Source: Candidatus Nomurabacteria bacterium
GTDB taxonomy: Bacteria; Patescibacteriota; Minisyncoccia; Phycocordibacterales; UBA918
Direction of reading: 5' to 3'
Length of the DNA: 64,000 nt
NCBI GenBank assembly: GCA_020632075.1
Contig: JACKGH010000002.1
Location: 11,454 to 75,453, forward strand
Part shown: positions 1-64,000 of the stretch, piece after piece
Layout: each line of letters opens with the position of its first letter
Numbering within the stretch: the first letter of the stretch is position 1
Notes under the pieces: generated by a model
What the model saw: only the letters and a program-made list of their open reading frames with translations
Databases searched by the model: none
What the model was told of the DNA's origin: nothing
Program-made: the position numbers and the translations under genes

Positions 1-469
1 TTCAGAGAGACTCGTCAATCGAGCGACGGTTGCTTCGGCAGCTTCTGGTGCAAACTTGAACTGTGGCTCAGTGCTTGAAGCAACTTCACTGATCTCACTA
101 ACTTCTTCTGGCTGCATTTCTGACTCAGTAGTTGTTGGGGTGACAATCTCAATCTCTGGCAGGTGTTGATTTCCCCCAGCAGGTTGCAGCATTACTTCTG
201 GCGACGGGTCTACTTCAGGGGTATTGTTCATCTGCGTCAACGCACTTATGAAGCCTGTCGGATGTCCATACATGCTAAACGAAGCCACCCCCACCAAAAA
301 GACTATTCCTAAAGCTGAAGCAGCGACCATATAAGCAAACGAGGGAAACGGCGACTTCACCGGTGCATCTGCAGTCTTCACCGCACTCCAAATTACCTCA
401 CGATCTGCCTGAGTAAATGATGGCCGTGCCTGTTCTACTTGAGTAATTGTCCGTTCAATCTTTTTCATA
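1..469 (-). CDS. Putative anti-sigma factor, partial: the C-terminus lies beyond the window start. It has a single transmembrane segment and sits immediately downstream of the ECF sigma gene.
   Basis: The minus-strand frame from ATG (complement of 467-469) reads MKKIERTITQVEQARPSFTQADREVIWSAVKTADAPVKSPFPSFAYMVAASALGIVFLVGVASF..., i.e. one hydrophobic helix followed by a Pro/Glu/Thr-rich tail. Its start is 10 nt after the sigma stop, the usual sigma/anti-sigma operon layout. I see no recognisable conserved domain. Confidence 0.45.
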
Positions 470-478
470 CCTAACTAA

Positions 479-1033
479 CTATGTTTGCCCTAGCTTAGAC
501 TGCAGCATCTTCATTGCTCGATGATGTCTTGTGCGCACCGCGCTTTCGTTCATATCGAGCAGCGCAGCGATCTCTGCGAACGTACACCGAGACCAGTGCC
601 GCAAAATAATGATCTCGCTCGCAGTTTCCTCCAATTCTCGCAATGCATTTCGCACATCAATTGCATCAGCCTGCGTTATATCATTCCCGTGCTCATCTGG
701 CACCGTGTGTTCCTCAAATTCATTCACCTGCTGCTCGAACCGTTGTTTCTCGCGATGATAGTGCTTCGCCAATTTTCGCCGCACGATCGTAAATAAAAAT
801 GCATAAAAAGTAGCTTCGCTCTGATACTGAAAGGATCCACGCAGCGCAGCAAATAAATCAATACAAACATCCTGCGTAAGATCGATCGCTTGTTCTTTCA
901 CGTGTGTACGCAAGGATATATAGTTGTATACCAACTCGACTATGCGGTCATAGAGTTTGCGAGCAGCTTCTTCATCGTGTTGCGCACACAACGTTACCAG
1001 CTCTTCGAGGTTGTCTTGCATTGCCTCATTCAT
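479..1033 (-). CDS. ECF-type sigma-70 family RNA polymerase sigma factor
   Basis: 184 aa with sigma-70 region 2 (DLTQDVCIDLF...YAFLFTIVRRKLAKHYHREK) and a region 4 helix-turn-helix (RHWSRCTFAEIAALLDMNESAVRTRHHRAMKML). Confidence 0.85.
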   Translation of the reverse strand: MNEAMQDNLEELVTLCAQHDEEAARKLYDRIVELVYNYISLRTHVKEQAIDLTQDVCIDLFAALRGSFQYQSEATFYAFLFTIVRRKLAKHYHREKQRFEQQVNEFEEHTVPDEHGNDITQADAIDVRNALRELEETASEIIILRHWSRCTFAEIAALLDMNESAVRTRHHRAMKMLQSKLGQT

Positions 1034-1219
1034 GGAACTCTACTCTATACTATGATGGCAACTTTTGGCAAAATGTTACATCACCTTACTTTGCGTGTAT
1101 TTGCCACATTGATATGTTGTGGTCTGATAGGAATGTCTTGTAACAAATGCACAACCCATCTCCATTACAAAGCTACAAGAAGGAACTCTTCTTTGTTTAT
1201 ATCGTAATCAATTGTATTT

Positions 1220-2815
1220 ATGCGAGTAGCTACCACTCACAGTCCCGGCTCGATCTTTGCCTTATTGGCAAGCGCGCTGTTGTTTTTATTCACCGCCAAC
1301 TTAGCACACGCGTACACTTATGACGTTGCTACAGAAAAGCCATGGACAGATGGCGCAACCACCGTCGACACGAGCCAAACCGTCCAGGTTCGCGCGTATG
1401 TCCCTGGTTCACACGCCCTTTCATACCGCAGCATGACCGTCTACTCAAGCAACACCACCGCTGGTAGCAACTCTCTCGGCGACACCGTCGGCTACGTATA
1501 CAACATCTACGGCACCTCACCAGCATGGTTTAAGGGCTACGACGGTACTGGCGGCAGCATCAACTACCCAACCTATCAAGTTATGCGCACGCGCCTCAAT
1601 GATGTAAACGATGATCGCCTCGCGGTTGGAGAGTACGTACAGGTGGGTGCCTCAACCCACGCCTTTGTGTACGATCACGTATACAGCAAGTTCACACAAC
1701 TCGACGCTATCGAACCAACACTGATGACTGCGGTTGGCATCAACAACGCCGGACAAGTTATCGGCGCTCAGAAATGGAGCACCTACAACACCCAACAAGG
1801 CTACGTGTATGATTGTCAAAATGGCCGCGTCGACATCACTGTTCCAGGCGCAGCCTACACCATTCCACAAGCCATAGACGAAGCTGGCAACATCTACGGA
1901 ACCTTTAGCCACCCAGATCTCACCGAGACATACTTCATTGCTCACCCAGAAACTGATCCAGCTGATATCTCCTGCTCACTGGTCGGCTGGGACGACACGT
2001 TCAAGCCAGTCAAGTTCCGAACTACCCCGATCACCTTTGAGCTTGATGGCGATGTGGCACACAGCATGGTAATCGCTGATTTTAATGGTCGCGGCAAGAA
2101 CGACATTCTCGTAGACTACGGTGAGTACACTGTTGTGCTCTACAAAGCTGAGAGTAAGTTCACCAACAAGAAAAAGTACACAGGCATGACTCTCCAGCAA
2201 GTGATCGATACGTACTATCCTGACGTAGAGATTCCAACCTTCACTGACGTAAACAACGATGGCATTGATGATGAGATCAATACAGAGTACATCTATGTCG
2301 ACAGTTTCAGCCTCGGCAAGGGTGATGGCACTTTCTACTACGTACCGCAAGCACTGCCTGCTGGCACACGAGCACTCACTGACATAAACAACGACGGCTA
2401 TCTTGATATCGTGCAGATTGACGGACAGTTTGTGAACGTGTACTACCAGCGTGTACCGGTCACCACAACCACAACTGTCACTGATCCAGCGCCGACTACT
2501 GAACCGGCTCCAACTGACACAACCACAGTGACCGATCCTGCTCCGGTTGATACCACCGTCACAGACCCGGCGCCAGTCGACACCACACCGACCGACCCAG
2601 CGCCAACTGAACCTGATCCAGCAGACCTAGCGCCAACTTACACTGATCAGGAAGCACCGTACGCAGCTACACTCAACGCAGCGTACCCAGGCATGACCTT
2701 GGTCAAGATCAGTATCGAAGACGATGGCAGTGCCGACTTCAAGATCACCTTTGCAGGAGAAACTATCGAAGGTTTCATGAGTAGCGCAACTGAGATCACT
2801 GAAATTGCAAACTAA
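1220..2815 (+). CDS. Secreted FG-GAP/VCBS-like repeat protein with a Thr/Pro-rich C-terminal linker
   Basis: N-terminal signal peptide (MRVATTHSPGSIFALLASALLFLFTANLAHA). Three D-x-N-x-D-G-x-x-D repeats (DFNGRGKNDILVDYG, FTDVNNDGIDDEIN, LTDINNDGYLDIVQIDGQ). A TDPAPxxTT low-complexity tract at 2460-2640. Confidence 0.6.
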   Translation: MRVATTHSPGSIFALLASALLFLFTANLAHAYTYDVATEKPWTDGATTVDTSQTVQVRAYVPGSHALSYRSMTVYSSNTTAGSNSLGDTVGYVYNIYGTSPAWFKGYDGTGGSINYPTYQVMRTRLNDVNDDRLAVGEYVQVGASTHAFVYDHVYSKFTQLDAIEPTLMTAVGINNAGQVIGAQKWSTYNTQQGYVYDCQNGRVDITVPGAAYTIPQAIDEAGNIYGTFSHPDLTETYFIAHPETDPADISCSLVGWDDTFKPVKFRTTPITFELDGDVAHSMVIADFNGRGKNDILVDYGEYTVVLYKAESKFTNKKKYTGMTLQQVIDTYYPDVEIPTFTDVNNDGIDDEINTEYIYVDSFSLGKGDGTFYYVPQALPAGTRALTDINNDGYLDIVQIDGQFVNVYYQRVPVTTTTTVTDPAPTTEPAPTDTTTVTDPAPVDTTVTDPAPVDTTPTDPAPTEPDPADLAPTYTDQEAPYAATLNAAYPGMTLVKISIEDDGSADFKITFAGETIEGFMSSATEITEIAN

Positions 2816-2832
2816 CAAACAAAGCAACGATC

Positions 2833-2864
2833 AAAAAAAACACCCGGCGTGCCGGGTGTTTTGC
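2833..2864. terminator. Bidirectional intrinsic terminator between convergent genes
   Basis: aaaaaaaaCACCCGGCgtgcCGGGTGttttg: a GC stem flanked by an A-run on one side and a T-run on the other. Confidence 0.6.
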
Positions 2865-2869
2865 ATTTG

Positions 2870-3313
2870 TCAGCAGACTTCAGGATAGTACTCCTGACGG
2901 AGTTGCATCCACAGCTTGCCGAGCATATTCTCTCCTTTCCAATCAGGACCACGACCCCAAAAGGAATCCTTCTCGGAGTTTTCGATGAGCTCGGCTGAGC
3001 CGCTCTTCCGTAACTGCTTTTGCACATACTCGTGCTGCACCAGCTTGGCACGGATGATCGACAGCATTACATCGATCTTCTGGTCGTGCCAACCAGGACG
3101 GATGCGATTTTCGTACTTACGCGCCAGCATGAGCGCATCATACGCAGAGCGAGCCGCATGGATCTCGTCGATAATGTACGGATCGTCGAACTTTGCAGCT
3201 TGATACGCATGTTCGGAAGTCATCCACGTGCAACAAGCCCAATCAACCATGAAGGCCGAAAAATTTGAGAACACATAGCCGAATTCGCCGGCATAGAACA
3301 GTACCCGTTCCAT
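2870..3313 (-). CDS. NADAR (YbiA-like, DUF1768) domain protein
   Basis: Matches the NADAR signature: FYAGEFGYVFSNFSAF...W.TSEHAYQAAKF...ENRIRPGW. The start is refined to the internal ATG (MERVLFY), which has an AGGAGG 8 nt upstream. The longer ORF-track start has no RBS. Confidence 0.7.
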   Translation of the reverse strand: MERVLFYAGEFGYVFSNFSAFMVDWACCTWMTSEHAYQAAKFDDPYIIDEIHAARSAYDALMLARKYENRIRPGWHDQKIDVMLSIIRAKLVQHEYVQKQLRKSGSAELIENSEKDSFWGRGPDWKGENMLGKLWMQLRQEYYPEVC

Positions 3314-3426
3314 AGCTTCCTCCTGTTGTGCGGGCAGGGCAATACTATGCCACATAATGATATATACACAACCCATACGAACATGAGAGATTATCGATAG
3401 ATCAAATTCCATATTATACTAGCTTC

Positions 3427-3951
3427 ATGAAACAACAGACCGAGGATCGACTGTTTGTCATCAGTATGTGGTGGCGGATTGCGTATGGTGCACTTCGCAT
3501 CGTACTTGGTCTTGCGGTCCTAAAGGTGGTAGGGATGCCTGTGATTGACGTGATCACCACCCTACTCCATCACGAGCTCGTGACCGATCCTCAAGACGCA
3601 TTGTATTCACTCGCACACTCGTTCTTCGCACATCACCCACTGTACATTTCTTACTTCATGGCTTTTTATCTGATCTTCTGGGGAGTCACCGATGTCTTTC
3701 TGTCCTACCACCTCATGCACTACCGACGCTGGGCATTTCCTGTGAGCTTAGTCTTGATCGGAGGTTTCGTCTGCTACGAACTGTTTCGCTTTTCGCACAC
3801 CCACTCTCTCATTTTGCTTGGTGTGATGTGTATCGACACACTGATCTTGTGGCTAGTCTATGATGAATACAAGAAACTTCCCTTAAAGGAAGCTTTGGTC
3901 ACTTCCAACGAAACTGATGTAGACCACACACTCACCCCTTCGCAAGAATAG
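3427..3951 (+). CDS. Hypothetical polytopic membrane protein (DUF2127-like)
   Basis: 174 aa with 4 predicted transmembrane helices, and it fits the codirectional gene array. The family assignment is from memory of the DUF2127 pattern only. Confidence 0.5.
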   Translation: MKQQTEDRLFVISMWWRIAYGALRIVLGLAVLKVVGMPVIDVITTLLHHELVTDPQDALYSLAHSFFAHHPLYISYFMAFYLIFWGVTDVFLSYHLMHYRRWAFPVSLVLIGGFVCYELFRFSHTHSLILLGVMCIDTLILWLVYDEYKKLPLKEALVTSNETDVDHTLTPSQE

Positions 3952-3975
3952 CTTTGAGGTATACACTAGAATCAT

Positions 3976-4440
3976 ATGAAATCAGCAATAATGGTCACGC
4001 TGGTACTCTTCATTTTTTTGGTCTTATTCTTTTGTACGCTGCTTTGGCCACACAAAAGCGAAGCGCCTACCACACCGATCGCAGACACTTCAGCTGAAAC
4101 CCCAACTGACACCTCGCTTATCCATGTCTTTACTCCGCAACCACAAGCGGCAGTAAGCAGTCCAGTATCGCTCAGTGGTGAAGCTCGTGGGTATTGGTTT
4201 TTCGAAGCGTCTGCTCCAGTAGTGGTGGTCGACTGGGATGGGCGGATCATTGGTGAAGGATACGTGACTGCTGAGGGAGAATGGATGACTGAAGACTTTG
4301 TGCCGTTTTCGGGGACAATCGATTACACTCTTCCAGTCGATTCGTACAGTGCTAGTGGCACCATCATTTTCCACAAAGACAATCCATCAGGATTGCCAGA
4401 ACACGACGCTGCATTTGAAGTTCCAGTACTACTCAACTAA
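3976..4440 (+). CDS. Membrane-anchored Gmad2 immunoglobulin-like domain protein
   Basis: N-terminal transmembrane anchor, then VSSPVSLSGEARGYWFFEASAPVVVVDWDGRIIGEGYVTAEGEWMTEDFVPFSGTIDY, which matches the Gmad2 Ig-like fold pattern. A hairpin terminator follows at ~4476-4530. Confidence 0.6.
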   Translation: MKSAIMVTLVLFIFLVLFFCTLLWPHKSEAPTTPIADTSAETPTDTSLIHVFTPQPQAAVSSPVSLSGEARGYWFFEASAPVVVVDWDGRIIGEGYVTAEGEWMTEDFVPFSGTIDYTLPVDSYSASGTIIFHKDNPSGLPEHDAAFEVPVLLN

Positions 4441-4587
4441 TCGACCACAAGAACACCCTAAGTACACTTTGCGAGCCTAGAACCTTCTGATACCCTTACT
4501 GCTAGCTGAAGGCTCTTTTCTACAATCAGCTGTGGTTATGAACGCGATCAAACAACTGAAAACATGTAACTACTAGGAGACGCTGAA

Positions 4588-4902
4588 ATGCACGAGAAAC
4601 AATCGGCACTAGCCACCTTCTTCGACAACGTCCGGCTGCCGGACTGGATGCTTCTGCCGTCGATCATAACTGTCATGGGCGTAATCTTCTTCGTAACCCA
4701 CCATTACCTCAGCCTCGGTGTTGGAAGCATCATCCTCGTCGCTGCATTGATCGGCTGCGCGGTCAGCGGGCGACCTGCTGGATACAGTCCACACTGGGAC
4801 ATCGGTATGCCGCACCAAGAGAAGCCTGGCGGCACTCCGGTCCGTAAGCAACCGAATCTGCACATTCCACGTGGAAACATCATGAAACGTTGCACTGTGT
4901 AG
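4588..4902 (+). CDS. Small hypothetical membrane protein
   Basis: AGGAG 7 nt upstream of the ATG, two hydrophobic helices, and a terminator immediately downstream. The competing minus-strand ORF (4609-4863) has neither an RBS nor context. Confidence 0.45.
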   Translation: MHEKQSALATFFDNVRLPDWMLLPSIITVMGVIFFVTHHYLSLGVGSIILVAALIGCAVSGRPAGYSPHWDIGMPHQEKPGGTPVRKQPNLHIPRGNIMKRCTV

Positions 4903-4905
4903 AAT

Positions 4906-4944
4906 GCAAGCCGGCCTTTGCGTAAGCTTAGGCCGGCTTTTTGC
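4906..4944 (+). terminator. Intrinsic terminator
   Basis: gcAAGCCGGCCtttgcgtaagcttaGGCCGGCTTtttg. Confidence 0.6.
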
Positions 4945-5019
4945 TAGATTGCGTATTATTTGTTTTTTAGTGAAAATGTGTTATAATATTAAAAGAATTT
5001 CGAAGATGGAGAAGCTCTA

Positions 5020-5586
5020 TTGCACATACGCAAAACAAACCGGTTCTGGTTAAACCTCTTCTGCATATTCCTCTCCTACCGGAGAGAAGAGGGGGTCTAT
5101 GACCTGCGACGGACAGGATCCTGGAACGGATTCCTGCCAATTCTCAAACATTGGGGACTCATCACTCAGGAAGAGCTTAATGGATTCTACAAGAGAACTG
5201 CCCTCACCGACTACATGGACGGGCAAACCACCTTCAAGCGTTTTGAGGGTACACATCGCCACGAACAGATCTTCGGTGCAAAAACACCACTCTGCGCGGT
5301 GATCTCGCCTACCGACCCGTATGGCTGGATCAATGCGAGACTTGGCATCATCATTGATACTAAGCTCGTGCTGACCGACAATGGCCTCCGAATGATTCGT
5401 CGGTTGGAGGCAAAGCACGAAGACATCATCACACGCCAAAAGGTAGACGAGGCAATACTCGCAATCTACGGACCTAAGTCCGAACGAGAATTCAACGTCT
5501 ACGCCTACCTGGCAAGTCGCGAAAAAGCCAACGACCGTCGCCAAGAAATGGCCCGCGCTCGGGGCATTCGCAGAAAAAAAGGATAA
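5020..5586 (+). CDS. Hypothetical protein with a basic C-terminus
   Basis: TTG start with GGAG 5 nt upstream. It is preceded by TTGTTT-16-TGtTATAAT (extended -10) at 4960-4987 and followed by a strong terminator. No recognisable domain. Confidence 0.45.
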   Translation: MHIRKTNRFWLNLFCIFLSYRREEGVYDLRRTGSWNGFLPILKHWGLITQEELNGFYKRTALTDYMDGQTTFKRFEGTHRHEQIFGAKTPLCAVISPTDPYGWINARLGIIIDTKLVLTDNGLRMIRRLEAKHEDIITRQKVDEAILAIYGPKSEREFNVYAYLASREKANDRRQEMARARGIRRKKG

Positions 5587-5597
5587 CGTCCCTTCAG

Positions 5598-5627
5598 TTG
5601 CTGGCAGCATTGCCAGCAACTTTTTTA
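5598..5627 (+). terminator. Intrinsic terminator
   Basis: GTTGCTGGCagcattGCCAGCAACtttttt. Confidence 0.7.
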
Positions 5628-5720
5628 TTCTCCACGTTTTTGACTTGAAATTACTGGAAAAATACACCATAGTACCGACAAACGTTCTTCAATAAGCTGA
5701 TCAATCGCGGGAGTTAGGTC

Positions 5721-6230
5721 ATGTTTCCTCACAAAATATTCTTTGATGGAGTTGAAGCCGAAAAAAGTGATTCTCGTGCACTCGCGCTCAGGACATTGTT
5801 TGCTTCTTCTTTTCCGTTCCACGATGTTGAGTGCTACTCGATACGCAGTCTGCTGTATGCACTACGGTACTGTGGCAGAGATCGTCAACTCGAGATCTGC
5901 CAACTTCGCCCGAAACTGGCACGAAAAGAAATCGAAAACACGAACCAAAACTACTTGTACTGGGACAACCAACTCTTCCCGGTAGACAGTGACCGAACTG
6001 CCGACTTGATCACAGACATCTTCGATGCGCTGTTGAATACATACCCGGAGGTGAAGGAAGTGTTGTTTGAGCTCGACCAGAACGAGATAGTGATTGAGTT
6101 CAACCAGGCTGACAGCGCACAACTACCGCTTACGCTCGAAGGATTCATGAAACAATTCGATCGCCTGCGGCAGAAAGCATTTCTGGATACTGACTTGATT
6201 GTTGCACCAGGAGAGTTCAATAGGATCTGA
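5721..6230 (+). CDS. Hypothetical acidic protein
   Basis: GGGAG RBS and a terminator hairpin at 6243-6267 (GTCCCGCatagAGCGGGACttttt). No recognisable domain. Confidence 0.45.
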   Translation: MFPHKIFFDGVEAEKSDSRALALRTLFASSFPFHDVECYSIRSLLYALRYCGRDRQLEICQLRPKLARKEIENTNQNYLYWDNQLFPVDSDRTADLITDIFDALLNTYPEVKEVLFELDQNEIVIEFNQADSAQLPLTLEGFMKQFDRLRQKAFLDTDLIVAPGEFNRI

Positions 6231-6316
6231 AGATGAACACCTGTCCCGCATAGAGCGGGACTTTTTGATTTGACCGGTTCTGTGCGGCCGGGCCCTTCGG
6301 GCCCAGCCGTGCTATC

Positions 6317-7108
6317 ATGCCACCAATGAAATCATACGCCCTCTGCACCCCAACCACCCCAGAACTCATTGAAGTCTACGGTGAGAAGCATCATATCAGC
6401 GATTTTTTACTCAAGCTCTACACCAGCCCGCAAGAAGATTCTTACGCCGAATCAAAGTCTCTACCGATCTTCGCTGTTGCCGACGGTGTCACGCTCGACT
6501 TCAAAAAACTTCTTCTCACTGGTCGCCCCTACCCTGACCCATCGCCTTCGGGAGCAGTCGCCAAACTCTTCTGCAAGGAGGTCGTTGAACAAGCCGAAAA
6601 ACTATACGAAGCATTTACCAAAGAAAGCATCATCGAAATCTTTGCTGCTGCCAACGAGAAAGTACGTGAACACAACGACTTCATCGGAGAAGTGATCATC
6701 TCCGGCAATATCACCGAGAAGTACGCAGCTACCGGCAGCTGTATGGTCATCAGAGAAAACACCGTCTACTGGATGCGTATCTGCGATGCATACTTCGCAC
6801 ACTTTAATGCAGACATGCAGCTCAAGCAGATCACCAGCGGCTCTTGCGACCCGTACGCAGTTATTAATGGTGATCCCGAGATGCAGCAATACATCGAGTC
6901 TGGCTCAAGTGAGATCGAACCAGGCGACAAACTTTTCCTGTTCACTGACGGCTTTCAAGAGCATTTCAAAGAGCCTGAGTTTCTAGATCTGTTCCGAACA
7001 TTTGATGAATCACTTCGTACACGCATCAAGGATTACTCAGCCAAGATGAACCTGATTGATCCTCAACGCTTCGGTCACGAGCAAACCATCATTGCTGTTG
7101 AAGCATAA
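6317..7108 (+). CDS. PP2C-like (SpoIIE/PPM-type) phosphatase domain protein, possibly degenerate
   Basis: IFAVADGVT and LFLFTDGFQE resemble the two metal-binding Asp motifs of PPM phosphatases. Global similarity cannot be judged by eye. Confidence 0.45.
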   Translation: MPPMKSYALCTPTTPELIEVYGEKHHISDFLLKLYTSPQEDSYAESKSLPIFAVADGVTLDFKKLLLTGRPYPDPSPSGAVAKLFCKEVVEQAEKLYEAFTKESIIEIFAAANEKVREHNDFIGEVIISGNITEKYAATGSCMVIRENTVYWMRICDAYFAHFNADMQLKQITSGSCDPYAVINGDPEMQQYIESGSSEIEPGDKLFLFTDGFQEHFKEPEFLDLFRTFDESLRTRIKDYSAKMNLIDPQRFGHEQTIIAVEA

Positions 7109-7158
7109 ACACACACCATTTGTCTTCCTTGTAACTTTCCTGCTAGACTCTTCGGTAC

Positions 7159-7247
7159 GGAAGCGTGCCAGAGTGGTTGAATGGGGCGCTCTCGAAAAGC
7201 GTTGTATCCTTCATCGGGTACCGAGGGTTCGAATCCCTCCGCTTCCG
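7159..7247 (+). tRNA. tRNA-Ser(CGA)
   Basis: GGAAGCG/CGCTTCC acceptor stem. The anticodon stem GCGCT/AGCGT carries loop CTCGAAA, so the anticodon is CGA. Long variable arm. T-arm GAGGGTTCGAATCCCTC. CCA is not encoded. Confidence 0.85.
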
Positions 7248-7269
7248 CAAGACATGTCATAATGTACAC

Positions 7270-7788
7270 ATGCGTGTAAGTGCAATTTTTAAATTACTTG
7301 TTGGTATTGCACTTGCAGTCAGCGCACTAGCGCAACTATTCCAGCATGAGACCTGGTGGTTTATTCAAAATGTGAATCTCATCTTCCACGAAGCCGGTCA
7401 CTGGATCTTCGGTATATTCGGTGACTTCATTGGATTGATCGGAGGGAGCTTGCTCGAGATACTAATACCACTTATTGTCACCCTACATTTTGTATTACAA
7501 CGCCACTGGATCAGCGTAGCCTTTGGTGCTTGGTGGTCATCAACTGCGTTTCTCAGTGTCAGTATTTATGCAAGCGATGCTCAAGAGCGCCTCCTTCCCC
7601 TACTCGGGGGTGATAGTGTCCTGCACGACTGGTATCACATTCTTTCTCGGTCACATCTCTTGCCGTACGACGATCTGGTTGGATATGTCTTTTGGTTGTG
7701 CGGGCTCGGTATGGTCGCAATGCTTATTTTCTTTCTCGTGAAAGACCAGCACATACAAACATTACTCAACCGTCACACTCTTCGCTAG
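7270..7788 (+). CDS. Membrane protein with an HExxH motif (putative zinc metallopeptidase, DUF3267-like)
   Basis: Start refined to the ATG just after the tRNA (MRVSAIFKLL...). HEAGHWIFG motif with about 4 transmembrane helices. Its 3' end overlaps glmS convergently by ~27 nt. Confidence 0.5.
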   Translation: MRVSAIFKLLVGIALAVSALAQLFQHETWWFIQNVNLIFHEAGHWIFGIFGDFIGLIGGSLLEILIPLIVTLHFVLQRHWISVAFGAWWSSTAFLSVSIYASDAQERLLPLLGGDSVLHDWYHILSRSHLLPYDDLVGYVFWLCGLGMVAMLIFFLVKDQHIQTLLNRHTLR

Positions 7789-9576
7789 GTTACGTGGTCG
7801 ATCGACATTAAGACCCTTTTCAATACCGATGTAGTACGCCAAAAGTTGGAGCGGTACTGTAGTCACGATCGGCTGCAGGATCGGGTGTACTTTAGGAATA
7901 TAGAGCACATCATCAGCGACTGATCTGATCTGCTGATCTCCTTCGGTAGCGATCGCCAAGACAGGTGCTTTACGAGCTCGAACCTCTTCGATATTGGAGA
8001 TCATTTTTTCATATACGTCGTCTTTTGGTGCCAAGGCAATGATCGGGAAGTTTTCATCGAGCATTGCGATCGGACCATGCTTCAGCTCACCGCCCGCATA
8101 GGCTTCGGCGTGTATATACGTAACCTCCTTAAGCTTGAGCGAACCTTCGTGTGCGATCGCGGTGTGAAGCTTGCGACCGATGAACATTGCATCGCGATAC
8201 TGTGCATATTTCTTTGCGACAGCTTTGATGTCGTCGGTGTTTTGTAAATATGCTCTGAGTGTGTCTGGAAGCTTCTCGAGTTCTGCAGCGATCTGCTTCC
8301 CTTCTTCACGCGAGAGACCTTTCTCTCGACCAATGAGCAGCGTAAGCAGTGCGAAAACAGTCAGCTGCGAAATGAACGCTTTGGTGGAGGCTACTGCGAT
8401 CTCTGGACCAGCGTGATTGTATACACCTGCATCGGTCTCACGAGCGATGGTCGAGCCAACGGCATTCACCACCCCAAGTGTGAGCAAGCCCTGTTCTTTC
8501 GCAGATCGCAGTGACGCGAGTGTGTCGGCAGTCTCTCCTGACTGCGTCACCGCGAGAACTGCACTGTTTTTCACCGGCAAATTTCGCTTGTAGCGGTACT
8601 CGCTCCCAAGCTCTACCTCGACTGGCAAGCCAGCATACTCTTCAAGCATGTAGCGCCCGACCAAGCCAGAGTAGTACGCAGAACCACAGCCGACGATCAC
8701 GAGTCGATTGAGCGACGTAAGCTGCTCGAGCACCCCCTCAAGACCACCAAGCTTCGCCCGGCCTTTTTCGGTCTGCAAGCGACCTCGGATAGTGTTTTCG
8801 ATCACTTCTGGACCTTCAAATATCTCTTTGAGCATGAAGTGGTCGTACCCCTGCTTTTGCACTGCTTCCATATCCCACTCCACTTTTTCTGGTTGCTTGT
8901 CGCGACGCTTGCCACCGATCGTGAAGATCTCGTAGCTATCCTTAGTGACGATCGCACACTCCCCGTCTTCGAGGAAAACCACGTCCTTTGTGTGCGCGAG
9001 GAGGGCGGATGGATCGGAAGATACTAGATTGCCGTCGGCACCAAGACCGATCACGACTGGACTACCAAGCCGAGCGGTAATGATCGTGTCTGGATCGTGA
9101 TTGGAAGTAACCAAAATGCCGTATGTACCACGCACCATGCCGAGTGCTTCTTGGACCGCAGCCAGTAGATCACCGCGATTTCGTGTGCCAATAAGCTTGA
9201 TCAGCACTTCTGTATCAGTATCACTCTCAAAGGTCACGCCGCGCATGCGGAGACCTTCGCGCAGTTCTTGGTAGTTTTCGATAATGCCATTGTGGACCAC
9301 AGCAATATTGCCAGTCATATCTAGATGTGGGTGTGCGTTGCGTTCGGTCGGTACACCATGGGTTGCCCAGCGTGTGTGCGCAATACCGGTTGTACCTGGG
9401 ATACTTGCTGGCACTTTAGCAGCGAGATTGTCGATCGGACCAGCTGCTTTGATCGGCGTACTGCCGGGCACAAAGATGCCTGCAGAGTCGTAGCCACGGT
9501 ACTCGAGTGTGCGCAACCCTTCTAGTAAGATCGGTGATGCTGTTCTTGTCCCTACATACCCAAAGATTCCACACAT
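7762..9576 (-). CDS. glmS: Glutamine--fructose-6-phosphate aminotransferase
   Basis: MCGIFGYVG N-terminal nucleophile, two SIS domains, and the C-terminal ...SVTVE. Confidence 0.95.
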   Translation of the reverse strand: MCGIFGYVGTRTASPILLEGLRTLEYRGYDSAGIFVPGSTPIKAAGPIDNLAAKVPASIPGTTGIAHTRWATHGVPTERNAHPHLDMTGNIAVVHNGIIENYQELREGLRMRGVTFESDTDTEVLIKLIGTRNRGDLLAAVQEALGMVRGTYGILVTSNHDPDTIITARLGSPVVIGLGADGNLVSSDPSALLAHTKDVVFLEDGECAIVTKDSYEIFTIGGKRRDKQPEKVEWDMEAVQKQGYDHFMLKEIFEGPEVIENTIRGRLQTEKGRAKLGGLEGVLEQLTSLNRLVIVGCGSAYYSGLVGRYMLEEYAGLPVEVELGSEYRYKRNLPVKNSAVLAVTQSGETADTLASLRSAKEQGLLTLGVVNAVGSTIARETDAGVYNHAGPEIAVASTKAFISQLTVFALLTLLIGREKGLSREEGKQIAAELEKLPDTLRAYLQNTDDIKAVAKKYAQYRDAMFIGRKLHTAIAHEGSLKLKEVTYIHAEAYAGGELKHGPIAMLDENFPIIALAPKDDVYEKMISNIEEVRARKAPVLAIATEGDQQIRSVADDVLYIPKVHPILQPIVTTVPLQLLAYYIGIEKGLNVDRPRNLAKSVTVE

Positions 9577-9600
9577 AGATAATTTGTTATAGCGTATATG

Positions 9601-11439
9601 CTATATAGTACCACTGTTCCTGGAAGAAAGTTTCATGGAGAAAAAGCCGGCGGCCGAAGACCCGCTTTCTCTTCCATCCTGCATAAATCCTCCTGCCTGA
9701 TGATTCCAGAGGCGTTCGTAGACACCACCGGCATGAGACAAAGAATCATGATCACCATCTTCAATGATACGACCATTTTCCATTACGATGATCCGATCCA
9801 TTTTGCGCAAAGTCGAGAGTCGGTGCGCGATCGCGATCACCGTACGACCTTCCATCAGGTTCTCAAGCGCCTTCTGGATAGCTACCTCACTTTCACTATC
9901 AAGCGCCGAAGTCGCTTCGTCAAGCACCAAGATCGGTGCGTCCTTCAGCATCGCGCGTGCGATCGCAATGCGTTGCTTCTGTCCACCCGAGAGTTTTACT
10001 CCTCGCTCACCCACGAGCGTTTCGTAGCCGTCTGTTAACTCAGAGATAAAGTCATGCGCCTGCGCTTTCTTGGCCACTTCGATGACTTCCTCAGTAGTCG
10101 CGTTTGGATTCCCATACAAGATATTGTCTCTGATACTCCGATGGAACAGCGCTGGCTCTTGCGGCACCACCGCGATCGCTTGTCGGAGTGAATCTTGCGT
10201 CACCTGTGCAATATCCTGCTCATTGAGCTTGATCGCACCGGCCTGGACATCATGCTGCCGGAGTAACAACGACACAAAGGTCGTCTTCCCTGCACCCGAG
10301 CGTCCCACCAAGCCAAGCCGCTGCCCGGAAGGAATGTCGAGTTCAAAGTCTGTGAATACCTGATTACCATCAAACGCAAAGCCGACCTGCTGCCAAGAGA
10401 TACCTGACTGTTCAGTCTGTAGCTCCACTGCGCCAGGGACATCGACGATCTCATACGGCACAATGATCTCCTCCAAGCCTTCCTGCATTTCACCGATCGT
10501 GCGAGCAGTCGCATTAAAGGCACGGCCAATAAAGGTCAGCGTACCGGTGATCTGTGAATAGAGCGCAAGGATCAAGACCAGCTCACCGGTCGTTACCTCG
10601 CCAGCCTGCCAGCCACTCACGAGCGACCAAAACATTGCCAATGAGAAGAGAAAGAGAATGACTCCGTTGATAAAGAGCATCTTTTCAGTGTATCCCCAGC
10701 TCCGATTGCTCGTATCCTTGAGGGCGGTGGTGTACGTGCCAAGTACCGACTCTTCATTGCGGCCGCGCGCATACTGACGCACTGCCTGCACGTTGGAGAT
10801 CGTGTCGACCAGTCGCGCACGGTGCTGCGTCGAGGCATCCGCCATTGCGCGTGAGCGGCGTGCTTTCTCGTCTGCCATCTTGCGATTGATCACAATGATA
10901 ACCACGATCAACACAAAGAAAATAAAGAATGATTTCACATCAACTGCCAAGATGAATCCGAGTGTCACTATGAGTGACACTATTGAATTTAGATGAGTCC
11001 AAAGAATCTCCGGAATAAGCTGATCGACTGCTCCTTGAACGTTGTTCACCTTACTCATCAGCGAACCAGAGAAACGGTTAATGAAAAATGAGTGGCTGTG
11101 TTTGAGCAAATACTTCGTGAGCTCATCATAGCCATACTTCTTCACCCCCGTTACCCAGCGCCGTGCCACAAAGGCACTTCCTCGAAACAGCAGCTGCCCC
11201 ACAAAACTCAACGCTGGATACGCCAGTGCAAACCACATCGCCGCTTGATAATTGTTTGATTCAACCGCGTCAACAATCAACTTAAATATGTACGCCGAAC
11301 CCTGCTCAAGCGCAGATCCAAGGATCACCAATAAAAACGCCCCCGCAGCCCACCACTTAAATGGCTTGGTGACATACCAAAAGTACCGAAACGGTGTGTT
11401 CGGAAGAGTTTCTACTAGGTTGTCTTTTGGTTTTTGCAT
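9601..11439 (-). CDS. ABC transporter permease/ATP-binding fusion (type I exporter, MsbA-like)
   Basis: 6-helix transmembrane domain, Walker A GRSGAGKTT, signature LSGGQKQRIAIARAM, and Walker B ILVLDEATSALD. Its stop is 25 nt upstream of the glmS start. Confidence 0.9.
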   Translation of the reverse strand: MQKPKDNLVETLPNTPFRYFWYVTKPFKWWAAGAFLLVILGSALEQGSAYIFKLIVDAVESNNYQAAMWFALAYPALSFVGQLLFRGSAFVARRWVTGVKKYGYDELTKYLLKHSHSFFINRFSGSLMSKVNNVQGAVDQLIPEILWTHLNSIVSLIVTLGFILAVDVKSFFIFFVLIVVIIVINRKMADEKARRSRAMADASTQHRARLVDTISNVQAVRQYARGRNEESVLGTYTTALKDTSNRSWGYTEKMLFINGVILFLFSLAMFWSLVSGWQAGEVTTGELVLILALYSQITGTLTFIGRAFNATARTIGEMQEGLEEIIVPYEIVDVPGAVELQTEQSGISWQQVGFAFDGNQVFTDFELDIPSGQRLGLVGRSGAGKTTFVSLLLRQHDVQAGAIKLNEQDIAQVTQDSLRQAIAVVPQEPALFHRSIRDNILYGNPNATTEEVIEVAKKAQAHDFISELTDGYETLVGERGVKLSGGQKQRIAIARAMLKDAPILVLDEATSALDSESEVAIQKALENLMEGRTVIAIAHRLSTLRKMDRIIVMENGRIIEDGDHDSLSHAGGVYERLWNHQAGGFMQDGRESGSSAAGFFSMKLSSRNSGTI

Positions 11440-11532
11440 ATGGTAAAAGAGACGGATAAATAAGCGTTTTCTTACAAAAGTACGTTAAAATGATAGTATT
11501 AGGTCATATTACAGCCTTAGATATTCAACACC

Positions 11533-12432
11533 ATGAAAGAGTTCAGCGGAATCCCAACCCAAAATGGAATGCCTTCCATTTCAAATATATTTAAAGATCA
11601 ACACGAGCAAATGATCATGACGCCTGCTTACGAACAAGCAATAGCTGTACTGGAACAAAAAATTAACATTGAAGATTTCGCTGACACCTATTCAGAGGAA
11701 CTTATGGGTAAATGTCGTGATTATGTAGATAAGCGCGAGTCACAGTTTGCACACAAGCGAGCTACAAACGAAAGCTGGGCCAGAGCTGAGGTGTTTGGTA
11801 AAACACTAGAAGCCATCCTACATGACCAGATCAATCAAGGGATCTTTGGAGAAGATGTGCGCGGGGTGTCAACATCAACATTTGATGATTACTATGCAGG
11901 TATTGATGAAGTTATTGAGCGCTATGGCCCAGATGGATCTACGTACATCGGTTGTGCTTTAGACTTCACTTTTGGTAATCCAAATAACAAAATTGATAGT
12001 GTCTGTGCAGACATACAAGCTGGTAAACTAAGAGATGTAACGTTTTACGAGTCACCATTTGGAAATCCGCCACTTATTCACGGGAAACTGCAAGGAATAC
12101 CCAAAGTAATTGTTGGGGTTGATGCGCCACACCTGTTACAACTTGCTCAGCAGTGGACTGAAGGCGACTCTCAAGTTCTCGAGCATAACCAACTCTTTCT
12201 TTCTATTCTCAGACAAATCCAAATGCAATCTGAGGTATATAGTATTATCGCAAACCGTTACCACCAAAAAGAAGTTGCTGAGCGATACGAAAAAGTTCAC
12301 TCTGCCATTACAAAATTGTACACTGAGTTAAAGGAGCAGCGTGCAGTAGTAGCACTTGACCCACAGATCACAGGTGATGGTGTTCATCGTGCCATTACGG
12401 AGCGCATGCATCAACTCATTAGTGCAAAATGA
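11533..12432 (+). CDS. Hypothetical protein in a low-GC islet
   Basis: 299 aa with no recognisable motif. The coding region is visibly AT-richer (~40-42% GC) than its neighbours. A hairpin follows at 12431-12470. Confidence 0.5.
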   Translation: MKEFSGIPTQNGMPSISNIFKDQHEQMIMTPAYEQAIAVLEQKINIEDFADTYSEELMGKCRDYVDKRESQFAHKRATNESWARAEVFGKTLEAILHDQINQGIFGEDVRGVSTSTFDDYYAGIDEVIERYGPDGSTYIGCALDFTFGNPNNKIDSVCADIQAGKLRDVTFYESPFGNPPLIHGKLQGIPKVIVGVDAPHLLQLAQQWTEGDSQVLEHNQLFLSILRQIQMQSEVYSIIANRYHQKEVAERYEKVHSAITKLYTELKEQRAVVALDPQITGDGVHRAITERMHQLISAK

Positions 12433-12484
12433 AAAATGCCTCTGCCGAGAAAACCGACAGAGGCATTTGGTCGAAAGAAACAGA

Positions 12485-12763
12485 TCAGTTATTATGCAAG
12501 TTTTTTGTCGCACGAGAACTCGCACGGCAATCTTCGAGACAAAACTCATAGAGTTTCATAACTGCCAAGGCGGCTTCTGATGAATCGTTTTGCCCGACAT
12601 CTGCCAGACGCACTTTATCACCAGCGATAATTGCAGCTGCGTACTCTTCCACGTTCTGCTTGGCCTCGTCTGCCAACCGGATCAAATTTTCGTATAGAGT
12701 TTCTGAAACAGCCAACCATTGTTGCCCAACATGCAATATGCGAGCCGGGGTTTTCTTCGGCAC
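12485..12763 (-). CDS. Small hypothetical protein
   Basis: 92 aa with a GTG start, in the same low-GC stretch. No RBS and no motif. Confidence 0.3.
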   Translation of the reverse strand: MPKKTPARILHVGQQWLAVSETLYENLIRLADEAKQNVEEYAAAIIAGDKVRLADVGQNDSSEAALAVMKLYEFCLEDCRASSRATKNLHNN

Positions 12764-12905
12764 AGTTATTACCTCGCGGAATTGAACAAATTCACAAGAA
12801 AATACTACATTAAGCTAGTTCTGTCAAGAATTATTACCTGCTGCTAAAATTGCAGAACTTACCATTTTCGCTATACTGTCTAAGCTCGATTGAGTCTTAC
12901 AGGTT

Positions 12906-12978
12906 GTCCGGTTAGCTCAGCTGGTAGAGCGCTACATTGACATTGTAGAGGTCACAAGTTCAAGTCTTGTACCGGACA
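12906..12978 (+). tRNA. tRNA-Val(GAC)
   Basis: GTCCGGT/ACCGGAC acceptor stem. Anticodon loop TTGACAT gives anticodon GAC. T-arm ACAAGTTCAAGTCTTGT. Promoter TTGCAG-17-TATACT upstream and terminator AAAACCCGGCtctgCCGGGTTTT at 12984-13012. Confidence 0.85.
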
Positions 12979-13156
12979 CAACGGTAAAACCCGGCTCTGC
13001 CGGGTTTTAGTATACAAACTGTTTTGCATACGTGCCGTTGTGTCAGGCGGAAGCATGTATTTTGCTTACTTCCTGAAGCAAAATACAGCTGAGCCGGGGC
13101 AGCAGGTACTTATAAACGAAGTGAATTAGTAACCTGCGCCACAAAATAAACAAGAG

Positions 13157-13185
13157 CGGCGGCCCTTCGGGCCGCCGCCTTTGTT
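13157..13185 (-). terminator. Terminator downstream of the MYG1-family gene (bidirectional hairpin)
   Basis: GCGGCGGCCCttcgGGCCGCCGCctttgttt. Confidence 0.6.
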
Positions 13186-13194
13186 TAACCTTCC

Positions 13195-14079
13195 CTACAC
13201 TTCTCTACCGAGCGCAATCTTTGCCGCCTTGATCGCAGATTCTTTTGAAGCTGCAACAAAGAGAAATACGTTCTTGTGACAAAAAACCGCATCTTCAATA
13301 CCAGTTACTTCAGCGAGTGCACCATCACGCAAACCACCCCACTCTTTCGGAAAATCAACTCGTGACTCAAACACAACTTCACCAGTCGGAATCGTCGATG
13401 CTTTCCATTTCTTCTTGGTTGTGTCTGATGGATATACAACCATTCGCACGTCCGGATACTGAATAAACATATGTCGATCGATCGGATCCTCAAAGACCAG
13501 CAGCTCTTTATCTTCAGCGGCCTGATATCCAGACTCAGCTACCTGCCGCACCGCCTCTGAAGCCTGTGCGTGCGCAATGATCCTCATGAGCAGTTGCTTC
13601 GCAAATTCTACTGCCTCGGCAAAAGCGGCATCATTTTCGTGTTCACTCCCCCACACCGGACGAAAGGCGCTGAGTACACTAAAAAGTTCGTACGGCGCTA
13701 CTCCGCGGTCATTGAGTTCATAGAGCGCAATGCCATTGTCTCCTGCATCAACCGGCTGGACGATCTGCGCATCGATCTGGTCCGAGATCTCTTTTGAACC
13801 ACAGATCTGCTCTCCATACTCACGCCAGACCAAGCCAAATGCTGCGTACGGAATACCGTTCTCACGAGCTGGAATACCGTTTTGATGGTGATCAAAGCGC
13901 TGTGTCGCTGGATCAAACCGATCTCCAACATCAACTACCCAATCTGCTTTATCAATCTCATCACGCTCTCTAGTGCGAATGATCTTAATTGGCTCTTCGG
14001 CTAAAAGTATCTTGATGGTGGCTACTGCCAATACGTCATCGGGATGGAAACTACCATCGTGCGTTACAACTGTCTGCAT
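13195..14079 (-). CDS. MYG1/UPF0160 family metal-dependent hydrolase
   Basis: N-terminal THDGSFHPDDVLA and a later HH motif, matching the MYG1 signature. Confidence 0.8.
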   Translation of the reverse strand: MQTVVTHDGSFHPDDVLAVATIKILLAEEPIKIIRTRERDEIDKADWVVDVGDRFDPATQRFDHHQNGIPARENGIPYAAFGLVWREYGEQICGSKEISDQIDAQIVQPVDAGDNGIALYELNDRGVAPYELFSVLSAFRPVWGSEHENDAAFAEAVEFAKQLLMRIIAHAQASEAVRQVAESGYQAAEDKELLVFEDPIDRHMFIQYPDVRMVVYPSDTTKKKWKASTIPTGEVVFESRVDFPKEWGGLRDGALAEVTGIEDAVFCHKNVFLFVAASKESAIKAAKIALGREV

Positions 14080-14110
14080 GTCGGATACTATACACCCGAT
14101 AGACTAATTT

Positions 14111-15310
14111 GTGTCTTTTTCGTATAGTGCTTTTATGTTGATATTGTCGATCGAAACATCATGTGACGAAACCGCAGTCAGCCTCGTCGAGGCCCGCGGT
14201 GATTTTCCGCACGCAACCTACGAAGTGCTTGGTGATGCACTCTGGAGCCAGATCGATGTTCATCGTGAGTACGGCGGCGTGTTCCCCGCTCTCGCGAAGC
14301 GGGAACACGCCGCCACGATCGTACCCATGCTCGAAAAAGCGATCAAGGAATCCGGGCTGGCAGCTCATGAGTACACACCTGGACTTGATCAAGAGACCGA
14401 GGCAAAAGTGCGCGAACTGTTAAATCGTGAGCACGGTCTCGCCGATCAATTACTCACCTTCCACCGAGAACATGGTTCGTTTCCGATTCATCTGATCGCT
14501 GTCACGAGTGGACCGGGGCTCGAGCCAGCCTTATGGGTGGGTGTGAATTTTGCCAAAGCGCTCGCACTTTTGTGGGACACACCGATCATCCCAACCAACC
14601 ACATGGAAGGTCATGTGCTGGCCAGCATTTATGATGCCGATCGAGACAATCAACTTTCAGATATTTCTTTCCCCGCCATTTCGCTCCTGATCTCTGGTGG
14701 ACACACTGAGCTCATCCTTATGAAGAACTGGGGTCAGTATGAAAAGATCGGACAGACTCGAGACGATGCGGTCGGTGAGGCGTTTGATAAAGTCGCACGC
14801 TTAGTGGGAATCCCATACCCCGGCGGGCCAGAGATCTCACGGCTGGCAGCAGAGGCCCGAAAACGAAAACTCCCTGCCTTTACAGAACTCCCGACACCAA
14901 TGCTCCACTCCGGCGATCTCGACTTTTCGTTTTCGGGCCTCAAGACCGCGGTACGTTATGCAGTACAAGACCGCACCATGACTCAAGATGAAATCGCTGC
15001 ACTCGCTCGGGATTTTGAAGATGCGGTTGCTACAGTACTCGTGAAAAAGACCTGTGATGCACTGGAGGAGTATGGCGCACAAACTCTGATCGTCGGTGGT
15101 GGTGTAAGCGCCAATCAATACATCAAACGAACGATGGAAGCCAAACTACTCACTGACCTACCAGATGTCACCTGTTACTTCCCGCCGCCAGGACTCTCAA
15201 CCGACAACAGCATCATGATCGCCCTTGCGGGCCATGCCAAAGCATCAGGAGCAATCGCACCAAACGCGACAGATGTGATCAGAGCTGATGGAAATAAGAG
15301 TTTAGCATAA
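14111..15310 (+). CDS. tsaD: tRNA N6-adenosine threonylcarbamoyltransferase TsaD (Kae1/YgjD family)
   Basis: ILSIETSCDETAVSLV start, HMEGH and GG.SAN motifs. The terminator GGCGGCCGGAGC...GCTCCGGCCGCC lies at 15319-15357. Confidence 0.9.
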   Translation: MSFSYSAFMLILSIETSCDETAVSLVEARGDFPHATYEVLGDALWSQIDVHREYGGVFPALAKREHAATIVPMLEKAIKESGLAAHEYTPGLDQETEAKVRELLNREHGLADQLLTFHREHGSFPIHLIAVTSGPGLEPALWVGVNFAKALALLWDTPIIPTNHMEGHVLASIYDADRDNQLSDISFPAISLLISGGHTELILMKNWGQYEKIGQTRDDAVGEAFDKVARLVGIPYPGGPEISRLAAEARKRKLPAFTELPTPMLHSGDLDFSFSGLKTAVRYAVQDRTMTQDEIAALARDFEDAVATVLVKKTCDALEEYGAQTLIVGGGVSANQYIKRTMEAKLLTDLPDVTCYFPPPGLSTDNSIMIALAGHAKASGAIAPNATDVIRADGNKSLA

Positions 15311-15361
15311 ATACAAAAGGCGGCCGGAGCTTTCTTTGCTCCGGCCGCCTTTGTATGAAAA

Positions 15362-15913
15362 CTAAATCTTTACCATACCTTCCCGCAATACCTCCACCCC
15401 ACCCCCCACACACCGCACTACCGTAGAAGCCTGCCCTTCTCGAACTCCACCATCGATCACTTTCGTGATCATGTGTGCCCGCTCGCCAAACTGCGCAAGT
15501 ATCTCAGCGGGCGATGCTGCCGTCGGCTCACCATGGACATTCGCACTTGTGCAGGTAAGCGGCACACCATCACTTTCTTTCATGTACTCAGCGATCAATT
15601 GCTGTGCGAGCGAATCAGATGAGATGCGGAAACTCACTGTGTCATCGGCGGCGCGGCAGTACACTGGCACCACGTCACTCGCCGCAAGCACCAACGTCAG
15701 TGGCCCCGGCAAATACCGCTCTACCAGCTGCCGCGCCGCCTCCGTCACCACCCCCAGCCGCTCAATATCACCAAGATCACGCACCAACCAACTCGCGGTT
15801 TGTGCGGTTTCTCTCGCCTTAAGTACACACAAATGCTCCCACGCAGCTTGATCAAATGCGTTGACTCCAAGCCCGTAAATAGTCTCAGTTGGGTATAGAA
15901 TTATCTCTGTCAT
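15362..15913 (-). CDS. tsaC: L-threonylcarbamoyladenylate synthase (YrdC/Sua5 domain, TsaC)
   Basis: YPTETIYGLGVNAFDQAA and the ...TSAN motif. Start refined to the internal ATG (MTEIILYPTE) because the ORF-track TTG extension runs into a 16-bp palindrome. Confidence 0.8.
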   Translation of the reverse strand: MTEIILYPTETIYGLGVNAFDQAAWEHLCVLKARETAQTASWLVRDLGDIERLGVVTEAARQLVERYLPGPLTLVLAASDVVPVYCRAADDTVSFRISSDSLAQQLIAEYMKESDGVPLTCTSANVHGEPTAASPAEILAQFGERAHMITKVIDGGVREGQASTVVRCVGGGVEVLREGMVKI

Positions 15914-16216
15914 GTGTTCGCAGTATACAACCAATACACGCAAGGGGTAACCCTTGCGTGTATTGGTAAAAAAGTATATAAAAGCACCAGCTCGCGGCCA
16001 TGGCCGCCCCCTCGTTCAAACTACCCACAGTGGATCAGCGAACCTTCACCCGATCATTCGATCCGGGTGTTTTCCCCAGGTACGCTGATCCACTGTGTGC
16101 GGTTTGGTTCGGTTCTCTGACCACTGATTGTTAGTTCTACTTGCTACGTATCATACCTCATTTTTCCACAACCCTCGGTTGACAAAATTTTTTTGTGTAT
16201 CTGACTATGCTGTTTT

Positions 16217-16245
16217 TTTGACAGTTGCCAAGACAGGTATATCAT
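16217..16245 (+). promoter_or_regulatory. Sigma-70-like promoter
   Basis: TTGACA-16-TATCAT, with a second TTGACA at 16178. Confidence 0.45.
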
Positions 16246-16360
16246 TGTAAGTAACAAGTGATACTTGGAGGGGAAACCAAGTCGACTCGCTTCATGTGTG
16301 TGGCTTATGTGTGTTTCCATTCAAACTGCATATGTTTTCTCAGCCAATACCAGCTGTCTT

Positions 16361-16390
16361 CCTGCGTGCCAACGCGGGTTTTTGTTTTCT
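16361..16390 (+). terminator. Intrinsic terminator inside the long leader upstream of the surface-protein operon
   Basis: CCTGCGTgccaACGCGGGtttttgtttt: a 7-bp stem with a G-U pair, then a T-run. Confidence 0.5.
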
Positions 16391-16579
16391 CATTTTTTCT
16401 TCTCGTTTTAAAAACATGACCTGTACCGTTCACGGATCAGAACAGACCTCTATCCGTTCCCGTCTGTGAACAGTACCGAACGAGTTTGTACCGTTCACAG
16501 ATCGACCTGTTTCTTCGTGGGATGTAGAGAAGAAAATTGGCCGAGCATCATTAAAAGGAGGTAATACGCAAATATAAAT

Positions 16580-17365
16580 ATGACTAGAACAACTACTCGA
16601 GTGTTGTCTGTCGCCCTTGCTGCAGTAATGGCTTTGGCAACATTCTCACTTTATACGTTCCAGGCTGCTGCTTACGACAATCACCGTGGTGGTGACGACG
16701 GAGACAGCACCTCAGTATCAACCAACAACAACGCTACTGTTGTAAACAATGTAGACATTAGCGCAAAGACTGGTGGTAATGAAGCAGAAGGTGGAGACGG
16801 TGGTCGCGGTGGTGATGGTGGCGACGCAAGTCGTGGCACCGCAGGTGCTGGTGGCAATGGTGGTCGCGGTGGTGATGGTGGCACCATCACTACTGGCGTA
16901 GCTACTGCTCTCGGCTCGATCTACAACGATGTGAACTACACCAGCGTTACTGTTGAAGGTTGTGGCTGCGACGAGGAAGAGCCACTTCTCTCACGTTTCA
17001 TGTTCTTCGGCAATGACGAAGACGGAAACAAGATCCGCGTTTCAACTCACAACAACGCGATGGTAACCAACAGCCTCGACGTTGACGCCAAGACTGGCTA
17101 CAACGAGGTTGATGGTGGCGATGGAGGTAGCGGTGATGACGGAGGAAACGCTGGCGACCGACATGACCGTAGCAAGTACTCATGGAATCTCTGGTTCAAC
17201 TGGTTCAACAGTAGTACTGGGGGCGACGGCGGTAATGGTGGCGCTGGCGGACATGGCGGCACTATCCGCACCGGCGAGGCATACGCAGCTGGTGATGCAA
17301 CTAACCTTGTAAACACCACTGTAGTACGTGTACTTAATGGCGCTGAGGAGGCACCAGAGGTATAG
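16580..17365 (+). CDS. Secreted Gly/Asp-rich repeat protein
   Basis: Signal peptide MTRTTTRVLSVALAAVMALATFSLYTFQAAA. Two tandem modules NNNA.V.N..D..AKTG.NE..GGDGG followed by GGxGGDGG tracts. The module is shared with the repeats of the 970-aa protein downstream. Confidence 0.7.
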   Translation: MTRTTTRVLSVALAAVMALATFSLYTFQAAAYDNHRGGDDGDSTSVSTNNNATVVNNVDISAKTGGNEAEGGDGGRGGDGGDASRGTAGAGGNGGRGGDGGTITTGVATALGSIYNDVNYTSVTVEGCGCDEEEPLLSRFMFFGNDEDGNKIRVSTHNNAMVTNSLDVDAKTGYNEVDGGDGGSGDDGGNAGDRHDRSKYSWNLWFNWFNSSTGGDGGNGGAGGHGGTIRTGEAYAAGDATNLVNTTVVRVLNGAEEAPEV

Positions 17366-17462
17366 CCGACCTCTGACCGTGGCAGGAGAGGACTTTGTCC
17401 TCCCCTCCACTCAGACCTGGTCCACCGCTTCAGGACAAGGTCTGAGCGAGGGAATCAATCAT

Positions 17463-17819
17463 ATGCTCAACACAAGATCACAGACACACTTCAGACAGTC
17501 ACTGCTTCTCGCAGCGATCTTGTTGTTTCCAATGACACTACAGGCAGAGACGGTCATCTCAAACTCTATCTCTGTTAGTGCCGACAACGGTACAAGCCAG
17601 GCCACAGTACAGACAGTGGTCAATGGTGAGACAATCGTAGACTGGACGGAAACAAGTAGTTCATCGATCTCGTATAGCGAGACGACGGTAGATCCTTCGA
17701 ACTCAATTACCAACACCACCGAAACAGCTGACGCGTCGGTCGAGCGCGCTCAGCTTGAGATGCTTCTCAAGCAATTACAAAAGCTAATTTCTCTATATGT
17801 CACGCTCACTACCCTTTAA
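17463..17819 (+). CDS. Small secreted Ser/Thr-rich protein
   Basis: Start refined to the ATG preceded by GAGGGA (MLNTRSQTHFRQSLLLAAILLFPMTLQAETV, a signal peptide). The longer ORF-track start lies inside the attenuator hairpins. Confidence 0.5.
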   Translation: MLNTRSQTHFRQSLLLAAILLFPMTLQAETVISNSISVSADNGTSQATVQTVVNGETIVDWTETSSSSISYSETTVDPSNSITNTTETADASVERAQLEMLLKQLQKLISLYVTLTTL

Positions 17820-20709
17820 TGCCGTGGCACTATACACGGCCAGTCTGCTACTCATTGGATCTCTGTTCTTGCAGGCTATCTTCCCTACCATTGCGTACGC
17901 AGTTGAAGACACTGAAACGACTGAAGCTCCAGCCGCAGCAACCGAACCAGAAACTCAATCACAAACTGAGGAACCTCCTGCTGAGGAAGTCATCGTCGCA
18001 CCGGACGAACTCTCTGAAGAGACTCTTGAAGAACTTATTGCAGATGCTCCTGAGGGTGACAGTGAGGTCATAACTGGCGACGCAACCGCGGGGCTCGCAG
18101 TCACCTCAGAGGTGAACACCACCGAAGTCGAAGCTGCTTCAACAACAGCCAGTAGTACAGAAGCTACAGAACCAGAAACCCCCGCATTTTCGTTTGCAAC
18201 ACAGGATGAAAACGAAACAACCGTAAAGACAGAGAATACCGCCACGACAACCACCAACGCCACCACGTCAGCCGAAACTGGAGACAATCTGGTCTATAGC
18301 GGTTCTGCCAATATCGATACCGGAAACGCGCTCGCATATGCAGACATCCTCAATGTCGTGAACACCAATATCGTCAACTCCGACGGTCTCATCTCATTCA
18401 TCAACGACACCTTGGGCTACAACAATTTCGATCTGCGCAACGACTTTGAAATCGCCTTTGCTGACTTCGACACTGCACAAAGTACTAGCGCCTGCACCGA
18501 TTCCTGTAACACTGGATCGCAACTTTATTCAAACGCCAACACTGCTGACATAACTAATAACATCACCGTAGTCGCTGACACTGGCGGCAATGGTGCAGTT
18601 GGCAATGAAGCCACCATCACAACTGGCAATGCCTATGCTTCAGCCAATGTCATCAATGTCGCAAACACCAATATTTCAGACTCCCAGTATCTACTCCTGA
18701 TCTTCAATAATTTTGATGACTTTGCTGGTGACATTGTTCTACCTAACAGTTCGTTCTTCGACCAATACTTCACTAGCAATCCTGCACCAACGACGATCAA
18801 TGCAACCAACAACAACACCGCGTCTATCAATAACGACGTATCAGTCACCGCCAACACCGGCGACAATACTGCGATCGGTGACGAAGCAAACATCACGACT
18901 GGCGCGGGTGTAGCGAGCGGTGAAGTGACCAACCTGGTCAATCAAAACATCATTGGAGGTCGTTCGTTCAATATGCTGATCCGTGTCCATGGTGACTGGA
19001 CCGGTAGTATCGATGGACTACCTGAAGGTCTCACCTGGCGTGAGACTGAGCGAGGTATTGAGATCATTTCCACTTACGATACACCAGGTATTCCACTGAA
19101 TGCGGGTACCGTCTCAAACACTAACAACGCTTCAATCAATAACAACGTGCATGTCTTTGCACTGACAGGTGATAATGCAGCAGCAGGTAACACCGCCAGT
19201 ATCTCGACCGGTAACGCCTATGCTGACGCTTCGATTATGAACATTGCCAATACCAATATCATTGGTAGCAACTGGTCAAACTTGATCTTCAATATCTATG
19301 GAAACTGGAACGGCAATCTGAGCTTTGGCCAGACCGACCTCTGGCTTGGTGTCACCGCCACCTCTCCAGACGATCCGATCATGCCTGGTTCACTGGTGAC
19401 ATACACCTTCACTGTCTTCAACCGCGGGGATACGACCGCACCAAACGTGAACCTTGAAGGTCTTTTCGCTGGTGATAGTCTTGCTTTTAGCGAAGGAAGT
19501 CAACAAGCCTTGAGTAACGGAAACTCCAAGCAAACCTGGTCACTCGGGGACATTGGTCCAAAGGAAACAAGAGAATTCACACATGTCGCTCGAGTCTCAA
19601 GTGACATAGAACCTAACCTGGTCTCTGCCCTACCACTCACCAGTCGCGTGAGTAGCGATCGTACTGACGCCAATGATAGAGATAACGAGGAGGTAGTAAC
19701 GGTCTACGTAGGACGAAACCGCAATGAGTCTACCAATTCACGCTCAACCTTCCCGGCACACTTCGAGATCAACAAAACCGCATCGCGAGACATTGCACAG
19801 CCAGGGGATACGGTTGAATACACTGTTTCATTCTTCAACCGTGGTGGACCACTTTTTGACGCTCTCCTGGTCGATACGCTTGAAAATGAGGCTGGAGAGA
19901 TCATTTCGCAACAGTCATGGCCACTCGGTGAGATAAAGAACTGGGAGACGATCAATGTTTCCTATGAGATGGAATTTGACTCTGCTATGGCGACTGGCAC
20001 CTACACAAACTACGCGCAGCTGATCGGTTTCCAGGGCAGTCGCCGAGAAAGGAGCCAGACACCGTATGAGTCTGCAGTTGCGTCACACGAACTACACCTA
20101 GGGACCAAGCCAGCCGGAGAAGTCCTTGGGGTCAGTACTTCTCTGTGTGAACCATATCTCACCGAATATCTCCGCTATGGTGCACTGAATGACGCAGGAC
20201 AGGTCATGAAGCTGCAACAATTCCTAAACATGGAGCTCGATCGTGGCTTGCTGGTCTCTGGCTACTTCGACCTAGCAACCGAGCAAGCGGTGCGTGATTT
20301 CCAGATCATCCATCGCGATGAGGTTCTGACTCCATGGGGACTAGAACGTGACTCAGGGTATGTCTACTACACCACTCAAAAGAAGATCAACGACATGATG
20401 TGTGCTGGCATGGCTATATTCCCGCTCGCTCCAGACCAACAGCAAGAGATCGAATCATTCAAAAGCCGAGTACAAGCAGATCGTGCACGCTTCTCATTCA
20501 ATACAGGCACCGGCACACCAGCCAAACCAGAGGAGGTCACGCCGCCTGCAGCAGCTTTACCGCCATCACGTGAAGCAGACATAGTCACTGAAGAAGTGGT
20601 GACTCCAAGCAATCCACCAGCAGATCCACCGCCACCAACCAATCCTTGGAGTACTATGCAGTCATGGTGGCAGTCGCTGAACACTTCAAGACTCATGTCG
20701 ATGCGATAG
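17797..20709 (+). CDS. Large cell-surface protein: signal peptide, acidic Thr-rich region, four ~40-aa N..V.A.TG.N.A.GN.A.I.TGNAYA...N.ANTNI repeats, two DUF11-type domains, a peptidoglycan-binding domain and a Pro-rich tail
   Basis: The repeats begin at NNITVVADTGGNGAVGNEATITTGNAYASANVINVANTNI and occur four times. The DUF11-like segments are LVTYTFTVFNRGDTTAPNVNLEG... and QPGDTVEYTVSFFNRGGPLFDALLVDTLENE.... The PG_binding_1-like segment is LTEYLRYGALNDAGQVMKLQQFLN...GYFDLATEQAVRDFQ. Confidence 0.8.
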   Translation: MSRSLPFNAVALYTASLLLIGSLFLQAIFPTIAYAVEDTETTEAPAAATEPETQSQTEEPPAEEVIVAPDELSEETLEELIADAPEGDSEVITGDATAGLAVTSEVNTTEVEAASTTASSTEATEPETPAFSFATQDENETTVKTENTATTTTNATTSAETGDNLVYSGSANIDTGNALAYADILNVVNTNIVNSDGLISFINDTLGYNNFDLRNDFEIAFADFDTAQSTSACTDSCNTGSQLYSNANTADITNNITVVADTGGNGAVGNEATITTGNAYASANVINVANTNISDSQYLLLIFNNFDDFAGDIVLPNSSFFDQYFTSNPAPTTINATNNNTASINNDVSVTANTGDNTAIGDEANITTGAGVASGEVTNLVNQNIIGGRSFNMLIRVHGDWTGSIDGLPEGLTWRETERGIEIISTYDTPGIPLNAGTVSNTNNASINNNVHVFALTGDNAAAGNTASISTGNAYADASIMNIANTNIIGSNWSNLIFNIYGNWNGNLSFGQTDLWLGVTATSPDDPIMPGSLVTYTFTVFNRGDTTAPNVNLEGLFAGDSLAFSEGSQQALSNGNSKQTWSLGDIGPKETREFTHVARVSSDIEPNLVSALPLTSRVSSDRTDANDRDNEEVVTVYVGRNRNESTNSRSTFPAHFEINKTASRDIAQPGDTVEYTVSFFNRGGPLFDALLVDTLENEAGEIISQQSWPLGEIKNWETINVSYEMEFDSAMATGTYTNYAQLIGFQGSRRERSQTPYESAVASHELHLGTKPAGEVLGVSTSLCEPYLTEYLRYGALNDAGQVMKLQQFLNMELDRGLLVSGYFDLATEQAVRDFQIIHRDEVLTPWGLERDSGYVYYTTQKKINDMMCAGMAIFPLAPDQQQEIESFKSRVQADRARFSFNTGTGTPAKPEEVTPPAAALPPSREADIVTEEVVTPSNPPADPPPPTNPWSTMQSWWQSLNTSRLMSMR

Positions 20710-20776
20710 AAGAGCAGTCCACCGCAAGACCGCCGCGCGCCCAAAGGGCGCGCGGCGGTTTGCTACAATACTCATA

Positions 20777-21481
20777 ATGGAAGCGACTAATTTCGCCATA
20801 GCATTCCTGGCTGGTCTGGTGCCGGCTCTTTTTTGGGTGTGGTTTTGGTTACGCGAAGACAGTCGTAAACCCGAACCTTACTTCTTGATCGCGATCGCGT
20901 TTATCGCTGGCATGGCTGTTGTACCAGTTACGCTACCACTGCAAAAACTTGCCCTCGATCTATACAGCGGTGGGAATGTAGTCTTAGTGTGGGTCGTTGT
21001 TGAAGAGTTACTAAAATACGCCTTTGCACTCGCACTCATCTTCTGGAATCGAGAGGTCGACGAGCCGATCGACATGATCATTTACATGATCATGGTTGCC
21101 CTCGGCTTCTCAGCTCTTGAAAACGCTCTCTTTATCTTCAACCCACTCGCGGCGGGTGAATACTTCAGCTCTGCCGTTACTGGTGGATTCAGATTCCTTG
21201 GCGCTACACTGCTACATGTACTCGCATCTGGCACCGTGGGTGTGTTCTTGGCCCTCTCCTATTACCGCTCACAGACCACTCAAATACTCATGGGAACCTT
21301 TGGGTTGTTCATTGCTATTGTATTGCACTACCTTTTCAACAAATCTATAATAGAAACAAGTGGAGAGAAGGTTCTCGCGATCTTCCTCTTCGTTTGGATG
21401 GGCATCATCCTGCTGTTTCTTCTGTTTGAAAAAGTTAAGCTCCTTGAGCGCAACCATAATTTGCATCAAAAATTATCATGA
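20777..21481 (+). CDS. PrsW-family intramembrane metalloprotease
   Basis: EELLKYA, GFSALENALF and HVLASG motifs in a polytopic membrane protein. The terminator CGCGCGCCCaaagGGCGCGCG lies just upstream at 20735-20763. Confidence 0.75.
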   Translation: MEATNFAIAFLAGLVPALFWVWFWLREDSRKPEPYFLIAIAFIAGMAVVPVTLPLQKLALDLYSGGNVVLVWVVVEELLKYAFALALIFWNREVDEPIDMIIYMIMVALGFSALENALFIFNPLAAGEYFSSAVTGGFRFLGATLLHVLASGTVGVFLALSYYRSQTTQILMGTFGLFIAIVLHYLFNKSIIETSGEKVLAIFLFVWMGIILLFLLFEKVKLLERNHNLHQKLS

Positions 21482-21984
21482 AAAAACCTTCATTCTTAGA
21501 GCGCCTCACCGGCAATCAATCTGATGAATACGATATCCTCGATGAGGATCGTGAGTACGACGACACCGATGAACTTGCTGTTGAAGAGGACGACTACAAG
21601 GACGAAGAATGGGAAGAAGAAACAAGCAGCGCTCCACAACAGGACGGCGAGCTTCCGGTTGATATGTATCAAACTGATGATGCAATTATCATTCGTGCGC
21701 TCGTTGCCGGCGTGAGTCCAAACGAACTCGACATCTCTATTACGCGCGACATGGTGACTGTCCGTGGTGTCCGCGAAGAATACCAAGAAGCACACGACGA
21801 CGGCTACTTCCACCGCGAACTCTTCTGGGGTAGCTTCTCACGCACCCTACTCCTTCCTGAGGAAGTCGCGATCGATGAGGCAGAAGCACAAGAAAAACAC
21901 GGCCTCCTTGAGATCAGACTACCAAAGCTTGATAAGCACCGCAGTACTCAACTAAAGGTTCGCACCAACGCTGCTCATAAGTAA
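21478..21984 (+). CDS. Hsp20/alpha-crystallin family small heat-shock protein
   Basis: Acidic N-terminus, then the ACD core (VDMYQTDDAIIIRALVAGVSPNELDISITRDMVTVRGVRE...LEIRLPK). Overlaps the PrsW stop (ATGA). A terminator follows at 21988-22022. Confidence 0.9.
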   Translation: MKKPSFLERLTGNQSDEYDILDEDREYDDTDELAVEEDDYKDEEWEEETSSAPQQDGELPVDMYQTDDAIIIRALVAGVSPNELDISITRDMVTVRGVREEYQEAHDDGYFHRELFWGSFSRTLLLPEEVAIDEAEAQEKHGLLEIRLPKLDKHRSTQLKVRTNAAHK

Positions 21985-22034
21985 AAGATCGCCGGATTCC
22001 TATCGGAATCCGGCGATTTTGTTCTGGATCTTAA

Positions 22035-22238
22035 CTACCCACCCAACAGCGCTGCATCGACATACGCAGTAATGGTTTGCTTGCCCGACTCTTCCGGAAT
22101 GACATCAGCCAGTCGCAACATGAGACCATTCTCTGCCTGCACTGACTCAGTGTGGCAGTACGCGTCTGCAGAAAGGCGACCATTGACCGGTCTCCCGCGC
22201 TTTGAACCATTTTGATAGTACATTTGGATCTCAATCAT
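22035..22238 (-). CDS. Small hypothetical protein (67 aa)
   Basis: GAGGAG 8 nt upstream of the ATG. It shares the 21988-22022 hairpin as its terminator. An alternative frame (22031-22234) overlaps, and this frame was chosen on the RBS. Confidence 0.4.
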   Translation of the reverse strand: MIEIQMYYQNGSKRGRPVNGRLSADAYCHTESVQAENGLMLRLADVIPEESGKQTITAYVDAALLGG

Positions 22239-22378
22239 GAAGCTACTCTCCTCAGAGATGACACTGTGGCAAAGGTACTACTTTCACCAAGTATTAGAAC
22301 ATACTAAACAGAGTTTGCAAGAAAAAACCCGCTCGAAAGCGGGTGGCGGTCAGCCCTTTCGGGCACGGGGGAGGATGG

Positions 22379-22534
22379 TCAGGCAGCAGCGTTGCTGTCG
22401 GGGATGATGACCCGCTCGTCATGACGAGCATTGGAGCCATCGATCCGGTCGGTGTCGATCGGTTCGATATCGTCGTGCCGACGACCGGTTTCGGTTCTGT
22501 CATCACTGATAGGACGCTTGGTGTTTTGATCCAT
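22379..22534 (-). CDS. Small highly charged protein (51 aa)
   Basis: AAAGGAGG 6 nt upstream of the ATG (MDQNTKRPISDDRTETGRRHDDIEPIDTDRIDGSNARHDERVIIPDSNAAA). A minus-strand terminator follows at 22320-22345. The ORF-track N-terminal extension has no RBS. Confidence 0.55.
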   Translation of the reverse strand: MDQNTKRPISDDRTETGRRHDDIEPIDTDRIDGSNARHDERVIIPDSNAAA

Positions 22535-22644
22535 CTGTAGTCCTCCTTTGGACGCTGTTATGGAACTCGTCGCCACTGTTTGGCAACGCGGATGAATATA
22601 TCAATTCAACCGCAATGCCACAAGTGGATAAGTAGGAGGCACAA

Positions 22645-22959
22645 TTACTCCTTTAGGTACGCAAACCACTTCTGCTCGAGCGCTTCAGCCAGATCCACAC
22701 CCTCCTGTTCTGCGAACAGCAACAAATAGCCAAATACATCAGCAAATTCTTGCTGCAGCATCTTTTTTATCTCTTCTTTGCCCTTATCTTTCTGTCGTCC
22801 ACGGTCTGTGAGCATGAGATACGCCTGCAAGCATTCTCCCCACTCTTCAGTGATCTTAAACGGCGTGTAGTCACGATCAACGATCACTTCTGGATATTCT
22901 TCTTGGTACATATCCATGATCTGTCTGACCTTTTGTGTCAGTGTATGAAGTTGTGTCAT
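22645..22959 (-). CDS. MazG-like nucleotide pyrophosphohydrolase (small all-alpha NTP-PPase)
   Basis: EEWGECLQAYLMLTD...EFADVFGYLLLFAEQEGVDLAEALEQK matches the MazG EExxE pattern. Start refined to MTQLHT because the ORF-track extension overlaps tRNA-Phe. Confidence 0.7.
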   Translation of the reverse strand: MTQLHTLTQKVRQIMDMYQEEYPEVIVDRDYTPFKITEEWGECLQAYLMLTDRGRQKDKGKEEIKKMLQQEFADVFGYLLLFAEQEGVDLAEALEQKWFAYLKE

Positions 22960-22987
22960 AGAGAAGAGTATAAAACCTTTGCTGTAT

Positions 22988-23029
22988 ATGACAATGGCCC
23001 GAAATGCATTCGCATTTCGGGCCATTGTC
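22988..23029 (-). terminator. Hairpin terminator downstream of tRNA-Phe
   Basis: A perfect 17-bp palindrome TGACAATGGCCCGAAATGCattcgCATTTCGGGCCATTGTCA, followed on the minus strand by a T-rich run. Confidence 0.55.
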
Positions 23030-23036
23030 ATTACTG

Positions 23037-23109
23037 TGCTTGGGAGCAGGCTCGAACTGCTGACCCTTCGCTCTTCAGGCGAATGCTCTACCAACTGAGC
23101 TACCCAAGC
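23037..23109 (-). tRNA. tRNA-Phe(GAA)
   Basis: Reverse complement GCTTGGGTAGCTCAGTTGGTAGAGCATTCGCCTGAAGAGCGAAGGGTCAGCAGTTCGAGCCTGCTCCCAAGCA. Anticodon loop CTGAAGA. Confidence 0.85.
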
Positions 23110-23154
23110 AGGGAATGTACGCGCTATTGTACCGATTTTTGAGATAATTTCAAT

Positions 23155-23478
23155 CTATTCTCCCCCGCGAGTATTGCCGCCGGCAGCCTCATAAAACTGT
23201 TTCCAGCCAGGGATCTCCTGTAGTCCTTGCTGAAAGGTCTCGAATGATGAACCAAGTGACGTAAAGTATGGTTCAACAATGTAGTAATAGAGCAAGAATG
23301 GCAATCCAATAAGAACCGCAAACCAAACCACCTTGAGCCAAAATGACCAGATAGACCGTCGATTCATCTTCTTGAGCAACTGATTATTTTCAGTAATCAA
23401 ACGCTGATTCTCAAGCAGCAACTCATGTATCATCTGATGGTGATCTTTCTCTGGTTTCATGTACTGTAAGTATAGCAA
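23155..23478 (-). CDS. Small hypothetical membrane protein
   Basis: 107-aa ORF with two hydrophobic helices. No motif. Confidence 0.4.
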   Translation of the reverse strand: MLYLQYMKPEKDHHQMIHELLLENQRLITENNQLLKKMNRRSIWSFWLKVVWFAVLIGLPFLLYYYIVEPYFTSLGSSFETFQQGLQEIPGWKQFYEAAGGNTRGGE

Positions 23479-23524
23479 ACACTACAAACTAAAAAGTGAA
23501 TTTGTGCTACAGTATCAGTCACTT

Positions 23525-23596
23525 GCCCTTGTAGTTCAATGGATAGAACAACTCCGTCCTAAGGAGGAAATCTGGGTTCGATTCCTGGTGAGGGCA
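23525..23596 (+). tRNA. tRNA-Arg(CCU)
   Basis: GCCCTTG/TGAGGGC acceptor stem with two G-U pairs. D-loop AATGGATA. Anticodon loop GTCCTAA (CCT). T-arm CTGGGTTCGATTCCTGG. There is an A-G mismatch at positions 27-43. Confidence 0.7.
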
Positions 23597-23598
23597 CA

Positions 23599-24273
23599 AT
23601 GAAAAGTAATAAAGACAAACTGTACAGTGCACTGGTCTGGATCATCTCTGGCACTGCGTTGATCACCTATGGCGCTCTTGGACTTACGAAGACAAATATT
23701 CCTGGCGTGGAGCAACTGGTAGCACTCATCAGCAATGCTGAAGGTTCGTTTCTGTTTATAGCAGCGTTTCTAGCGATCTTGGTCGAAGGACTGTATGTCA
23801 TAGGCAGCTTTTTCCCAGGCTCAACTCTCGTACTCTTCATTGCCATTTTTGCGCAAGTAGGTGGCGCGTGGCAATTTGCCGGCACTATCCTGATGATCTA
23901 CCTTGGCTGGCTCTTGGCAGGGATCGTAAATATTCTTGGTGCACGATATTTCTCACGCTCATTCCTAGACAAAATCGAAGATCTCAAGCCGATTGAGGAT
24001 AATACTGGCCTCACCTGGTTCCCGGCATTTCGAGCCAATACCGAAGTCGCTCAGATCACTGAAGGACACTCTATGTCTTCTGTTTTTTGGTCTACCTGGC
24101 GCGTAAAAACCATTGCGTCACTGGGGGCTGCAGTATACGCATTTATCGTGCCGATGTTTATTGATTTTCAAGACATCAGTAACGAAGAAGGTTTTTGGTC
24201 GCTAAGTGTTATTGCTATGATTAACTTCGCCGTCGGTGGATACAAGCTACGGCAATATAAAAAGGGACAATAA
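23599..24273 (+). CDS. DedA/VTT-domain-like membrane protein
   Basis: ILVEGLYVIGSFFPGSTLVLFIAIFA resembles the DedA E..G..PG..L motif. The ATG starts 2 nt after the tRNA-Arg 3' end. A terminator follows at 24278-24306. Confidence 0.45.
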   Translation: MKSNKDKLYSALVWIISGTALITYGALGLTKTNIPGVEQLVALISNAEGSFLFIAAFLAILVEGLYVIGSFFPGSTLVLFIAIFAQVGGAWQFAGTILMIYLGWLLAGIVNILGARYFSRSFLDKIEDLKPIEDNTGLTWFPAFRANTEVAQITEGHSMSSVFWSTWRVKTIASLGAAVYAFIVPMFIDFQDISNEEGFWSLSVIAMINFAVGGYKLRQYKKGQ

Positions 24274-24312
24274 AAAGGCGGGCCCGAAGGGCCCGCCTTT
24301 TTACTTCCTCAA

Positions 24313-24594
24313 TTAGATCTTCAAGAGTTCGCGCAACTTTGGCTCATCGAAGCCGATGATGATGTCGTCACCGATCTTGATGACTGGCACACCCATCTGA
24401 CCAGTCATATCGATCATTTCCTGGCGCTTTTCAGCATCTGTAGCTACGTCATGATTGACGTACTCGACATTATTTTCAGCAAAGAATTCCTTAGCTGCCT
24501 GGCAGAAATGACATACAGGGGTGCTGTAGATCACTACTGATGCTTCGCTACTTGTCTCTTGTTCTGGAGTATCCATAGAATTAGATTTACGCAA
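24313..24594 (-). CDS. Glutaredoxin/NrdH-like redoxin
   Basis: VVIYSTPVCHFCQAAKEFF has a CxxC active site in a thioredoxin-fold pattern. Confidence 0.75.
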   Translation of the reverse strand: MRKSNSMDTPEQETSSEASVVIYSTPVCHFCQAAKEFFAENNVEYVNHDVATDAEKRQEMIDMTGQMGVPVIKIGDDIIIGFDEPKLRELLKI

Positions 24595-24639
24595 ATTTAG
24601 TCTTAACGCCTACTAGTATACCAGTCTTTCGCCAGCTGA

Positions 24640-25023
24640 CTAGCGCCAGAACTGATACCACCGCTTATGCTTCTGTGGCGTCGTGGTCGCCAGTGGCTCG
24701 ACCACCGGACCATCATCCTCATCTTCCACGATCACCACCACTTGCTCTCCAGGGAGCGACACATCAAACTGACGACGCATTTCAGCCTCAATACCACGAT
24801 CGTTTGAGAGATACTCCACTTCCGCCTGCAGGTCATTCAAGCGCTCCTGCAACACAGCTGCTTGCTGCTCAGCTTCTGCACGACGATCAACCATTTCCAT
24901 CGCAATGTCGTAGCGCACGTACGCACTCCAGCCGACCATGAGTGCCAACAGTAAAATCGCCCCCTGTGTGATTGGAGAATTGATGATAGCGCGTAATTTT
25001 CTTTTTTGATAAAAGTCGAACAT
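24640..25023 (-). CDS. Septum formation initiator (FtsB/DivIC-like) protein
   Basis: One transmembrane helix followed by a coiled coil (AEAEQQAAVLQERLNDLQAEVEYLSNDRGIEAEMRRQF). Confidence 0.65.
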   Translation of the reverse strand: MFDFYQKRKLRAIINSPITQGAILLLALMVGWSAYVRYDIAMEMVDRRAEAEQQAAVLQERLNDLQAEVEYLSNDRGIEAEMRRQFDVSLPGEQVVVIVEDEDDGPVVEPLATTTPQKHKRWYQFWR

Positions 25024-25204
25024 TGCTTGAACAAAGGAGGCGAAGCCGACTATTGTGAAAGTACACAGACGCCTCGCTGGATCTGGGCCCTGACCTAGGC
25101 CCTTGATCCAGCGGCGGCGGGCTGTGCCCCACCTCTCTTAAGCTCTAAGTATACTACCCTTTCCCGAGTTTTAAAAAACACCTCTTTCAGGTACAATACC
25201 CCGC

Positions 25205-25323
25205 ATGAGTCTTTTGTTTCACAAGAGGACCAAGACCGCTATCAAGTGGATCTGGGGCGTGATCGCTATCTTGATCATCCTCAGCATGATCTTCGCCTAC
25301 TCAGGTGGATCTGGTCTGTTTTA
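25205..25323 (+). CDS. Possible 38-aa membrane micro-protein
   Basis: Sequence MSLLFHKRTKTAIKWIWGVIAILIILSMIFAYSGGSGLF. Its stop abuts the 25325-25360 hairpin. No RBS. Confidence 0.2.
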
Positions 25324-25324
25324 A

Positions 25325-25360
25325 GAAAAAAGCCGGCGGCCCTTCGGGCCGCCGGCTTTT
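25325..25360. terminator. Bidirectional terminator
   Basis: aaaaaaGCCGGCGGCCCttcgGGCCGCCGGCtttttc. Confidence 0.7.
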
Positions 25361-25366
25361 TCTTCT

Positions 25367-27148
25367 TTAGTCACTTTTCATCATCTTCATAAACACATCC
25401 TGTGGAATATGCACTTTTCCACGCTCCAACGCTTTTGCCTTACCTTTCTTCTGTTTCTCACGCAACTTCATCTTTCGCGTGATATCGCCACCATAAAGAT
25501 GTGCTGTCACATCCTTGCGTAGCGCCGATAGCTTCTTAGTCGAGATGATCTTCCCCATCACCTTCGCCTGGATCTTCACCGCAAACTGCTGTCGTGGCAG
25601 TGTGTTATAGAGCTTCTCAGTGATCGCCTTCGCTTCGATCTCAGCGCGCGCCATACCGATCACTCGTGAGAAAGCTGGCACTTCTTCGTCAGCAATAAGC
25701 ACATCAAGGCGGGTTACAGTTGCGTCGCGGAGTTCTGCGATCTCGTACGAGAGGGACGCATAACCACTTGAAGCATTCTTCAACCGATCAAAGAATCCGC
25801 GCATGAGCTCGCGCAGTGGCATTTCAATCGCCAAAAGCGTACGTCCATCACCAAATACTTCTGTATCGATCACACTGGCTTCATGCTCATAAAGCAAGGT
25901 CATGACGTTTCCCATGTAGTCGCCAGGCAAAATGATCTGTCCAAGGATCCACGGCTCACGTACACTCACTTTCTCGCCATGGTCCGGAAAACGATTTGCG
26001 GCGTATACATTCTCTACCCTCCCATCAGCCCATGTGATTTCATATGAAATAGACGGCGAAGTGATAATGATATCAATATTGAATTCACGACGAAGTCGCT
26101 CGGTGATGATCTCCATATGGAGCATGCCGAGAAATCCGCAGCGGAACCCACGTCCAAGCACACCCGACGACTCTTCCTCGTACGAAAGCGATGAATCAGA
26201 CAAGCGCAATCGATCGAGCGCCTGACGTAGCTGCGTAAACTCATCCTGATTCTCCGGAAAGACCGATGACCACACTACCGGATGCGCTTCCTGGTAGCCA
26301 GACAGTGCGTCAGTACTGGTCTTATCCCTGATCAACGTATCACCCACATTGGCTACGCCCGGCTCTTTGATACCGGTCACAATGTAGCCGATCTCACCCG
26401 CTCCAAGACTATCTACCGGCCGCTCTTCGGGAGTCACGACCCCAACCTCAAGCGCTGGAAAACTGCGTCCACTGGCCGCAAACTTGAGCATATCGCCTTT
26501 CTTTACACTACCGTCAAACACGCGCATAAAGACAATGATCCCACGGTGGTTGTCATACTGAAAGTCGAAGATGAGTCCTCGATATGTATCGAGTTTGCTC
26601 GGTGCTGGCGGTGGGATACGCAGTCGAATTGCTTCAAGGAGCTCCGGTACACCAGCTCCCGTCTTACCTGACACCAACAGAATATCCTCCCGTGCACAAT
26701 CAAGGAGTCGCATCACTTCTTCCCCCACCTCATCTGGGCGCGAGTGCGGCACATCGGTCTTCGTGAGCACCGGTATGATCGTGAGGCCGAGATCCTTCGC
26801 CATTTGTAGCGTGGTGAGCGTCTGCGCCTGCACGCCTTGCGTACTATCTACCAAGAGCAACACCCCCTCCACCGCCTTAAGCGCGCGCGATACTTCATAT
26901 GAAAAGTCGATGTGTCCTGGTGTATCGATCAGGTTAAATTCGTACTCAGCGTCAGCCGCTTTGTACAGCATACGTACTGGCTGCATCTTGATCGTAATTC
27001 CGCGCTCACGCTCAAGTTCCATTGAGTCGAGCACTTGCTCTTTCATTTTGCGCTGCTCGACTGTCTGAGTCACCTCAAGCATACGGTCAGCCAAGGTAGA
27101 CTTCCCGTGATCGATGTGCGCAATAATACTAAAATTCCGTATTTCCAT
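25367..27148 (-). CDS. lepA: Elongation factor 4
   Basis: MEIRNFSIIAHIDHGKSTLADRML G1 motif, DTPGHIDF, and the LepA C-terminal domain. Confidence 0.95.
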   Translation of the reverse strand: MEIRNFSIIAHIDHGKSTLADRMLEVTQTVEQRKMKEQVLDSMELERERGITIKMQPVRMLYKAADAEYEFNLIDTPGHIDFSYEVSRALKAVEGVLLLVDSTQGVQAQTLTTLQMAKDLGLTIIPVLTKTDVPHSRPDEVGEEVMRLLDCAREDILLVSGKTGAGVPELLEAIRLRIPPPAPSKLDTYRGLIFDFQYDNHRGIIVFMRVFDGSVKKGDMLKFAASGRSFPALEVGVVTPEERPVDSLGAGEIGYIVTGIKEPGVANVGDTLIRDKTSTDALSGYQEAHPVVWSSVFPENQDEFTQLRQALDRLRLSDSSLSYEEESSGVLGRGFRCGFLGMLHMEIITERLRREFNIDIIITSPSISYEITWADGRVENVYAANRFPDHGEKVSVREPWILGQIILPGDYMGNVMTLLYEHEASVIDTEVFGDGRTLLAIEMPLRELMRGFFDRLKNASSGYASLSYEIAELRDATVTRLDVLIADEEVPAFSRVIGMARAEIEAKAITEKLYNTLPRQQFAVKIQAKVMGKIISTKKLSALRKDVTAHLYGGDITRKMKLREKQKKGKAKALERGKVHIPQDVFMKMMKSD

Positions 27149-27196
27149 AGTTGAAATGTCGCCCTACTCTACCCTACTTCAGCAAAAAAACTAGCC

Positions 27197-28861
27197 CTAC
27201 TGTGGCGCGATCACATCGGTCTTGAGAATCTTGCTATGGAGTGCCCGCTTGATCTCCTCAAGCTCTGGGGACTTACTCGCAGCATAGACCAAAACGACTG
27301 CTAAGAGACCCATAATGGCTGCTGTAGCACCCTGCAGTGTAATACCGATGAAGGTTTCTTGGTTGATACCATTAACCACAAAATTGAGTGTCACATACGC
27401 AGAGATCGCCCCAGCCACTGCCGCAACTAAAGAAACCATGAACAAACGCGCTAGAGAGAGATAACTGATGTTAAACGTGCGTACCGACAAAGCCATCAGG
27501 AATACAAGCTGGACATACTGACCAACCACAAACGCGAGCGCGAGCACCAACACCTCCACACCCGCTACGTCTTCAGCACGGATCAAACCATCAAGCATCG
27601 CCCTGAACGCTGGCTCTGCTGCGTATACAGACTGAAACCACACTGCAAACAAAACTGAGACCGCCCCTGAACATACCGCGACCACCAGCGGAACCATAGT
27701 CCGACCACCAGCATAAAATGCACGTACAAGCAGTAGCAATATCGATTGTGCCAAGAGTGACACCACAAAGATCGCAAGTATCGCTGCGGTGAGCTGCGTG
27801 TCACCCCAGTCAAACGCACCACTACCAAGAAGCACACGAACGATCTGTGCTCGAAGCACAATCACGAGCGCAATGATCGGGACTGACCAAAAGATGATAT
27901 GTCGCAGCGCAGTTAACAACTGGGCATTGAAACCAAGCTGGTCTTGCTTGGCGTGCAGTAGCGAAAGGGTCGGGAACGCGGCCACTGAGTAACTCATCCC
28001 AATGATTGCTAGCGGAACCGACTGCAGATTAAAGGCGAACTGAAACACAGACACTGAACCAGCCGCCATGACTGATGCGATACCAACCAGTACAAGCAAT
28101 ACGATCTGATTGATCGATAAGGTCAATGCGCGTGGGAGCGAGACCACCAAAACCTGCCCGATAAGCCGCCAATCGATCGTAGGTAAAAATCGAAAAGCAT
28201 ACTCGCTAGTCGTAACCAACGGCACCTGAATAAGCACATGACCAAAGGCACCAACCACCACACCGAGCGCAAGTCCGCTGAGTCCGAAGTAGGGGTACAA
28301 AAAGACGATACCGAGAATAATACCAATGTTGTACAACAGTGGGCTGATGGCGTAGAGAACGAAGCGATGATTCAGCTGTGTCACCACGCCGCACAGACTT
28401 GATAGACCAAGCAACAAAGGTTGTAAAAGCAAAATACGCAACAACAGCGTGAGAGTTTCGTGTTCTCCGGCAAACCCAGGGAACAGATATGGAACATACA
28501 CTGGCGCACCAATAGCTAAAGCTCCTGCCACTATGACATAGACATACAAGAATAAGGTGAAGATCTGAGACAGCACCTGTGCCCCTGCAGCAGGAGTATC
28601 TGATTCTTTGTGTCTGTTTACAAACGGAAGTAAGACATAGACCGAAAGAACCGACGCAAAGAGTACGAAAAGTAGGTCTGGAATACGAAAGGCAGCGTAA
28701 TAGAGGTCAAGCTCTACTCCCGCGCCAAAGGTGTGTGCCAACAACCGATCACGAACGATTGCCAAGATCTGCGAACCAAACGCAAATAGCGCTAATATAT
28801 ATGCGGCTTGATGTAAACCGCGCACTTCTTGGTACACAAAATCAAAGACGCGACGAACCAT
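27197..28861 (-). CDS. murJ: Lipid II flippase MurJ (MviN family)
   Basis: 14-helix membrane protein starting ILAIVRDRLLAHTFGAGVELDLYYAAFRIPDLL. Confidence 0.85.
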   Translation of the reverse strand: MVRRVFDFVYQEVRGLHQAAYILALFAFGSQILAIVRDRLLAHTFGAGVELDLYYAAFRIPDLLFVLFASVLSVYVLLPFVNRHKESDTPAAGAQVLSQIFTLFLYVYVIVAGALAIGAPVYVPYLFPGFAGEHETLTLLLRILLLQPLLLGLSSLCGVVTQLNHRFVLYAISPLLYNIGIILGIVFLYPYFGLSGLALGVVVGAFGHVLIQVPLVTTSEYAFRFLPTIDWRLIGQVLVVSLPRALTLSINQIVLLVLVGIASVMAAGSVSVFQFAFNLQSVPLAIIGMSYSVAAFPTLSLLHAKQDQLGFNAQLLTALRHIIFWSVPIIALVIVLRAQIVRVLLGSGAFDWGDTQLTAAILAIFVVSLLAQSILLLLVRAFYAGGRTMVPLVVAVCSGAVSVLFAVWFQSVYAAEPAFRAMLDGLIRAEDVAGVEVLVLALAFVVGQYVQLVFLMALSVRTFNISYLSLARLFMVSLVAAVAGAISAYVTLNFVVNGINQETFIGITLQGATAAIMGLLAVVLVYAASKSPELEEIKRALHSKILKTDVIAPQ

Positions 28862-28870
28862 ACGGCAATA

Positions 28871-31447
28871 CTACTCTGTTTCAACTGTTTCAGGTAGTGG
28901 CTCGACAGCTGATTCAGCAGCATCTACTGTTTCATCCACCACCGGCTCACCTTCAGCACCTTCGCTATTTGTAATGGTATTTACCGGTGTCACCAGATCT
29001 GTCTCGACATCACTGTTAGTGATCACCGCATCTTCAAACCCTTCAGTTGGTGCATTTTCACTAACTGGCGCTTCGATGCTTGGAACCTCAGGAATCTGAT
29101 ACTCTCCAGACTCAACTTGTTCGATCAAAAGCTGTAACTGCTGATTCTCCTGGTTGGTCTGCTGCACTAAACGCAACTGTTCAAGTGCGACCGCCTGTTC
29201 ATTTTTGTTCAAGAGTGCCAAAGCCATCAGGTACCGAGCATTCGCATACTGCGGATCACGTCGAAGGGCTTCATTGTACGCGACGATCGCCTCATCAACT
29301 TGATCATTTGCTGAAAGCAAAACACCGAGTTGGAAGTACCGCGTTGGATTGTTTGGTTCCAGCCGGATGATAGTGCGAGTAGTAGCGATCGCAGAATCAG
29401 CCTTACCTTCTGCTATATCAAGCTGCGCAGAAAGATACAGAGCTTCAGTGAAGTTACGCTTCAATTCCAGTGCTGCAGCGATTTCAGTACGCGCAGTGGC
29501 CACATCACCAGTTCGAGCAGCGATCTGTGCAGCGATCAGATGATAGCCCGGATTGAGCGGGTCAAGCCGCTCAGCTTCAGCGAGTGCTGCTTCTGATCGT
29601 GCTGCCGCACCGTCAATACCCGCCAAGGCCAAATTGCTATACACCCCAGCTAGAAGCGCATGATGATCTGGATCTGAGAGATCTGCTGACACTGCTTGCT
29701 CGGCATGCAAGAGCGCCTGCTCAGCCACCTCAAGGAACTGTTGCTGTTGCTCTTCAGAAGGCTGCTCGACAGCTAAGAGTGAACTGAGATTTGCCATCTG
29801 GACCTGTGCTCGAGCGCTCTGGAAACGAGGATCGTCATACAACGTAAAGGCAGCAAGCGCAGCCTGATCAAACACCGCCACTGATTCGGACTGCACGCGC
29901 GCCTTGGTAAAGTTTGCTTGTGCGACATACTGCTTACCTACTGAGAAAAGCGAACCGATCGATACAGTGATAATAAGGATGATCGCTGCCATCAAAAAGA
30001 ATCCTCGTCGGCGATTGGCTGCGAGCGGCACCGTCTTCACCATCATTGGAAGCAGTGCACCTGCAGCAACGTACGTGAAACCAGTAAAGAGCGCAGCGAG
30101 CAACAAGATCGCAGAACCAGGCACATAGATGTACGACATCAACCACAAGAAACATGCAGCGGTAAATGAGAAAACACCGAAGTAGTACCAGTACGGATCA
30201 TGCTGTGTGGTGCGGAGCAGCATTCGGTATCCGGTATACAGAAACACTAGATGGAACAAAACGAGCAGTGTCATTCCTACCACGCCAGTATTGATGAATA
30301 GCGTCGGAATGAAACCGCTGCCAGCATTGAAGTCCGTGTCCCAAAAGATAGTTTCGTTGATCGCTGGGTCCTTATGCTGTCGCCATGCATCAGCAAAACG
30401 ATTAGGACCAACTCCCATAAAGAGATTGTCACTATAGACTGCTCGCGCAATGCCAATAGTCGCCTCAGCTGACGGGCGAACTTCGACATAGTTGACACTG
30501 GTCATCTGTCCGATCTTGTTGCCAACGTAGTCACCAGCCACGATAAATACTGCACTCACAATACAAACGATCGCTGTCGTTGCGAGCAGAATACGAGAAC
30601 TCTGAACCGCAGTCTTTGCGCCATTGAACAGCGTGTCCCGTGATAGCAAAAAGACAAAAAGCAACAAGCTGAAGAATCCAACAATGATCCAGATGTTAAA
30701 GAAGTTGATCACTCCCAGAAGGAACAGTGCCAAAACGATCATGCCAGCTACGATAGATTGTAACCATGTCTTAAGCGGTAACTGCATGAGTGTCACTAAA
30801 CCAAGCAAGATCACTAATGAAGCAAATATTGCAAGATCATTAAAACTACCTATCGGAGAAACCGTCACGGCCCCAAAGCTGTCGAAGCCTAAGAACGCTG
30901 GACCAAAAATGATACGCAGCACATTGTACAGCAACACAACGATCGCCGTGAGCCCGAAAAAGGCAAGCGCCTTCATGCTCATGACCTTTGCGTTTTGGAG
31001 TGAGAGTGAAATTGTCATTGTGAGCGCCAAGATCGCCAGGAAACCAACCGTCTGCGGATCGAAGACACTGCCACGCATCGCATCTTGGATGTCACCTGAA
31101 TGTAAGCCGGATACCATCGCAGCCATAACTAACACCCAAAAGATGCCGAGAGAGATTGGTAAGACCGTAGCAACCTTAGCCCGTCGCAGTGCAAGTAAAC
31201 TAAGCGAGATGACCGAAACGATCGCTAAACCAAACGCTAGTATGGTCTTATCGAAACCAAGCGAAGCCCAGAGATGCGGCGTGAAAAACACCGCAATACT
31301 GCCAGCCAATAAGATCACAGCGTACTGTGCGACACGCAGCATCGTGCCACCAGCATCATTTGCTCCTGTTGATTCAACTTCTAGCACCTGTTCTTGCTTG
31401 GGTGGCGCACTCTGATTCATCTTAGGAATAAAGACATTTTCCGACAT
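28871..31447 (-). CDS. O-antigen ligase-like (Wzy_C) polytopic membrane protein with C-terminal TPR repeats
   Basis: About 12 transmembrane helices in the N-terminal 560 aa. The C-terminus carries TPR-like repeats (YHLIAAQIAARTGDVATARTEIAAALEL..., AIVAYNEALRRDPQYANARYLMALALL). Family placement is by architecture only. Confidence 0.55.
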   Translation of the reverse strand: MSENVFIPKMNQSAPPKQEQVLEVESTGANDAGGTMLRVAQYAVILLAGSIAVFFTPHLWASLGFDKTILAFGLAIVSVISLSLLALRRAKVATVLPISLGIFWVLVMAAMVSGLHSGDIQDAMRGSVFDPQTVGFLAILALTMTISLSLQNAKVMSMKALAFFGLTAIVVLLYNVLRIIFGPAFLGFDSFGAVTVSPIGSFNDLAIFASLVILLGLVTLMQLPLKTWLQSIVAGMIVLALFLLGVINFFNIWIIVGFFSLLLFVFLLSRDTLFNGAKTAVQSSRILLATTAIVCIVSAVFIVAGDYVGNKIGQMTSVNYVEVRPSAEATIGIARAVYSDNLFMGVGPNRFADAWRQHKDPAINETIFWDTDFNAGSGFIPTLFINTGVVGMTLLVLFHLVFLYTGYRMLLRTTQHDPYWYYFGVFSFTAACFLWLMSYIYVPGSAILLLAALFTGFTYVAAGALLPMMVKTVPLAANRRRGFFLMAAIILIITVSIGSLFSVGKQYVAQANFTKARVQSESVAVFDQAALAAFTLYDDPRFQSARAQVQMANLSSLLAVEQPSEEQQQQFLEVAEQALLHAEQAVSADLSDPDHHALLAGVYSNLALAGIDGAAARSEAALAEAERLDPLNPGYHLIAAQIAARTGDVATARTEIAAALELKRNFTEALYLSAQLDIAEGKADSAIATTRTIIRLEPNNPTRYFQLGVLLSANDQVDEAIVAYNEALRRDPQYANARYLMALALLNKNEQAVALEQLRLVQQTNQENQQLQLLIEQVESGEYQIPEVPSIEAPVSENAPTEGFEDAVITNSDVETDLVTPVNTITNSEGAEGEPVVDETVDAAESAVEPLPETVETE

Positions 31448-31488
31448 ATATAAAAACTATCCCACTTGGTAAGTACCCTTGATTCTAA

Positions 31489-31522
31489 CACACCAAAAAA
31501 ACCCCCGAAGGGGTGTTTTTGT
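31489..31522. terminator. Bidirectional terminator
   Basis: aaaaaaACCCCcgaaGGGGTgtttttgt. Confidence 0.65.
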
Positions 31523-31915
31523 ACACATAAGCCGGATTCTGTCGAGCGAAGCTCGGATGATCATTTACCTAGGATGCTTGTTACCAAACACCTCTTGCGA
31601 CTCTCCTAGCACCACTTTTGCAACCACTGTATTGTAGACGCAAAAGTGGTGCTAGGCACGGTCTTGCACGCGAGTAAGGATTTAGCCGTTTCACTCACCT
31701 GGTCTCCCAAGTGACTATCCCCGAGGGGATCCCGTTCCTTTCAGTCAGGGCGTCTCTGCTCGCACCTCTCGGTCGGATCGCGGGCAAAATGAAGGACTCG
31801 TCCTTCATTTTGCCCGCGATCCGCCGCGACGGGTGTTACCCGCTACTCTGCTCCACAACGAGCTGTGGGCGTGTCCGGACTTTCCTCCTCACAAAGTGAG
31901 GCGATCATCGTGCGG
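31520..31915 (-). ncRNA. rnpB: RNase P RNA, bacterial type A
   Basis: The minus strand reads GAGGAGGAAAGTCCGGAC (P4 5' strand) ... GTGAAACGGC ... ACAGAATCCGGCTTATG (P4 3' strand). A short P3 hairpin CCTCACtttgTGAGG, and P2 as GATGATCG/TGATCATC. The ends are approximate. Confidence 0.75.
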
Positions 31916-31949
31916 AAATATTATGCAATAATACTTAAAAATAAGCAAC

Positions 31950-32537
31950 CTACTGTGCTGTCGGCAACACTACCTCATCACCAACAGAAATGGTGTTACT
32001 TGCAACAAAGCCTGCATTTGCCTCAATGACATACCATGACGGGACTGGGGATCTGAAGTTCTGTGAAGCCATTGGGTTTTCGCGAGAGTAGGTGCTCGGC
32101 TGCACATCCTCTTCAATATGCACGATCTCTCCTTCTCTAGTGACCCACATAATATCCAGTGGATAGTTCATATCCTTCATCCAGATCGAATGATCACCTT
32201 CTACTCCAAATACAAACAGTTTCACCACGTGATCAGGTAAAAATGGTGTATCAGAAAGACCTTTGATGCGCGTTGAAAGCGTGTCTGCTACCGACGCTTC
32301 AACTGCCACACCGCCAATGGTGATCGGATACGTGACCGGGTAGATCGCTCGCCAATCCTCTGGCTTGATCTCCCACTCACGATCAGCCGGTAATTCATAA
32401 TCACCCCTAGCGACTGCCGCACGCATTTCTTCTTGTTCGGTCTCAACTGAATGCTGCACTGCAAAATAAAACCAGGCTCCACCGCCAGCTAGAATAAGAA
32501 AAAGTAAAACGAGAACAATCCTTTCTGCATACTTCAT
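31950..32537 (-). CDS. DUF192 (COG1430) family protein
   Basis: Signal anchor, then HSIWMKDMNYPLDIMWVTREGEIVHI...WYVIEANAGFV...VGDEVVL fits the DUF192 pattern. Confidence 0.7.
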   Translation of the reverse strand: MKYAERIVLVLLFLILAGGGAWFYFAVQHSVETEQEEMRAAVARGDYELPADREWEIKPEDWRAIYPVTYPITIGGVAVEASVADTLSTRIKGLSDTPFLPDHVVKLFVFGVEGDHSIWMKDMNYPLDIMWVTREGEIVHIEEDVQPSTYSRENPMASQNFRSPVPSWYVIEANAGFVASNTISVGDEVVLPTAQ

Positions 32538-32558
32538 AGACGTAGGCAGTATACCACC

Positions 32559-33842
32559 TTACACGAGAAAGAGTGTAGCGAACCCAAGTAGCAACAAGAG
32601 ACTGGTCACATCAGTGACTGTTGATATGAAAATAGTAGAGGTCGCTGCTGGATCTTTGCCTATATGCTTCATCACAAGCGGCACACTCGAACCAGCGATC
32701 GCCGCAACGACATGTGCACAAATGAGCGCAGCACCCGCCACGAGACCAAGTTGTGGGTCACCCTTCCACACGGTCGAGATAAGCGCCACGATCGCACCAA
32801 TAAGAATACCGTTGAGGAGACCAGCCCACAATTCTCTCCAAATGGCCGGCATGGCATTTTGCAAAGAAATCGTACCGAGTGTGATCCCACGCACCATGAT
32901 CGCAAACGACTGTGTCGAGGCATTACCAGCCATGCCGGCCACGATCGGAATATACACCGACAAAATGGTAAGGGTATCGAGTGTACTTTGAAACACCAAC
33001 ACCACTGAGCCAGCCAAAAAACAAGTTGCTAAGTTTAAGATAAGCCAACGATATCGGTTGTGCACTTTATGCCACACACCATCAAATGGTCGCTCACTGT
33101 TGTCGACACCGGCAAAGTCATAGAGTGATTCTGCCGGGAGATTTCCAAAGAGCTGACGCGCTGCGTCAGCGTAGATGATACCAAGTACGCTCGTATCACG
33201 ATCAAGCACTACCACCTTCTTGCTGTCGGTTGTCACCAGAGTTTCGATCACTTGGTTTATATCTGATTGATACGTGATCGTTTGTACAGGTAATGCTAAC
33301 TTCCTGAGTAATGTTGAGTTACGCTCACGCACGACTGAAGAGAGTGGCACCTCTCCGAGCAATGTGCCATTATCATGCACCAAGACTTCTGGATATCGCG
33401 CTGTTTCATCGTAATGGTCTCCTATGATCTCTGCTGCTTTCCCGACGGTAAGCGAGCCATCTAGAAAGAGATAGTTGAAATTAATGAGCGACAGTGTCGC
33501 CTTTGGATGGAAGCGCAGGAAGTACTCCATCTTCTCTTTAATATCACCCTTGAGACGCTCGACGATCTTCTCTCGCCGTTTTGCGTTCGGGATCCGAGTC
33601 AACATACGCTCCGCGAGCTGCATATCCATCTGATCGAGCAAGTCTACCACTTCGTAGTTGCGCAACTGCTTTAAGATTGACTGCTGTACGTATGGTGAAA
33701 GTTTTTCAAACGCGGCGGCTCGCTCTGGCACGGTCAATTGCCGCAAAGTTTTCATGCGTTCACTTGGACGATAGGTCAGCGCGTGCACATAGTCAGTCTC
33801 CTTCTTTGCCATGTGACACCAGTATAGCAAGCGCTCTTGCAA
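32559..33842 (-). CDS. mgtE: Magnesium transporter MgtE
   Basis: N-domain, CBS pair, and a 5-helix transmembrane domain with AGMAGNASTQS. Confidence 0.9.
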   Translation of the reverse strand: MQERLLYWCHMAKKETDYVHALTYRPSERMKTLRQLTVPERAAAFEKLSPYVQQSILKQLRNYEVVDLLDQMDMQLAERMLTRIPNAKRREKIVERLKGDIKEKMEYFLRFHPKATLSLINFNYLFLDGSLTVGKAAEIIGDHYDETARYPEVLVHDNGTLLGEVPLSSVVRERNSTLLRKLALPVQTITYQSDINQVIETLVTTDSKKVVVLDRDTSVLGIIYADAARQLFGNLPAESLYDFAGVDNSERPFDGVWHKVHNRYRWLILNLATCFLAGSVVLVFQSTLDTLTILSVYIPIVAGMAGNASTQSFAIMVRGITLGTISLQNAMPAIWRELWAGLLNGILIGAIVALISTVWKGDPQLGLVAGAALICAHVVAAIAGSSVPLVMKHIGKDPAATSTIFISTVTDVTSLLLLLGFATLFLV

Positions 33843-33867
33843 GAACTGCTGAGTTGTACCATGGTAA

Positions 33868-33906
33868 AAAGCGGCGGCTCCCTTCGGGAGCCGCCGCTTT
33901 TTACTT
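33868..33906. terminator. Bidirectional terminator, identical to the one at 39764
   Basis: aaaaaGCGGCGGCTCCCttcgGGGAGCCGCCGCttttt. Confidence 0.7.
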
Positions 33907-33919
33907 CTCTAGTCCAAAA

Positions 33920-34705
33920 CTACGCTTCTTCGTTGATCTCGATCTCAGCATTCTCTCGCAGTTCAGACACAAATGCCTCAATTACAGACTGCTCTTTCGT
34001 AGCTTGCAACTGCGCCTCGATCTGTGGCTGTACTTCCTCGAGTGCCGGAAGACCAGCTTCTTCTCCTCCAGCATTCACATACACCTCATTCACCTCTTCA
34101 GGAGTAACAACGATCTCTTGTTCAGACAAGATCGAGTCAAGCAATGCCTGGATGGTCAATTCGTCTTTGATATCACTCTGCAGACGATCAGGATCGATCC
34201 CAAGTTCCTCCATTCGCTCTTCGAGCACTTCAGTACCACCAAGCTCTTCAGTGATCGTATTTAGTCGCTCAGTCACTTCTTCATCAGAGATACTGATCCC
34301 CTGCTCCTCTGCCGCCTGTTTCAAGAGTTCGGTATTGACCAACACATCAAGTGCCTGACCACGGATCTCTGACTGTGCTTCTTCGCTTGAAGTGTCTACA
34401 CCCTGTGCTGTCGCAGCCTGACTGAACTGACGAACACTCAGCTCAAGATCTGAATTTATGATCTCTTCTCCGTTTACAGTCGCAACAACCGAGTTGGCTT
34501 GCTGGCTTTCAATAATACTTGCAAAGATATTGGTTGAAGAACGACCCTCTTTCTCAAGCTTGTAGAGTACACCTAAGATGATCACTGCCACGATCAAAAT
34601 CGCTGCAATGATACCGACCGGACTCTTTTTCTCAGTAGAAGCAGTAGTGGCTACGGCCTCCCCGGTAGTCTCGGCTGTAGTTTGCGTTGTTTCGTTTTCA
34701 CTCAT
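33920..34705 (-). CDS. Membrane-anchored SurA N-terminal-domain-like chaperone protein with no PPIase domain visible
   Basis: Transmembrane anchor, then an acidic all-helical region (ATVNGEEIINSDLELSVRQ...LQSDIKDELTIQALL) typical of SurA_N/PpiD-like proteins. Confidence 0.5.
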   Translation of the reverse strand: MSENETTQTTAETTGEAVATTASTEKKSPVGIIAAILIVAVIILGVLYKLEKEGRSSTNIFASIIESQQANSVVATVNGEEIINSDLELSVRQFSQAATAQGVDTSSEEAQSEIRGQALDVLVNTELLKQAAEEQGISISDEEVTERLNTITEELGGTEVLEERMEELGIDPDRLQSDIKDELTIQALLDSILSEQEIVVTPEEVNEVYVNAGGEEAGLPALEEVQPQIEAQLQATKEQSVIEAFVSELRENAEIEINEEA

Positions 34706-34884
34706 AGTTACAATTCTTTATGTTAAATGTCGCAGCCACCGCAAAAGAGTGAGCAACGTACGTAGGCACAATAGTACCGCAGGATGGTTTAGTTGCAAAG
34801 GCGAAATAGCGTGCTTTTCAGACACAGATCAAGTCTTATGCTCAGTCGTTTAGGATACAACCTTCGCAATATCTTCAAAACACG

Positions 34885-35646
34885 CTATTTCGCCTTTATA
34901 TCAAGCGCCTCTTGATGCTGTGCGCTCCAGCTGGCGAGGACGATCGCGGTGGCAGCAGCAGCGTTTAGTGATTCACACTGTGGATGAATCGGGATAGAAA
35001 TAAGGTCATCACAGGTTTCTTTGGTCTTTTCTCGTAAGCCAGAACCTTCGTTGCCAAGCACAAAGACCGATGGTTTGGTGTATTTTTCAGTCACCGTCGA
35101 GACCGTACCATCACCCTCAAGACCATACACCCAGAAGCCCATCTCTTTGAGGTCATGAAGTGTGCTGTTTACATTTGAAATGGTCACCAGTGGGATGCGA
35201 AACGCCATACCAGCTGATACTTTCACGACCGTGCCGGTGACTGGTGCTTGATTGTGCGGCGGGATGAGCACCCCTTTAATACCAAAAGCTGCTGCCGAGC
35301 GGATGACTGCGCCGACATTGTGGGGATCTTGCACCTCGCCAAGCACAAGGAGCGCCGAGTCTGGAGTAGCAGTAAGGGTCTTTTTGAATTCTTTATATGG
35401 AGTAGTGAGCTTCTCAGGGAGGATGCCAGCCACAATACCTTGATGCGCCGCTTTTGACGAGACGCCCCGCGGCGGATTTTTCAGGTTGAGAATTTTGAGA
35501 TTGATGCGCAGCGAATCCACTAGGTCCAAAATTGACCCACTTGAAAAATCCGCCGCCGCGTGCACCTCCACGACCACATCCGGCCGCTTCTTGAGCACTT
35601 CGTGGACGGCATGCTTCCCGAAAATATATTCAATCTCTGCTTTCAT
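34885..35646 (-). CDS. TrmH/SpoU family RNA 2'-O-methyltransferase (RlmB-like)
   Basis: SpoU substrate-binding N-domain plus the VLGNEGSGL and IPIHPQCESLNAAAATAI motifs. Confidence 0.85.
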   Translation of the reverse strand: MKAEIEYIFGKHAVHEVLKKRPDVVVEVHAAADFSSGSILDLVDSLRINLKILNLKNPPRGVSSKAAHQGIVAGILPEKLTTPYKEFKKTLTATPDSALLVLGEVQDPHNVGAVIRSAAAFGIKGVLIPPHNQAPVTGTVVKVSAGMAFRIPLVTISNVNSTLHDLKEMGFWVYGLEGDGTVSTVTEKYTKPSVFVLGNEGSGLREKTKETCDDLISIPIHPQCESLNAAAATAIVLASWSAQHQEALDIKAK

Positions 35647-35779
35647 AATGAGCGCATCGTAGCAGAAGGTTGGACTAAAAGAAAGCTCTCCTTATAGAAT
35701 GATGTTCGAACTTGTTGTACAAAATGCGAATAAAAGAAACCCGCCGAGAAACGCGCGTTCCTTGGCGGTTGTGCTTACC

Positions 35780-36130
35780 CTAATACATAGGGATGATAAA
35801 CCTCTCATCAGGCATGCCTGCTGCACCGACGATGAGAAAATGTGTCCAATCCTTTGCGCGTTCTTCACCATAGAACTCCAAAGGAAAAGCGTCTTTGCTG
35901 ATAATCTGATAAGGAATCAGATCCACGATCTGCCCACCACTATCACTCGCGAGCTTAAGCATTTCAGGAACTTCATATGGACCCCGGGGGCCAATCTCGC
36001 CATCGGGGGCATCCCACAGAAAATCATCCCAGCTTTTGTAGCCCTCCGGCAACCAGCCAACATAACTATCCAGCACTGGATATGATTCTGGCCGGTTACC
36101 TAAACGATAGCGCTTCACGTCTTCTGCCAT
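35780..36130 (-). CDS. Hypothetical protein
   Basis: Start refined to MAEDVKRY, which has GGAGG 7 nt upstream. A terminator hairpin lies downstream at ~35740-35775. Confidence 0.5.
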   Translation of the reverse strand: MAEDVKRYRLGNRPESYPVLDSYVGWLPEGYKSWDDFLWDAPDGEIGPRGPYEVPEMLKLASDSGGQIVDLIPYQIISKDAFPLEFYGEERAKDWTHFLIVGAAGMPDERFIIPMY

Positions 36131-36228
36131 TGTACATCCTCCATTTGTCAAATGCTTATGTACCAAACAAAACAATACGTTACAAATGGCATATTGTCAA
36201 TTTTTCCACGCGCCGGCAGGATTCAGAC

Positions 36229-37662
36229 TCACGAAACATCCTTCGCCACACTTTTCACAAACTGCACCATCTCCTTCTGCACCCTCAATGCGTCTTTCTT
36301 TTTCTTCGATTCAAACATCATCTTGATCGCAAACTCCGTCACACTCGGCTTCACCATCCCCCACACCTCACCAAAGTCGACAAGGTAGCCGTCAAACTTC
36401 TTGAGCGACTTTGGTTTGAGTGACTTCAGATACTGTTCAGTCTTCGCCAGCGCCACCTCTTTGCTTTTCACCATCACAATCGTGTCTTCGGTCTGTTCGT
36501 ACTCAAGATGCGGTGCCATCATCTCACTAAAAGTCTTTCCTCCTTTCTTCGCTTCGGCGTAGGCATCAAGCACCGCCAGCAGCGTGAGCGTCACCGAGTC
36601 AGTGTAGAAATAATCCTTAAAGTAGAAATGCCCTGAGTGCTCAGCTGCAAAGAGCACGTCTCTCTTGCGCATACTTTCCTTAATAAACGCGTGTCCCACG
36701 CGCATAAGGACCGGCTTGCCACCAGCCTGCTTAACCGCTTCTTCAAAGCTCCGGCTCGTGAGACCAGTGATACCGATCTTCGCTTTTGGCTGACGCTTTA
36801 AGAATTGTTCTGCGATCAGTCCACCAATCACCGCGCTATTGATGTAGCGACCGTTTTCATCGAGAAACGCGATGCGATCAGAGTCTCCATCAAACGCCAC
36901 GCCGAAATCATATTTCTTTTTCTGCAATCGATCGCGGAGTGGCTTCTGATGATCATACAGCGTCGGGTCAGAACCGCGATTTGGGAAGCTGCCATCGAGC
37001 TTGCCGAACATCACATCAAACTTAGCTGGGAGCTTCTCCTGAAGGAGCGGCAGCAGTACACTCGCCATACCGTTACCAGCATCGGCAGCGATCTTGATCC
37101 CATCGAGTTTCTTGGCTTGATAACCCTTCAGTACAAACTTCTGATACGCTTTGAGCACATTCTTGCTCGTTACCTTGCCGCGCTTTGCAGCGTCAATGAA
37201 TTTCCCTCGCTCAATCCGCCGACGAATGGCACCGAGACCATACTTCTCGGTGAGCGGGATCGCTTGTGCATGTACGAGCTTGAGACCGTTGTACTGCTTC
37301 GGACTGTGTGAGGCGGTGATCATAACACCCGGTAAGTTCATGGTGCCAGAAGCAAAATAGAGTGCTGGTGTATGCACTTGTCCAAGGTCGATCACATCAG
37401 CTCCAGAATCGGTCGCACCTTTCACAAAAGCAGCATGAAGTGCTGGTGTCGACAAGCGCATATCTCGGGCTACGAGGACTTTCTTGTATTTAAACTCTTC
37501 CACAAACGCACGGGCCACAAAATATACCAACTCATCATCAATTTCAGTTGGATAGATCGCACGGATATCAGCATCCTTAAAGGCTCGTTTGTAGTCTGCT
37601 TGTAGTGTCATTGTCATATGCGAGTAGTATACCGTACCCAACATACTAAAAAGCAGGTCCAT
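36229..37662 (-). CDS. Phosphomannomutase/phosphoglucomutase (alpha-D-phosphohexomutase)
   Basis: Active-site ITASHSP, metal site GVAFDGDSDR, and the four-domain length. Confidence 0.9.
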   Translation of the reverse strand: MDLLFSMLGTVYYSHMTMTLQADYKRAFKDADIRAIYPTEIDDELVYFVARAFVEEFKYKKVLVARDMRLSTPALHAAFVKGATDSGADVIDLGQVHTPALYFASGTMNLPGVMITASHSPKQYNGLKLVHAQAIPLTEKYGLGAIRRRIERGKFIDAAKRGKVTSKNVLKAYQKFVLKGYQAKKLDGIKIAADAGNGMASVLLPLLQEKLPAKFDVMFGKLDGSFPNRGSDPTLYDHQKPLRDRLQKKKYDFGVAFDGDSDRIAFLDENGRYINSAVIGGLIAEQFLKRQPKAKIGITGLTSRSFEEAVKQAGGKPVLMRVGHAFIKESMRKRDVLFAAEHSGHFYFKDYFYTDSVTLTLLAVLDAYAEAKKGGKTFSEMMAPHLEYEQTEDTIVMVKSKEVALAKTEQYLKSLKPKSLKKFDGYLVDFGEVWGMVKPSVTEFAIKMMFESKKKKDALRVQKEMVQFVKSVAKDVS

Positions 37663-37701
37663 TTCTGGACCTGCCCATTTGGTGTTGCCTTACATATCCG
37701 C

Positions 37702-38193
37702 CTACGAAAGACGGTGCACGCGGCGGTTAGTGAAGAAGAACTCAAGGAGGGCAGTCGACTTCGCCTGGTCCGGCGAAACGAACAGGTATTGCATCTTGCC
37801 CTTCGGTCCGACATGGATATTTCGGTAAGAATCTTTCTTCCCTTTCTTACCGCGACCATCGCCGCGCCCAAGGATGCTAGCAATCGTCTTGTGAGCATTC
37901 TTTCCCTCGAAGACCAACACACCGACCGGCACTTCAGCCGTGAGCATGCCGACCACCTCCTCACTCGGACTACCGATAGTCTCGAAGAGACGATTCTGTG
38001 AAGACGGAGTGGTGATGTACGCAAAACCACTCTCTACGGTCAGTCTCCGACCACCAGGCATAGTGTCGGCCAGAAACTCGACGTGACTACTCAGACTGTC
38101 GAGCTCCGGTGTCCTGGTAAGAATACCCCTGGCATTCACATTCCGCGGATCGACTTTTGCAATGACGAGAACGACCGCTTTTTGACTGTCCAT
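37702..38193 (-). CDS. Hypothetical protein
   Basis: 163 aa with a C-terminal GRGDGRGKKGKK basic stretch. I did not recognise the family. Confidence 0.35.
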   Translation of the reverse strand: MDSQKAVVLVIAKVDPRNVNARGILTRTPELDSLSSHVEFLADTMPGGRRLTVESGFAYITTPSSQNRLFETIGSPSEEVVGMLTAEVPVGVLVFEGKNAHKTIASILGRGDGRGKKGKKDSYRNIHVGPKGKMQYLFVSPDQAKSTALLEFFFTNRRVHRLS

Positions 38194-38302
38194 TTAGACC
38201 CTCCTTACATAATTGCCTATAGAAATGGCGTTAAAATACAACTTATTCAGAATGAATAATGACATTTTTTTATTAATGTGTCAATATAATCCACCAAACT
38301 AT

Positions 38303-38336
38303 TGACAACGACCATGAGTAATGTATTATGTACGCA
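38303..38336 (+). promoter_or_regulatory. Sigma-70 promoter of the helicase gene
   Basis: TTGACA-16-TATTAT, followed by a ~130-nt structured leader. Confidence 0.5.
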
Positions 38337-38469
38337 CGCTATTGTATCTCGTGTGGGCGCACTGGCGGCAGCTTGGAATGACAAGAAACCTTCCTGTGAC
38401 TGTATTTACTACCGCACGCCCTGAAATGACGCGCTATTGCGCGCCCTTTCTATAAAAGAAATTATTTAG

Positions 38470-39753
38470 ATGCCAACTCAAACTACGCGACGGTCAAGCG
38501 GCCGGCGCACACACGCTGGTTCAGGACGACCTGGATCATCATTTACTCGTAATCGTCGTGGCAACAACCGACGCCATGGTGGAGTCAGTCGCTCTTCTGC
38601 TGGACGAAACCGCAGCGGCAGCCGCTCAGGCGGTGGCCGTAAGCAACCAACGTTCGACCCATCACAATTCATCAACCACAATCCGGTCAATGTGACCGAA
38701 GAGGTGTACGTACCAAAGCACAATTTTGGTGATTTTGGGCTGCATCCACGGATCGTTGGTGCGATCAAAGACATGAAGATCGAGTCACCTTCGCCGATCC
38801 AGGACCAAGTGATCCCACTTATCCTTGATGGCAATGATGTGATCGGTCTCGCTGAAACCGGTACCGGAAAGACTGCTGCGTTTCTCTTGCCGCTCATCCA
38901 AAAGACATTGACGGCGAAGAATCAGCAGACCCTTATCCTCTGCCCTACTCGTGAACTCGCCCTTCAGGTGAAGGCTGAGTTTGTAAAGTTTGGTGGCAAC
39001 TTCAAGCTCTGGGCGACTTGTCTCGTGGGAGGAACCAATATCAACCCACAGATCCGTTCACTGAAGCGTTTCCAACACTTCATCATTGGTACACCCGGGC
39101 GTGTGCTCGACCTTATTGATCGCGGCGACCTCAAGACCGACAAGATCAACAACATCGTCCTCGATGAAGCTGACCGTATGCTCGACATGGGATTCATCCA
39201 TGACATGCGCAAGATCTTGAGTCACGTGACCAATGATCGACAAACTCTCTTTTTCTCAGCTACCATGACCAAAGAGGCTGAAGCGCTAGTGAATGATTTT
39301 ATGATCAAGCCAGTCACTGTCTCAGTGAAGAAAAAAGAAACTGCAAACAGCATCAAACAAGACGTGGTGCCGTTTGATCACGCTCATAAGTTCGATACGT
39401 TGCTTGCACTCCTTGCAAAGGACGAACTCAAGCGCGTCATCATCTTCGGTGCCATGAAGCATAGTGTAGAAAAGCTCTCTAAGGAGCTTTGCAAGCACGG
39501 CATCAAGGCTGAATCGATCCATGGCAACAAGAGTCATGGCCAGCGCCAGAATTCACTCAAGACATTCAAGAGCGGTAATGCTCGTGTGCTCGTCGCCACT
39601 GACGTGGCCGCGCGCGGTATTCATGTCGACAATGTGTCACACGTGATCAACTACGATCTCCCGAACACCTTCGAAGACTACGTACACCGTATTGGTCGTA
39701 CTGGTCGCGGAACCATGCGTGGTGAGGCACTCACTTTTGTGCCAAAGCACTAA
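38470..39753 (+). CDS. DEAD-box ATP-dependent RNA helicase with an N-terminal Arg/Gly-rich extension
   Basis: Q motif, GTGKTAAF, PTRELA, DEAD, SAT and HRIGRTGR. The first ~70 residues are an RGG/RSS-rich low-complexity tract. Confidence 0.9.
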   Translation: MPTQTTRRSSGRRTHAGSGRPGSSFTRNRRGNNRRHGGVSRSSAGRNRSGSRSGGGRKQPTFDPSQFINHNPVNVTEEVYVPKHNFGDFGLHPRIVGAIKDMKIESPSPIQDQVIPLILDGNDVIGLAETGTGKTAAFLLPLIQKTLTAKNQQTLILCPTRELALQVKAEFVKFGGNFKLWATCLVGGTNINPQIRSLKRFQHFIIGTPGRVLDLIDRGDLKTDKINNIVLDEADRMLDMGFIHDMRKILSHVTNDRQTLFFSATMTKEAEALVNDFMIKPVTVSVKKKETANSIKQDVVPFDHAHKFDTLLALLAKDELKRVIIFGAMKHSVEKLSKELCKHGIKAESIHGNKSHGQRQNSLKTFKSGNARVLVATDVAARGIHVDNVSHVINYDLPNTFEDYVHRIGRTGRGTMRGEALTFVPKH

Positions 39754-39763
39754 CTTAAAGAAA

Positions 39764-39800
39764 AAGCGGCGGCTCCCTTCGGGAGCCGCCGCTTTTCTCT
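39764..39800. terminator. Bidirectional terminator, a copy of the one at 33868
   Basis: aaaaaGCGGCGGCTCCCttcgGGGAGCCGCCGCttttc. Confidence 0.7.
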
Positions 39801-39901
39801 CCCGCAAGCAGTGACCACTGCAACTCAGTGGTGTCCTTGCTCAGGGTATTTGTGCTACGGACAACTTCGCTGCAGTGATCACTGTTTGCTCTACGGAAGA
39901 T

Positions 39902-41464
39902 CTACTGCCCCAGCTGATATAGCATTTCCACCTCCTTTGCAGATAGTGCTCGATTGTAAATACGAATATCATCAAGATCACCATCCAGTGCGCCAAATCC
40001 GTTGTACAGGCTACCAATAGATACTTCACCCGTAAAACTAGCTGGGTCTGTACTGAGAGTATCGGTTGTTACCGCATCATCAACATAGAATGTAATAGTC
40101 CAATTACCCGAACTACCGGTACGAACCGCAGCAAAAAAATGCCAGTCTGTATCAGTGACCACAGTACCAGCAGTTGCGTAACTTGAAACATTATTATTCT
40201 GTACCCAATCAAAGGTACCGTCTGTATACCCAAAGAGCAGCTGAAATCTACCCGTTGGCTGCAGTGTGGTTCCACTATGCACAATACCTTGTGTGCTTGT
40301 GAGATTGTCGGTCCTTATCCAACCAGCAATACTCATTTCTCCGGAGAGATCCAACTCCGTCGGTAAACCGAGATCAATTGTGTCGTCAGAGCCATCAAAA
40401 CCCATCGCCTGCCCTAGCTTACCCGGCGTAACAGACCGCGTACTCATCCCACCCTGCGCATCACCATCATTACCATTGCCACTCACATCCTCAATTTCAG
40501 CCGTCGAACTACTCCAGTCAACATCCGGTCCATCGAAGGTCCAGTGGCCGACGAGACCGGTTTGGAGAGAGTCAGGACCAGTTAGGGTGGAAGCCACTTT
40601 CACCCCTTCATTCATACTGTAAAGCTGTTTGACCTCGGTGAAGGAAAGTGTGTGATTGTAAAAATGAAAATCATCTACTGACCCTTTGAAATAATTACCT
40701 GGTGTCCAACGTGAACCGATAGAAAAATAATTAGTTGAGAAGGTGCCACCAAAAGTCTTGTCTTGATACCCAATGTAACTACCATCCACGTATATACGAG
40801 CACGGACTTGGGTTCCATTTATCTGTTCTGAAGTAAAGATAACGTGGTGCCAAGCACCATCCGCCGGAACAACTCCGCTTCCTGTTGTGTACGGAGAGCC
40901 TGAAAATGGATAAAAGTGCAACCTCTCGGTTGACTGTTCAAAGTATACCAACCACAGACCACACCCCTGCCCTTCAAACAATGCCCCGGTTGAAAAATCA
41001 CTATCAGCTTTTATCCACAGAGCAGTCGATCGGTCTCTACTACAACTTTCACTGATCGATCCACTCTTTACCTGATTACTACCCTCAAAGTACATAGCCT
41101 GGCCTATCACTCCCACGACTGGAGAGGTGGTTGCGCTCATTCCTAAAAGCGCGTTCGCATTATTGCTGTTGCCACTTGCATCTTTGACCTCAGAACCTGT
41201 ATCGTTCCAATTAACATCTGGTCCGTCGAAGGTGTAGTGAAGTACGAGACTGTCATTGAGAGAGTTGTTGAAAGGTGTGGTGGAGGTTCTTAGTGTTGCA
41301 GAGACAAAGTTTTGCAGTGGACCAAGCAGCAGATACACCCCTCCTGCCAACAGCATTAAAATAAGCAAATACTTGCCATAGGAAACGGAGCGCGGATCGA
41401 AATCTGCTTGAGTAGACATGGTGGAATTATAGCAGATGGCCGGCGCCCGAAGGGCGCCGGTCAT
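39902..41464 (-). CDS. Secreted/membrane-anchored protein with two LamG-like (concanavalin A-like lectin) domains
   Basis: Two homologous halves (LVLHYTFDGPDVNWNDTGSEVKDASGNSNNA... and LVGHWTFDGPDVDWSSSTAEIEDVSGNGNDG...) of Laminin_G_3 type. N-terminal signal anchor. Confidence 0.65.
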   Translation of the reverse strand: MTGALRAPAICYNSTMSTQADFDPRSVSYGKYLLILMLLAGGVYLLLGPLQNFVSATLRTSTTPFNNSLNDSLVLHYTFDGPDVNWNDTGSEVKDASGNSNNANALLGMSATTSPVVGVIGQAMYFEGSNQVKSGSISESCSRDRSTALWIKADSDFSTGALFEGQGCGLWLVYFEQSTERLHFYPFSGSPYTTGSGVVPADGAWHHVIFTSEQINGTQVRARIYVDGSYIGYQDKTFGGTFSTNYFSIGSRWTPGNYFKGSVDDFHFYNHTLSFTEVKQLYSMNEGVKVASTLTGPDSLQTGLVGHWTFDGPDVDWSSSTAEIEDVSGNGNDGDAQGGMSTRSVTPGKLGQAMGFDGSDDTIDLGLPTELDLSGEMSIAGWIRTDNLTSTQGIVHSGTTLQPTGRFQLLFGYTDGTFDWVQNNNVSSYATAGTVVTDTDWHFFAAVRTGSSGNWTITFYVDDAVTTDTLSTDPASFTGEVSIGSLYNGFGALDGDLDDIRIYNRALSAKEVEMLYQLGQ

Positions 41465-41467
41465 CTG

Positions 41468-41956
41468 CTACTTCAGGTAACTATCAAAATAGATCGCATG
41501 GCAGGTATAACCGCCTGGGTTCTTCTCCAGATAATCCTGATGATACTCTTCAGCCGGCCAGAAGCGCCGCAGCGGCTCGAGGGTGGTCACCACCGGATCA
41601 GGCCAGCGCTCTGACTCATTTACAACATTGATCATTTCTTCAGCGATCCTCTTCTCTTCATCATTCGCATAGAAGATCGCCGACCGATATGAAGTGCCAC
41701 GGTCATTGCCCTGCTGATTGAATGTGGTTGGATTGTGGATCTGGAAGAAGAAATCCAGGAGGTGTTTGTAGTCAATCTTTTCAGGATCGTACTCGATCTC
41801 TACCGCCTCGGCATGGCCGGGGTGATGCTCATACGTCGGATTATCATTTTCTCCCCCACAGTACCCCACTTCTGTATTCACCACCCCCGATTGGGTGCGG
41901 ATTAAGTCTTCGAGTCCCCAAAAGCAGCCTCCGGCCAAAACACTTTTCTTTGTCAT
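41468..41956 (-). CDS. msrA: Peptide methionine (S)-S-oxide reductase
   Basis: [12 protein letters not shown] active site, GYCGG, and [11 protein letters not shown]. Confidence 0.9.
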
Positions 41957-42103
41957 ACGATCTTCGACTCCTTACAGGAGCTGTACACCTTGTCGCCCGT
42001 TTGTTTCCTTACGTCACAAACGTGCTGGCAAGGTCTTGCGAAAGCCTCCCAGGCTTTCTCACCCCCAAAGCGCCCGCCAGCTAACACAGCTTTCCTAGTC
42101 ATG
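41953..42103 (-). pseudogene. Duplicated 5' fragment of msrA (remnant, or leader ORF)
   Basis: MTRKAVLAGGRFGG echoes [14 protein letters not shown]. About 40 nt upstream of each start codon are also similar at the DNA level. The fragment runs into the msrA start. Confidence 0.35.
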
Positions 42104-42112
42104 TTTTTTAAT

Positions 42113-42388
42113 TTAGTCTTGTAAATGCTCTTTGAAGTATTGCTTGATGAGTTCAATATCATCAGTTTCTAGTACGTGCTTATCTGGATTTTGCTGCAGC
42201 CAATCCATCGCCGCATCAAATTCAGCTTGGCTGATGCCACTTTCTTCGCCCGGTTCGTAGAGGTCAGCTCGAAACAGTTTTTCGACTTCGTTCCGTTCAT
42301 CTTCATCGAGTTTGCCGTAGAGACGCTGCATGATCTCGCGCATCTCCTCTGGTCGCACCCGTTTTGGTAGCTTCGTAAAAAATCCCAT
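42113..42388 (-). CDS. Small hypothetical acidic protein
   Basis: 91 aa with no motif. Confidence 0.4.
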   Translation of the reverse strand: MGFFTKLPKRVRPEEMREIMQRLYGKLDEDERNEVEKLFRADLYEPGEESGISQAEFDAAMDWLQQNPDKHVLETDDIELIKQYFKEHLQD

Positions 42389-42412
42389 ATGAAGATATTG
42401 TACTACAACGAA

Positions 42413-42445
42413 AACAGCCGGCGCCCCGAAGGGGCGCCGGCTGTT
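42413..42445. terminator. Bidirectional terminator
   Basis: GCCGGCGCCCCgaagGGGCGCCGGCtgttttc. Confidence 0.65.
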
Positions 42446-42455
42446 TTCTTATTCA

Positions 42456-42851
42456 CTACTCGGTCGTAGTGCCATCAAAATGTTCTTCGACCGCTTCAAC
42501 TTTGGTTGCGTGTAGTGTTCCTTCTTTGTGCTCCGGCGGTGTGTAGATCGTGTACAACTTGAGCAACTCACTGTCTGAAGTGTTGATCACGTTATGATTC
42601 GCTCCTGACGGCACGATCACCGAGTCGCCATCACCCACTTCATACTCAGATTCATTTACGATCACTTTTCCGACCCCTTCCTCAAAGCGGAAGAACTGGT
42701 CATGGCCATCGTGCACTTCAGCACCGATCTCTTCACCTGGCTGCAGGGTCATGAGTACGAGCTGCATCTTCTCGCCGGTATACAACACCTTTCGGAAGTT
42801 GGTGTTTTCAGTTGTTAAATCTTCAATATTTCCAAAATATCCTTTTTTCAT
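42456..42851 (-). CDS. Cupin-domain protein
   Basis: Two-motif cupin pattern (G..E.H.H......F.G.G and P.G..H...N). Confidence 0.75.
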   Translation of the reverse strand: MKKGYFGNIEDLTTENTNFRKVLYTGEKMQLVLMTLQPGEEIGAEVHDGHDQFFRFEEGVGKVIVNESEYEVGDGDSVIVPSGANHNVINTSDSELLKLYTIYTPPEHKEGTLHATKVEAVEEHFDGTTTE

Positions 42852-43037
42852 AGTTTCGATATTACCTGAATTGTTGAGCTAGTTATTCTGAGCGTCCGCG
42901 GGGACTCAGTGCTACACCGAGTTTGTGAACATCGGAGCGTGTGAAGAATGACTAGCTCAACAATTAGCTACACTGATAAACAGTCAAGACAACTGTCTCA
43001 CACCTCTAGTACTCGTGCAAGCAAACGATTCTTTCAG

Positions 43038-44012
43038 TTACTTTGGCAACACTGGGTTTGGCACATCGTGACCAAGGAAGAATTCATTGATGTTGTATGC
43101 CACCAGCTCAGACATCTTACCGCGCGTCTCTTCACTGGCTGATGCGATATGTGGCGTCAGTACGACATTATCGAGCTTCGCAAGACCCGGTGCGAGCTTT
43201 GGTTCATCCTCAAATACATCAAGTCCAGCACCGCGGATCACCTTAGCCTTGAGTGCCTTCACGAGCGCTTTTTCGTCCACCACCGGACCGCGCGAGGTGT
43301 TGATCAGGTATGCAGACGACTTCATCATCGCGAGTCGTTCAGCATTGATCAGGTGCTTGGTTGCTGGCAAGAGTGGCACATGGACTGATACCACATCAGC
43401 CACCTGCAGTAGTTCATCGAGGGATTCATAATACTCACACGCCACATCGGCTTCGAGTGCTTCTGAGCGTGCAATGTCGTAGTACTTCACCTTCATACCA
43501 AAACCATTCGCGAGGCGCTTCGCCACTCCCGAACCGATCCGACCAGCACCCACGATTCCAAGCGTCTTACCCATCAAGTCGCTACCAAGGAGCAGCTCCG
43601 GCGCCCAACCTTTGTACTTCCCAGCGCGTGTAAATTTGTCTGCTTCAGGAATGCGCTTGGCGAGCGATAAGATCAATGAAACTGCGTATTCAGCCACCGT
43701 GTCAGTGAGTACCCCTGGTGTGTTGGTGATCGTGATACCAGCTTCAGTGAGACCTTTTACATCAATATTATTGAAACCAACGGCGTAGTTAGCCACGATC
43801 TTCGCCTGCGGCGCGGCCGACAGTATATCCATATTGATGGTATCAGTGAGCAACGAGACCACACCATCGTACGGCCGCGCCGCAAGTGCCTTTTTGAGTT
43901 CTGTTTCGGTAAGAACTCCATCCTTTTCACTGACCACCACTTCGTGACCACCGTCACGCATCCAATCCAAACCGATGTCAGGAATTTTTCGAGTAACAAA
44001 GATCAACGCCAT
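43038..44012 (-). CDS. D-isomer-specific 2-hydroxyacid dehydrogenase (glycerate/hydroxypyruvate reductase-like)
   Basis: NAD-binding GIVGAGRIGSGVAKRL and catalytic R/E/H residues. Confidence 0.9.
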   Translation of the reverse strand: MALIFVTRKIPDIGLDWMRDGGHEVVVSEKDGVLTETELKKALAARPYDGVVSLLTDTINMDILSAAPQAKIVANYAVGFNNIDVKGLTEAGITITNTPGVLTDTVAEYAVSLILSLAKRIPEADKFTRAGKYKGWAPELLLGSDLMGKTLGIVGAGRIGSGVAKRLANGFGMKVKYYDIARSEALEADVACEYYESLDELLQVADVVSVHVPLLPATKHLINAERLAMMKSSAYLINTSRGPVVDEKALVKALKAKVIRGAGLDVFEDEPKLAPGLAKLDNVVLTPHIASASEETRGKMSELVAYNINEFFLGHDVPNPVLPK

Positions 44013-44050
44013 ATGCTAATAGAACATTACCAATATGCACATATAGTAGC

Positions 44051-44857
44051 ATGTCAGGAAGTCATAAGAACCCAACTGCGCACAATCCACATTCCTCTGC
44101 CCAAAGTATCGACACAAGCGCGTATGATACATATATAAGCAACACCAACATGACATACAAATCACTCACTATTACACATTGGATCGCACTCGGCCTCGCA
44201 GTTGTCGGTATCGTTTTCGTCAGTCTGTATTTCACCAAAGCTGAAGCAGTCTACAACCGCAGCGTCGGAACCTTATCAATAAATAAATTCTTCCCAGCAG
44301 CTGAAGAAGAATCAGTAACACTTTCATTTAGTGGTGTTATTGGTCTTGAAAGCATCGCTGATTTTTCAGGCTGGACACTACAAAACGCAGACGGGGGTTT
44401 CGTATACGACCTATCACAAGTGTATCTATCAAATACAGAACCAATTAAGCTTTGCGCAGAAACCTCAGCTGATCCAAACTGTAACTATCACTGGACCGGC
44501 GACGATGTCTTTAACAATGACGGTGATTCACTACGCGTTCTCGCTCATGACGGCACCACCATTGCTACCCTTAGCTACGACAGTACGAGCGCATTTCCTC
44601 TTAACGGTAGCGGCGACTATATCGCGACTGTCTACTCAACTGGCGACAAGATCACTGTTTGTGACACCCATAAAAACGGCACCATCCGAAAACGAAACCT
44701 AAATATCAAACAACTCATTCACGATCAAGAAGACGATGTTGCAGCAGGTGCAGATATCATTCCGCCATTTGTTTACGAGAACAATAAAAAACTCGGATAT
44801 CATCCCGGAGTGAATTGGCCCGCTGGTGCCGAAATCCTCGCAAATGACTGCCAATAA
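44051..44857 (+). CDS. Membrane-anchored lamin-tail-domain (LTD)-like protein
   Basis: His/Ser-rich N-terminus, transmembrane helix, then SINKFFP...ESVTLSF...GWTLQNADGGFVYDLS...NNDGDSLRVLAHDGTTIATLSY, matching the LTD beta-sandwich pattern. Confidence 0.5.
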   Translation: MSGSHKNPTAHNPHSSAQSIDTSAYDTYISNTNMTYKSLTITHWIALGLAVVGIVFVSLYFTKAEAVYNRSVGTLSINKFFPAAEEESVTLSFSGVIGLESIADFSGWTLQNADGGFVYDLSQVYLSNTEPIKLCAETSADPNCNYHWTGDDVFNNDGDSLRVLAHDGTTIATLSYDSTSAFPLNGSGDYIATVYSTGDKITVCDTHKNGTIRKRNLNIKQLIHDQEDDVAAGADIIPPFVYENNKKLGYHPGVNWPAGAEILANDCQ

Positions 44858-45598
44858 TTAACCGATCGGTCTGATCTCAATATAGCGCTGCTTCCAGGCC
44901 CGTTTGAATTTATCGACGGTGAGCGAACCGCCCCCCGTGGGCTCAGCCGGATCGTTGTAGTACACGAGTCCGTCTTGCACTGCTGTCACCACTACTAGAT
45001 GTGGGATCGGATTTGTTGGTTCAAAAGTGTAGTGGACAGACGCCAAGACTGGACCTTCACGAACCACGTCAGCAAATGACGCAAACGCTTCTGCTACACT
45101 GAGCCCTGCCAGACTAACACTTGAACCAGCGAGTCCGTACGGTCGAGCTAAGTCAATGAGTCCCGCGTGGGTCCAACCCGCATCAGAAAGAAATGATCCG
45201 GCTGCGATCCCTTTTGCTAAAAGTACATCAGGCACCGGCGTCAATTCAGAATAGTAATCAATAACCATCGCGACACTTGCTATCCCGCATGAGACCTTTT
45301 TCCATTCTGGAGCAGTGATGTCTGTAAATTGTGAATAAAATGGCACCTCAGGAACTGGTGTGACTGGTTCTGTAATTGAAACTTCTGCAATTGTCTCAAC
45401 CGGCGGCACCTCAGCTACTTGAAGCGGCTGCACACCAACTGTCATGTATGAGCCGATCAGCTCCGCCGGTGGAACTTCAGGCACAGACACAAAAACAGCT
45501 GCGCCATACAATGCGCCAGCTAATGCTACCAAAAGAACGGATATTCTTTCTGATCTCAAAACAGCGCCAGTGTAGCGCGACCTAAAATATAGACACAA
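44858..45598 (-). CDS. Peptidase C39-like (papain-fold) domain protein, membrane-anchored
   Basis: SCGIASVAMVIDYY resembles the C39_2 catalytic Cys region, with a downstream His (HLVVVTA). Confidence 0.55.
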   Translation of the reverse strand: MCLYFRSRYTGAVLRSERISVLLVALAGALYGAAVFVSVPEVPPAELIGSYMTVGVQPLQVAEVPPVETIAEVSITEPVTPVPEVPFYSQFTDITAPEWKKVSCGIASVAMVIDYYSELTPVPDVLLAKGIAAGSFLSDAGWTHAGLIDLARPYGLAGSSVSLAGLSVAEAFASFADVVREGPVLASVHYTFEPTNPIPHLVVVTAVQDGLVYYNDPAEPTGGGSLTVDKFKRAWKQRYIEIRPIG

Positions 45599-45613
45599 GC
45601 AACTTACTATTGC

Positions 45614-46552
45614 TTAATCTTTTACGATCACCGTTGTACCCAATTCAGCCCAGTTATACAGCGTATGTGCAGTGTCTGGCGGAAGATTGACACAGCCATG
45701 AGAATATTGTGAACCAAAACTATTGTGCCAATACGCTCCATGGATCACTGCCCCACCCTCAGTAAAATACAAATTCCAAGGTACTCCGGGCAGATCATAT
45801 ACTTGTTGATCGATCAGATTTGGAAGCGGACCCTGCATGTAGCGACTTGGCGTTTTTTTGTAGATCGTAAAAGTCCCTCGCGGTGTCGGAGTAAGTTCCA
45901 ATCCGGTTGAAATATTAGCTTCCATGAACAATTCACTCCCCTCAAACGCATAGAGTTTTTGCTCTGATCGATCGACTGTGATCACTTTCTGCGTACTCGT
46001 TGAGTAGTCATGTTCCCAGATGGTCTTATCACCCTCATCAAGCAAGACCTTTACGTAGTCAGCTGAAATGTACCAATCTCCCTGCAACCGTTCTGGATAG
46101 CGCAACCATTCGTCGAAGACGATCTTGTACCAGGTCGAACTCGCATGTTCGACCATACCACCCACCTTGAGCACTACCCCATTACGGACACTTGCCACAA
46201 CTGGATACTCCGGACCAGGACCAGAACGTACCCGCAAGCACTCACCTTCAAAATGAGGACCACAACTGTCGAGCACTTCGACATATTCAAAGAGCACCCG
46301 TTCGATCGGTAATAATACTGGTGCCGCATCTGTCGAGGTAGCTTCGATGACCACCACTTCTTCTGATCCTAAAAATGGCGAATCAGGAGCAGCAAAGTCA
46401 TCTAAATAGACGATCGGTGATGTAGAACTGTTCGTATCAGTCTGTGACGACCCCCAAAAACCACCTACCTTGAATAACACAGCAAGCAGAAAGAGTACCA
46501 ATACTGAAAGTATGAAAATAGTTCGATTCGCCTGTCGTTCAGAAAGCGGCAT
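45614..46552 (-). CDS. L,D-transpeptidase (YkuD domain) with an N-terminal SH3-like region
   Basis: Catalytic HGAYWHNSFGSQYSHGCVNL motif and an N-terminal transmembrane anchor. Confidence 0.8.
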   Translation of the reverse strand: MPLSERQANRTIFILSVLVLFLLAVLFKVGGFWGSSQTDTNSSTSPIVYLDDFAAPDSPFLGSEEVVVIEATSTDAAPVLLPIERVLFEYVEVLDSCGPHFEGECLRVRSGPGPEYPVVASVRNGVVLKVGGMVEHASSTWYKIVFDEWLRYPERLQGDWYISADYVKVLLDEGDKTIWEHDYSTSTQKVITVDRSEQKLYAFEGSELFMEANISTGLELTPTPRGTFTIYKKTPSRYMQGPLPNLIDQQVYDLPGVPWNLYFTEGGAVIHGAYWHNSFGSQYSHGCVNLPPDTAHTLYNWAELGTTVIVKD

Positions 46553-46645
46553 ACTTGTAAGTATACGGCACTGTCTAAGCTACTCGCAATTCAGGTGGGT
46601 GCAAAAAGGCCGCGCGAAGCGCGGCCGATACAAACTGACGATCTC

Positions 46646-47257
46646 TCAAGTGATCACTTCACGGACGCGTAGCCCGATCGAAGCATAATCAGGAGCAAAC
46701 CAATCGATCCGAACCCGACAATGATCCGCATCCCAACCAAACCCTGGCGTGAACGACCCAGTAGTCTGGGTGCCGGTACACAACGTTATACAGTCTGCAT
46801 CGAGATGTTTTCCATTGTATCGATAATAGAACAATTCCAGCAATAGTCGCTCCAACAAGGTTATCCCTGGTATGAGACTTTGTCGAACGTGCACAGCCGA
46901 CTTCTTCTGGTGCTCAAAGTCTGCTTCGAACCGTTTCCGAACCCAGATCGCATACGGACCCTCAGCTCGTCGCCAATCATCGATCAGCGGAACTTCTGAC
47001 AGATCGCGATCTGGTGAATCGATAGGAAACTCTTGATCCATAAGATCGATACACTCAAGCAGTGTGATCGATGGAACCACGATCAGCTGGGCGAATCGTG
47101 GATTGAAAATCGGCAGTCGAACATCTGAGACGCTGCATTCTACCTGCAGGTCATCGAAGATCTGCTGCCAGAGCAACTGTTGCATGGCAATGTCGTTTTC
47201 ATGACCACCATCGATCAGGGTCATGGTTCTCCCCGTAAACGCAAATTGTTGTGCCAA
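46646..47257 (-). CDS. Hypothetical protein
   Basis: 203-aa ORF. A minus-strand terminator GGCCGCGCgaagCGCGGCC lies at 46603-46627. No motif. Confidence 0.45.
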   Translation of the reverse strand: MAQQFAFTGRTMTLIDGGHENDIAMQQLLWQQIFDDLQVECSVSDVRLPIFNPRFAQLIVVPSITLLECIDLMDQEFPIDSPDRDLSEVPLIDDWRRAEGPYAIWVRKRFEADFEHQKKSAVHVRQSLIPGITLLERLLLELFYYRYNGKHLDADCITLCTGTQTTGSFTPGFGWDADHCRVRIDWFAPDYASIGLRVREVIT

Positions 47258-47528
47258 GTTTAATTCCCTTCTTGAGTCAAATTGTAGTACAAAGAACGAT
47301 CACCAGCGTAGTGCTGATGAGCCACTACTTTGCGCTTTTTCCCCGACCTTGTAAAGAATACTAAAACCGTACCTGTGTATAAGGTTGTGGAAAAGTTGTT
47401 GAATAAAGCTTTATAAACTAGCTAAAATCTGTGGAAACTCATGGAAATACACACCAAAACTGTTGACAAACCTGTGTATAAGTCATTGAATAGGAATACG
47501 TAGGCAAAACGACTTGAGGAGACCTGCG

Positions 47529-47753
47529 ATGACAACGGAGATCTTTAAAATAAGGGTTACACAGCCACACTACAACTTGTGGCAAATCTGGCTTTGTTCA
47601 TCGCGACTGTTTGTACTCATGTACACATGGGTAACGCGTGACGAACGCCCGACATTCGAAAAGCAGTTCGCCTTCTGGCGCAAATGGCCAAAAGAACGCT
47701 GCAGCTTCGCCGTCCTGTTTGGTGTGATCTTCACCCCCAAAAGTGGCTCATGA
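47529..47753 (+). CDS. Small hypothetical protein (74 aa)
   Basis: GAGGAG 7 nt upstream of the ATG (MTTEIFKIRV...). A plus-strand terminator at 47757-47786 (ACAGACCCCttcgGGGCCTGTttttttt) follows the stop. Confidence 0.5.
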   Translation: MTTEIFKIRVTQPHYNLWQIWLCSSRLFVLMYTWVTRDERPTFEKQFAFWRKWPKERCSFAVLFGVIFTPKSGS

Positions 47754-47786
47754 TGCCGCGAGACAGACCCCTTCGGGCCTGTTTTT

Positions 47787-48251
47787 TTATCCTTCATCAA
47801 GTGGCTGATCAGCCAGCTTCCGACCAGTTATAGCCCAATGCTCAGCTTGCTCTCTGGTAGCAAACGCCTTCATGTTGGTGCGACCCGCAACCTTCAGGGC
47901 AATGTCCATGAAGTTGCGCATGATCAAGTTTGCGCCAAACACTCCCGTGCGTGTTGCGTAGCCTTTGTTATGTCGAACAAGAGAGATCAAGAAGGACAAC
48001 GAATCTTGATCTGCCTCAACCCCTCCAACCAAGTCAATGATGCAGTAGACATGCTCCTCATCCCTTTCCTTAGCGGTACGCATCGCTTCTCGAACAGACT
48101 CTCCCCAGGCTTCAAGGTGCTCTATGTGATCACTACTTAGATTACCGCTCATGCGGAGTTGTATGACACCATGCTCGTCAATATAGCAGCCGAGCTCCAT
48201 ATCATGTTCAGTTCGGTGAAAAGCTTCCATGGTGACAGTATACCGAACCAA
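47787..48251 (-). CDS. Hypothetical protein, possibly STAS-like
   Basis: VYCIIDLVGGVEADQDSLSFLISLV loosely resembles the STAS fold core. Confidence 0.35.
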   Translation of the reverse strand: MVRYTVTMEAFHRTEHDMELGCYIDEHGVIQLRMSGNLSSDHIEHLEAWGESVREAMRTAKERDEEHVYCIIDLVGGVEADQDSLSFLISLVRHNKGYATRTGVFGANLIMRNFMDIALKVAGRTNMKAFATREQAEHWAITGRKLADQPLDEG

Positions 48252-48266
48252 AAAAATGCTTCAATA

Positions 48267-48971
48267 TCAAAAGAATCCTTCGGTATATATCTGATGCGCC
48301 GCAACACCCACCTCTTGCAGACTTTGCCACATCCCCTGCACAAACGATACTGAGCCGCAAACAAAGAATGACGCTACAGATAGATCAGCAACTTTCTCTG
48401 CTATCTGCTCACCATCCATGCGACCGGCATGTAGATCTGCATCGTCCACTGGTTCTTGAGTCACAAAATAGTACAGTGTGAAATCATCATGCTGTTTCGC
48501 GAGAGTTGCAAACCGCTCACGAAAGCTGATCTCACTAGCGGTGCGATTAGAGTAAAACAACTTGATCGGCCGTTGATCTTGCTGCTGTGTGAGCGAATCG
48601 ATAATACTTGCAGATGGCGTAATTCCGACTCCACCAGAAATAAATACCAGTTCTCCCTCATCTTCTGGCTCTGGATAGAAAAACCCATACGGAGCACTGG
48701 TGGTCACTGTCGCTCCAACCGGAAGATCTATGATCGCACTTGAGAAGGTGCCAATTTTCTTGATTGTGATCGTCACTTCGTCTGACTCTGGTGCACTTGA
48801 AAGACTATACGACTTCCCTTCTACCGGCGGATGCCCTGGCAACAGAATAGTCACATACTGCCCTGCTCGAAATGTTGGTTTTTCTACTACCGGCTCCAGG
48901 ACCATAGTTTTTACCGTCGGTGTCTCTGTGCGCCATTCAATTATTTTCCATTCGTACGTAGTCTCATTCAT
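48267..48971 (-). CDS. Ferredoxin-NADP+ reductase-like FAD/NAD(P)-binding oxidoreductase
   Basis: FAD motif RSYSLSS (FRAGQYVTILLPGH...), NAD motif ISGGVGITP, and a C-terminal CGS motif. Start refined to MNETTYEW, 8 nt overlapped with the iscU stop. Confidence 0.75.
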   Translation of the reverse strand: MNETTYEWKIIEWRTETPTVKTMVLEPVVEKPTFRAGQYVTILLPGHPPVEGKSYSLSSAPESDEVTITIKKIGTFSSAIIDLPVGATVTTSAPYGFFYPEPEDEGELVFISGGVGITPSASIIDSLTQQQDQRPIKLFYSNRTASEISFRERFATLAKQHDDFTLYYFVTQEPVDDADLHAGRMDGEQIAEKVADLSVASFFVCGSVSFVQGMWQSLQEVGVAAHQIYTEGFF

Positions 48972-49416
48972 GTTGTTGCTGTTCAAAATCTTCGATCGCT
49001 TCTCGAAGCGCCTGGTGACCAAGGACCGAACAATGATATTTCCGGTCCGGCAGACCACCGAGTCGATCTATGATCGCCTCTGGCGTGAGTCGTTTGGCGT
49101 GCCGGAGGAGCATACCACCGTTTTCAGTCGCCATAACTGACATCATGGAGGTTGAAGCGATCGCTGACGCACAACCAAACGTGCGCCACTTACACTCTGC
49201 TATCTTTGTCTTGGTCTGGTCCACCCTGATCCACACCACCATCATGTCGCCGCAGGCTGGACTACCCACGACCCCGACTCCATCTGATTCGTAGTCTTTT
49301 TCATCAAGCAATATGTTGCGCGGGTTAAAAAAGTGATCTTTGACCGTATCAGAATAGAGCCAGCTCGATCCAGCATCGCAAGTGGTGACATCGGGAGTTT
49401 TTGATTCTTTTTTCAT
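48964..49416 (-). CDS. iscU: Fe-S cluster assembly scaffold (IscU/NifU type)
   Basis: GSPACGD, FGCASAIAS and KYHCSVLG motifs. Confidence 0.9.
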   Translation of the reverse strand: MKKESKTPDVTTCDAGSSWLYSDTVKDHFFNPRNILLDEKDYESDGVGVVGSPACGDMMVVWIRVDQTKTKIAECKWRTFGCASAIASTSMMSVMATENGGMLLRHAKRLTPEAIIDRLGGLPDRKYHCSVLGHQALREAIEDFEQQQHE

Positions 49417-50618
49417 ACAGCAAATTCTATATGACTGGTCGTTGCCGCAGTGAGCTGACGTAAGCGATCAACACTTTTCTTAAGACACTGCACAGTGTAC
49501 TCAAGATCATCCTTTGTTGTCTCTCGGCCAAGCGTAAAGCGCAGACTACCATGAATGAGTCCATCTGGGATGCCAATCGCCTGAAGCACATGCGATGGCG
49601 TGAGATCGTGTGCCGAGCAAGCTGAGCCGGTCGCTGCCGCAATGCCGTAATGATCAAGTTCAAGGACGAGCGATTCTCCTTCAAGGGTCGGGACTGTAAT
49701 GTGGAGATTATTCGGAAGACGTACGTCTGGGTCTCCATTCATCACAATATCTGGCAGCACGGTATGAAGCTGATGCCAGAAGTGATTGCGGAGGTCGGTG
49801 AGGCGGGCGGCTTCAGCCGCCCGCCTCACGACCGCGAGCTCGAGTGCTTTCGCAAACCCAGCGATCAACGCCGCGTTCTCGGTACCAGCACGCAATCCCC
49901 CTTCCTGACCACCACCAACTATGAGCGGCTCGAGTCTCACTCCGCGCCGCACATACAGCATACCCAACCCTTTTGGACCATATATCTTCGCTCCGTTTAA
50001 AGTAAGCAAGTCGACACCTAGCTCGCGAGGTAACACTTCGAGCTGCCCGGCTGTCTGACAGGCATCAGTGTGAAAGAGCGGACGTTTCGCTTCATTGATC
50101 TGCCGCAATGCTTGAGCGATCTCAGCAATTGGTTGGATCGTACCGATCTCGTTGTTGGCGTACATGACCGATACCAGTGTCGTGTCTGGTCGCACAGCCG
50201 CCAGCACATCCCCAACCGACGCAATTCCGCTTGACTCCACCGGCACATACGTCACTGCAAACCCATCTCGCTCAAGCACCTTCGCTGCGGCTAAAACAGC
50301 TTTATGTTCGATCGCGGTGACCACAATGTGTTTCCCACGATCTTTCCGTGCTCGTGCTGCACCAAGAATCGCTAGATTGTCAGACTCAGTACCTGAACCA
50401 GTGAAAATGATCTCACTCGGCTCCACTGCCAAACTCGCTGCCACAGACTGCCGCGCTGCTGCCAGTGTGTCGTGTGCCTTACGTCCGATCTCGTACATCG
50501 AGGACGCATTGCCGTACGTCTCGCTCGTATGCTGCAGCAGCAGCGCGGCCACCTCTGGGTCAACCGGCGTCGCCGCAGCATGATCAAGGTATACTTTTCT
50601 CGTTTCGATCTGATTCAT
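49413..50618 (-). CDS. iscS: Cysteine desulfurase (class V aminotransferase, IscS/NifS)
   Basis: PLP-Lys region and the SGSACS active-site Cys loop. Its start overlaps the iscU stop. Confidence 0.9.
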   Translation of the reverse strand: MNQIETRKVYLDHAAATPVDPEVAALLLQHTSETYGNASSMYEIGRKAHDTLAAARQSVAASLAVEPSEIIFTGSGTESDNLAILGAARARKDRGKHIVVTAIEHKAVLAAAKVLERDGFAVTYVPVESSGIASVGDVLAAVRPDTTLVSVMYANNEIGTIQPIAEIAQALRQINEAKRPLFHTDACQTAGQLEVLPRELGVDLLTLNGAKIYGPKGLGMLYVRRGVRLEPLIVGGGQEGGLRAGTENAALIAGFAKALELAVVRRAAEAARLTDLRNHFWHQLHTVLPDIVMNGDPDVRLPNNLHITVPTLEGESLVLELDHYGIAAATGSACSAHDLTPSHVLQAIGIPDGLIHGSLRFTLGRETTKDDLEYTVQCLKKSVDRLRQLTAATTSHIEFAV

Positions 50619-50620
50619 AC

Positions 50621-51304
50621 TTATCTAATACCACAGTGCTGCACGTACTTGCTGGCGATTTTTTGCAGCTCCAAGAACTCTTCATTACTGTAGGTAGTCT
50701 TCCGCATAAAGGCAGGATTTAAGAGCTTTGTTGGTACAAACCGCTGCAAGTAGTAGTGCTCAGCGCCCTCGATCTCTTTTGCGATCTCTTCGATCTCTTC
50801 TGGCGACAGCAATGACTTAACCACCGTAGTACGAAACTCATATGGCACTCGACCCTCAAGCAGCAAAGCTCTGGTTTCCCGTATCGCGTCCACATCAACT
50901 GGCCTGGTCACAGTTGCGGAGTACTTAGAGAGCGGAGCCTTAGCATCAACCGCCACATAATCGACCATACCCTCGGCCACTGCAACAGTGACCACATCAG
51001 GCCGGGTGCCGTTCGTATCAAGCTTTACCTTGAACCCCATTGATTTGATCTGGAAGATAAAATCCAAGAGATCGTCATGCATGGTCGGTTCGCCACCAGT
51101 GATCGTTACTGCATCGAGCTTACCACGACGCTTCACCAAGAAATCGAAGAATGACTCAGTCGAGAGCTCGGTTGCAGTCTCCTCTACCAGCTCTGGATTG
51201 TGGCAGTACGGACAACGGAAATTACACCCGATCGTAAAGACGATAGCAGAGATGTGGTCTGGATAATCAATGATAGAACATTGTTGTAAGCCACCTAAGC
51301 GCAT
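50621..51304 (-). CDS. nrdG: Anaerobic ribonucleoside-triphosphate reductase activating protein (radical SAM)
   Basis: GCNFRCPYCHN radical-SAM CxxxCxxC motif. Confidence 0.9.
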   Translation of the reverse strand: MRLGGLQQCSIIDYPDHISAIVFTIGCNFRCPYCHNPELVEETATELSTESFFDFLVKRRGKLDAVTITGGEPTMHDDLLDFIFQIKSMGFKVKLDTNGTRPDVVTVAVAEGMVDYVAVDAKAPLSKYSATVTRPVDVDAIRETRALLLEGRVPYEFRTTVVKSLLSPEEIEEIAKEIEGAEHYYLQRFVPTKLLNPAFMRKTTYSNEEFLELQKIASKYVQHCGIR

Positions 51305-53451
51305 GATACATGCTCGGTCTTGGTTATAGCATCATGGTCTTTGGCGATGGTCTCTCGAAGCTCAAACTCTGCCTTTTTACCGTCATTCCACTGCTCAACT
51401 GGTCGCAAGTACCCGACGATCCGCGAGTACACCTCACACTGCTCATGACAATCTGGACACACCAGCACCTCGCCCGGCAAGTAGCCATGGTTCTTACATA
51501 CACTAAAGGTCGGCGATATGGTGAAGTACGGCAAGCGATACTGTTCGCAGATGCGCTTCACCAGACTCTTGATGGTGTTTGGATTATCAACCCGCTCTCC
51601 GAGGAAGAAGTGAATGACGGTACCACCCGTGTACTTAGTCTGTAGTTCATCTTGTAGTTCAAGGATCTCAAACGGATCGTCGCTATGCATGACCGGCAAG
51701 TGCGTGGAATTGGTGTAGAACGGAGCAACCACACTCTTACCGACCCCATTTGCAAACACCATGTCGTCACCAAGCTGCTTCTGATCGATCTTAGCCAAAC
51801 GGTACGAGGTTCCCTCTGCTGGAGTCGCTTCGAGGTTGTAGTTGTTGCCAGTTTCTTCCTGATAGTCAGCTAGACGATCACGCATGAAGTCGAGCACTTC
51901 CTCAGCAAAAGCCTGCCCTGCTTCAGTAGCAATTCCTTCTCCAAGCAGATTCTGCGCTGCCTCATTCATACCCACCAACCCAATGGTCGAGAAATGATTC
52001 TGCCAGTAGCAACCATTCATTTCGCGTAACGTAGCTAGATAGTGCTTAGTGTATGGATACAGATTCTTCTCAGTAAGCCCTTCAAGCACTTCACGTTTGA
52101 TCTCCAAACTAGTCTTCGCAATATCCATGAGTTCACCCAGTCGAGCAAGAAACTGCTTCTTGGTCTTTGCGTTGTAGGCAATGCGCGGCAGGTTCATGGT
52201 CACCACGCCGATCGAACCAGTGAGCGGATTGGCACCAAAGAGTCCACCACCGCGCTTCTGTAATTCGCGATTATCGATACGAAGCCTGCAACACATCGAA
52301 CGAGCGTCGTCAGGACTCATGTCAGAATTGATGAAGTTGGAGAAATACGGAATACCATACTTCGCCGCTGCCTCCCAGAGGTGAGTAATATGTTTGTTGT
52401 CCCAATCAAAGTCAGCGGTGATGTTATAGGTTGGAATTGGAAACGTAAAGACCCGTCCGGTTGCATCCCCCTCACACATCACCTCAAGAAAGGCTTGATT
52501 GAGCATGTCCATTTCGCGCTGGAAGGTGGCATAAGTTTCGTCAGTTGCTTGGCCGCCACGGATTACCTTCATGTTCTTGTAGTGTTCTGGCACCGTGAGG
52601 TCCATTGTGATGTTAGTGAATGGTGTCTGGAACCCGACACGGGTCGGCACATTTACATTGAAGACAAACTCCTGTAATGATTGCTTCACCTCTTCATACG
52701 AAAGGTGGTCGTACCAGATAAATGGCGCCAAGAGTGTATCGAAGTTTGAGAACGCCTGCGCTCCAGCTGCTTCACCCTGCATGGTGTAAAAGAAATTCAC
52801 GATCTGACCAAGCGCAGCGCGGAAGTGTTTTGGTGGCGCACTATGGAGCTTGCCCGGTACACCACCAAAGCCACGCTTCAGAAGATCATACAGATCCCAG
52901 CCGACACAGTAGACAGAGAGTAAGTTGAGGTCATGAAGATGAAAATCTCCGGCTCCGTGCGCGTCACGCACTTCAGCCGGGTAGATCTTATCAAGCCAGT
53001 AGGTGCGACTGATCTCAGACGCGACATGATTGTTGAGTCCTTGGAGCGAAAACTCCATATTGCTATTTTCCTTCACCGTCCAGTCTGACTTACCAAGATA
53101 ACTATCGACAAGATCGATCGTTTCAGTACTGACCATTCGGCGAATGTGCGCATGCTGCTCACGATACAAGATATATGCCTTGGCGGTCTTGAAGTACTCT
53201 AGTTCCATGAGCACACGCTCAACAATGTCCTGTACTCCTTCGACAGTTGGTATCGGATCAGTTGGGGTTGCGCTCGCGGTGATCTCTTTTACCGCTTGCT
53301 TCGTGGCCTTACTCAGGTCGCGCTTGTTAAATTCTCCGGTCGCCCGCATTGCTTTTTCAATGGCCCGCGAAATCTTGCGCTGGTCAAAGGCTTTTATTGA
53401 TCCATCTCGCTTAACAATGTGGGTGACGGCTGCAGTCACCTCTTTGCTCAT
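51295..53451 (-). CDS. nrdD: Anaerobic ribonucleoside-triphosphate reductase (class III)
   Basis: ATP-cone N-terminus, C-terminal CPDCH Zn ribbon and the glycyl-radical motif RIVGYLRPV. Confidence 0.95.
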   Translation of the reverse strand: MSKEVTAAVTHIVKRDGSIKAFDQRKISRAIEKAMRATGEFNKRDLSKATKQAVKEITASATPTDPIPTVEGVQDIVERVLMELEYFKTAKAYILYREQHAHIRRMVSTETIDLVDSYLGKSDWTVKENSNMEFSLQGLNNHVASEISRTYWLDKIYPAEVRDAHGAGDFHLHDLNLLSVYCVGWDLYDLLKRGFGGVPGKLHSAPPKHFRAALGQIVNFFYTMQGEAAGAQAFSNFDTLLAPFIWYDHLSYEEVKQSLQEFVFNVNVPTRVGFQTPFTNITMDLTVPEHYKNMKVIRGGQATDETYATFQREMDMLNQAFLEVMCEGDATGRVFTFPIPTYNITADFDWDNKHITHLWEAAAKYGIPYFSNFINSDMSPDDARSMCCRLRIDNRELQKRGGGLFGANPLTGSIGVVTMNLPRIAYNAKTKKQFLARLGELMDIAKTSLEIKREVLEGLTEKNLYPYTKHYLATLREMNGCYWQNHFSTIGLVGMNEAAQNLLGEGIATEAGQAFAEEVLDFMRDRLADYQEETGNNYNLEATPAEGTSYRLAKIDQKQLGDDMVFANGVGKSVVAPFYTNSTHLPVMHSDDPFEILELQDELQTKYTGGTVIHFFLGERVDNPNTIKSLVKRICEQYRLPYFTISPTFSVCKNHGYLPGEVLVCPDCHEQCEVYSRIVGYLRPVEQWNDGKKAEFELRETIAKDHDAITKTEHVSCA

Positions 53452-53619
53452 AGGCTTGTATATAAGGATTTATTGGATAAAAAATAGACTCAACAGAGCC
53501 CACAACGCATAGATACATATCTATGTTTATGTTAATAGTAATATAGACAACCATCTATATACAGGATACCCTGTGCAAAAGTGAAATTGAGGGCTTTATT
53601 TAGGAATAATTGATTTTGT

Positions 53620-53946
53620 ATGGCTGAAGATGCAGAACGAACGTACCAGCGACCACCTTGGGTGACCGCAAAAGTAATGAACGAGGAGGAACTCTGCCCC
53701 ACCTGCTTCAAGGCAGTCGGAGTAGAAAGCCGCTACAAACTCATCTGTGCACTCGGAAAGATCGAAGACGGCGCAACAGTCACTCACCTCACCGATAGAC
53801 TTGGCCTGCGCCAACCAACAGTCACACATCATCTGCAAGTACTACAGTCAGTTGATGCAGTAAAGGTGGAGCAAAAGGGCCGCGAGCGGATCTATACCCT
53901 GAACAGAAACGCACACTGCTTTGAGGACTGTAAGATACCGTATTAG
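53620..53946 (+). CDS. ArsR/SmtB family metalloregulatory transcription factor
   Basis: Winged helix-turn-helix with LRQPTVTHHLQVL and a CPTC motif at the N-terminus. Confidence 0.8.
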   Translation: MAEDAERTYQRPPWVTAKVMNEEELCPTCFKAVGVESRYKLICALGKIEDGATVTHLTDRLGLRQPTVTHHLQVLQSVDAVKVEQKGRERIYTLNRNAHCFEDCKIPY

Positions 53947-54024
53947 TTGTGTGGAAAAGCTGGCGGGGCCCACGAAGTGGGCCCCGCCAGCTTTTCCTCT
54001 TCCACCTTATGCTATGCTACCAGT

Positions 54025-54399
54025 ATGGAACCAAGACAAGTTCTCATCATTGAAGATGATGAAGCGTTGCAAGCACTATACGCAAAGATCATTGGTGACG
54101 CAGATATCACCGTACGCACTGCAAGCACCGGCACCGAAGGCGTCTCCCTTGCACTCGAACACCACCCAGATGTGATCCTGGTCGATGTCATGCTGCCTGA
54201 TATTTCTGGACACGATGCAGTCAAAAAGATCCGACTTGATAGCTGGGGCAAGAACGCCACCATTATCTTTCTCACCAACCGCACTGACGCCGAAAGTGTC
54301 GTGAACGCGGTCGAAGAAGGTAGTGATGAATACATTGTGAAGGCGCACATCTCCAACAAAGAGCTTCTCAACCGCGTACGGGCTGCCATGATGGCCTAA
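54025..54399 (+). CDS. Single-domain response regulator (CheY-like receiver)
   Basis: DD pair, phospho-acceptor D in ILVDVMLPD, T and K sites. Start refined to MEPRQVLIIEDD because the ORF-track extension covers the terminator hairpin at 53955-53997. Confidence 0.8.
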   Translation: MEPRQVLIIEDDEALQALYAKIIGDADITVRTASTGTEGVSLALEHHPDVILVDVMLPDISGHDAVKKIRLDSWGKNATIIFLTNRTDAESVVNAVEEGSDEYIVKAHISNKELLNRVRAAMMA

Positions 54400-54403
54400 T
54401 AGA

Positions 54404-54440
54404 AAAACGGGGCGCCCACGAAGTGGGCGCACCGTTTTTC
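54404..54440. terminator. Bidirectional terminator
   Basis: aaaaaCGGGGCGCCCAcgaaGTGGGCGCACCGttttt. Confidence 0.65.
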
Positions 54441-54442
54441 TT

Positions 54443-55387
54443 TTACCGCTCTACCCCGCAATCATCCCCCGAACACTGCCCTGCCACTTCGATCTCGATC
54501 GTTGCGTGTCCAACATGATACTCTCGCAAAATATTCGCCACCGCTTCACGCACACTACTTTGCTGCTCCATTCCCGCTGGTGTCACCACCACATGCCCCG
54601 TGAAGATATTATGCTCGCCATCAAGCGACCACACATGCACATCATGAACCGACTGCACTTCAGGCACAGCTGTAACACGCTCCAGCACTTGCTCAAGCGG
54701 CACATTGCTCGGTACTCCTTGCATCAGTAAATTCACCACTTCTCGCAGATTACGCAAAACATTCCACAAAATAAACACCGTGTATCCAATTGTCAGAAGT
54801 GGATCAACCAAATAAAAATCAGTAAAGTAAATAACGATTCCGGCAACTAGTACCGCCACCCAACCCAACACATCTTCGAGCATGTGCCACGAGAGCATCT
54901 TCTCATTTGCACTGTGTCCATGACTCAGCCTAAAATACGCCAGTGAGTTAACCAGTACTCCAAAAATCGCCACCCCGATCATTCCTGTCGCCATCACTTC
55001 TTCCGGCGCAAACAACCGCTGTACTGCTTCAATCAGAATAAAGACTGAACCAACGAGAAGTACCACCGCGGTAAACACAGCTGAAAAGAGTGATAGTCGA
55101 GCATATCCAAACGTACGCTTCTTGTCTGCCGGACGCTCAGCCTGCTTCTCTGCAAAGTACGCCGTGAACAGCGAAATGCTGTCACCCAGATCATGGAGCG
55201 CATCAGAGAGGATCGCGACACTGTTAGTCAACAAACCACCGATCAACTCAATGATCGTAAAGCCAATATTCAAAATACCCGCAAAGAGGACATTACCACT
55301 ACGCGATCCGTGATGGTGGTGATGACCATGCAATCCATGATGATGCACATGATCGTGATCATGGTCATGATGATGTTCGTGAGACAT
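54443..55387 (-). CDS. Cation diffusion facilitator (CzcD/ZitB-type) transporter with a His-rich N-terminus
   Basis: HEHHHDHDHDHVHHHGLHGHHHHHG tail, 6 transmembrane helices, and a C-terminal cytoplasmic domain. Confidence 0.9.
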   Translation of the reverse strand: MSHEHHHDHDHDHVHHHGLHGHHHHHGSRSGNVLFAGILNIGFTIIELIGGLLTNSVAILSDALHDLGDSISLFTAYFAEKQAERPADKKRTFGYARLSLFSAVFTAVVLLVGSVFILIEAVQRLFAPEEVMATGMIGVAIFGVLVNSLAYFRLSHGHSANEKMLSWHMLEDVLGWVAVLVAGIVIYFTDFYLVDPLLTIGYTVFILWNVLRNLREVVNLLMQGVPSNVPLEQVLERVTAVPEVQSVHDVHVWSLDGEHNIFTGHVVVTPAGMEQQSSVREAVANILREYHVGHATIEIEVAGQCSGDDCGVER

Positions 55388-55589
55388 AACAAGAAGACAC
55401 TTATAGTTATTAATTACTTCTGGAGATGCGCACCAGGCGCCTTAATCACTTTTGATAGTAACATCCACCTGTAAAACAGTCCACTTATTTACTCATCAAG
55501 ATGCACTCCAACTATACATTACGTCTCTTTTGACTTTACCCTCTGATTGATCTACGATGCGAAGAGAGGCAAAACTCACGGAGGGTCAC

Positions 55590-56135
55590 ATGACCGCAAC
55601 GATCGACCTTGTTCTACTAGGTCTTGAGCATACAATCCAGCCGTATGTACCGCGACTTGAAGTGAAGACACTGCTGCTTGATTTCAGCGACACGCACGGC
55701 ATGTGCTCAGAGACCATGATCCATAAGCGCATGTTGATCGACAGTCTGTTTGGTGACGGACCAAAAAGATACAACCTACAGACCTATACCAAGATACGTC
55801 TGGTCAAACGTCGACCAATGAGTCCAACCAACGCGCACTTACGATTGCGTGAAGACATGATCGCGACAAAGGTGCGCCAATATCGAGGGAATGATCTCTA
55901 TGCTCTCTCACTCAAGGAATTCCTAGAGCGTGTACGCGCCGTGCCAAGATCAGACTACAACTTCTGGACGATCAACAGCACACTGCCGGCGATTGCGTAT
56001 CTCGAAGCCCTCACAGGTCAAAACCTTTGGGCCATACCCCTGATCGGTGGAGGACTTCACAGACACCTTGAGTACGGCGACCCATTCAGCAAGACCATGA
56101 TCATTCCGATCGAGTTCATCCAAGAACATCAATAG
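55590..56135 (+). CDS. Hypothetical protein
   Basis: Start refined to MTATIDL, which has GGAGGG upstream. A terminator follows at 56137-56165. Confidence 0.45.
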   Translation: MTATIDLVLLGLEHTIQPYVPRLEVKTLLLDFSDTHGMCSETMIHKRMLIDSLFGDGPKRYNLQTYTKIRLVKRRPMSPTNAHLRLREDMIATKVRQYRGNDLYALSLKEFLERVRAVPRSDYNFWTINSTLPAIAYLEALTGQNLWAIPLIGGGLHRHLEYGDPFSKTMIIPIEFIQEHQ

Positions 56136-56186
56136 AAACGGCGGGCCTACGGCCCGCCTTTTTGATCTCGATCTTTTTCATTCAAA

Positions 56187-56720
56187 CTACGGATACAACT
56201 CTGGCTTCACGAATGGGATGAGCGCAAAGATAAGCGGCTGGAAGTAGTAGTCAGCTCGGTTGACAACATCATTGGTCAACACCCCAACTGCCCCACCCTT
56301 GTGCTTACTATTGGTTTCATTAAACGCAATATCAGTCGCCACACCAAGCTCTTCGCCCTGGTCGATGAGTTCACTGACTCGCGGCGGAAGCAAGAAGGCG
56401 CCAGTGCGACCAAAACTAATCTTGCCAGCAGTATCCTGTACGCACATCCACGCTGAGGTCCAATACTCATCGTCGAGAAGAATAAGACCGCCCTCGAGAC
56501 CAACAAAATAATCAGCATCAGGGTACGCTTCCCGACAAGCCGCAGCGCGATTCTCTGCTCCAAGCTTGGTCTCATCATCACCCATCGGCTGATCTGAGAC
56601 ACCCGATGGTGCGCTATGGGTAAAAAATGAAAACTGCTCGCCCGGAAAAGCGGCGGTAAATGCCCGCTCGGTTGCTTCGAGCTTCACAGGATTGTTTGAA
56701 CCTACAATGACTTTTTTCAT
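56187..56720 (-). CDS. Non-canonical purine NTP phosphatase (YjjX/inosine-xanthosine triphosphatase family)
   Basis: VGSNNPVKLEA...SGVSDQPMGDDETKLGAENRA matches the YjjX signature. Confidence 0.7.
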   Translation of the reverse strand: MKKVIVGSNNPVKLEATERAFTAAFPGEQFSFFTHSAPSGVSDQPMGDDETKLGAENRAAACREAYPDADYFVGLEGGLILLDDEYWTSAWMCVQDTAGKISFGRTGAFLLPPRVSELIDQGEELGVATDIAFNETNSKHKGGAVGVLTNDVVNRADYYFQPLIFALIPFVKPELYP

Positions 56721-56785
56721 GGTGTATTCCTTAGTACTGGCTGAAACTATTGTAGCTAAGTTACACGACCAAGAAAACTAGACGA

Positions 56786-58372
56786 CTATCGATTCAAACT
56801 TTCAAGAATTAAGATGATCTCTTCCTCTCGAAGTGGAACCCACGGTGAGTTGTCAGGGTTTGAGGCAGCTGCTGCTGGACTCTGTCCCTGATTCCACCAC
56901 TTAGCGTAGTAGGCAGCACCTTCAAAGAGCACTCGGTCACCCGCATCATAAATGCGCATACCAGACCAGGTCGGATACGTTCCAGCTGGAAGGGTCGGTC
57001 GCTCTACCGGACGATCAGTCGCTAGAACTGGACCGATCAGCATCCATGGTGTCTCCCAGGCCTGTAGCACTGGGTTATCTGGTAGATCATTCTTGGTCCA
57101 CCACTTTGCTTCATACACATTGCCGTGCCACACCACCTTTGTCCCCTTGAGATAGGTTCCGGTCTCTTTCCAGATCTGATACGGACTCGTTTCTGGATCA
57201 TCTTCCACATGCACATTGGTGCGCGGATCTTCGACCGTCAGCATCTTTGCATTCTGCATCAGGTCACCGTCGAAGCCAGCGCCAAGAGCAAGTGAAAACG
57301 CATACGGTGACGCCGTCACGCCACTACAACGATCAGACACCACTTTCACATCAACATAGTTCTCTCCACACGGAATGTCACGATTGGCAGACCATATCGA
57401 CATGCGGCCAACCCCCTGCTCAAGCGCAAACGTATTAAAAGAAACAGCATCTTCGAGAGTGAAGACCTCACCGAGCACATCATTCTGACCGATCATCGGA
57501 GTCGCTCCGAGCTTCTGCCAGACCGTTGCACCATCTTGATACGTCCCGGATTGTTCATACAAAATACCGAGCTGGCGGTGAGTTTCAATGAGTGCCTTGC
57601 GAGACGCTTCATACATTGAATCATTCTCGTCTCGACTACCACCATAGTCCATCGTCATTACGTTCACTCCAGCAATATCTACTCCACCTGCGAGCATGAG
57701 TGCCACCGCGTCAGTACCAGCAGTGGTCAAACCTTGTGGCGCAACCGGCAGGGTCAGCCAGATCGCCAAGTCCTTTTCAGCAGCCCGATACTCTTGCTGC
57801 AGCTGAGCGATCGCTGCAGCACGTCGTTTTGCCGCCTCGAGATCGGTCAACCCCTCGTTTTCAAGATCAAGATCGATCGTATTCACACTGTACCGCTCGA
57901 TCACAGCACGGTATGCATCAGCTAGTGCAGCTTCATCGAGACATTTGAGGGCTAGTTCGGAATTAAGCGCCCCTCCAAACGAGACAGCGATCCGACCACC
58001 GCGCTGCTGAAAACGAGCAATACGTCGATCAAGATCAAGCGAAACCGCTGCTTCATCTAAGGTGTAGTACCCTCCCCAAGTCGGCACACACGGATCATCA
58101 TGGGAAGACACGATGAATGACAAGACCGCATCTGAAGACTCCATACCACCGCGCTGTTCAAAGTCATAGGTTGGCAGTGAGGTGACATCAACATAACCCG
58201 CAAACCACGGAAGATGATCTTCATTTAGCACTTCTTCCTGCCACTTAGCAAAACTCTGGGTTGTACCATATCCAACACCACCAATGATCGCCAAGACAAT
58301 AGCGAGTCGCACGATCGACAATCGCTTTCGGGTCTGTGTCTGTACTACTGAAGCTCCTCCTTCCATATGCAA
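56786..58372 (-). CDS. GH18-like (chitinase-fold) protein with two C-terminal CBM5/12 chitin-binding modules
   Basis: Signal anchor. TIM-barrel cues (FAGYVDV, VSFGGA, NTIDLDLENEG as a DxDxE-like catalytic motif, MTMDYG). Two W...G..Y.A.WW.....P modules (WHGNVYEAKWWTKNDLPDNP and LFEGAAYYAKWWNQGQSP). Confidence 0.65.
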   Translation of the reverse strand: MHMEGGASVVQTQTRKRLSIVRLAIVLAIIGGVGYGTTQSFAKWQEEVLNEDHLPWFAGYVDVTSLPTYDFEQRGGMESSDAVLSFIVSSHDDPCVPTWGGYYTLDEAAVSLDLDRRIARFQQRGGRIAVSFGGALNSELALKCLDEAALADAYRAVIERYSVNTIDLDLENEGLTDLEAAKRRAAAIAQLQQEYRAAEKDLAIWLTLPVAPQGLTTAGTDAVALMLAGGVDIAGVNVMTMDYGGSRDENDSMYEASRKALIETHRQLGILYEQSGTYQDGATVWQKLGATPMIGQNDVLGEVFTLEDAVSFNTFALEQGVGRMSIWSANRDIPCGENYVDVKVVSDRCSGVTASPYAFSLALGAGFDGDLMQNAKMLTVEDPRTNVHVEDDPETSPYQIWKETGTYLKGTKVVWHGNVYEAKWWTKNDLPDNPVLQAWETPWMLIGPVLATDRPVERPTLPAGTYPTWSGMRIYDAGDRVLFEGAAYYAKWWNQGQSPAAAASNPDNSPWVPLREEEIILILESLNR

Positions 58373-58373
58373 A

Positions 58374-60644
58374 TTAATTACCCTCGCTTACTAACCCTCG
58401 CTTCATGCCAAATCGAGGCCAATTCCAAGAACGCTTCTTGGTCGGTGTTACCGGCACTTCGACATATAGTACATCAACTAGTGCCAACCAAAGATCGACG
58501 ATCATATTCTTGACCCCAATATACGCAACGATCGCCCACATAGCCGCAAACGCATTGAAACCAGCGAACGCAGCATTGCCCCAGTTCTGCCCCTCAATGT
58601 TACGCCACAAGGTAAAGAGTGAAAAGATGACGATCGCCAATGGTGCAATGAGATAGAGCCAATTGGTCGCAGTGCGATTCTTCACTTTTGGTGTACGGGC
58701 AAATGGGATCTTTTTGGTAGTGATCGCTTGCTGCAACGACTTCAGTGTACCTGCGATGTTGACCGGAAGCAGAATGAGATTGAAACCGTAGATACGGAAG
58801 ATGTCAGTGTAATTATAGCGACAGTACTTGAGATCCATCGACATTGCAATGAAGTACGGTGCAGCAGCCAACAACACTAACGGACTCAACAGTCGTCCAT
58901 CGTATGGGTACGCCAAAAGAAAAACGAGACCAGCGCTCGACCAAGCGATCGATACCATGTAGTTGGTGCGGATCAAGAACTCAAGCTTCGACATCGGCCG
59001 ACCTTCGTGCTTACGCTTATGACGCAGCTTTAAAAGTTTCGGAAAGATAAGTAACCCACCATTTGCCCACCGCAATCGCTGTACCACCAAAGAGCCGAAG
59101 TCGGGCGGCGTCGCGCTATAACTCAGACGCTCCGGATAATTAACCAGCCGCCAGTCATGGAGTGCCATGTCAATACTCGACTCAGTATCTTCGATCACGG
59201 TGTGGTCTTGGACATAGCGCTTCACTTCAAACCCACCGACAAATTCTGTCTCAACAATATCCTCAAGCGCTCGCTTGCGGATCACTGCATTAGCGCCCAC
59301 CCAAAAGGTTGCCCCGTAGTGACTCATCCCCTGATGAATGATGTGTTGGATATCAGTGGTCGCGCCCGACAGTCGCTCAAGGCGAGATGGTGCACCTCGG
59401 AACGATGAGTATGGAGTCTGTACCACTGCTACATCGGCATTGTTTGGCTGTTCAAGGAAATGTACCAACCGAGCACAGTATCCACGAAGCAATACCGAGT
59501 CAGCATCCAATGTCAAAATGAAATCAGTATCCCTGATCACGAGATCGGCTTCGTCTGCTTTATTGGTCTTCATCAGGATCGTTCCTTCTGCGGTCTGTTC
59601 TTTGTGGTACATACCGCCCATGAGACCAATATACGCATTGAGGTTCATCGCCTTGTTTCGCTCGTGTGAGAGTGAGATGTATCGCTTACGCTCAAAGAGA
59701 CTCACCTTGGCCTGGAAGATCCAGACGAGTCGGTTACACAATTGCTCTACACGACTCTTCGTAAACTGCACACCACCATCACGCAACGCCAGCTGTTCTC
59801 GCCCGGCAGCGCGAAGCTCCCCAGCAAGTTCACACAAGACCTGGTCCGCAAAGAACATGTCTACATGATCTTCGATCACTTCGATCTTAGCTGTATGCTC
59901 TAACCAATCTGCGGTCCATTCATACTGCGCCACAATGCGCTCGATGGCTTTCTTGTCTCCTTTGAAATTCGTCTTCTCTAACTCAGTTCGAAGTGCCATT
60001 GCAGCAGCGAGCGGTTCAGACAAGAGCGCTTCGATCTCAGCACCAAGCTGCAATGTCTGCTCGATGCGCTCTTTGTGCTCTGGTCGTACACGAAACGGCT
60101 CATCGTCAAGCAGTAGTACGACATTGAGATCTGGATGTTCCTGGAGTGCCGCTGAAAGCAAGGTCTTTCTGATCACCTGCACCTCTTCACTATACGAAGG
60201 CACAAGCACAGTGATCGATGAACGATGCGTCGCAAAGTGTTCGTCCAGTACGCGCTGTGGTGCACGCATATGTTTTTTAAAACTCTGGAGCGCACCTTGT
60301 CGGGTGATGAGATAGATAAGTGCGGACAATGTAAGAAAGGTCACGATCGTCGAATAACCCACCACTTCGGCCGTGAACTGGTAATCCTGCGGGCCATCAA
60401 TGAGCTGACGGATGATCACATCGGTAATGTACATAAGCCAAAACACGATCGTCAGCACAATGGCAATGCGGCTGTACGCAATCACAAAATTCGTCGGCTT
60501 GTCGTGCATATATGAAAGTGGCACCACGTTCTTCTCCGAACCCCACTGACGCTTAAACGAACACCGTTCAAGGCTCTTTCCTTTACTCTTTTTCTTACTG
60601 CGAAACATGTTCATAATTTGTATTTCCACCACCACATTAAGCAA
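58374..60644 (-). CDS. Family-2 processive beta-glycosyltransferase (cellulose/chitin/hyaluronan-synthase-like)
   Basis: Transmembrane helices on both sides of a cytoplasmic GT-A domain containing LLLDDEP, LTLDADS, TEDTESS and QRLRWANGG (the D, DxD, TED, QxxRW set). Confidence 0.8.
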   Translation of the reverse strand: MLNVVVEIQIMNMFRSKKKSKGKSLERCSFKRQWGSEKNVVPLSYMHDKPTNFVIAYSRIAIVLTIVFWLMYITDVIIRQLIDGPQDYQFTAEVVGYSTIVTFLTLSALIYLITRQGALQSFKKHMRAPQRVLDEHFATHRSSITVLVPSYSEEVQVIRKTLLSAALQEHPDLNVVLLLDDEPFRVRPEHKERIEQTLQLGAEIEALLSEPLAAAMALRTELEKTNFKGDKKAIERIVAQYEWTADWLEHTAKIEVIEDHVDMFFADQVLCELAGELRAAGREQLALRDGGVQFTKSRVEQLCNRLVWIFQAKVSLFERKRYISLSHERNKAMNLNAYIGLMGGMYHKEQTAEGTILMKTNKADEADLVIRDTDFILTLDADSVLLRGYCARLVHFLEQPNNADVAVVQTPYSSFRGAPSRLERLSGATTDIQHIIHQGMSHYGATFWVGANAVIRKRALEDIVETEFVGGFEVKRYVQDHTVIEDTESSIDMALHDWRLVNYPERLSYSATPPDFGSLVVQRLRWANGGLLIFPKLLKLRHKRKHEGRPMSKLEFLIRTNYMVSIAWSSAGLVFLLAYPYDGRLLSPLVLLAAAPYFIAMSMDLKYCRYNYTDIFRIYGFNLILLPVNIAGTLKSLQQAITTKKIPFARTPKVKNRTATNWLYLIAPLAIVIFSLFTLWRNIEGQNWGNAAFAGFNAFAAMWAIVAYIGVKNMIVDLWLALVDVLYVEVPVTPTKKRSWNWPRFGMKRGLVSEGN

Positions 60645-60745
60645 AACCGCACCGTATCAAAGTGATACAAAAGTGCGGTGTTCTTGGTGTTAATTTATAA
60701 CATTATGTGCAGTTTTGTCAAACTCTTTAGGGTATAGGCTTGATC

Positions 60746-62464
60746 CTATCCAAAGGTGAATGTATACGCTCTAAATCCAGGCTCTACCTTCAATCTCAAC
60801 TCATGCGTGCCATACTCATCACTAGTGTAAATGTGATACATGCGTTCCTCTGACACCATCAACTTCTCCTCTGCCACATCAGCTCCAGCTTGATCGAGTG
60901 AGATCGGTTGGCCATCAAGGTACACTTCAGCAACATTCTCCAAACCAGACCCAAGGACCATGTAGACATTTTTCGCGGTAAAGGTGTATACCAATTCCCC
61001 AGCACTTCGTGTCTCGGCATACTCCGAAGTAATGTTCCAGGTACCATCAAGATACAACTGGTCAGCGGAAAAGGTGGTAGGTAACGAAAGTGTCTGCACA
61101 CCGCCCTCGTGTTTCGTACCATTTCCGAGATACTCATTGCGCTTAGAACCAAAGTACACCTCAGGACTGCCAACCGACGCAAAATCGACAGCTGTGACAC
61201 CGACCACGCCACCCACTGTCTGTGCTGAAGTTTTACCGAGCTGGGCCAGAGCAGCTTGAATTTCTGCTTCAGTCTCGTCGTAAGCACCCTCACCAATGTG
61301 GTCGTAGATGATCTGTCCCTTCTCGTTGATCAAGTATTTTCGCGGCCAAAACTTATTCCCAAACGCCCGCCAGGTCGAGTAGTCATTATCAAGCACCACG
61401 GGGTACTTGATCCCAAAATCAGCGATTGCTTGCTCTACGTTGCTGGTCTGTTGTTCAAATGCAAACTCCGGTGTATGCACCCCAACGATCTCCAAACCCT
61501 GATCGTGATACCGTTCATACCAAGTATTCAAGTATGGCAGCGTGCGACGACAGTTGATACAGCTGTACGTCCAAAAATCTACCAGTACGATCTTTTCGCC
61601 TTGAAATTGCTCTAGAGTAATTGGTTCATTACTGGTATTTAGATACGCACTGATGCCAGCAAGCTCTGGGGCCTGTGGCCCGGTCGGTGCATCCGCGCTA
61701 TCTTTCAGCGCACCGACCGGGCCCATATCGTCAGGCATGTCGGTTTTCTCGAGCAATCGTTGCTCGATCTTGGTCACATCAAAGAAACCTGAATCCAAGA
61801 TCGCTGTCTCCAGCTGTTTATCGAGACCAGAGATGATCGCAAAGCCAACCAACGCGATCAGTACACCCATCCCGCGCTTTACCCAACCGCGCGGATCAGC
61901 TGCGCCAGAGAGACGACCAACCAACTTCTGCCCAAGGAGCGCGATCAAGACCAGCACCAGCGCCAAGCCTAGTGTGTACGAGAACAAGTACACCATCCCG
62001 AGTGCAAACGACGACGGCAGTACAGTCGCCAAGATCACAAAGTATGTAGGAGAGCAGGTTGAGAACACCGGTCCAAGCGCCGCTCCCATAATGACATCAC
62101 CCCACACACTATTTTGCTTACTACCTTTGTTCAACAGCACTTGTGATCGACTGTTGAGAATGGCGTTGAATTTAAGACCTTCCCACAGCGAGGGAAAGAT
62201 CAACACAATTCCAAGCACCAACAAAATACCGCCAGAAAACCATTTCCAGAATGCAGGTGGAATGTCGATCACGAGCGTCGTCGCCTTAAGTAGCAAAGTA
62301 AAGACGATCACCGACAACGCCAGTGAAGCGGTGATAATGTACGGCTTCCACCGATTACCGTGATCGGTCGCTGAGCCACCGATCACAACCGGCAAAAGCG
62401 GTAAAATGCAAGGCGCCAAGACAGTGAGTGCGCCAGCGATAAATGAGATAAGTAGTAACGTCAT
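60746..62464 (-). CDS. CcdA/DsbD-family disulfide-reductant membrane transporter fused to a thioredoxin-like (TlpA/ResA-type) domain and a C-terminal extracytoplasmic domain
   Basis: N-terminal 6-transmembrane domain with CILPLLP and Cys-containing helices. Redoxin domain with the WTYSCINC CxxC motif. Confidence 0.8.
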   Translation of the reverse strand: MTLLLISFIAGALTVLAPCILPLLPVVIGGSATDHGNRWKPYIITASLALSVIVFTLLLKATTLVIDIPPAFWKWFSGGILLVLGIVLIFPSLWEGLKFNAILNSRSQVLLNKGSKQNSVWGDVIMGAALGPVFSTCSPTYFVILATVLPSSFALGMVYLFSYTLGLALVLVLIALLGQKLVGRLSGAADPRGWVKRGMGVLIALVGFAIISGLDKQLETAILDSGFFDVTKIEQRLLEKTDMPDDMGPVGALKDSADAPTGPQAPELAGISAYLNTSNEPITLEQFQGEKIVLVDFWTYSCINCRRTLPYLNTWYERYHDQGLEIVGVHTPEFAFEQQTSNVEQAIADFGIKYPVVLDNDYSTWRAFGNKFWPRKYLINEKGQIIYDHIGEGAYDETEAEIQAALAQLGKTSAQTVGGVVGVTAVDFASVGSPEVYFGSKRNEYLGNGTKHEGGVQTLSLPTTFSADQLYLDGTWNITSEYAETRSAGELVYTFTAKNVYMVLGSGLENVAEVYLDGQPISLDQAGADVAEEKLMVSEERMYHIYTSDEYGTHELRLKVEPGFRAYTFTFG

Positions 62465-62467
62465 AAG

Positions 62468-63061
62468 CTAAATGGTCTGACTCGCCACTGCTGCAGCGCT
62501 GGCGCTACCGGTCCACTTCTTCAGCAGATTGCCATTAGCATCAACTTGAACAAACGTATGCTGCACCGTCACACCGTATTTCTTCTTGAGTTCAGTCTGT
62601 GTATCAAAATCAAGCTTGAGGATCGCCAACCCATCAGGAACACCCGTTGACCTGATACTCGCATCTGCTGCACGACAGGTCGGGCACCACGAAGCATGGA
62701 AGAATAGCACTACATCACCGCTGTTTGCGAGCGCGAGTTTATCTGCCGTGTACGCCTCATACGTACCATGCAAAACGTTGCTGTCCGCTTCCATCATCGC
62801 ATCAGCACCCTCCATCATTACTCCTGCCTCTTCCATCATCGCACCAGATTCCTCCATCATGACACCGTCTGGTACACCGGGTTCTTCTTGCATCATCATT
62901 GCTCCTTCCGCCTCTTCACTCTCTTCCATCATCGCGCTCTCGCTCATAGTAGCTTCCATACTTTCATCAGTGTCCTGAAGCAACCACCAACCGCCAATAC
63001 CCGCCACGACCAGCACCGCCACGATGATCAACATTGTTTTATTGTTTTGATTGTTTTCCAT
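62468..63061 (-). CDS. Membrane-anchored thioredoxin-like protein with a Met/Glu-rich (MMEE)n linker
   Basis: Transmembrane anchor. Tract MSESAMMEESEEAEGAMMMQEE...MMEESGAMMEEAGVMMEGADAMMEAD. C-terminal thioredoxin fold with WCPTC. Confidence 0.7.
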   Translation of the reverse strand: MENNQNNKTMLIIVAVLVVAGIGGWWLLQDTDESMEATMSESAMMEESEEAEGAMMMQEEPGVPDGVMMEESGAMMEEAGVMMEGADAMMEADSNVLHGTYEAYTADKLALANSGDVVLFFHASWCPTCRAADASIRSTGVPDGLAILKLDFDTQTELKKKYGVTVQHTFVQVDANGNLLKKWTGSASAAAVASQTI

Positions 63062-63086
63062 ATATTTATTTTTACTCTTGACTCAC

Positions 63087-64000
63087 CTACTCAGTAAATA
63101 AGTAGAGATAGTCTTGATAACCCTCCCTCGTCATTTCAGTCTGCGACACAAAACGTAGCGCGCCGGAATTGATGCAATAACGCTTCCCACCATGTTCTGT
63201 CGGACCATCGTTGAAAATATGTCCGAGGTGACCTCCCCCACTCCGAACCTCGGTCCGTACTAATCCATAAGTTGTATCCGGCAATTCTGAGACCGGCGCA
63301 CCCGTGATGGTCTGATAGAAGCTCGGCCAGCCAGTTCCGGAATCATATTTGTTGGTTGAGGAAAACAGCGGATCACCCGTCACCACATCGACATAAATGC
63401 CCGCCTCATGATTGTCCCAGTACGCATTCTTAAATGCCGGTTCAGTGCCATTTTCAGCAACAATATGATAGGCGCTAGCATCGAGGGCTTTTTGCAAAAC
63501 AACGATCTCTTCCGCAGTGTAGGTCTGAGGCGTCCACACAGTTGTATCTGTACTACTTGTTTCTAGGGAGTCAGTCACATCCATCCCCTCCTCACTCAAA
63601 AAGTACAGCGCCGCATCCTTAGCCCATGTCTCTTCCACAAAGCCAGCACGACCCGAAGCTCTCTTATATCGTTGATAATGATCAGCGGCCTTTTTGTAAT
63701 AATCCTGATGATACTCTTCTGCTTTAAAGAAAGTCGTAAAAGGAAGGATCTCAGTGACGATCGGTTTATCAAATAGACCACTAGTACCAAGACGCTGCTT
63801 AGAATCCTCAGCGATCTGCCGCTCAGTGTCATTACTGTAAAAGATGGCAGTACGATACTGTGAACCGCGATCTGCGAACTGACCACCATCGTCGGTCGGG
63901 TCGATGTGGCCCCAATACACATCCAAGATCTCTTTGAACGAAATACGAACCGGATCAAATGTCACTTGCACCGCTTCTCGGTGACCAGTCTTACCCCGCG
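63087..64000 (-). CDS. msrAB: Bifunctional methionine sulfoxide reductase MsrA-MsrB fusion, 5' partial: the N-terminus lies beyond the window end
   Basis: The MsrA part continues past 64000 (...TGHREAVQVTFDPVRISFKEILDVYWGHIDPT). The MsrB part has GIYVDVVTGDPLFSS, GWPSF, and HLGHIFNDGP...RYCINS. Confidence 0.85.
   Translation of the reverse strand, partial: RGKTGHREAVQVTFDPVRISFKEILDVYWGHIDPTDDGGQFADRGSQYRTAIFYSNDTERQIAEDSKQRLGTSGLFDKPIVTEILPFTTFFKAEEYHQDYYKKAADHYQRYKRASGRAGFVEETWAKDAALYFLSEEGMDVTDSLETSSTDTTVWTPQTYTAEEIVVLQKALDASAYHIVAENGTEPAFKNAYWDNHEAGIYVDVVTGDPLFSSTNKYDSGTGWPSFYQTITGAPVSELPDTTYGLVRTEVRSGGGHLGHIFNDGPTEHGGKRYCINSGALRFVSQTEMTREGYQDYLYLFTE

Follow-up and report, generated by a model that had tools for sequence, protein, structure and literature searches.

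The 64,000-nucleotide window analysed here, from a Candidatus Nomurabacteria bacterium, carries on its + strand (as are all the features considered below) a surface operon at 16580-20709. Its three genes are one for a Gly-rich protein of 261 aa, the N-terminus of which resembles a signal peptide, a small ORF, and one for a CLIPPER/DUF11 protein of 970 aa that has a weak match to PG-binding. Bacteria of this group, the CPR/Patescibacteria, are tiny, uncultured organisms that often live as episymbionts, with surface proteins as their interface with the host, and to our knowledge almost nothing is known of how they control gene expression. The non-coding DNA that precedes the operon had been regarded in a first-pass annotation as a single 640-bp leader. 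Judged by the elements in it, the region is not one leader, as it also holds what reads as a separate upstream unit with its own promoter and a 90-nt hairpin followed by a U-run. Altogether some 600 bp accommodate two promoters, three elements in which a hairpin is followed by a U-run, at least four co-varying helices and one co-varying long-range complementarity.

Relatives sharing this region were located via the 261-aa first protein of the operon and not via synteny with tsaC. The latter route yielded 160 loci from genome and metagenome collections, none similar to the intergenic region, and in relatives with 72-74% TsaC identity an aminoacyl-tRNA synthetase is encountered where leader and operon would stand. 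The informative relatives are seven other Paceibacteria/'Kaiserbacteria' genomes with the full leader, which makes eight species when the window is included; in a ninth genome (L102) the locus sequence stops at the promoter, so that just the upstream half is seen, and same-species contigs, being 99.85-100% identical, are without information. The unit lies directly upstream of the operon in 8/8 full-leader genomes, with the same three genes 3' of the leader wherever the contig is long enough, and it is the gene on the other side that varies (tsaC, TsaD, sortase or a TSP_3 protein). Since the region has been kept despite divergence of the first operon protein to 47-71% identity, strong selection on RNA-level control of the operon is indicated. 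Among the checks proposed at the outset were a covariance-model scan and an alignment of the leader with its relatives. The scan came back empty, with no Rfam match in the whole window, in 15850-16650 at E<=10 or in six relatives at E<=1, and none of the intergenic elements has a further copy within the 64 kb. The alignment was the productive one.

The main promoter, P2 (16218-16245), has the arrangement TTGACA-16-TATCAT, an 11/12 match, with GG[T/A][A/G] just before the -10. The site had been recognized earlier, with a start one nucleotide too far upstream (16217). Its hexamers near TTGACA/TATAAT, its 16-nt spacer and its retention in relatives are those of a sigma70-type promoter. On both strands of the 64 kb there are only two matches of 11/12 or better, of which the other precedes a DEAD-box helicase gene, with shuffled sequence giving 0.55 +/- 0.77. 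Within 15000-17500, three promoter-like sites were found against 2.2 expected and three terminator-like sites against 2.1, so that locally neither P2 nor the terminator considered below is significant. Single-sequence statistics are, in short, near chance and it is the comparison with relatives that is the decisive evidence for both. The -35/-10 geometry of P2 is identical in 8/8 full-leader species while the spacer sequences differ; the 18-nt offset from the start of the -35 to the GG before the -10 is constant in all eight, and the -10 has the form TAnnAT. A second TTGACA box, some 40 bp before the -35 of P2, is indeed present as had been claimed, at 16179-16184 and not from 16178. It recurs in four relatives, in three of which (L177, L180 and L182) T[G/A]TATC follows 13-15 nt downstream; in the fourth, L108, there are 17 nt to the next element and its sequence is unrelated.

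A P2 transcript would begin almost at once with a hairpin, hp5 (16263-16282), in which a 6-bp stem, ACUUGG/CCAAGU, carries the loop AGGGGAAA. The hairpin is in the Alifold consensus, folds in eight species at -5.1 to -6.6 kcal/mol and in six of them starts 9-11 nt past the -10, at a predicted transcript position of about +2 to +5. Its G-run is some 10-25 nt from the predicted start with the next AUG about 20 nt off, and the loop is predicted to pair with the canonical 16S 3' tail (the anti-SD) at -6.4 to -11.1 kcal/mol. The hp5 motif occurs once in the window, is confined among 188 loci to these leaders and is without other copy in about 0.8 Mb of related loci. The spacer that follows (16283-16360) is variable, with more C than G and no consensus structure, so that between transcription start and terminator the consensus consists of hp5 and the terminator hairpin only. 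A weak 43-codon ORF without a proper ribosome binding site had been described for this segment; the ORFs found in it, of 41 aa from ATG 16294 and 45 aa from ATG 16332, come close to that, and neither has an SD.

The terminator, T2 (16361-16388), is a weak intrinsic one. Its 7-bp stem, CCTGCGT/ACGCGGG at 16361-16378 with the loop GCCA, has a predicted energy of -10.8 kcal/mol and is followed by UUUUUGUUUU (TTTTTGTTTT up to 16388). Earlier proposals that a clean terminator is present at 16361-16390, and that it stands about 190 nt before the start codon, are borne out: the hairpin and U-run are conserved in eight species and 190 nt separate them from the operon ATG at 16580. Across these species the stem is 5-7 bp, the gap to the U-run 0 nt and the run U5-8; paired cells amount to 95.8%, three of the six pairs have changed on both sides, and 0/500 shuffles were as good. 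In one species (L108) the stem at the T2 position is made of an entirely different sequence, and in five the U-G pairs are ones kept on the + strand. A GC-rich stem-loop directly before a U-run, with its pairing maintained by compensatory change, is what an intrinsic terminator should exhibit. The hairpin energies across species are modest, -5.6 to -10.8 kcal/mol, and with a hairpin so weak T2 may terminate little. In the alignments, then, promoter and terminator are real and conserved across at least eight uncultured CPR species, in a leader without Rfam family. The constant order before the operon begins with a promoter whose spacing is fixed; next come a 5' hairpin that bears a G-rich loop, a spacer that is variable and poor in G, and finally a short hairpin immediately ahead of U5-8.

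Beyond T2 the RNA remains structured. The A:B hairpin (16422-16476) is formed by box A (16422-16438) with box B (16463-16476) and has an inner co-varying stem and the loop ACCUCUA; seven of its 21 pairs have changed on both sides. Box A' (16487-16503) is a direct repeat of box A with the potential for alternative pairing with box B, and for these direct and inverted repeats the cross-species pair table contains one-sided changes to G-U. H3 (16502-16544; UCGACCUGUUUCUU...GAAGAAAAUUGGCCGA) has 13 pairs, six changed on both sides, and is 90.8% paired. Last comes a small hairpin, AUUAAA-AGGA-GGUAAU (16550-16582), which includes the SD GGAGG at 16557-16561 and the start codon at 16580, and for which no covariation could be counted because the sequence is nearly invariant. 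Taken together, this downstream leader is 86.2% paired and 17 of its pairs have changed on both sides; 0/500 shuffles did as well, and its G-U pairs are compatible with the + strand only. The A:B loop, ACCUCYA in consensus, was considered as an SD sequester and rejected, as it ranks first among partners of the SD in no more than two of seven species, and L108 has no SD. No promoter conserved in position between T2 and box A was found across the relatives. Since structured, co-varying RNA continues downstream with no conserved promoter intervening, T2 is placed inside the 5' UTR, and of the initial suggestions the one of a leader for the surface operon, with T2 as a likely attenuator, is supported.

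The upstream unit starts with a promoter, P_up (15954-15982), whose -35 TTGCGT (15954-15959) and -10 TATAAA (15977-15982) are 17 nt apart. The pattern TTGCnn-16/17-TA[T/A]AAn is found in 8/8 of the species whose sequence reaches that far, again with varying spacer sequences. Just 3' of it is a small GC hairpin, T0 (15994-16007; GCGGCC-AT-GGCCGC), predicted at the same site in 7/8 species with a sequence that differs in each. It carries a U-run in most relatives, where it probably also terminates the upstream gene, and a hairpin with U-run so placed after P_up could prevent synthesis of what follows. What follows is a long hairpin, LH (16017-16112), with a basal stem of about 28 bp, a variable apical hairpin and then a U-rich run, which in the window itself is poor. 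Support for LH as an RNA structure is extensive: 91.9% of cells are paired (26-42% in slid controls), 17 of 28 pairs have changed on both sides, 0/500 shuffles do as well, Alifold also recovers it, and its covariance model detects LH in two further genomes. Within LH, a C-rich bulge at 16068-16077, UGUUUUCCCC, is unpaired in all single-sequence folds and is complementary to 16270-16279, in the loop of hp5.

Is that complementarity meaningful? The GGGGAAA of the hp5 loop can form 7-13 pairs, G-U included, with the bulge some 200 nt upstream, the perfect Watson-Crick stretch being only 6-8 pairs. Predicted energies are about -11 to -18 kcal/mol with extension into the flanks and -8.6 to -15.1 for loop-restricted segments. 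Bulge and loop co-vary across species, on the basis of about 4-5 independent lineages: the duplex energies of cognate combinations sum to -101.2, as against -91.3 +/- 3.6 for permutations, 0.35% of which are as good. When the hp5 loop is matched along the whole leader, the bulge ranks first or second among its partners in 6/7 species, and L108 retains the pairing even though an SD is missing from its gene. In two species, L177 and L183, the match is no better than with a shuffled bulge. As a negative control the hp5 loop was set against the A:B loop, another C-rich loop, and exhibited no cognate preference (46%).

The start, the stop, the read-through and the mechanism that now follow are what we infer from sequence. 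In the reading to which we give about an even chance, 16218-16388, with P2, hp5, the G-poor spacer and T2, opens a leader of about 330 nt, and contact with LH RNA alters the fate of the P2 transcript. Transcripts from P2 would either end at T2 as short RNAs of some 130 nt or continue into the operon; if they do so, T2 would therefore be an attenuator that caps or gates operon expression. LH would be a distinct RNA of some 125 nt transcribed from P_up, with its U-run as the proposed terminator, and its bulge would 'kiss' hp5 of the nascent or the finished P2 transcript. Such contact would probably affect the stability of the 5' end, how efficiently T2 terminates (possibly via access of Rho to the C-rich spacer), or both. 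More specific, and held only tentatively, is the idea of a two-RNA CPR module in which LH, encoded in tandem on the same strand right before the one target it has, docks with its bulge on the loop of the 5' hairpin in a kissing contact and so gates a T2 that has no antiterminator; the gating might, for instance, involve RNase III, decay from the 5' end or access of Rho to the spacer. The lack of an antiterminator is deduced from T2 folding whether or not the hp5 loop is blocked: over seven scored species, L186 being left out, the T2 stem has a probability of 0.91-0.99 with the loop free and 0.75-0.99 with it blocked, and none of their folds has a structure linking hp5 to T2, which tells against an effect of the contact on termination.

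An alternative with less regulation in it, which we consider rather unlikely, is that of a constitutive high-expression leader where hp5 is an mRNA stabilizer, acting as a 5' hairpin or as a STAB-SD holding a 30S subunit, and T2 a leaky terminator or pause site. The complementarity with LH would then be incidental, or LH would just be an insulating terminator. Hairpins and leaders at the 5' end that stabilize mRNA are familiar from ompA and aprE, and as in such leaders there is here a long 5' UTR ahead of a secreted or structural protein of a very highly expressed kind and, near the 5' end (within a few nt of the predicted one in six species), a hairpin with G-rich sequence. The weakness of T2 and the absence of a switch structure would be unsurprising, and the GGAGG-like runs of the hp5 loop could pair with the canonical 16S 3' tail. 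Precedent among Gram-positive bacteria is provided by the STAB-SD of the long cry3A leader, a G-rich SD-like sequence near the 5' end that is unused for translation start (PMC4113751). Against this, the G-rich loop co-varies with the upstream C-rich bulge instead of being fixed to the anti-SD, and two loops, GGCGGGGG in L178 and AUAGGGG in L186, are a better fit to the LH bulge than to the anti-SD. The cognate preference (0.35%) would be unexpected of an incidental match, an insulating terminator has no use for a bulge of conserved sequence or for a conserved promoter of its own, and stabilizer leaders have no need of a conserved terminator.

The first-pass annotation had also entertained an independent small RNA. 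With a strong promoter of its own, a terminator of its own and a conserved, exposed G-rich loop, P2-T2 could be a trans-acting sRNA of about 130 nt, the operon being transcribed from elsewhere or by incidental read-through, and terminated leaders that act in trans are exemplified by SreA and SreB of Listeria. The distribution disfavors it. The unit is joined to the same operon in all eight full-leader genomes while the other neighbor changes, the downstream leader co-varies and is without other conserved promoter, single-stranded conservation is limited to the hp5 loop, and neither the window nor about 0.8 Mb of related loci contains a second copy of the motif. We regard such an sRNA as improbable.

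Translation could in principle be what decides at T2, as in attenuation of the pyrBI type, with a ribosome on a leader ORF from AUG 16294 blocking the T2 hairpin. This AUG is aligned in 6/7 species about 20 nt past hp5, L177 being the one without it, and in 7/7 species ORFs of 19-41 codons end inside, just past or 3 nt before T2. Yet no SD is located 5-10 nt from the AUG, the peptides lack conservation and the frame relative to T2 varies among species. Of shuffled spacers 33-48% remain open, and most species have a second open frame as well, so that the spacer ORFs are attributable to stop-poor composition, and translation-coupled attenuation is very improbable.

At the DNA level, 16068-16077 and 16270-16279 could be viewed as the inverted repeats of a phase-variable switch of about 200 bp carrying P2, with the covariation of bulge and loop then being that of recombination sites and not of RNA pairing. 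Invertible promoters do switch surface-protein genes, in fimS, Clostridioides difficile cwpV and Campylobacter fetus sap, and for cwpV a leader terminator gives the OFF state; in common with these, short inverted repeats surround the surface-operon promoter, and they change together across species. One contig (L181) starts just 1-2 nt ahead of the hp5 G-run, which might mark an assembly break at such a switch; as an inversion breakpoint it was set aside, as its sequence matches the normal orientation exactly and does not inform on the point. Unlike those of the known switches, the perfect repeats are of 6-8 bp, below a criterion of about 9 bp, and they are in the single-stranded parts of conserved hairpins; their extension to 7-13 pairs needs G-U, which is meaningful for RNA and not for DNA, and inversion would wreck the strongly co-varying LH stem. 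A single orientation is seen in all examined contigs spanning both elements (eight species, many samples), and there is no recombinase gene among the called neighbors of the operon in any locus. We think an invertible promoter very improbable as well. A riboswitch was also among the initial suggestions. For such a ligand sensor, or an element like a T-box, placed between P2 and T2, the layout is the classic one, with some 110 nt separating promoter and terminator in a 5' UTR, but with no Rfam match at E<=10 (15850-16650) or E<=1 (six relatives), a fold z-score of only -1.4, a spacer that has no conserved core sequence or consensus structure and no alternative antiterminator fold to compete with T2 in the seven species scored, that possibility is negligible.

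Two-RNA regulation by LH and hp5, were it to operate, would have relatives of several kinds. RsaE/RoxS, other sRNAs with UCCC motifs and the pairing of the icaR 3' UTR with its own 5' UTR involve C-rich loops that pair with G-rich targets; they are matched here by an unpaired (U)UUCCCC on a stable hairpin facing GGGG or GGAGG of the leader. The target in this case is, in distinction, the loop of a 5'-end hairpin and not a translated SD, and the regulator is encoded in tandem. Transcription attenuation driven by antisense RNA is known from plasmids pT181 and pIP501 and from RnaG/icsA (PMC3753616, PMC2879508). The similarity to pT181 and pIP501 lies in a hairpin loop in the 5' leader, kissing by a small RNA (predicted in the present case) and, some 100 nt further downstream but still before the coding region, an intrinsic terminator. 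LH differs in being a same-strand partner from about 200 nt upstream instead of an antisense one, with 7-13 complementary bases only, and there is no preemptor or antiterminator fold for its binding to displace.

If the proposal is correct, LH and hp5 constitute a compact regulatory pair testable in vitro, the covariance models could serve to find operon regulators in metagenomes, and the promoter and terminator set would be usable for CPR genetics. Should the two-RNA module itself prove true, it would be a mode of riboregulation undescribed for plasmid or chromosomal systems and the first regulatory RNA pair to be defined in the Candidate Phyla Radiation.

The promoter and terminator flagged by the first-pass annotation lie in a 666-bp gap between tsaC (15362-15913, minus strand) and the plus-strand gene for a 261-aa glycine-rich protein (16580-17365), which has a signal-peptide-like N-terminus and for which Pfam and PDB searches were without match. 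On the same strand follow a small ORF and the gene for a 970-aa protein (17797-20709) with a CLIPPER/DUF11 domain and a weak peptidoglycan-binding match, and 'surface operon' is a fair description of the three-gene unit. A repeated motif of the form NNxAxVxNxVxxxAxTGxNxAxG...ITTGxAxA...N.VN is recognisable by eye in both the 261-aa and the 970-aa protein. The source is a CPR bacterium: its TsaC relatives carry the names Candidatus Pacebacteria or Paceibacterota, and an identical copy of the 261-aa protein, in GCA_020428695.1, is annotated by NCBI as Candidatus Kaiserbacteria bacterium. At 101.5 bits, its RNase P RNA (31512-31920, minus strand) only just passes the gathering threshold of 100, and it has several large insertions, a picture typical for a divergent lineage within the CPR.

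Ten contigs of the same species share the intergenic region, nine at 100% identity and one (L008) with a single-base difference, and are uninformative for conservation. Among loci gathered through TsaC no similarity to the intergenic region was found; relatives at 72-74% TsaC identity have the gene order MYG1-TsaD-TsaC-aaRS-PrsW-HSP20, whereas in the window leader and operon stand between TsaC and PrsW. In the stretch 15362-21984 they fill the place that relatives (L170-L175) give to a class I aminoacyl-tRNA synthetase gene (739-768 aa) between TsaC and PrsW-HSP20; in L180 the synthetase gene comes after the operon. Homologues of the 261-aa protein (47-71% identity) gave six further species, each with a gap of about 560-680 bp before the homologue (one truncated at 568 bp, where its contig stops), and a covariance model added two more genomes, L108 with a complete leader and L102 with a partial one. 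Since the leader is kept while its upstream neighbour varies (TsaD, a sortase or a TSP_3 protein), the non-coding region travels with the operon. In five genomes the leader and operon block adjoins TsaD, in two it adjoins sortase or TSP_3 genes, and so it relocates as a unit.

The consensus promoter reported earlier, TTGACA-16-TATCAT at 16218-16245 (here P2), is present, as is the second TTGACA, at 16179-16184. Local scans found promoter-like sites no more frequent than chance (3 versus 2.2 in shuffles) and no excess of terminator-like ones (3 versus 2.1), and the fold of the 143-nt flagged segment is no more stable than those of shuffles (z = -1.4). P2 is nevertheless one of only two matches of at least 11/12 in the 64 kb, both strands counted (0.55 +/- 0.77 expected). 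The other, TTGACA-16-TATTAT at 38302-38329, precedes a DEAD-box helicase ORF (38470-39753), so the organism appears to use this consensus; its distance from that ORF, ~140 nt, implies a long 5' UTR there as well. The -35 to -10 distance is identical across the eight full-leader species and the spacer sequence differs, the hexamers being TTGACA (TGTACA in one) and TAnnAT. The second TTGACA, ~40 bp upstream of the P2 -35, recurs in L177, L180, L182 and L108, and in the first three T[G/A]TATC[T/G] stands 13-15 nt 3' of it (16200-16206 in the window); a sigma70 -10 would have to lie farther away, and candidate roles for the element are those of second promoter, activator site and UP-like element.

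Past the -10, by 9-11 nt in six species and 17-18 nt in two, begins hp5 (16263-16282), a 6-bp hairpin with an 8-10 nt loop containing GGGG[A/G][A/C], which is found in 8/8 full-leader species, is single copy in the window and is absent elsewhere among 188 loci. The 70-85 nt spacer that follows has no consensus structure and little sequence conservation in these eight species, and is C-rich and G-poor (3-6 G per about 50 nt in five). The terminator (T2) is confirmed, CCTGCGT-gcca-ACGCGGG then TTTTTGTTTT at 16361-16388, and all eight species have at its position a GC-rich 5-7 bp hairpin of -5.6 to -10.8 kcal/mol with zero gap to U5-8. Aligning relatives to look for compensatory changes, as had been proposed, gave a stem with 95.8% of cells paired and 3/6 pairs changed on both sides (0/500 shuffles as good; slid controls 23-46%), L108 having an unrelated stem sequence. 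Only the plus strand suits the U-run and a U-G pair that five species retain.

Alignment resumes 3' of T2 with four helices: that of boxes A and B, whose inner stem switches between GC, UA and AU, a hairpin at 16502-16544, and two small helices around the Shine-Dalgarno sequence. Over all four, 86.2% of cells are paired and both sides have changed at 17 pairs (0/500 shuffles as good); read on the opposite strand, several G-U pairs would become A-C. The region must be transcribed. Between the U-run and box A (33-48 nt) no promoter-like motif is conserved across species, and the simplest reading is read-through from 16218, which would place T2 as an attenuator inside a 5' UTR of roughly 330 nt. 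Within 16422-16503, box B (16463-16476) has two possible partners, the direct repeats A (16422-16438) and A' (16487-16503). Every species retains both pairings, with one-sided changes to G-U, an arrangement that resembles a switch in the 5' UTR or a binding site for a protein in repeated form. L108 (950-1000, reverse strand) keeps all leader elements, yet has no Shine-Dalgarno before the ATG.

Of the earlier suggestion of a riboswitch- or attenuator-controlled leader, the attenuator half is supported by structured RNA past T2 with no conserved promoter between; comparative sequence evidence supports the flagged unit being part of an attenuator leader of the surface operon. Its other suggestion, an independent small RNA, is disfavoured, and the unit is probably not a free sRNA: it is tied to the operon, and the leader continues past the terminator. 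The riboswitch half falls away. An Rfam covariance-model scan of the window and of six relatives gave no family match, there is no conserved core between promoter and terminator, and in seven scorable species the T2 stem has a probability of 0.91-0.99 when folded without constraint and of 0.75-0.99 when the 5' loop is blocked. A leader peptide translated toward the terminator is weakly suggested by an AUG aligned in 6/7 species and ORFs extending to the terminator in 7/7, but that AUG has no Shine-Dalgarno, neither peptides nor frames are conserved, and the spacers stay open in 33-48% of shuffles.

The gap's first 300 bp are not leader but hold a promoter, P_up (15954-15982; TTGCnn-16/17-TA[T/A]AAn in 8/8 species whose sequence extends there), a small GC hairpin, T0 (15994-16007), with a U-run in most species, and a long hairpin, LH (16017-16106), with a U-rich run after it. 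LH has 91.9% of cells paired and 17/28 pairs changed on both sides (0/500 shuffles as good; slid controls 26-42%). The -35 of P_up sits inside the 3' arm of a perfect 17-bp hairpin (15930-15967; ACCAATACACGCAAGGG/CCCTTGCGTGTATTGGT), which on the minus strand precedes the tsaC start codon by 16 nt and is missing in other species, whose upstream genes differ; tsaC has no visible Shine-Dalgarno.

LH is variable in its apical part. On its 3' side it has a conserved bulge of unpaired bases, (U)UUUCCCC, and this bulge (16068-16077) is complementary to the hp5 loop (16270-16279). The two change in step between species: UUUCCCC faces GGGGAAA in the window, UCCCCCG faces CGGGGGA in L178, GUCCCCUUU faces GAAGGGGGC in L182, UCCCCUAU faces AUAGGGGA in L186 and UUCCCCC faces GGGGGAA in L108. 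Among possible partners of the loop along the whole leader, the bulge ranks first or second in 6/7 species. Cognate duplexes sum to -101.2 kcal/mol; the full set of 40320 permutations of eight species gives -91.3 +/- 3.6, and only 0.35% of them do as well (46% for another C-rich leader loop). The covariation signal for this contact comes from about four to five independent lineages. Perfect Watson-Crick pairing covers only 6-8 bp, and 7-13 pairs with G-U included; that the duplexes lengthen only through G-U argues for RNA pairing over DNA inverted repeats. A second-sample contig, L181, begins (1-10, matching L180 282-291) exactly at AAGGGGAAAC, the hp5 loop; chance, an end derived from a transcript and a break in the assembly at a short inverted repeat are all conceivable causes.

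Could hp5 act alone? The main rival is that it is a 5' stabiliser without any RNA-RNA regulation; this G-rich 5' hairpin resembles such stabilisers as STAB-SD of cry3A (PMC4113751). An invertible promoter switch, the formal alternative for the complementarity flanking P2, sits poorly with repeats that are very short and placed in hairpin loops, with a conserved LH that inversion would break, and with a single orientation in every contig spanning both elements (eight species). The flagged unit belongs to a larger regulatory region with a likely RNA-RNA contact.

The closest working analogy is the antisense-RNA-driven attenuation of pT181 and pIP501 (PMC3753616), defined by an antisense regulator and a preemptor fold; here, in contrast, LH is not antisense and the leader has no preemptor fold. 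In a literature search no account of such regulatory RNAs in CPR bacteria turned up, and the conserved regulatory region around the flagged unit is previously undescribed. It comprises two conserved promoter-hairpin-U-run units in tandem, the second continuing into structured leader and operon. The upstream unit would give a hairpin RNA of about 125 nt and the second either operon mRNA or a terminated RNA of about 130 nt; the two would kiss through LH bulge and hp5 loop, altering 5'-end stability and/or termination efficiency. Any effect on termination would be indirect because there is no antiterminator, candidate routes being polymerase pausing, Rho loading on the C-rich spacer, and RNase III or 5'-exonuclease attack. 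Acting in trans or inside a rare long P_up transcript, the contact could raise or lower expression of the surface operon.

Follow-up and report, generated by a model that had tools for sequence, protein, structure and literature searches.

Three repeats in the leader of a surface-protein operon from a Candidatus Nomurabacteria bacterium as candidate strands of an RNA switch

Bacterial leaders in which alternative helices compete are familiar from attenuators of the trp type, which use 1:2 and 2:3 helices, and from thiM-like riboswitches, which act through anti-SD and anti-anti-SD platforms. The leader described here, from the window (the whole 64-kb stretch of DNA that was analyzed), resembles these platforms in that it contains three consecutive strands, E1, E2, and E3, the middle one of which can pair with either neighbor to give helices of comparable stability. 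It also resembles them in running from a promoter to a start codon and in being present as a single copy in cis. Unlike in the trp and thiM platforms, however, the alternative helices neither form a terminator nor overlap the SD-like box, and the conserved intrinsic terminator is a separate hairpin upstream of the candidate switch. There is also no leader peptide that consistently covers strand 1, no recognizable aptamer, and no Rfam match.

Other described mRNAs share different features with this locus. C-rich anti-SD pairing within one mRNA controls both translation and RNase III decay of icaR, by way of a UCCCCUG motif in its 3' UTR (PMC3868564). Here, too, a pyrimidine-rich loop (CCUCYA) is complementary to a G-rich box that precedes the start codon in the same transcript, and RNase III might cleave the long helix. 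Unlike in icaR, the motif occupies a hairpin loop about 105 nt upstream, within the 5' UTR rather than the 3' UTR; the predicted pairing spans only 4-6 bp, and 14-20 nt separate the G-rich box from the ATG. Structured 5' UTRs stabilize S-layer mRNAs (PMC10221546), and SD-like boxes such as the STAB-SD element may stabilize an mRNA rather than signal a start (PMC4113751). Like these, our locus combines a long structured leader, a secreted surface protein, a strong consensus promoter, and a 5'-proximal hairpin, and as with STAB-SD, its SD-like sequences (the GGAGGGG loop of hairpin C and the distant AGGAGG box) probably do not serve to start translation. The S-layer and STAB-SD leaders, in contrast, are about 100-200 nt long, with neither an internal terminator nor three-strand competition, and we detected no homology to them.

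Table 1. Features of the leader region and its upstream neighborhood, numbered from the first nucleotide of the window.
Feature	Position	Strand	Sequence or structure	Remarks
Promoter-like site	15954-15959 and 15977-15982	+	TTGCGT and TATAAA	5' of Module A
Module A	16017-16106	+	long 90-nt hairpin, inverted repeat	
Module A, 3' internal loop	16070-16077	+	UUUUCCCC	
Promoter P_B	16218-16245	+	TTGACA, 16 nt, TATCAT	11/12 consensus positions
Hairpin C	16264-16281	+	CUUGG-AGGGGAAA-CCAAG	SD-like G-rich loop; RNAalifold
Intrinsic terminator T	16361-16388	+	7-bp G+C-rich stem, 4-nt loop, U-run	terminator scan
Hairpin P1	16423-16476	+	outer GUAC:GUAC, E1:E2 stem, inner helix GAAC/GUUC, apical loop	
E1	16423-16438	+	GTACCGTTCACGGATC	5' strand of hairpin P1
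P1 apical loop	16447-16452	+	CCUCUA (consensus CCUCYA)	anti-SD-like; same 6-nt loop in 9/13 leaders
E2	16462-16476	+	GTCTGTGAACAGTAC, reverse complement GTACTGTTCACAGAC	shared middle strand, complementary to E1 and E3
E3	16488-16503	+	GTACCGTTCACAGATC	competitor strand for E2
Hairpin P3	16502-16544	+	UCGACC..UUUCUUC / GAAGAAA..GGCCGA	abuts E3
SD-like box	16556-16567	+	AGGAGGUAAUAC	18 nt before ATG 16580

The repeats had been reported in a preliminary description of the window, and the sequences and coordinates given there for E1, E2, and E3 proved to be exact. Repeat searches recovered E1 and E3 as a direct pair of 17 nt (94% identical) and E2 and E3 as an inverted pair of 14 nt (93% complementary); the spacers are 23 nt between E1 and E2 and 11 nt between E2 and E3. 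Within the 64 kb, exact matches to GTACNGTTCAC occur at these three sites only, and an 11-mer in direct-inverted-direct order within 100 nt is found once in the window and in 0/200 dinucleotide-preserving shuffles. The array had also been placed just upstream of the ribosome-binding site, which holds only loosely: it does lie upstream, but E3 ends 52 nt before the AGGAGG (16556-16561), and the box is itself atypically far from its ATG.

We compared 13 distinct, phylogenetically related leaders, namely, that of the window and 12 orthologous leaders from Candidatus Kaiserbacteria, whose downstream proteins are 47-71% identical to the window's. An identical copy of the window's locus is found in samples such as SRR12358676 and SRR15882951. 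E1, E2, and E3 lie at about -150, -107, and -90 from the ATG in these 12 leaders and are kept irrespective of the upstream gene, which varies among loci (TsaD, Sua5, sortase, TSP_3). Core identity is 0.91 for E2 and 0.90 for E3, with E1 the least conserved (0.80). The central GUU of E3 (GTT in DNA) is invariant in 13/13 leaders, and its GUACCGUUCAC is nearly so, whereas the equivalent bases of E1 are kept in 8, 6, and 9 of 13, and this central triplet of E1 is often mismatched with E2. The gaps between the elements range from 26 to 42 nt for E1-E2 and from 4 to 18 nt for E2-E3, with an E1-to-E3 distance of 58-88 nt.

Searches with a covariance model found exactly one copy of the element per locus, always directly 5' of the orthologous gene, and found no E-elements at the distant homologues L016-L019. 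A pattern scan of 185,579 species genomes returned one orthologous locus (L021, in single copy) and one chance match (L020), the latter inside Acidimicrobiales sequence, and a metagenome scan with 10 query sequences returned five loci, one of which (L015) had the leader. When the region was searched against Rfam 15, there was no match at gathering thresholds, and E<=10 brought only chance matches to miRNA or snoRNA. The regulon that a motif search had been expected to define did not emerge, as the 64-kb window holds no second copy and the scan of genomes revealed none. Uniqueness to the locus and lack of conservation in orthologous leaders had been named as the signs that would speak against the array; the motif is indeed unique, yet it is conserved in those leaders. 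A mobile element or dispersed repeat was also considered and was rejected, because both covariance models give one syntenic copy per locus.

Hairpin P1, in which E1 pairs with E2, was predicted by RNAalifold on a structure-blind MAFFT alignment. Across its 20 pairs, 86% of cells are paired, compared with 30-43% in slid controls, and E1 pairs with E2 in 13/13 leaders. Two-sided changes affect seven pairs (13 cells), with a covariation score reached by 0/500 shuffles, and compensatory changes reach the inner helix, outside the repeats. The outer stem reads GUGC:GCAC instead of GUAC:GUAC in leader L024, where it covaries with E1 and not with E3. G.U pairs outnumber A.C mismatches in P1 (27 versus 10 cells), as they do in E2:E3 (18 versus 6) and in the terminator (12 versus 0), and because of this excess, the element can be identified as RNA of the + strand. 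Judged by these substitution patterns, P1 is a genuine RNA helix. Within the UTR, its apical loop is the best complement of the AGGAGGU box in 5/13 leaders and ranks in the top few percent in three more, while in the four to five leaders whose loops are expanded it matches the box weakly; this is suggestive of pairing between the CCUCYA loop and the SD-like box.

The competing helix, E2:E3, has 85% of its cells paired, and its 6-bp core is paired in 78/78 cells. Changes within the core comprise 13 one-sided substitutions, all of which preserve wobble pairing, and zero two-sided ones, and the covariation score of the helix was matched by 271/500 shuffles. The case for E2:E3 is therefore made by conservation and by wobble-only changes, a pattern that transition bias could partly mimic. 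A search for another partner of E3 found only an invariant 4-bp UACC:GGUA contact of about zero energy and no other conserved partner.

Both folds are feasible in 13/13 leaders, and they are similar in predicted stability. The energies of the P1 and E2:E3 folds are -23.3 and -20.9 kcal/mol in the window, -18.3 and -18.0 kcal/mol in L022, and -24.7 and -25.9 kcal/mol in L024, and the gap between them is ~0.3-9 kcal/mol across the 13 leaders. When the energies of the two folds are compared, P1 is the more stable in 12/13 leaders, and the unconstrained minimum free energy (MFE) structure contains P1 in eight leaders and E2:E3 in five. Since the cores of E1 and E3 are identical, whichever of them is released from E2 presents the same sequence. 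The locus has the comparable free energies of a bistable switch, with two-sided changes in E1:E2 only. There is no U-run after P1 or E2:E3, and the SD-like box is not buried by ordinary nested pairing in either fold. A modest drop in accessibility of the box is predicted for the E2:E3 state in 10/13 leaders, although this is partly an artefact because any pairing of loop and box in the P1 state would be a pseudoknot, which the algorithm cannot score.

Among promoter-like sites, P_B alone recurs at the homologous position across the 13 leaders; from it, transcription would start at about 16252, giving a 5' UTR of about 330 nt. E1-E3 lie ~170-250 nt downstream of P_B and beyond terminator T, and a search of the 13 leaders found no consistent promoter between T and E1. 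Because of this promoter position and the lack of a promoter in the interval, we infer that RNA polymerase reads through T and that E1-E3 are part of the mRNA leader. Hairpin C begins about 12 nt after the predicted start and has 94% of its cells paired. The terminator is kept in 13/13 leaders, with two-sided changes in 5/7 pairs, and P3 has 80% of its cells paired, with two-sided changes in 7/12 pairs, a count reached by 6/500 shuffles. The leader thus shows two marks of a structured cis-regulatory RNA, compensatory substitutions (in P1 and P3) and strand-specific pairing (in P1, E2:E3, and T).

The SD-like box is well conserved (identity 0.90, 6/12 columns invariant), but its distance from the ATG is 14-20 nt throughout the 13 leaders, compared with 5-8 nt at the window's other SD-using genes, and at such a distance it is uncertain whether the box is a true ribosome-binding site. 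The canonically spaced SD that characterizes anti-SD sequestration is likewise lacking. Translational coupling to a UAA that follows the GGAGG was rejected, as no conserved upstream frame ends there.

Our preferred explanation, to which we assign a probability of about one-half, is that E1, E2, and E3 are not DNA sites but the strands of a cis-acting, structured 5' leader RNA that contains a three-strand switch. Transcription would begin at ~16252 from the TTGACA/TATCAT promoter, and RNA polymerase would read through the conserved internal terminator. Once E1 and E2 have been made, they would fold into P1 and display the CCUCYA loop on the persistent inner stem. E3, which has the same sequence as E1, could then take E2 from E1 to form a compact E2:E3 hairpin that abuts P3, so that the leader would have two mutually exclusive folds of similar stability. 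The balance between these folds would set expression of the operon posttranscriptionally, through translation initiation and/or mRNA stability or processing, and could be shifted by some input, whether a protein, a small RNA, a ligand, temperature, or ribosome traffic. The likeliest output would be an altered presentation of the anti-SD-like loop and the long P1 helix to the AGGAGGUAAUAC box and to RNases. The comparison shows that the elements are conserved, that P1 is a helix, that the pairing belongs to the RNA strand, that E2 and E3 keep their complementarity, and that the two folds have near-equal energies; actual switching, a trigger, and a controlled output are what we infer. The leader probably tunes translation or mRNA stability, and the element looks like a previously undescribed regulatory RNA.

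The preliminary description had instead read the repeats as three DNA sites to which a dimeric transcription factor would bind cooperatively or a looping repressor would attach, with alternative hairpins at the RNA level as a secondary remark. Three near-identical copies of an 11-16-bp word, repeated and inverted within about 80 bp in direct-inverted-direct order, do resemble an operator array, and a bound protein could conceivably act as a roadblock downstream of a promoter. Unlike in operator arrays, however, the spacing is variable and unphased, both in the E1-to-E3 distance and in the arm gaps, and the copies are unequally conserved, with the GTT of E3 kept throughout and that of E1 often lost. 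Substitutions are strand asymmetric, with G.U in excess over A.C, and covariation extends into the P1 inner helix, beyond the repeats. The sites would moreover lie beyond a terminator, at +170 to +250 relative to the one conserved promoter, with no further copy of the motif in the window or in the matched genome, and a better operator candidate is present upstream of the promoter (16179-16215 in the window), where L011 and L021 have GATAC-N6-GTATC. Spacing, copy inequality, strand asymmetry, covariation, location, and single copy number all contradict the operator layout, which we regard as highly improbable, and it is the secondary remark that is favored, by the covariation in P1 and the retained complementarity of E2 and E3. 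Ribosome-coupled attenuation would follow the logic of the trp or pyrBI leaders: a short upstream ORF would run from an AUG at 16294 through the terminator to a stop near E1, and the terminating ribosome would mask E1 so that E2:E3 forms. The AUG is kept in 12/13 leaders, with the frame open to the terminator in 11/12 (5.1 expected from shuffles) and an AUG-to-terminator distance that is a multiple of 3 in 9/12, and the stop lies within about 5 nt of E1 in the window, L010, L022, and L025. Nevertheless, we find this reading very unlikely, given that neither the peptide nor the frame across T is conserved, that the AUG is missing in one leader, that frame +2 is nearly as open (10/12), and that the stop has no conserved position, falling 30-60 nt short of E1 in roughly half the leaders. 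There is also no SD at a working distance from the AUG, the G-rich loop being 18-21 nt upstream, and the terminator that the ORF would cross is a hairpin separate from both P1 and E2:E3.

The remaining alternatives accept a leader RNA. One possible, if tentative, explanation is a static structured leader. P1 and P3 would be fixed hairpins on the mRNA of a very abundant surface protein and would either stabilize this mRNA, as barriers to 5'-3' or endonucleolytic decay, or promote its processing, as RNase III substrates. E3 would then be single stranded and conserved through recognition by a protein, an RNase, or the 30S subunit, and its identity with E1 would be the by-product of an ancient duplication. 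Covariation backs P1 and P3, whereas E2:E3 has no two-sided change, and P1 is usually the more stable fold. Such a leader would also agree with the reliance of S-layer mRNAs on structured 5' UTRs for stability (PMC10221546) and with SD-like boxes that are stabilizers and not start signals (PMC4113751), given the noncanonical spacing of the box here. What fixed hairpins leave unexplained is why E3 retains the exact bases that pair with E2, why all 13 one-sided changes in the E2:E3 core keep wobble pairing, and why the center of E1 is free to mismatch, which weakens P1 toward the energy of E2:E3. The unconstrained MFE structure also contains E2:E3 in 5/13 leaders. Alternatively, in a more specific version of the switch model, GUACCGUUCAC would be the site of an RNA-binding protein, of which E1 and E3 are two copies and E2 a built-in competitor, and the protein bound to the free copy would decide which helix forms. 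The same sequence is indeed present twice, and E3 is conserved beyond the needs of pairing, including its invariant GUU; an external reader is also plausible because neither helix overlaps the terminator or the SD-like box. We nonetheless consider this version unlikely, since the divergent center of E1 means that the two copies are not equivalent sites, the upstream neighbors vary and include no syntenic candidate for an RNA-binding protein, and the 64 kb contain no second target.

The genes that the proposed three-strand switch would control encode secreted isopeptide-domain (CLIPPER/DUF11) surface proteins. A Pfam search assigned no family to the first two products of the operon, and the 261-aa product has an AlphaFold2 mean pLDDT of 49. 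Of the cell's molecules, these surface proteins are the likeliest mediators of attachment to host cells. Bacteria of the Candidate Phyla Radiation (CPR) are uncultivated and have tiny genomes with few recognizable regulators. To our knowledge, almost nothing has been described about RNA-based regulation in this group, and our search of the literature for leader RNAs in the CPR found none. If the switch is real, it would provide a testable handle on how CPR bacteria tune their surface, as well as a new RNA family. More generally, RNA covariation should be checked in any repeat-inverted-repeat array close to a start codon before the array is called an operator.

The E-element leader lies, together with Module A, within a modular noncoding unit of ~600 nt. 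Module A is single copy and syntenic, and 21 of its 28 pairs show two-sided changes (68 such cells), and its score was reached by 0/500 shuffles; with G.U pairs in 17 cells and A.C mismatches in 16, its strand is not assignable. The loop of Module A is complementary to that of hairpin C in all 13 leaders, and a test of cognate versus noncognate loops, which is not corrected for phylogeny, gave p=0.06 or p=0.001 according to the stretch compared, so that pairing between the two loops is suggestive. This raises the potential that the whole ~600-nt region is one multilayer RNA control unit for the main surface-protein operon. Module A would be a companion small RNA that uses its C-rich internal loop to pair with the G-rich loop of hairpin C, the internal terminator would be conditional and possibly overridden by translation of the short upstream ORF, and the E1/E2/E3 switch would present its anti-SD-like loop to the distant SD-like box. 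We consider this scheme doubtful as a whole; if true, such a relay of contacts between G-rich and C-rich loops would be a new architecture of bacterial gene control. As a separate observation, the other genes of this reduced CPR bacterium are mostly leaderless or preceded by simple SDs.

E1, E2 and E3, the three copies of one word upstream of the surface-protein operon, lie within a ~640-nt stretch without genes. We found them exactly where a preliminary description had placed them, with spacers of 23 nt (E1-E2) and 11 nt (E2-E3) in the window. A repeat search recovered the direct pair as 17 nt with 94% identity and the E2/E3 inverted pair as 14 nt with 93% complementarity, and GTACNGTTCAC has exact matches in the 64 kb at these three sites only. 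When every 11-mer was considered, a direct-inverted-direct layout spanning no more than 100 nt turned up once in the window and in none of 200 dinucleotide-preserving shuffles; the arrangement is genuine and chance is excluded.

Calling the downstream genes a surface operon, as had been done, is fair and apt, given the secreted first product, the DUF11/CLIPPER domain and the sortase genes that adjoin some orthologous operons. CLIPPER is the new name of DUF11, an intramolecular-isopeptide domain in surface proteins (PMC12617251). At its N-terminus the first product carries a signal/anchor helix, followed internally by two repeats that are rich in GGDGG-type motifs and surround an invariant CGC. 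Pfam gave no family for it, and an AlphaFold2 prediction had too little confidence to be used (pLDDT 49). Its ~80 homologues all come from Parcubacteria-type metagenomic sources, and the source names of homologous proteins assign the window to Candidatus Kaiserbacteria (Parcubacteria/CPR).

Features of the intergenic unit and its surroundings (window positions)
Feature	Position	Description
Left neighbor		Sua5/TsaC-like gene, minus strand; TsaD and a MYG1-like gene precede
Inverted repeat	15930-15967	ACCAATACACGCAAGGG gtaa CCCTTGCGTGTATTGGT
TTGCGT	15954-15959	promoter-like pair before Module A
TATAAA	15977-15982	promoter-like pair before Module A
Module A	16017-16106	~90-nt hairpin, U-rich tract at end
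Module A 3' internal loop	16070-16077	UUUUCCCC
Second TTGACA motif	16179-16205	TTGACA + ...TTTTTTGTATC
P_B	16218-16245	promoter, TTGACA-16-TATCAT
Hairpin C	16264-16281	5'-proximal hairpin
Hairpin C loop segment	16269-16276	GGGGAAA
Candidate upstream ORF	16294-16360	region of the conserved AUG
T	16361-16388	internal intrinsic terminator
E1	16423-16438	GTACCGTTCACGGATC, direct copy
E2	16462-16476	GTCTGTGAACAGTAC, inverted copy
E3	16488-16503	GTACCGTTCACAGATC, direct copy
SD-like box	16556-16567	AGGAGGUAAUAC
Operon gene 1	16580-17365	261-aa secreted Gly/Asp-rich repeat protein
After gene 1		small ORF, then 970-aa protein with DUF11/CLIPPER domain and weak peptidoglycan-binding domain
RNase P RNA	31512-31920	minus strand, bacterial class A

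Orthologue contigs were chosen via the 261-aa protein (47-71% identity) rather than via the motif, and scanning metagenomes, as well as species genomes with one DNA pattern, supplied further loci, for a total of 12 further distinct leaders. All leaders keep a gene-free upstream region of ~550-640 nt with E1, E2 and E3 at about -150, -107 and -90 relative to the ATG, and the upstream gene varies (TsaD, Sua5, sortase or a TSP_3 protein). Searched with a covariance model of this region, each locus showed exactly one copy, always immediately before the orthologous gene, and the window showed no second one. The preliminary description had named, as what would refute it, a motif that is unique to this locus and not kept in orthologous leaders; the outcome is split, since no regulon emerged from the window and the loci scanned, yet conservation among orthologues is clear. 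Distant homologues (≤38% identity) lack the E-elements but share the overall layout, in which a promoter leads into a structured 5' part, a terminator inside the leader, another hairpin and finally the start codon; the leader architecture seems to predate the E-element sequence. At two of these loci, L018 (860-1260) and L019 (1200-1490), the leader sequences are unrelated and the plan is alike, with a consensus promoter and an A/U-rich stretch ahead of the ATG.

The preliminary description had read the array mainly as a DNA operator for a dimeric or looping regulator, with alternative RNA hairpins as an aside. The E1:E2 hairpin, P1, was predicted by RNAalifold from a structure-blind MAFFT alignment. 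It comprises 20 pairs with 86% of cells paired (slid controls, 30-43%) and two-sided changes in 7 pairs (13 cells), a covariation score reached by 0/500 shuffles. Much of this covariation falls in the inner helix, where GAAC/GUUC becomes GUUUC/GAAAC or GGUUC/GAAUC; because that helix lies outside the repeated words, its changes are invisible to a binding-site reading. In the outer stem of one leader (L024), GUGC:GCAC replaces GUAC:GUAC. Cells with G.U outnumber those with A.C in P1 (27 vs 10), in E2:E3 (18 vs 6) and in the terminator T (12 vs 0), an excess that would be expected solely of RNA read from the plus strand. Across leaders the gaps range over 4-18 nt (E2-E3), 26-42 nt (E1-E2) and 58-88 nt (E1 to E3) with no helical phasing, and thus behave as loops do. 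Nor are the copies equivalent: the central GUU is invariant in E3, and E1 keeps its three bases in only 8, 6 and 9 of 13 leaders.

The position of the array also bears on this question. Among promoter-like sites, only P_B recurs at a homologous position in every leader; it matches 11 of 12 consensus positions in 9/13, and T, which is conserved and covarying, lies between P_B and E1. No consistent promoter was found in the T-to-E1 interval of the 13 leaders. E1-E3 would thus fall at about +170 to +250 of a ~330-nt 5' UTR and be reached only via read-through of T. Since T separates the sole conserved promoter from E1, either the operon is expressed by read-through or the ~135-nt promoter-to-T segment is also released as a small RNA. 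The operator array failed on four tested features (spacing varies, the copies are unequal, the sites lie far downstream of the promoter and behind T, and no further copies turned up in the window or the loci scanned) and is not supported; the aside on RNA hairpins is. Five independent lines, namely helix covariation, G.U excess, loop-like gaps, unequal copies and position, favor a sense-strand RNA structure, and we put the probability that E1-E3 act as RNA at about 0.9. As a DNA operator or UP-type element, the conserved second TTGACA motif, which precedes the P_B -35 box by ~35 nt, is a stronger candidate than E1-E3; at the homologous position, L011 and L021 carry a perfect palindrome, CGATAC-T5/6-GTATCG.

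Between P_B and T, a conserved AUG stands ~12-20 nt past hairpin C, with a G-poor, CA-rich stretch after it. The frame of this AUG stays open as far as T in 11/12 leaders (5.1 expected), frame +2 is open in 10/12, and the AUG-to-T distance is divisible by 3 in 9/12; the peptide is not conserved. This region may be a translated upstream ORF reading through T.

We also asked whether E3 competes with E1 for E2. On covariation alone E2:E3 is unproven: on P1's alignment it is 85% paired, shows no two-sided change and has a score matched by 271/500 shuffles, and it is possible that P1 is static and E3 constrained separately. The 6-bp core of E2:E3, however, is paired in 78/78 cells, and all 13 one-sided changes in this core are C-to-U or A-to-G transitions that retain wobble. 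At three positions these E2 bases often fail to pair with E1 (4-7 of 13 cells unpaired), and core identity is 0.91 for E2, 0.90 for E3 and 0.80 for E1. With E2 removed, the only conserved partner that we found for E3 is GGUA of the SD-like box, an invariant 4-bp contact of about zero energy. Constrained folding made both states feasible in 13/13 leaders, often a few kcal/mol apart (P1 vs E2:E3, -23.3 vs -20.9 kcal/mol in the window, -18.6 vs -17.3 in L013, -18.3 vs -18.0 in L022 and -24.7 vs -25.9 in L024), and unconstrained minimum-energy folding chose P1 for 8 leaders and E2:E3 for the other 5. We favor a three-strand conformational switch, to which we give about even odds, over a static P1, which is less likely. 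In such a switch, E2 would either lengthen the P1 hairpin with E1 or make an adjacent compact hairpin with E3, the P1 inner stem-loop staying in both states. The E2:E3 hairpin, whose loop is usually YGGGAU, abuts P3, a further hairpin (80% paired, two-sided changes in 7/12 pairs). E1's mismatch-prone center looks like tuning that prevents P1 from locking.

Neither P1 nor E2:E3 is followed by a U-run, and neither helix overlaps the G-rich box, so the element does not work as a classical terminator/antiterminator, nor as a switch that simply sequesters the SD. At its apex P1 carries the loop CCUCYA in 9/13 leaders, complementary to AGGAGGU; its match to the box is the best complement in the whole UTR in 5/13 leaders, in the top few percent in 3 more, and weaker in leaders with an expanded loop. 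In folds with E1 displaced, nested pairing joins the loop region to the box in 7/13 leaders; the contrast with the P1 state is partly methodological because contact in that state would be a pseudoknot. In every leader 14-20 nt separate the highly conserved box from the ATG (16556-16582 in the window), whereas other SD-using genes in the window have spacings of 5-8 nt (e.g., 38204, 36142, 3323, 39935, minus strand). Of the window's 34 long ORFs, ~14 have a TANNNT (-10-like) box 4-14 nt ahead of the ATG, which suggests that many first genes are leaderless in this genome. Given this atypical spacing and these leaderless-looking genes, the box may be a regulatory or stabilizing element, instead of or besides a ribosome-binding site.

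Together, the CCUCYA loop and the conserved distant box suggest a post-transcriptional output. Our preferred reading is that the switch alters how P1's long helix and its anti-SD-like loop are displayed and would thereby modulate translation initiation and/or decay; our confidence in the specific loop-box output is low. Each of these ideas has a precedent: S-layer mRNAs are stabilized by structured 5' UTRs (PMC10221546), SD-like STAB-SD boxes block 5'-3' decay (PMC4113751), and a C-rich motif that pairs with its own mRNA's SD inhibits initiation and creates an RNase III site (PMC3868564). Closest in working principle are mutually exclusive-helix platforms (attenuators and riboswitch platforms), anti-SD elements within one mRNA and stabilizing surface-protein leaders. 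Unlike in trp-type attenuators, the alternative helices include no terminator and a conserved leader peptide is lacking, and unlike in canonical SD sequestration, the box is off canonical spacing. The triple element, which matches no curated RNA family in Rfam, is a new RNA motif of unusual architecture in a lineage whose RNA regulation is essentially unexplored in the literature. The evidence for structure is solid; the function is inferred.

E1-E3 make up one module in a larger, conserved intergenic unit (~600 nt), whose order is TTGCGT/TATAAA, Module A, P_B, hairpin C, AUG, T, P1, E3, P3 and SD-like box. Module A, single-copy and syntenic, travels with the surface operon and has no Rfam match; its covariation is exceptionally strong, with two-sided changes in 21/28 pairs (68 cells) and a score that 0/500 shuffles reach. 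Its strand is not assignable because G.U and A.C cells are equally frequent (17 vs 16), and it might encode a small RNA or serve as an insulator/terminator. Its conserved 3' internal loop is complementary to the GGGGAAA segment of the hairpin C loop, which contains GGAGGGG, in 13/13 leaders (-5 to -15 kcal/mol). Apparent co-changes pair GUUUCCCG with CGGGAAAC in L022, a clean compensatory case, and GUCCCCUU with AAGGGGGC in L010. Since cognate versus non-cognate comparisons gave p=0.06 to p=0.001 with statistics that ignore phylogeny, we treat this putative loop-loop pairing as a lead, not a finding.

Just upstream of the Sua5/TsaC-like gene (likely ATG at 15913, minus strand), two perfectly matched 17-bp arms around a 4-nt loop form an inverted repeat that overlaps Module A's promoter-like -35 box; this repeat was not seen in orthologous leaders without Sua5 at that position. 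Elsewhere in the window, the RNase P RNA, at 101.5 bits, only just passes the gathering threshold of 100, a low score consistent with a divergent CPR RNase P.

Follow-up and report, generated by a model that had tools for sequence, protein, structure and literature searches.

Two adjacent genes in the window, the 64,000-nucleotide stretch of DNA analyzed here, raise the question of whether a bacterium could build a GlcNAc-containing polymer and remodel it with a dedicated hydrolase, as the original prediction proposed. The gene for a predicted GT2-type processive membrane glycan synthase (58374..60608, minus strand; 744 aa) and that for a chitinase-type GH18 protein with two C-terminal CBM5/12 modules (56786..58366, minus strand; 526 aa) were indeed found side by side, separated by 7 nt. 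Both products are 100% identical to deposited proteins: MCA9354553.1, labelled "glycosyltransferase" and assigned to Candidatus Kaiserbacteria (the host being a tiny, uncultured CPR bacterium), and MCA9354554.1, labelled "glycosyl hydrolase family 18". The 756 aa originally given for GT2 corresponds to the maximal ORF (58374-60644), which starts at a TTG; the deposited protein begins at M13, yielding 744 aa. Likewise, the maximal GH18 ORF (56786-58372) has 528 aa, and the deposited start gives 526 aa.

The peptidoglycan-wall genes described earlier, murJ (27197-28861), a YkuD L,D-transpeptidase (45614-46552), and glmS (7762-9576), are all present. Together with a PGM/GlmM-like mutase (36229-37662), glmS could supply the precursor for a GlcNAc polymer. 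PilZ, GGDEF/EAL, and CE4 deacetylase domains are absent from the window and GT2 itself has no PilZ, so a search for c-di-GMP control or a deacetylase nearby, as first suggested, yielded neither. The 137-nt gap upstream of GT2 contains a sigma-70-like promoter match (TTGACA-18-TAAATT, 10/12; 60692..60721, minus strand), a consensus match only; such sites are as frequent in the region as in shuffled sequence. Between this site and the GT2 start lies a strong hairpin with a U-run (60643..60680, minus strand; -23.7 kcal/mol, z=-3.1), which matched no Rfam family and may either terminate transcription of the redox genes upstream or act as an attenuator in a leader.

Architecture and family of the synthase

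GT2 matches Pfam PF13632 (E=2e-32), and its AF2 model (pLDDT 91, pTM 0.90) together with hydropathy indicates a cytosolic GT-A domain flanked by two N-terminal and about four C-terminal TM helices, in keeping with the multi-TM protein that was predicted. The predicted motif set of D, DxD, TED, and QxxRW is present except that the third motif literally reads IED. The first catalytic Asp is D168, within LLLDD (744-aa numbering); D368-A-D370, followed by S371 (DxD at 59499..59507), and I472-E473-D474 in the catalytic base region (59187..59195) align with the DxD and TED of BcsA, respectively; and the translation gives Q510-R-L-R-W514 (59067..59081), a QRLRW that is QRRRW in 78/81 orthologues (all minus strand). 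All of the catalytic motifs, including S371 and the IED, are invariant in 81/81 orthologues. So are F636, R638, T639, P640, and K641 of F-A-R-T-P-K (aa 636-641; 58686..58703, minus strand), which sits on the cytosolic side, in a loop that connects TM helices and is non-helical in the model (aa 631-649). We take this to be a cellulose-synthase-like F-x-R-T-x-K loop, similar to FxVTxK, the gating-loop motif that cellulose synthases carry, in place of an obvious WGTR/K motif. Between D168 and DxD, the GT-A domain carries a helical insert of ~120 aa (aa 176-298; 59715..60083, minus strand), modelled as helices 176-212, 219-242, 248-277, and 284-298. The insert falls outside every Pfam GT2 model and found only weak coiled-coil matches in the PDB. 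Presumably it occupies the same place as the P-CR of plant CesA, also helical and between the first D and DxD, a likeness of position.

When the GT2 model was compared with the PDB by Foldseek, processive synthases were matched over about 660-830 alignment columns: BcsA/CesA at E=1e-13 to 1e-9, HAS at 1e-8 (TMt up to 0.63), cyclic glucan synthase at 1e-5, and chitin synthases at 1e-5 to 1e-3. Soluble or non-processive GT2s appeared only at E>5e-3. CesA gave the highest query-normalised TM-scores (about 0.50-0.52). GT2 is thus confidently modelled as a membrane-integrated processive synthase. With matches that span about 700 aligned columns of BcsA, CesA, HAS, and the chitin synthases, GT2 does not group with non-processive polyprenyl-phosphate transferases, and that reading was rejected.

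Profile-HMM assignment, proposed at the outset, placed GT2 in no curated class. Among NCBIfam models, CelA scored best (79.6 bits, cut-off 699), followed by PgaC (53.8, cut-off 422) and NodC (16, cut-off 550), and membership in all three was rejected; a second curated cellulose-synthase-type model gave 38 against a cut-off of 992. A profile search with GT2 reached BcsA at 1e-16 versus 0.07 for the P. sojae chitin synthase. Judged by these comparisons, GT2 is nearest to cellulose synthases and not to chitin, NodC, PgaC, or HAS enzymes. Its nearest characterised relatives, in sequence and in fold, are glucose polymerases, an observation that counts against a GlcNAc product. Nothing in the GT2 sequence assigns UDP-GlcNAc; thus, we infer such a product from the partner and not from GT2.

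Relatives of GT2 at 33-44% identity usually lack a GH18 partner. A sister subfamily has the same catalytic motifs (QRRRWANGG, VIEDTES, FWVGANA, LDADS, NKAMNLN, and RTPK), and CE4 genes are adjacent in 11/79 of its loci. CE4 deacetylases are also fused to two relatives (P0265 and P0356), that of P0356 being PgaB/IcaB-like (170 bits), and EAL domains are fused to three others (P0244, P0251, and P0252), of which the P0251 locus also retains a GH18 partner. Among 53 family members, 21 weakly match Pfam Chitin_synth_2 (best 1.6e-6) and none matches Cellulose_synt. The family may be non-uniform in product; at the level of domain content, it points to N-acetylated polymers with EPS-type control.

The GH18 partner and its linkage to the synthase

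The partner scores just above the Pfam GH18 cut-off (30.3 versus 29.6 bits). However, phmmer relates it to solved chitinases, namely Streptomyces venezuelae chitinase 1 (9buf, E=1.5e-49) and the Pyrococcus furiosus enzyme (2dsk, 5e-21), and its AF2 model, of moderate quality (pLDDT 71), superimposes on the former with a TMt of 0.90; the best 50 Foldseek matches are all chitinases. The catalytic DxDxE, D165-L-D167-L-E169 (IDLDLE; 57860..57874, minus strand), aligns with the DFDIE of solved chitinases, is complete, and is invariant in 80/80 orthologues. With E169 present, a lectin lacking the catalytic acid was rejected. Pfam CBM_5_12 matches twice, as predicted. The first module (about aa 398-431, YEAKWW; 57074..57175, minus strand) resembles the domain with which chitinase C binds chitin (2d49) and has invariant W422 and W423, and the second (about aa 466-507, YYAKWW; 56846..56971, minus strand, the best Pfam stretch) has invariant A488, K489, and W490; the Trp pairs are conserved among orthologues. 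By homology, then, the partner is a true chitinase-type GH18 from a subfamily of proven chitinases. GH18 enzymes use substrate-assisted hydrolysis, for which subsite -1 must be occupied by a 2-acetamido sugar.

Streptomyces Chi01/chitinase 1 and the Pyrococcus/Thermococcus ChiA type share with the partner a homologous catalytic domain (36% identity), the DxDxE, MxMDY, and WSxxRD motifs, and chitin-binding modules. Unlike these secreted catabolic chitinases, the partner is genetically locked to a synthase and starts with a hydrophobic signal-anchor (aa 16-34 by hydropathy; 58265..58321, minus strand) that is kept in 24 orthologues. The protein, originally called secreted, is therefore probably anchored in the membrane rather than free.

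The two genes are adjacent in 81/81 related loci, so the pairing is not due to chance. Besides the window genome, 80 other bacterial species in four phyla carry the pair: Patescibacteria classes, Actinomycetota (many Microbacteriaceae and Micrococcaceae genera), one Bacillota genome (Paenisporosarcina), and one Ktedonobacteria MAG. In most loci GH18 is co-directional and downstream, and in Arthrobacter-type loci it is divergent and upstream; no third neighbor is conserved across the compared loci. The trees of GT2 and GH18 agree in broad outline, and the GC content of the genes follows that of the host. In P0247, the two are joined in one polypeptide of 1345 aa (GT2-TM-GH18-CBMx2), which shares 42% identity with the window partner over 501 aa and in which the joining segment is the same one that serves as the partner's N-terminal anchor. 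GT2 and GH18 are functionally linked, far more strongly than the window sequence alone revealed. Every host whose taxonomic label is reliable has a single membrane, which would explain why no outer-membrane export component lies beside the pair.

The product of the pair

The analysis itself shows the folds of the two proteins, their invariant catalytic motifs, and genes that are linked, fused in one case, and co-evolving. From these, the reading that we favor, and hold to be reasonably likely, is that the genes form a self-contained module of a synthase and its cognate hydrolase, in which GlcNAc would be polymerized into a β-1,4 chitin-like chain that the anchored chitinase cuts or remodels. 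The predicted GlcNAc-polymer synthesis and remodelling pair thus gains support from the 81/81 adjacency, the congruent trees, the GT2-GH18 fusion, and the CE4 domains of relatives. Against it count the glucose polymerases nearest to GT2, the cellulose-synthase-like loop and the EDT of GT2, the ability of CBM5/12 modules to bind cellulose as well, the marginal Pfam GH18 score and moderate model of the partner, and the relatives of GT2 that lack a GH18.

It is unlikely that GT2 instead makes another GlcNAc polymer (β-1,6 PNAG, β-1,3 GlcNAc, or a hyaluronan-like alternating heteropolymer), with GH18 cleaving only at GlcNAc positions or mainly binding carbohydrate or transglycosylating. PgaC/IcaA is the second-best curated model, aligning over catalytic and TM regions (aa 370-649), HAS enzymes are good structural matches, and one relative carries a fused PgaB/IcaB-like deacetylase. 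PgaC/IcaA-PgaB/IcaB and Streptomyces MatAB similarly couple a GT2 GlcNAc-homopolymer synthase to an extracytoplasmic processing enzyme. However, the PgaC score is far below its cut-off, neither PgaD/IcaD nor a GH153/GH20-type PNAG hydrolase is conserved beside the pair, and GT2 has a single GT domain with no second-donor signature. Nor is the partner a deacetylase or a GH153: it is of a chitinase type specific for β-1,4 linkages, with β-1,4 chitinases as its nearest relatives, and the polymers to which CBM5/12 modules bind are crystalline and β-1,4-linked.

Slightly less probable is a cellulose-like (β-glucan) synthase whose glucan is bound by the CBM5/12 modules, with GH18 acting elsewhere, on environmental chitin or peptidoglycan-related glycans, or being structural only. 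Among solved proteins, BcsA and CesA come closest in both sequence and fold, no NCBIfam model scores higher than CelA, the motifs QTP(Y/H), KA(M/G)NLN, and F-x-(R/V)-T-x-K are cellulose-synthase-like, and some CBM5 modules can bind cellulose. Like BcsA/BcsZ, the pair combines a processive GT2 carrying D, DxD, (T)ED, QxxRW, and its own translocation channel with a product-specific glycoside hydrolase, and, as with KORRIGAN, a membrane-anchored endoglucanase, an anchored hydrolase accompanies the synthase. Yet GT2 falls about 9-fold under the CelA cut-off, has the ~120-aa insert, has an invariant FWVGA where cellulose synthases have FFCGS and an invariant Ser in place of the His that follows DxD, and lacks the zinc-finger and class-specific (CSR) regions of plant CesA. 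PilZ, BcsB, and outer-membrane BcsC are missing, no GH8/GH6 gene is conserved beside the pair, and the partner is a GH18 with CBM5/12, not a GH8 enzyme like BcsZ. In addition, CE4 de-N-acetylases recur in the GT2 family, and the catalytic residues of a GlcNAc-dependent hydrolase stay unchanged next to the synthase in 80 species, with hydrolase and synthase fused in one, which is hard to explain if GH18 cannot act on the product.

We consider it improbable that the pair makes short, soluble chito-oligosaccharides that act as signals or prime another pathway, their length being set or edited by GH18. Chain length is not readable from sequence, synthase and hydrolase are closely coupled, and NodC, to our knowledge the only well-studied GT2 forming β-1,4-GlcNAc in bacteria, provides a precedent. 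However, in size and in its complete TM channel GT2 is built like the polymer synthases, and it matches BcsA/CesA/HAS along its whole length; a pair of CBM5/12 modules fits a ligand that is insoluble and crystalline, and the NodC score is far under its cut-off. Finally, adjacency without shared biochemistry, a catabolic GH18 for environmental chitin next to a GT2 of unrelated envelope function, is very improbable: GH18 is listed as a chitin-degradation trait in Patescibacteria MAGs (PMC9868632), its usual reading there, and the partner's nearest solved relatives are catabolic, but adjacency persists across phyla despite rearranged gene order, the trees are congruent, one protein is fused, the anchor is conserved, and the neighborhood shows no conserved genes for chitin uptake or catabolism.

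A probable chitin-like polymer at the cell surface

In the favored chitin-like module, GT2 would be embedded in the cytoplasmic membrane, its GT-A domain facing the cytosol, and would take up a UDP-sugar, presumably UDP-GlcNAc already made for peptidoglycan. Single residues would be added to the non-reducing end through the DxD, ED, and QxxRW residues, and the chain would leave through a channel of GT2's own TM helices, as in BcsA, HAS, and chitin synthases. Outside, the two CBM5/12 modules of the tethered partner would grip the emerging chain, and its DxDxE site would cut, release, length-trim, or transglycosylate it, a role analogous to that of BcsZ, KORRIGAN, PgaB, or AlgL in other synthase-dependent systems. 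We infer the donor sugar, the β-1,4 linkage, the chain length, and a physical interaction between GT2 and the GH18 protein.

The predicted β-1,4-GlcNAc chemistry is that of eukaryotic chitin synthases and NodC, and in fungi and insects chitin synthases are paired functionally with GH18 chitinases. GT2 shares the processive fold of the eukaryotic enzymes, and the QRRRW consensus and weak Chitin_synth_2 matches of its family are further likenesses. By sequence, however, it belongs to neither group, and it differs from chitin synthases in TM topology and insert and, as we take it, in having EDT where they have EDR. The few proteobacterial chitin synthase genes acquired from eukaryotes (PMC5122149) are unrelated to it. 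In the searchable literature, we found no earlier description of this gene pair and no report of a chitin-like polymer from cultured genera that carry it. Some bacteria, then, probably produce a chitin-like polymer and trim it at the cell surface, where it would serve as wall or matrix material, in adhesion, or, in episymbiotic CPR lineages, in host attachment.

The gene pair and its surroundings

Two ORFs on the minus strand occupy the interval in which the original prediction had placed a GlcNAc-polymer synthase beside a GH18 protein. The synthase, a GT2 at positions 58374-60608, had been described as 756 aa long. The ORF can be read at that length from a TTG at 60644; the database protein to which it is identical (MCA9354553.1, 'glycosyltransferase', from a Candidatus Kaiserbacteria MAG) starts at an ATG at 60608 and has 744 aa. 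The partner gene (58366-56786, minus strand; 526 aa; MCA9354554.1, 'glycosyl hydrolase family 18') begins 7 nt past the GT2 stop and is followed downstream by a gene for an ITP/XTPase. These identities assign the window to a CPR/Patescibacteria genome. GC content is flat, at about 0.49, over the window and over the pair. Within the 137-nt gap upstream of the GT2 lies a promoter-like TTGACA-18-TAAATT (60721-60692, minus strand). Between this site and the GT2 start, a strong hairpin (8+6 bp) is followed by UUUU (60643-60680, minus strand; fold z=-3.1), which could either terminate transcription of the upstream genes or act as an attenuator in the GT2 leader. When a riboswitch was sought in the leader, no Rfam family matched and only the hairpin was found.

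Directly upstream of the GT2 is an extracytoplasmic methionine-sulfoxide repair cluster (60746-63971, minus strand), consisting of MsrA/MsrB, a membrane-anchored thioredoxin, and a fusion of CcdA/DsbD_TM, thioredoxin and Thioredoxin_10; a second, stand-alone msrA is present at 41468-41956 (minus strand). Redoxin and MsrA/MsrB genes are also found close to one distant GT2 relative (locus L083), which may be coincidence. Elsewhere in the window, a Peptidase_C39_2-like protein adjoins an SH3_3-YkuD L,D-transpeptidase (44858-46552, minus strand), and the two may remodel the cell wall together. Three large proteins are putatively located at the surface or in the envelope: a DUF11 protein of 970 aa (17797-20709, plus strand), a protein of 520 aa containing two Laminin_G_3 (ConA-like lectin) domains (39902-41464, minus strand) and, directly upstream of murJ, a TPR protein of 858 aa (28871-31447, minus strand). 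The window also encodes NrdD, an anaerobic ribonucleotide reductase with ATP-cone, together with its radical-SAM activase (50621-53451, minus strand), as would suit a CPR bacterium living anaerobically or by fermentation. A 192-aa ORF without a Pfam or NCBIfam match (55557-56135, plus strand) appears in the deposited annotation (L001) as a 181-aa gene, likewise with no Pfam match.

The synthase and its partner

The GT2 had been credited with a full D/DxD/TED/QxxRW motif set. D168, D368xD370, E473-D474 and Q510xxR513W514 are all present, and only the Thr of TED is replaced, by Ile. In their wider setting the motifs read D168, D368-A-D370-S, Q397-T-P-Y, F435-W-V-G-A, I472-E-D474-T-E, Q510-R-L-R-W514 and F636-A-R-T-P-K641. 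All of these motifs are invariant or nearly so among 81 orthologues, with QRRRW in 78 of the 81 where the window has QRLRW. Pfam recognizes the protein only through generic GT2 models, which span aa 363-588, and the chitin synthase models (PF03142, PF01644) do not match it; among 53 family members, Chitin_synth_2 (PF03142) matches 21 weakly (best 1.6e-6) and Cellulose_synt matches none. The NCBIfam cut-offs are not reached for CelA (TIGR03030; 79.6 bits vs 699.1), PgaC/IcaA (TIGR03937; 53.8 vs 422.3), BcsA (NF008558; 38.1 vs 992), MdoH (21 vs 419) or NodC (TIGR04242; 16.1 vs 550). With these scores and generic Pfam matches, the protein is assigned to no named synthase family.

An AlphaFold2 model of the GT2, built on a 53-sequence family alignment, is confident (pLDDT 91, pTM 0.90). 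In the modelled chain, two TM helices at the N-terminus precede a GT-A domain in the cytosol; interface helices come after QxxRW, and then another four TM helices. When this model is compared with the PDB by Foldseek, BcsA and plant CesAs rank on top (E=1e-13 to 1e-9, TMq ~0.5; for BcsA, 3.5e-13 across 718-733 columns), and hyaluronan synthases come next at 1e-8. Cyclic β-1,2-glucan synthase reaches 1e-5, and the E-values for chitin synthases run from 1e-5 to 1e-3. For soluble or non-processive GT2s they exceed 5e-3 throughout, so the protein does not group with the non-processive polyprenyl-P transferases. A sequence profile search of the PDB gives BcsA at 1e-16 and chitin synthase at 0.07, of which only BcsA is significant; read from sequence, this is an ordering of relatedness from which donor specificity would not follow. 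Together, the structural and profile rankings argue that the GT2 is, as modelled, a processive, channel-forming synthase. Its GT-A domain is split between the first D and the DxD by a four-helix insert (aa 176-298; 59715-60083, minus strand), which is kept across the family and is followed by an invariant FERKRY.NLSHE.NKAMNLN. We take the insertion site to be that at which plant CesAs carry the P-CR.

The Pfam GH18 score of the partner is marginal (30.3 vs 29.6). Its relatives in the PDB are clear: by phmmer, Streptomyces venezuelae chitinase 1 (hydrolase domain, 9buf) reaches 1.5e-49 and a Pyrococcus furiosus chitinase domain (2dsk) 5e-21. The AlphaFold2 model is moderate (pLDDT 71); it matches the (β/α)8 barrel of known GH18 enzymes with TMt 0.88-0.90 (0.90 for 9buf), and the top 50 structural matches are all chitinases. 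D165-L-D167-L-E169 aligns with the DFDIE of solved chitinases; this catalytic DxDxE is complete in the partner and invariant in 80 of 80 orthologues, which argues against a lectin that has lost the catalytic acid. The MxMDY-type and SxWSxNRD motifs are likewise invariant. Both CBM5/12 modules attributed to the protein are borne out by PF02839 (39 bits vs 26.2, in two stretches); each keeps the AKWW aromatic pair, and they match the ChiC chitin-binding domain 2d49. At the N-terminus, a conserved basic stretch is followed by a hydrophobic segment (aa 16-34) that, judged from its sequence, looks like a signal-anchor.

Inheritance of the pair and the wider family

Polysaccharide systems of the synthase-dependent kind include a gene for an enzyme that acts specifically on their product (BcsZ, PgaB, AlgL, PelA or PslG; in plants, KORRIGAN). 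Both proteins of the pair have thousands of homologues, and the top 120 of each are 60-80% identical, carry Patescibacteria labels and lie on contigs whose lengths match. A scan of one genome per species yielded 568 relatives, and the best 80 of these, 54-80% identical to the window GT2, were taken as loci. The hosts of these best 80 include CPR bacteria (Saccharibacteria, Moraniibacteriota, Collier-, Woese- and Dojkabacteria, and WWE3), many Microbacteriaceae/Micrococcaceae of the Actinomycetota (Leifsonia, Curtobacterium, Cryobacterium, Frigoribacterium, Herbiconiux, Arthrobacter, Microbacterium and others), Paenisporosarcina, and one Ktedonobacteria MAG. The predicted pairing of synthase and hydrolase holds throughout, with a GH18 gene as the immediate neighbour of the GT2 in 81 of 81 loci. 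In most of them the GH18 gene follows the GT2 on the same strand; in Arthrobacter-type loci it is upstream and divergently transcribed. A search around the pair in the 81 loci found no third conserved gene; high-GC loci yielded only spurious clusters of antisense ORFs. Neighbour-joining trees of GT2 and GH18 agree broadly with each other, and the GC content of the pair tracks that of the host, from 0.33 to 0.70. Finally, a metagenomic protein of 1345 aa (P0247) joins GT2, linker, anchor helix, GH18 and two CBMs in one chain, with 42% identity to the partner over 501 residues. Such a fusion requires a cytosolic GT2 C-terminus, in agreement with the modelled topology. Adjacency, congruent trees and fusion thus amount to the co-inheritance expected of a synthase and a hydrolase specific for its polymer.

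Recent horizontal transfer into the window genome was considered and rejected, since gene GC equals locus GC and the window sequences fall inside a Patescibacteria clade. Six MAGs labelled uncultured Bdellovibrionales, Gammaproteobacteria or Pseudomonadales (L004, L005, L008, L009, L014, L027) carry the pair at 59-68% identity and low GC; they nest in Patescibacteria clades of both gene trees, so that their labels look doubtful. Hosts with reliable labels are all single-membrane bacteria, which fits the missing outer-membrane export partner. No BcsB accompanies the GT2 either, the GH18 gene being its sole conserved neighbour.

A search of 1.84 billion representatives returned 2085 relatives, 476 of them below 1e-30. 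Members at 41-49% identity retain a CBM5/12 partner. A sister subfamily at 37-44% identity (L086-L165, from soil and sediment metagenomes) has the same catalytic motif set and lacks a GH18 partner in 79 of 80 loci; its neighbours include a CE4 deacetylase in 11 loci, a PMT_2 glycosyltransferase in 7 and an MBOAT (AlgI-like O-acyltransferase) in 5, and its polymer may be related but processed in another way. At 33-34% identity, two further members stand alone, again without a GH18 partner. Thus, linkage to GH18 is not a trait of the whole GT2 family.

Some long relatives carry additional domains: a C-terminal EAL in three, CE4 in two (one PgaB/IcaB-like), and in one other a DMFA2_C domain (N,N-dimethylformamidase β-subunit-like). 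The EAL-fused orthologue P0251 (48% identity; locus L166, 3247-8027, on a 75.5% GC contig of GCA_052038585.1) has a divergently transcribed GH18 partner (45% identity) and is flanked by a PAS histidine kinase and by RR-HDOD and RR-HD_5 proteins (two-component and HD-type signalling), which suggests that outside the CPR the module is under c-di-GMP control. In the window, where a search for a PilZ domain near the synthase had been proposed, the GT2 has neither this (Pfam E<=0.01) nor another regulatory domain, its chain ending after the last TM helices, and PilZ, GGDEF and EAL are absent from the GT2 and the rest of the window (~55 of 62 ORFs scanned; the others are <110 aa). The same scan found no CE4 domain, and so no candidate for the deacetylase sought nearby.

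The product of the pair and its meaning

In GH18 enzymes the substrate assists catalysis, for which a 2-acetamido sugar is required. A GT2 that is locked to, and once fused with, an intact, anchored chitinase with CBMs, in a family that has repeatedly recruited de-N-acetylases, most likely polymerises GlcNAc. From the GH18/CBM5/12 partner and the CE4 fusions we infer the use of UDP-GlcNAc and the formation of β-1,4-GlcNAc chains, the chitinase type of the partner arguing for this linkage. A product that contains GlcNAc in some form is considered likely, and a chitin-like one somewhat favoured. Another GlcNAc polymer, to which the CE4 fusions could also apply, is unlikely; PgaD/IcaD and PgaB/IcaB are not among the conserved neighbours of the GT2. 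The strongest evidence against a chitin-like or GlcNAc-containing product is that the core of the GT2 is nearest to glucose polymerases and that its sequence does not prove the donor. A β-glucan would agree with this kinship, and is judged improbable beside a hydrolase built for acetamido sugars. Short chito-oligosaccharides would resemble the product of NodC, from whose model the GT2 is far removed; for a predicted processive enzyme they are quite improbable.

The database names are 'glycosyltransferase' and 'glycosyl hydrolase family 18/chitinase', and full-text literature searches turned up no description of the pair. In the prevailing view, chitin is a polymer of eukaryotes. For bacteria, the record consists only of the oligomers made by NodC and of a few untested CHS genes acquired by horizontal transfer; these genes are eukaryote-derived and found in a dozen Proteobacteria (PMC5122149), and they represent a different lineage from the window GT2. 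As a synthase-dependent glycan system, the pair combines a GT2 lineage that has no name with a partner of a new type, and its product would probably be new to bacteria. A bolder and still tentative proposal is that real chitin, or fibrils resembling it, are produced in bacteria by a BcsA-like lineage that is independent of eukaryotic CHS and of NodC. Two genes, for the synthase and the anchored chitinase, would suffice as a minimal machine. This module would be either ancient or widely exchanged among bacteria with a single membrane, and the ultra-small, host-dependent Patescibacteria would carry it especially often. If so, it could form an attachment structure or a wall layer other than peptidoglycan in Patescibacteria, and the helical insert of the GT2 might play a P-CR-like role in oligomerisation and fibril formation.

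GH18 genes of Patescibacteria have been read as serving chitin degradation or catabolism (PMC9868632); that the partner is such an unrelated catabolic chitinase is very improbable given its constant place beside the GT2, and the pairing suggests envelope biosynthesis, not chitin degradation, for GH18 in CPR genomes. On the applied side, the pair offers a compact two-gene system for the production of chitin or chito-oligosaccharides. Because cultured bacteria (Arthrobacter, Curtobacterium, Leifsonia) hold orthologues at 55-63% identity, this aspect of CPR surface biology becomes experimentally tractable. If the chitin-type module is real, its presence in Patescibacteria and in these easily cultured soil Actinomycetota would point to a separate bacterial route by which a chitin-like polymer arose independently.
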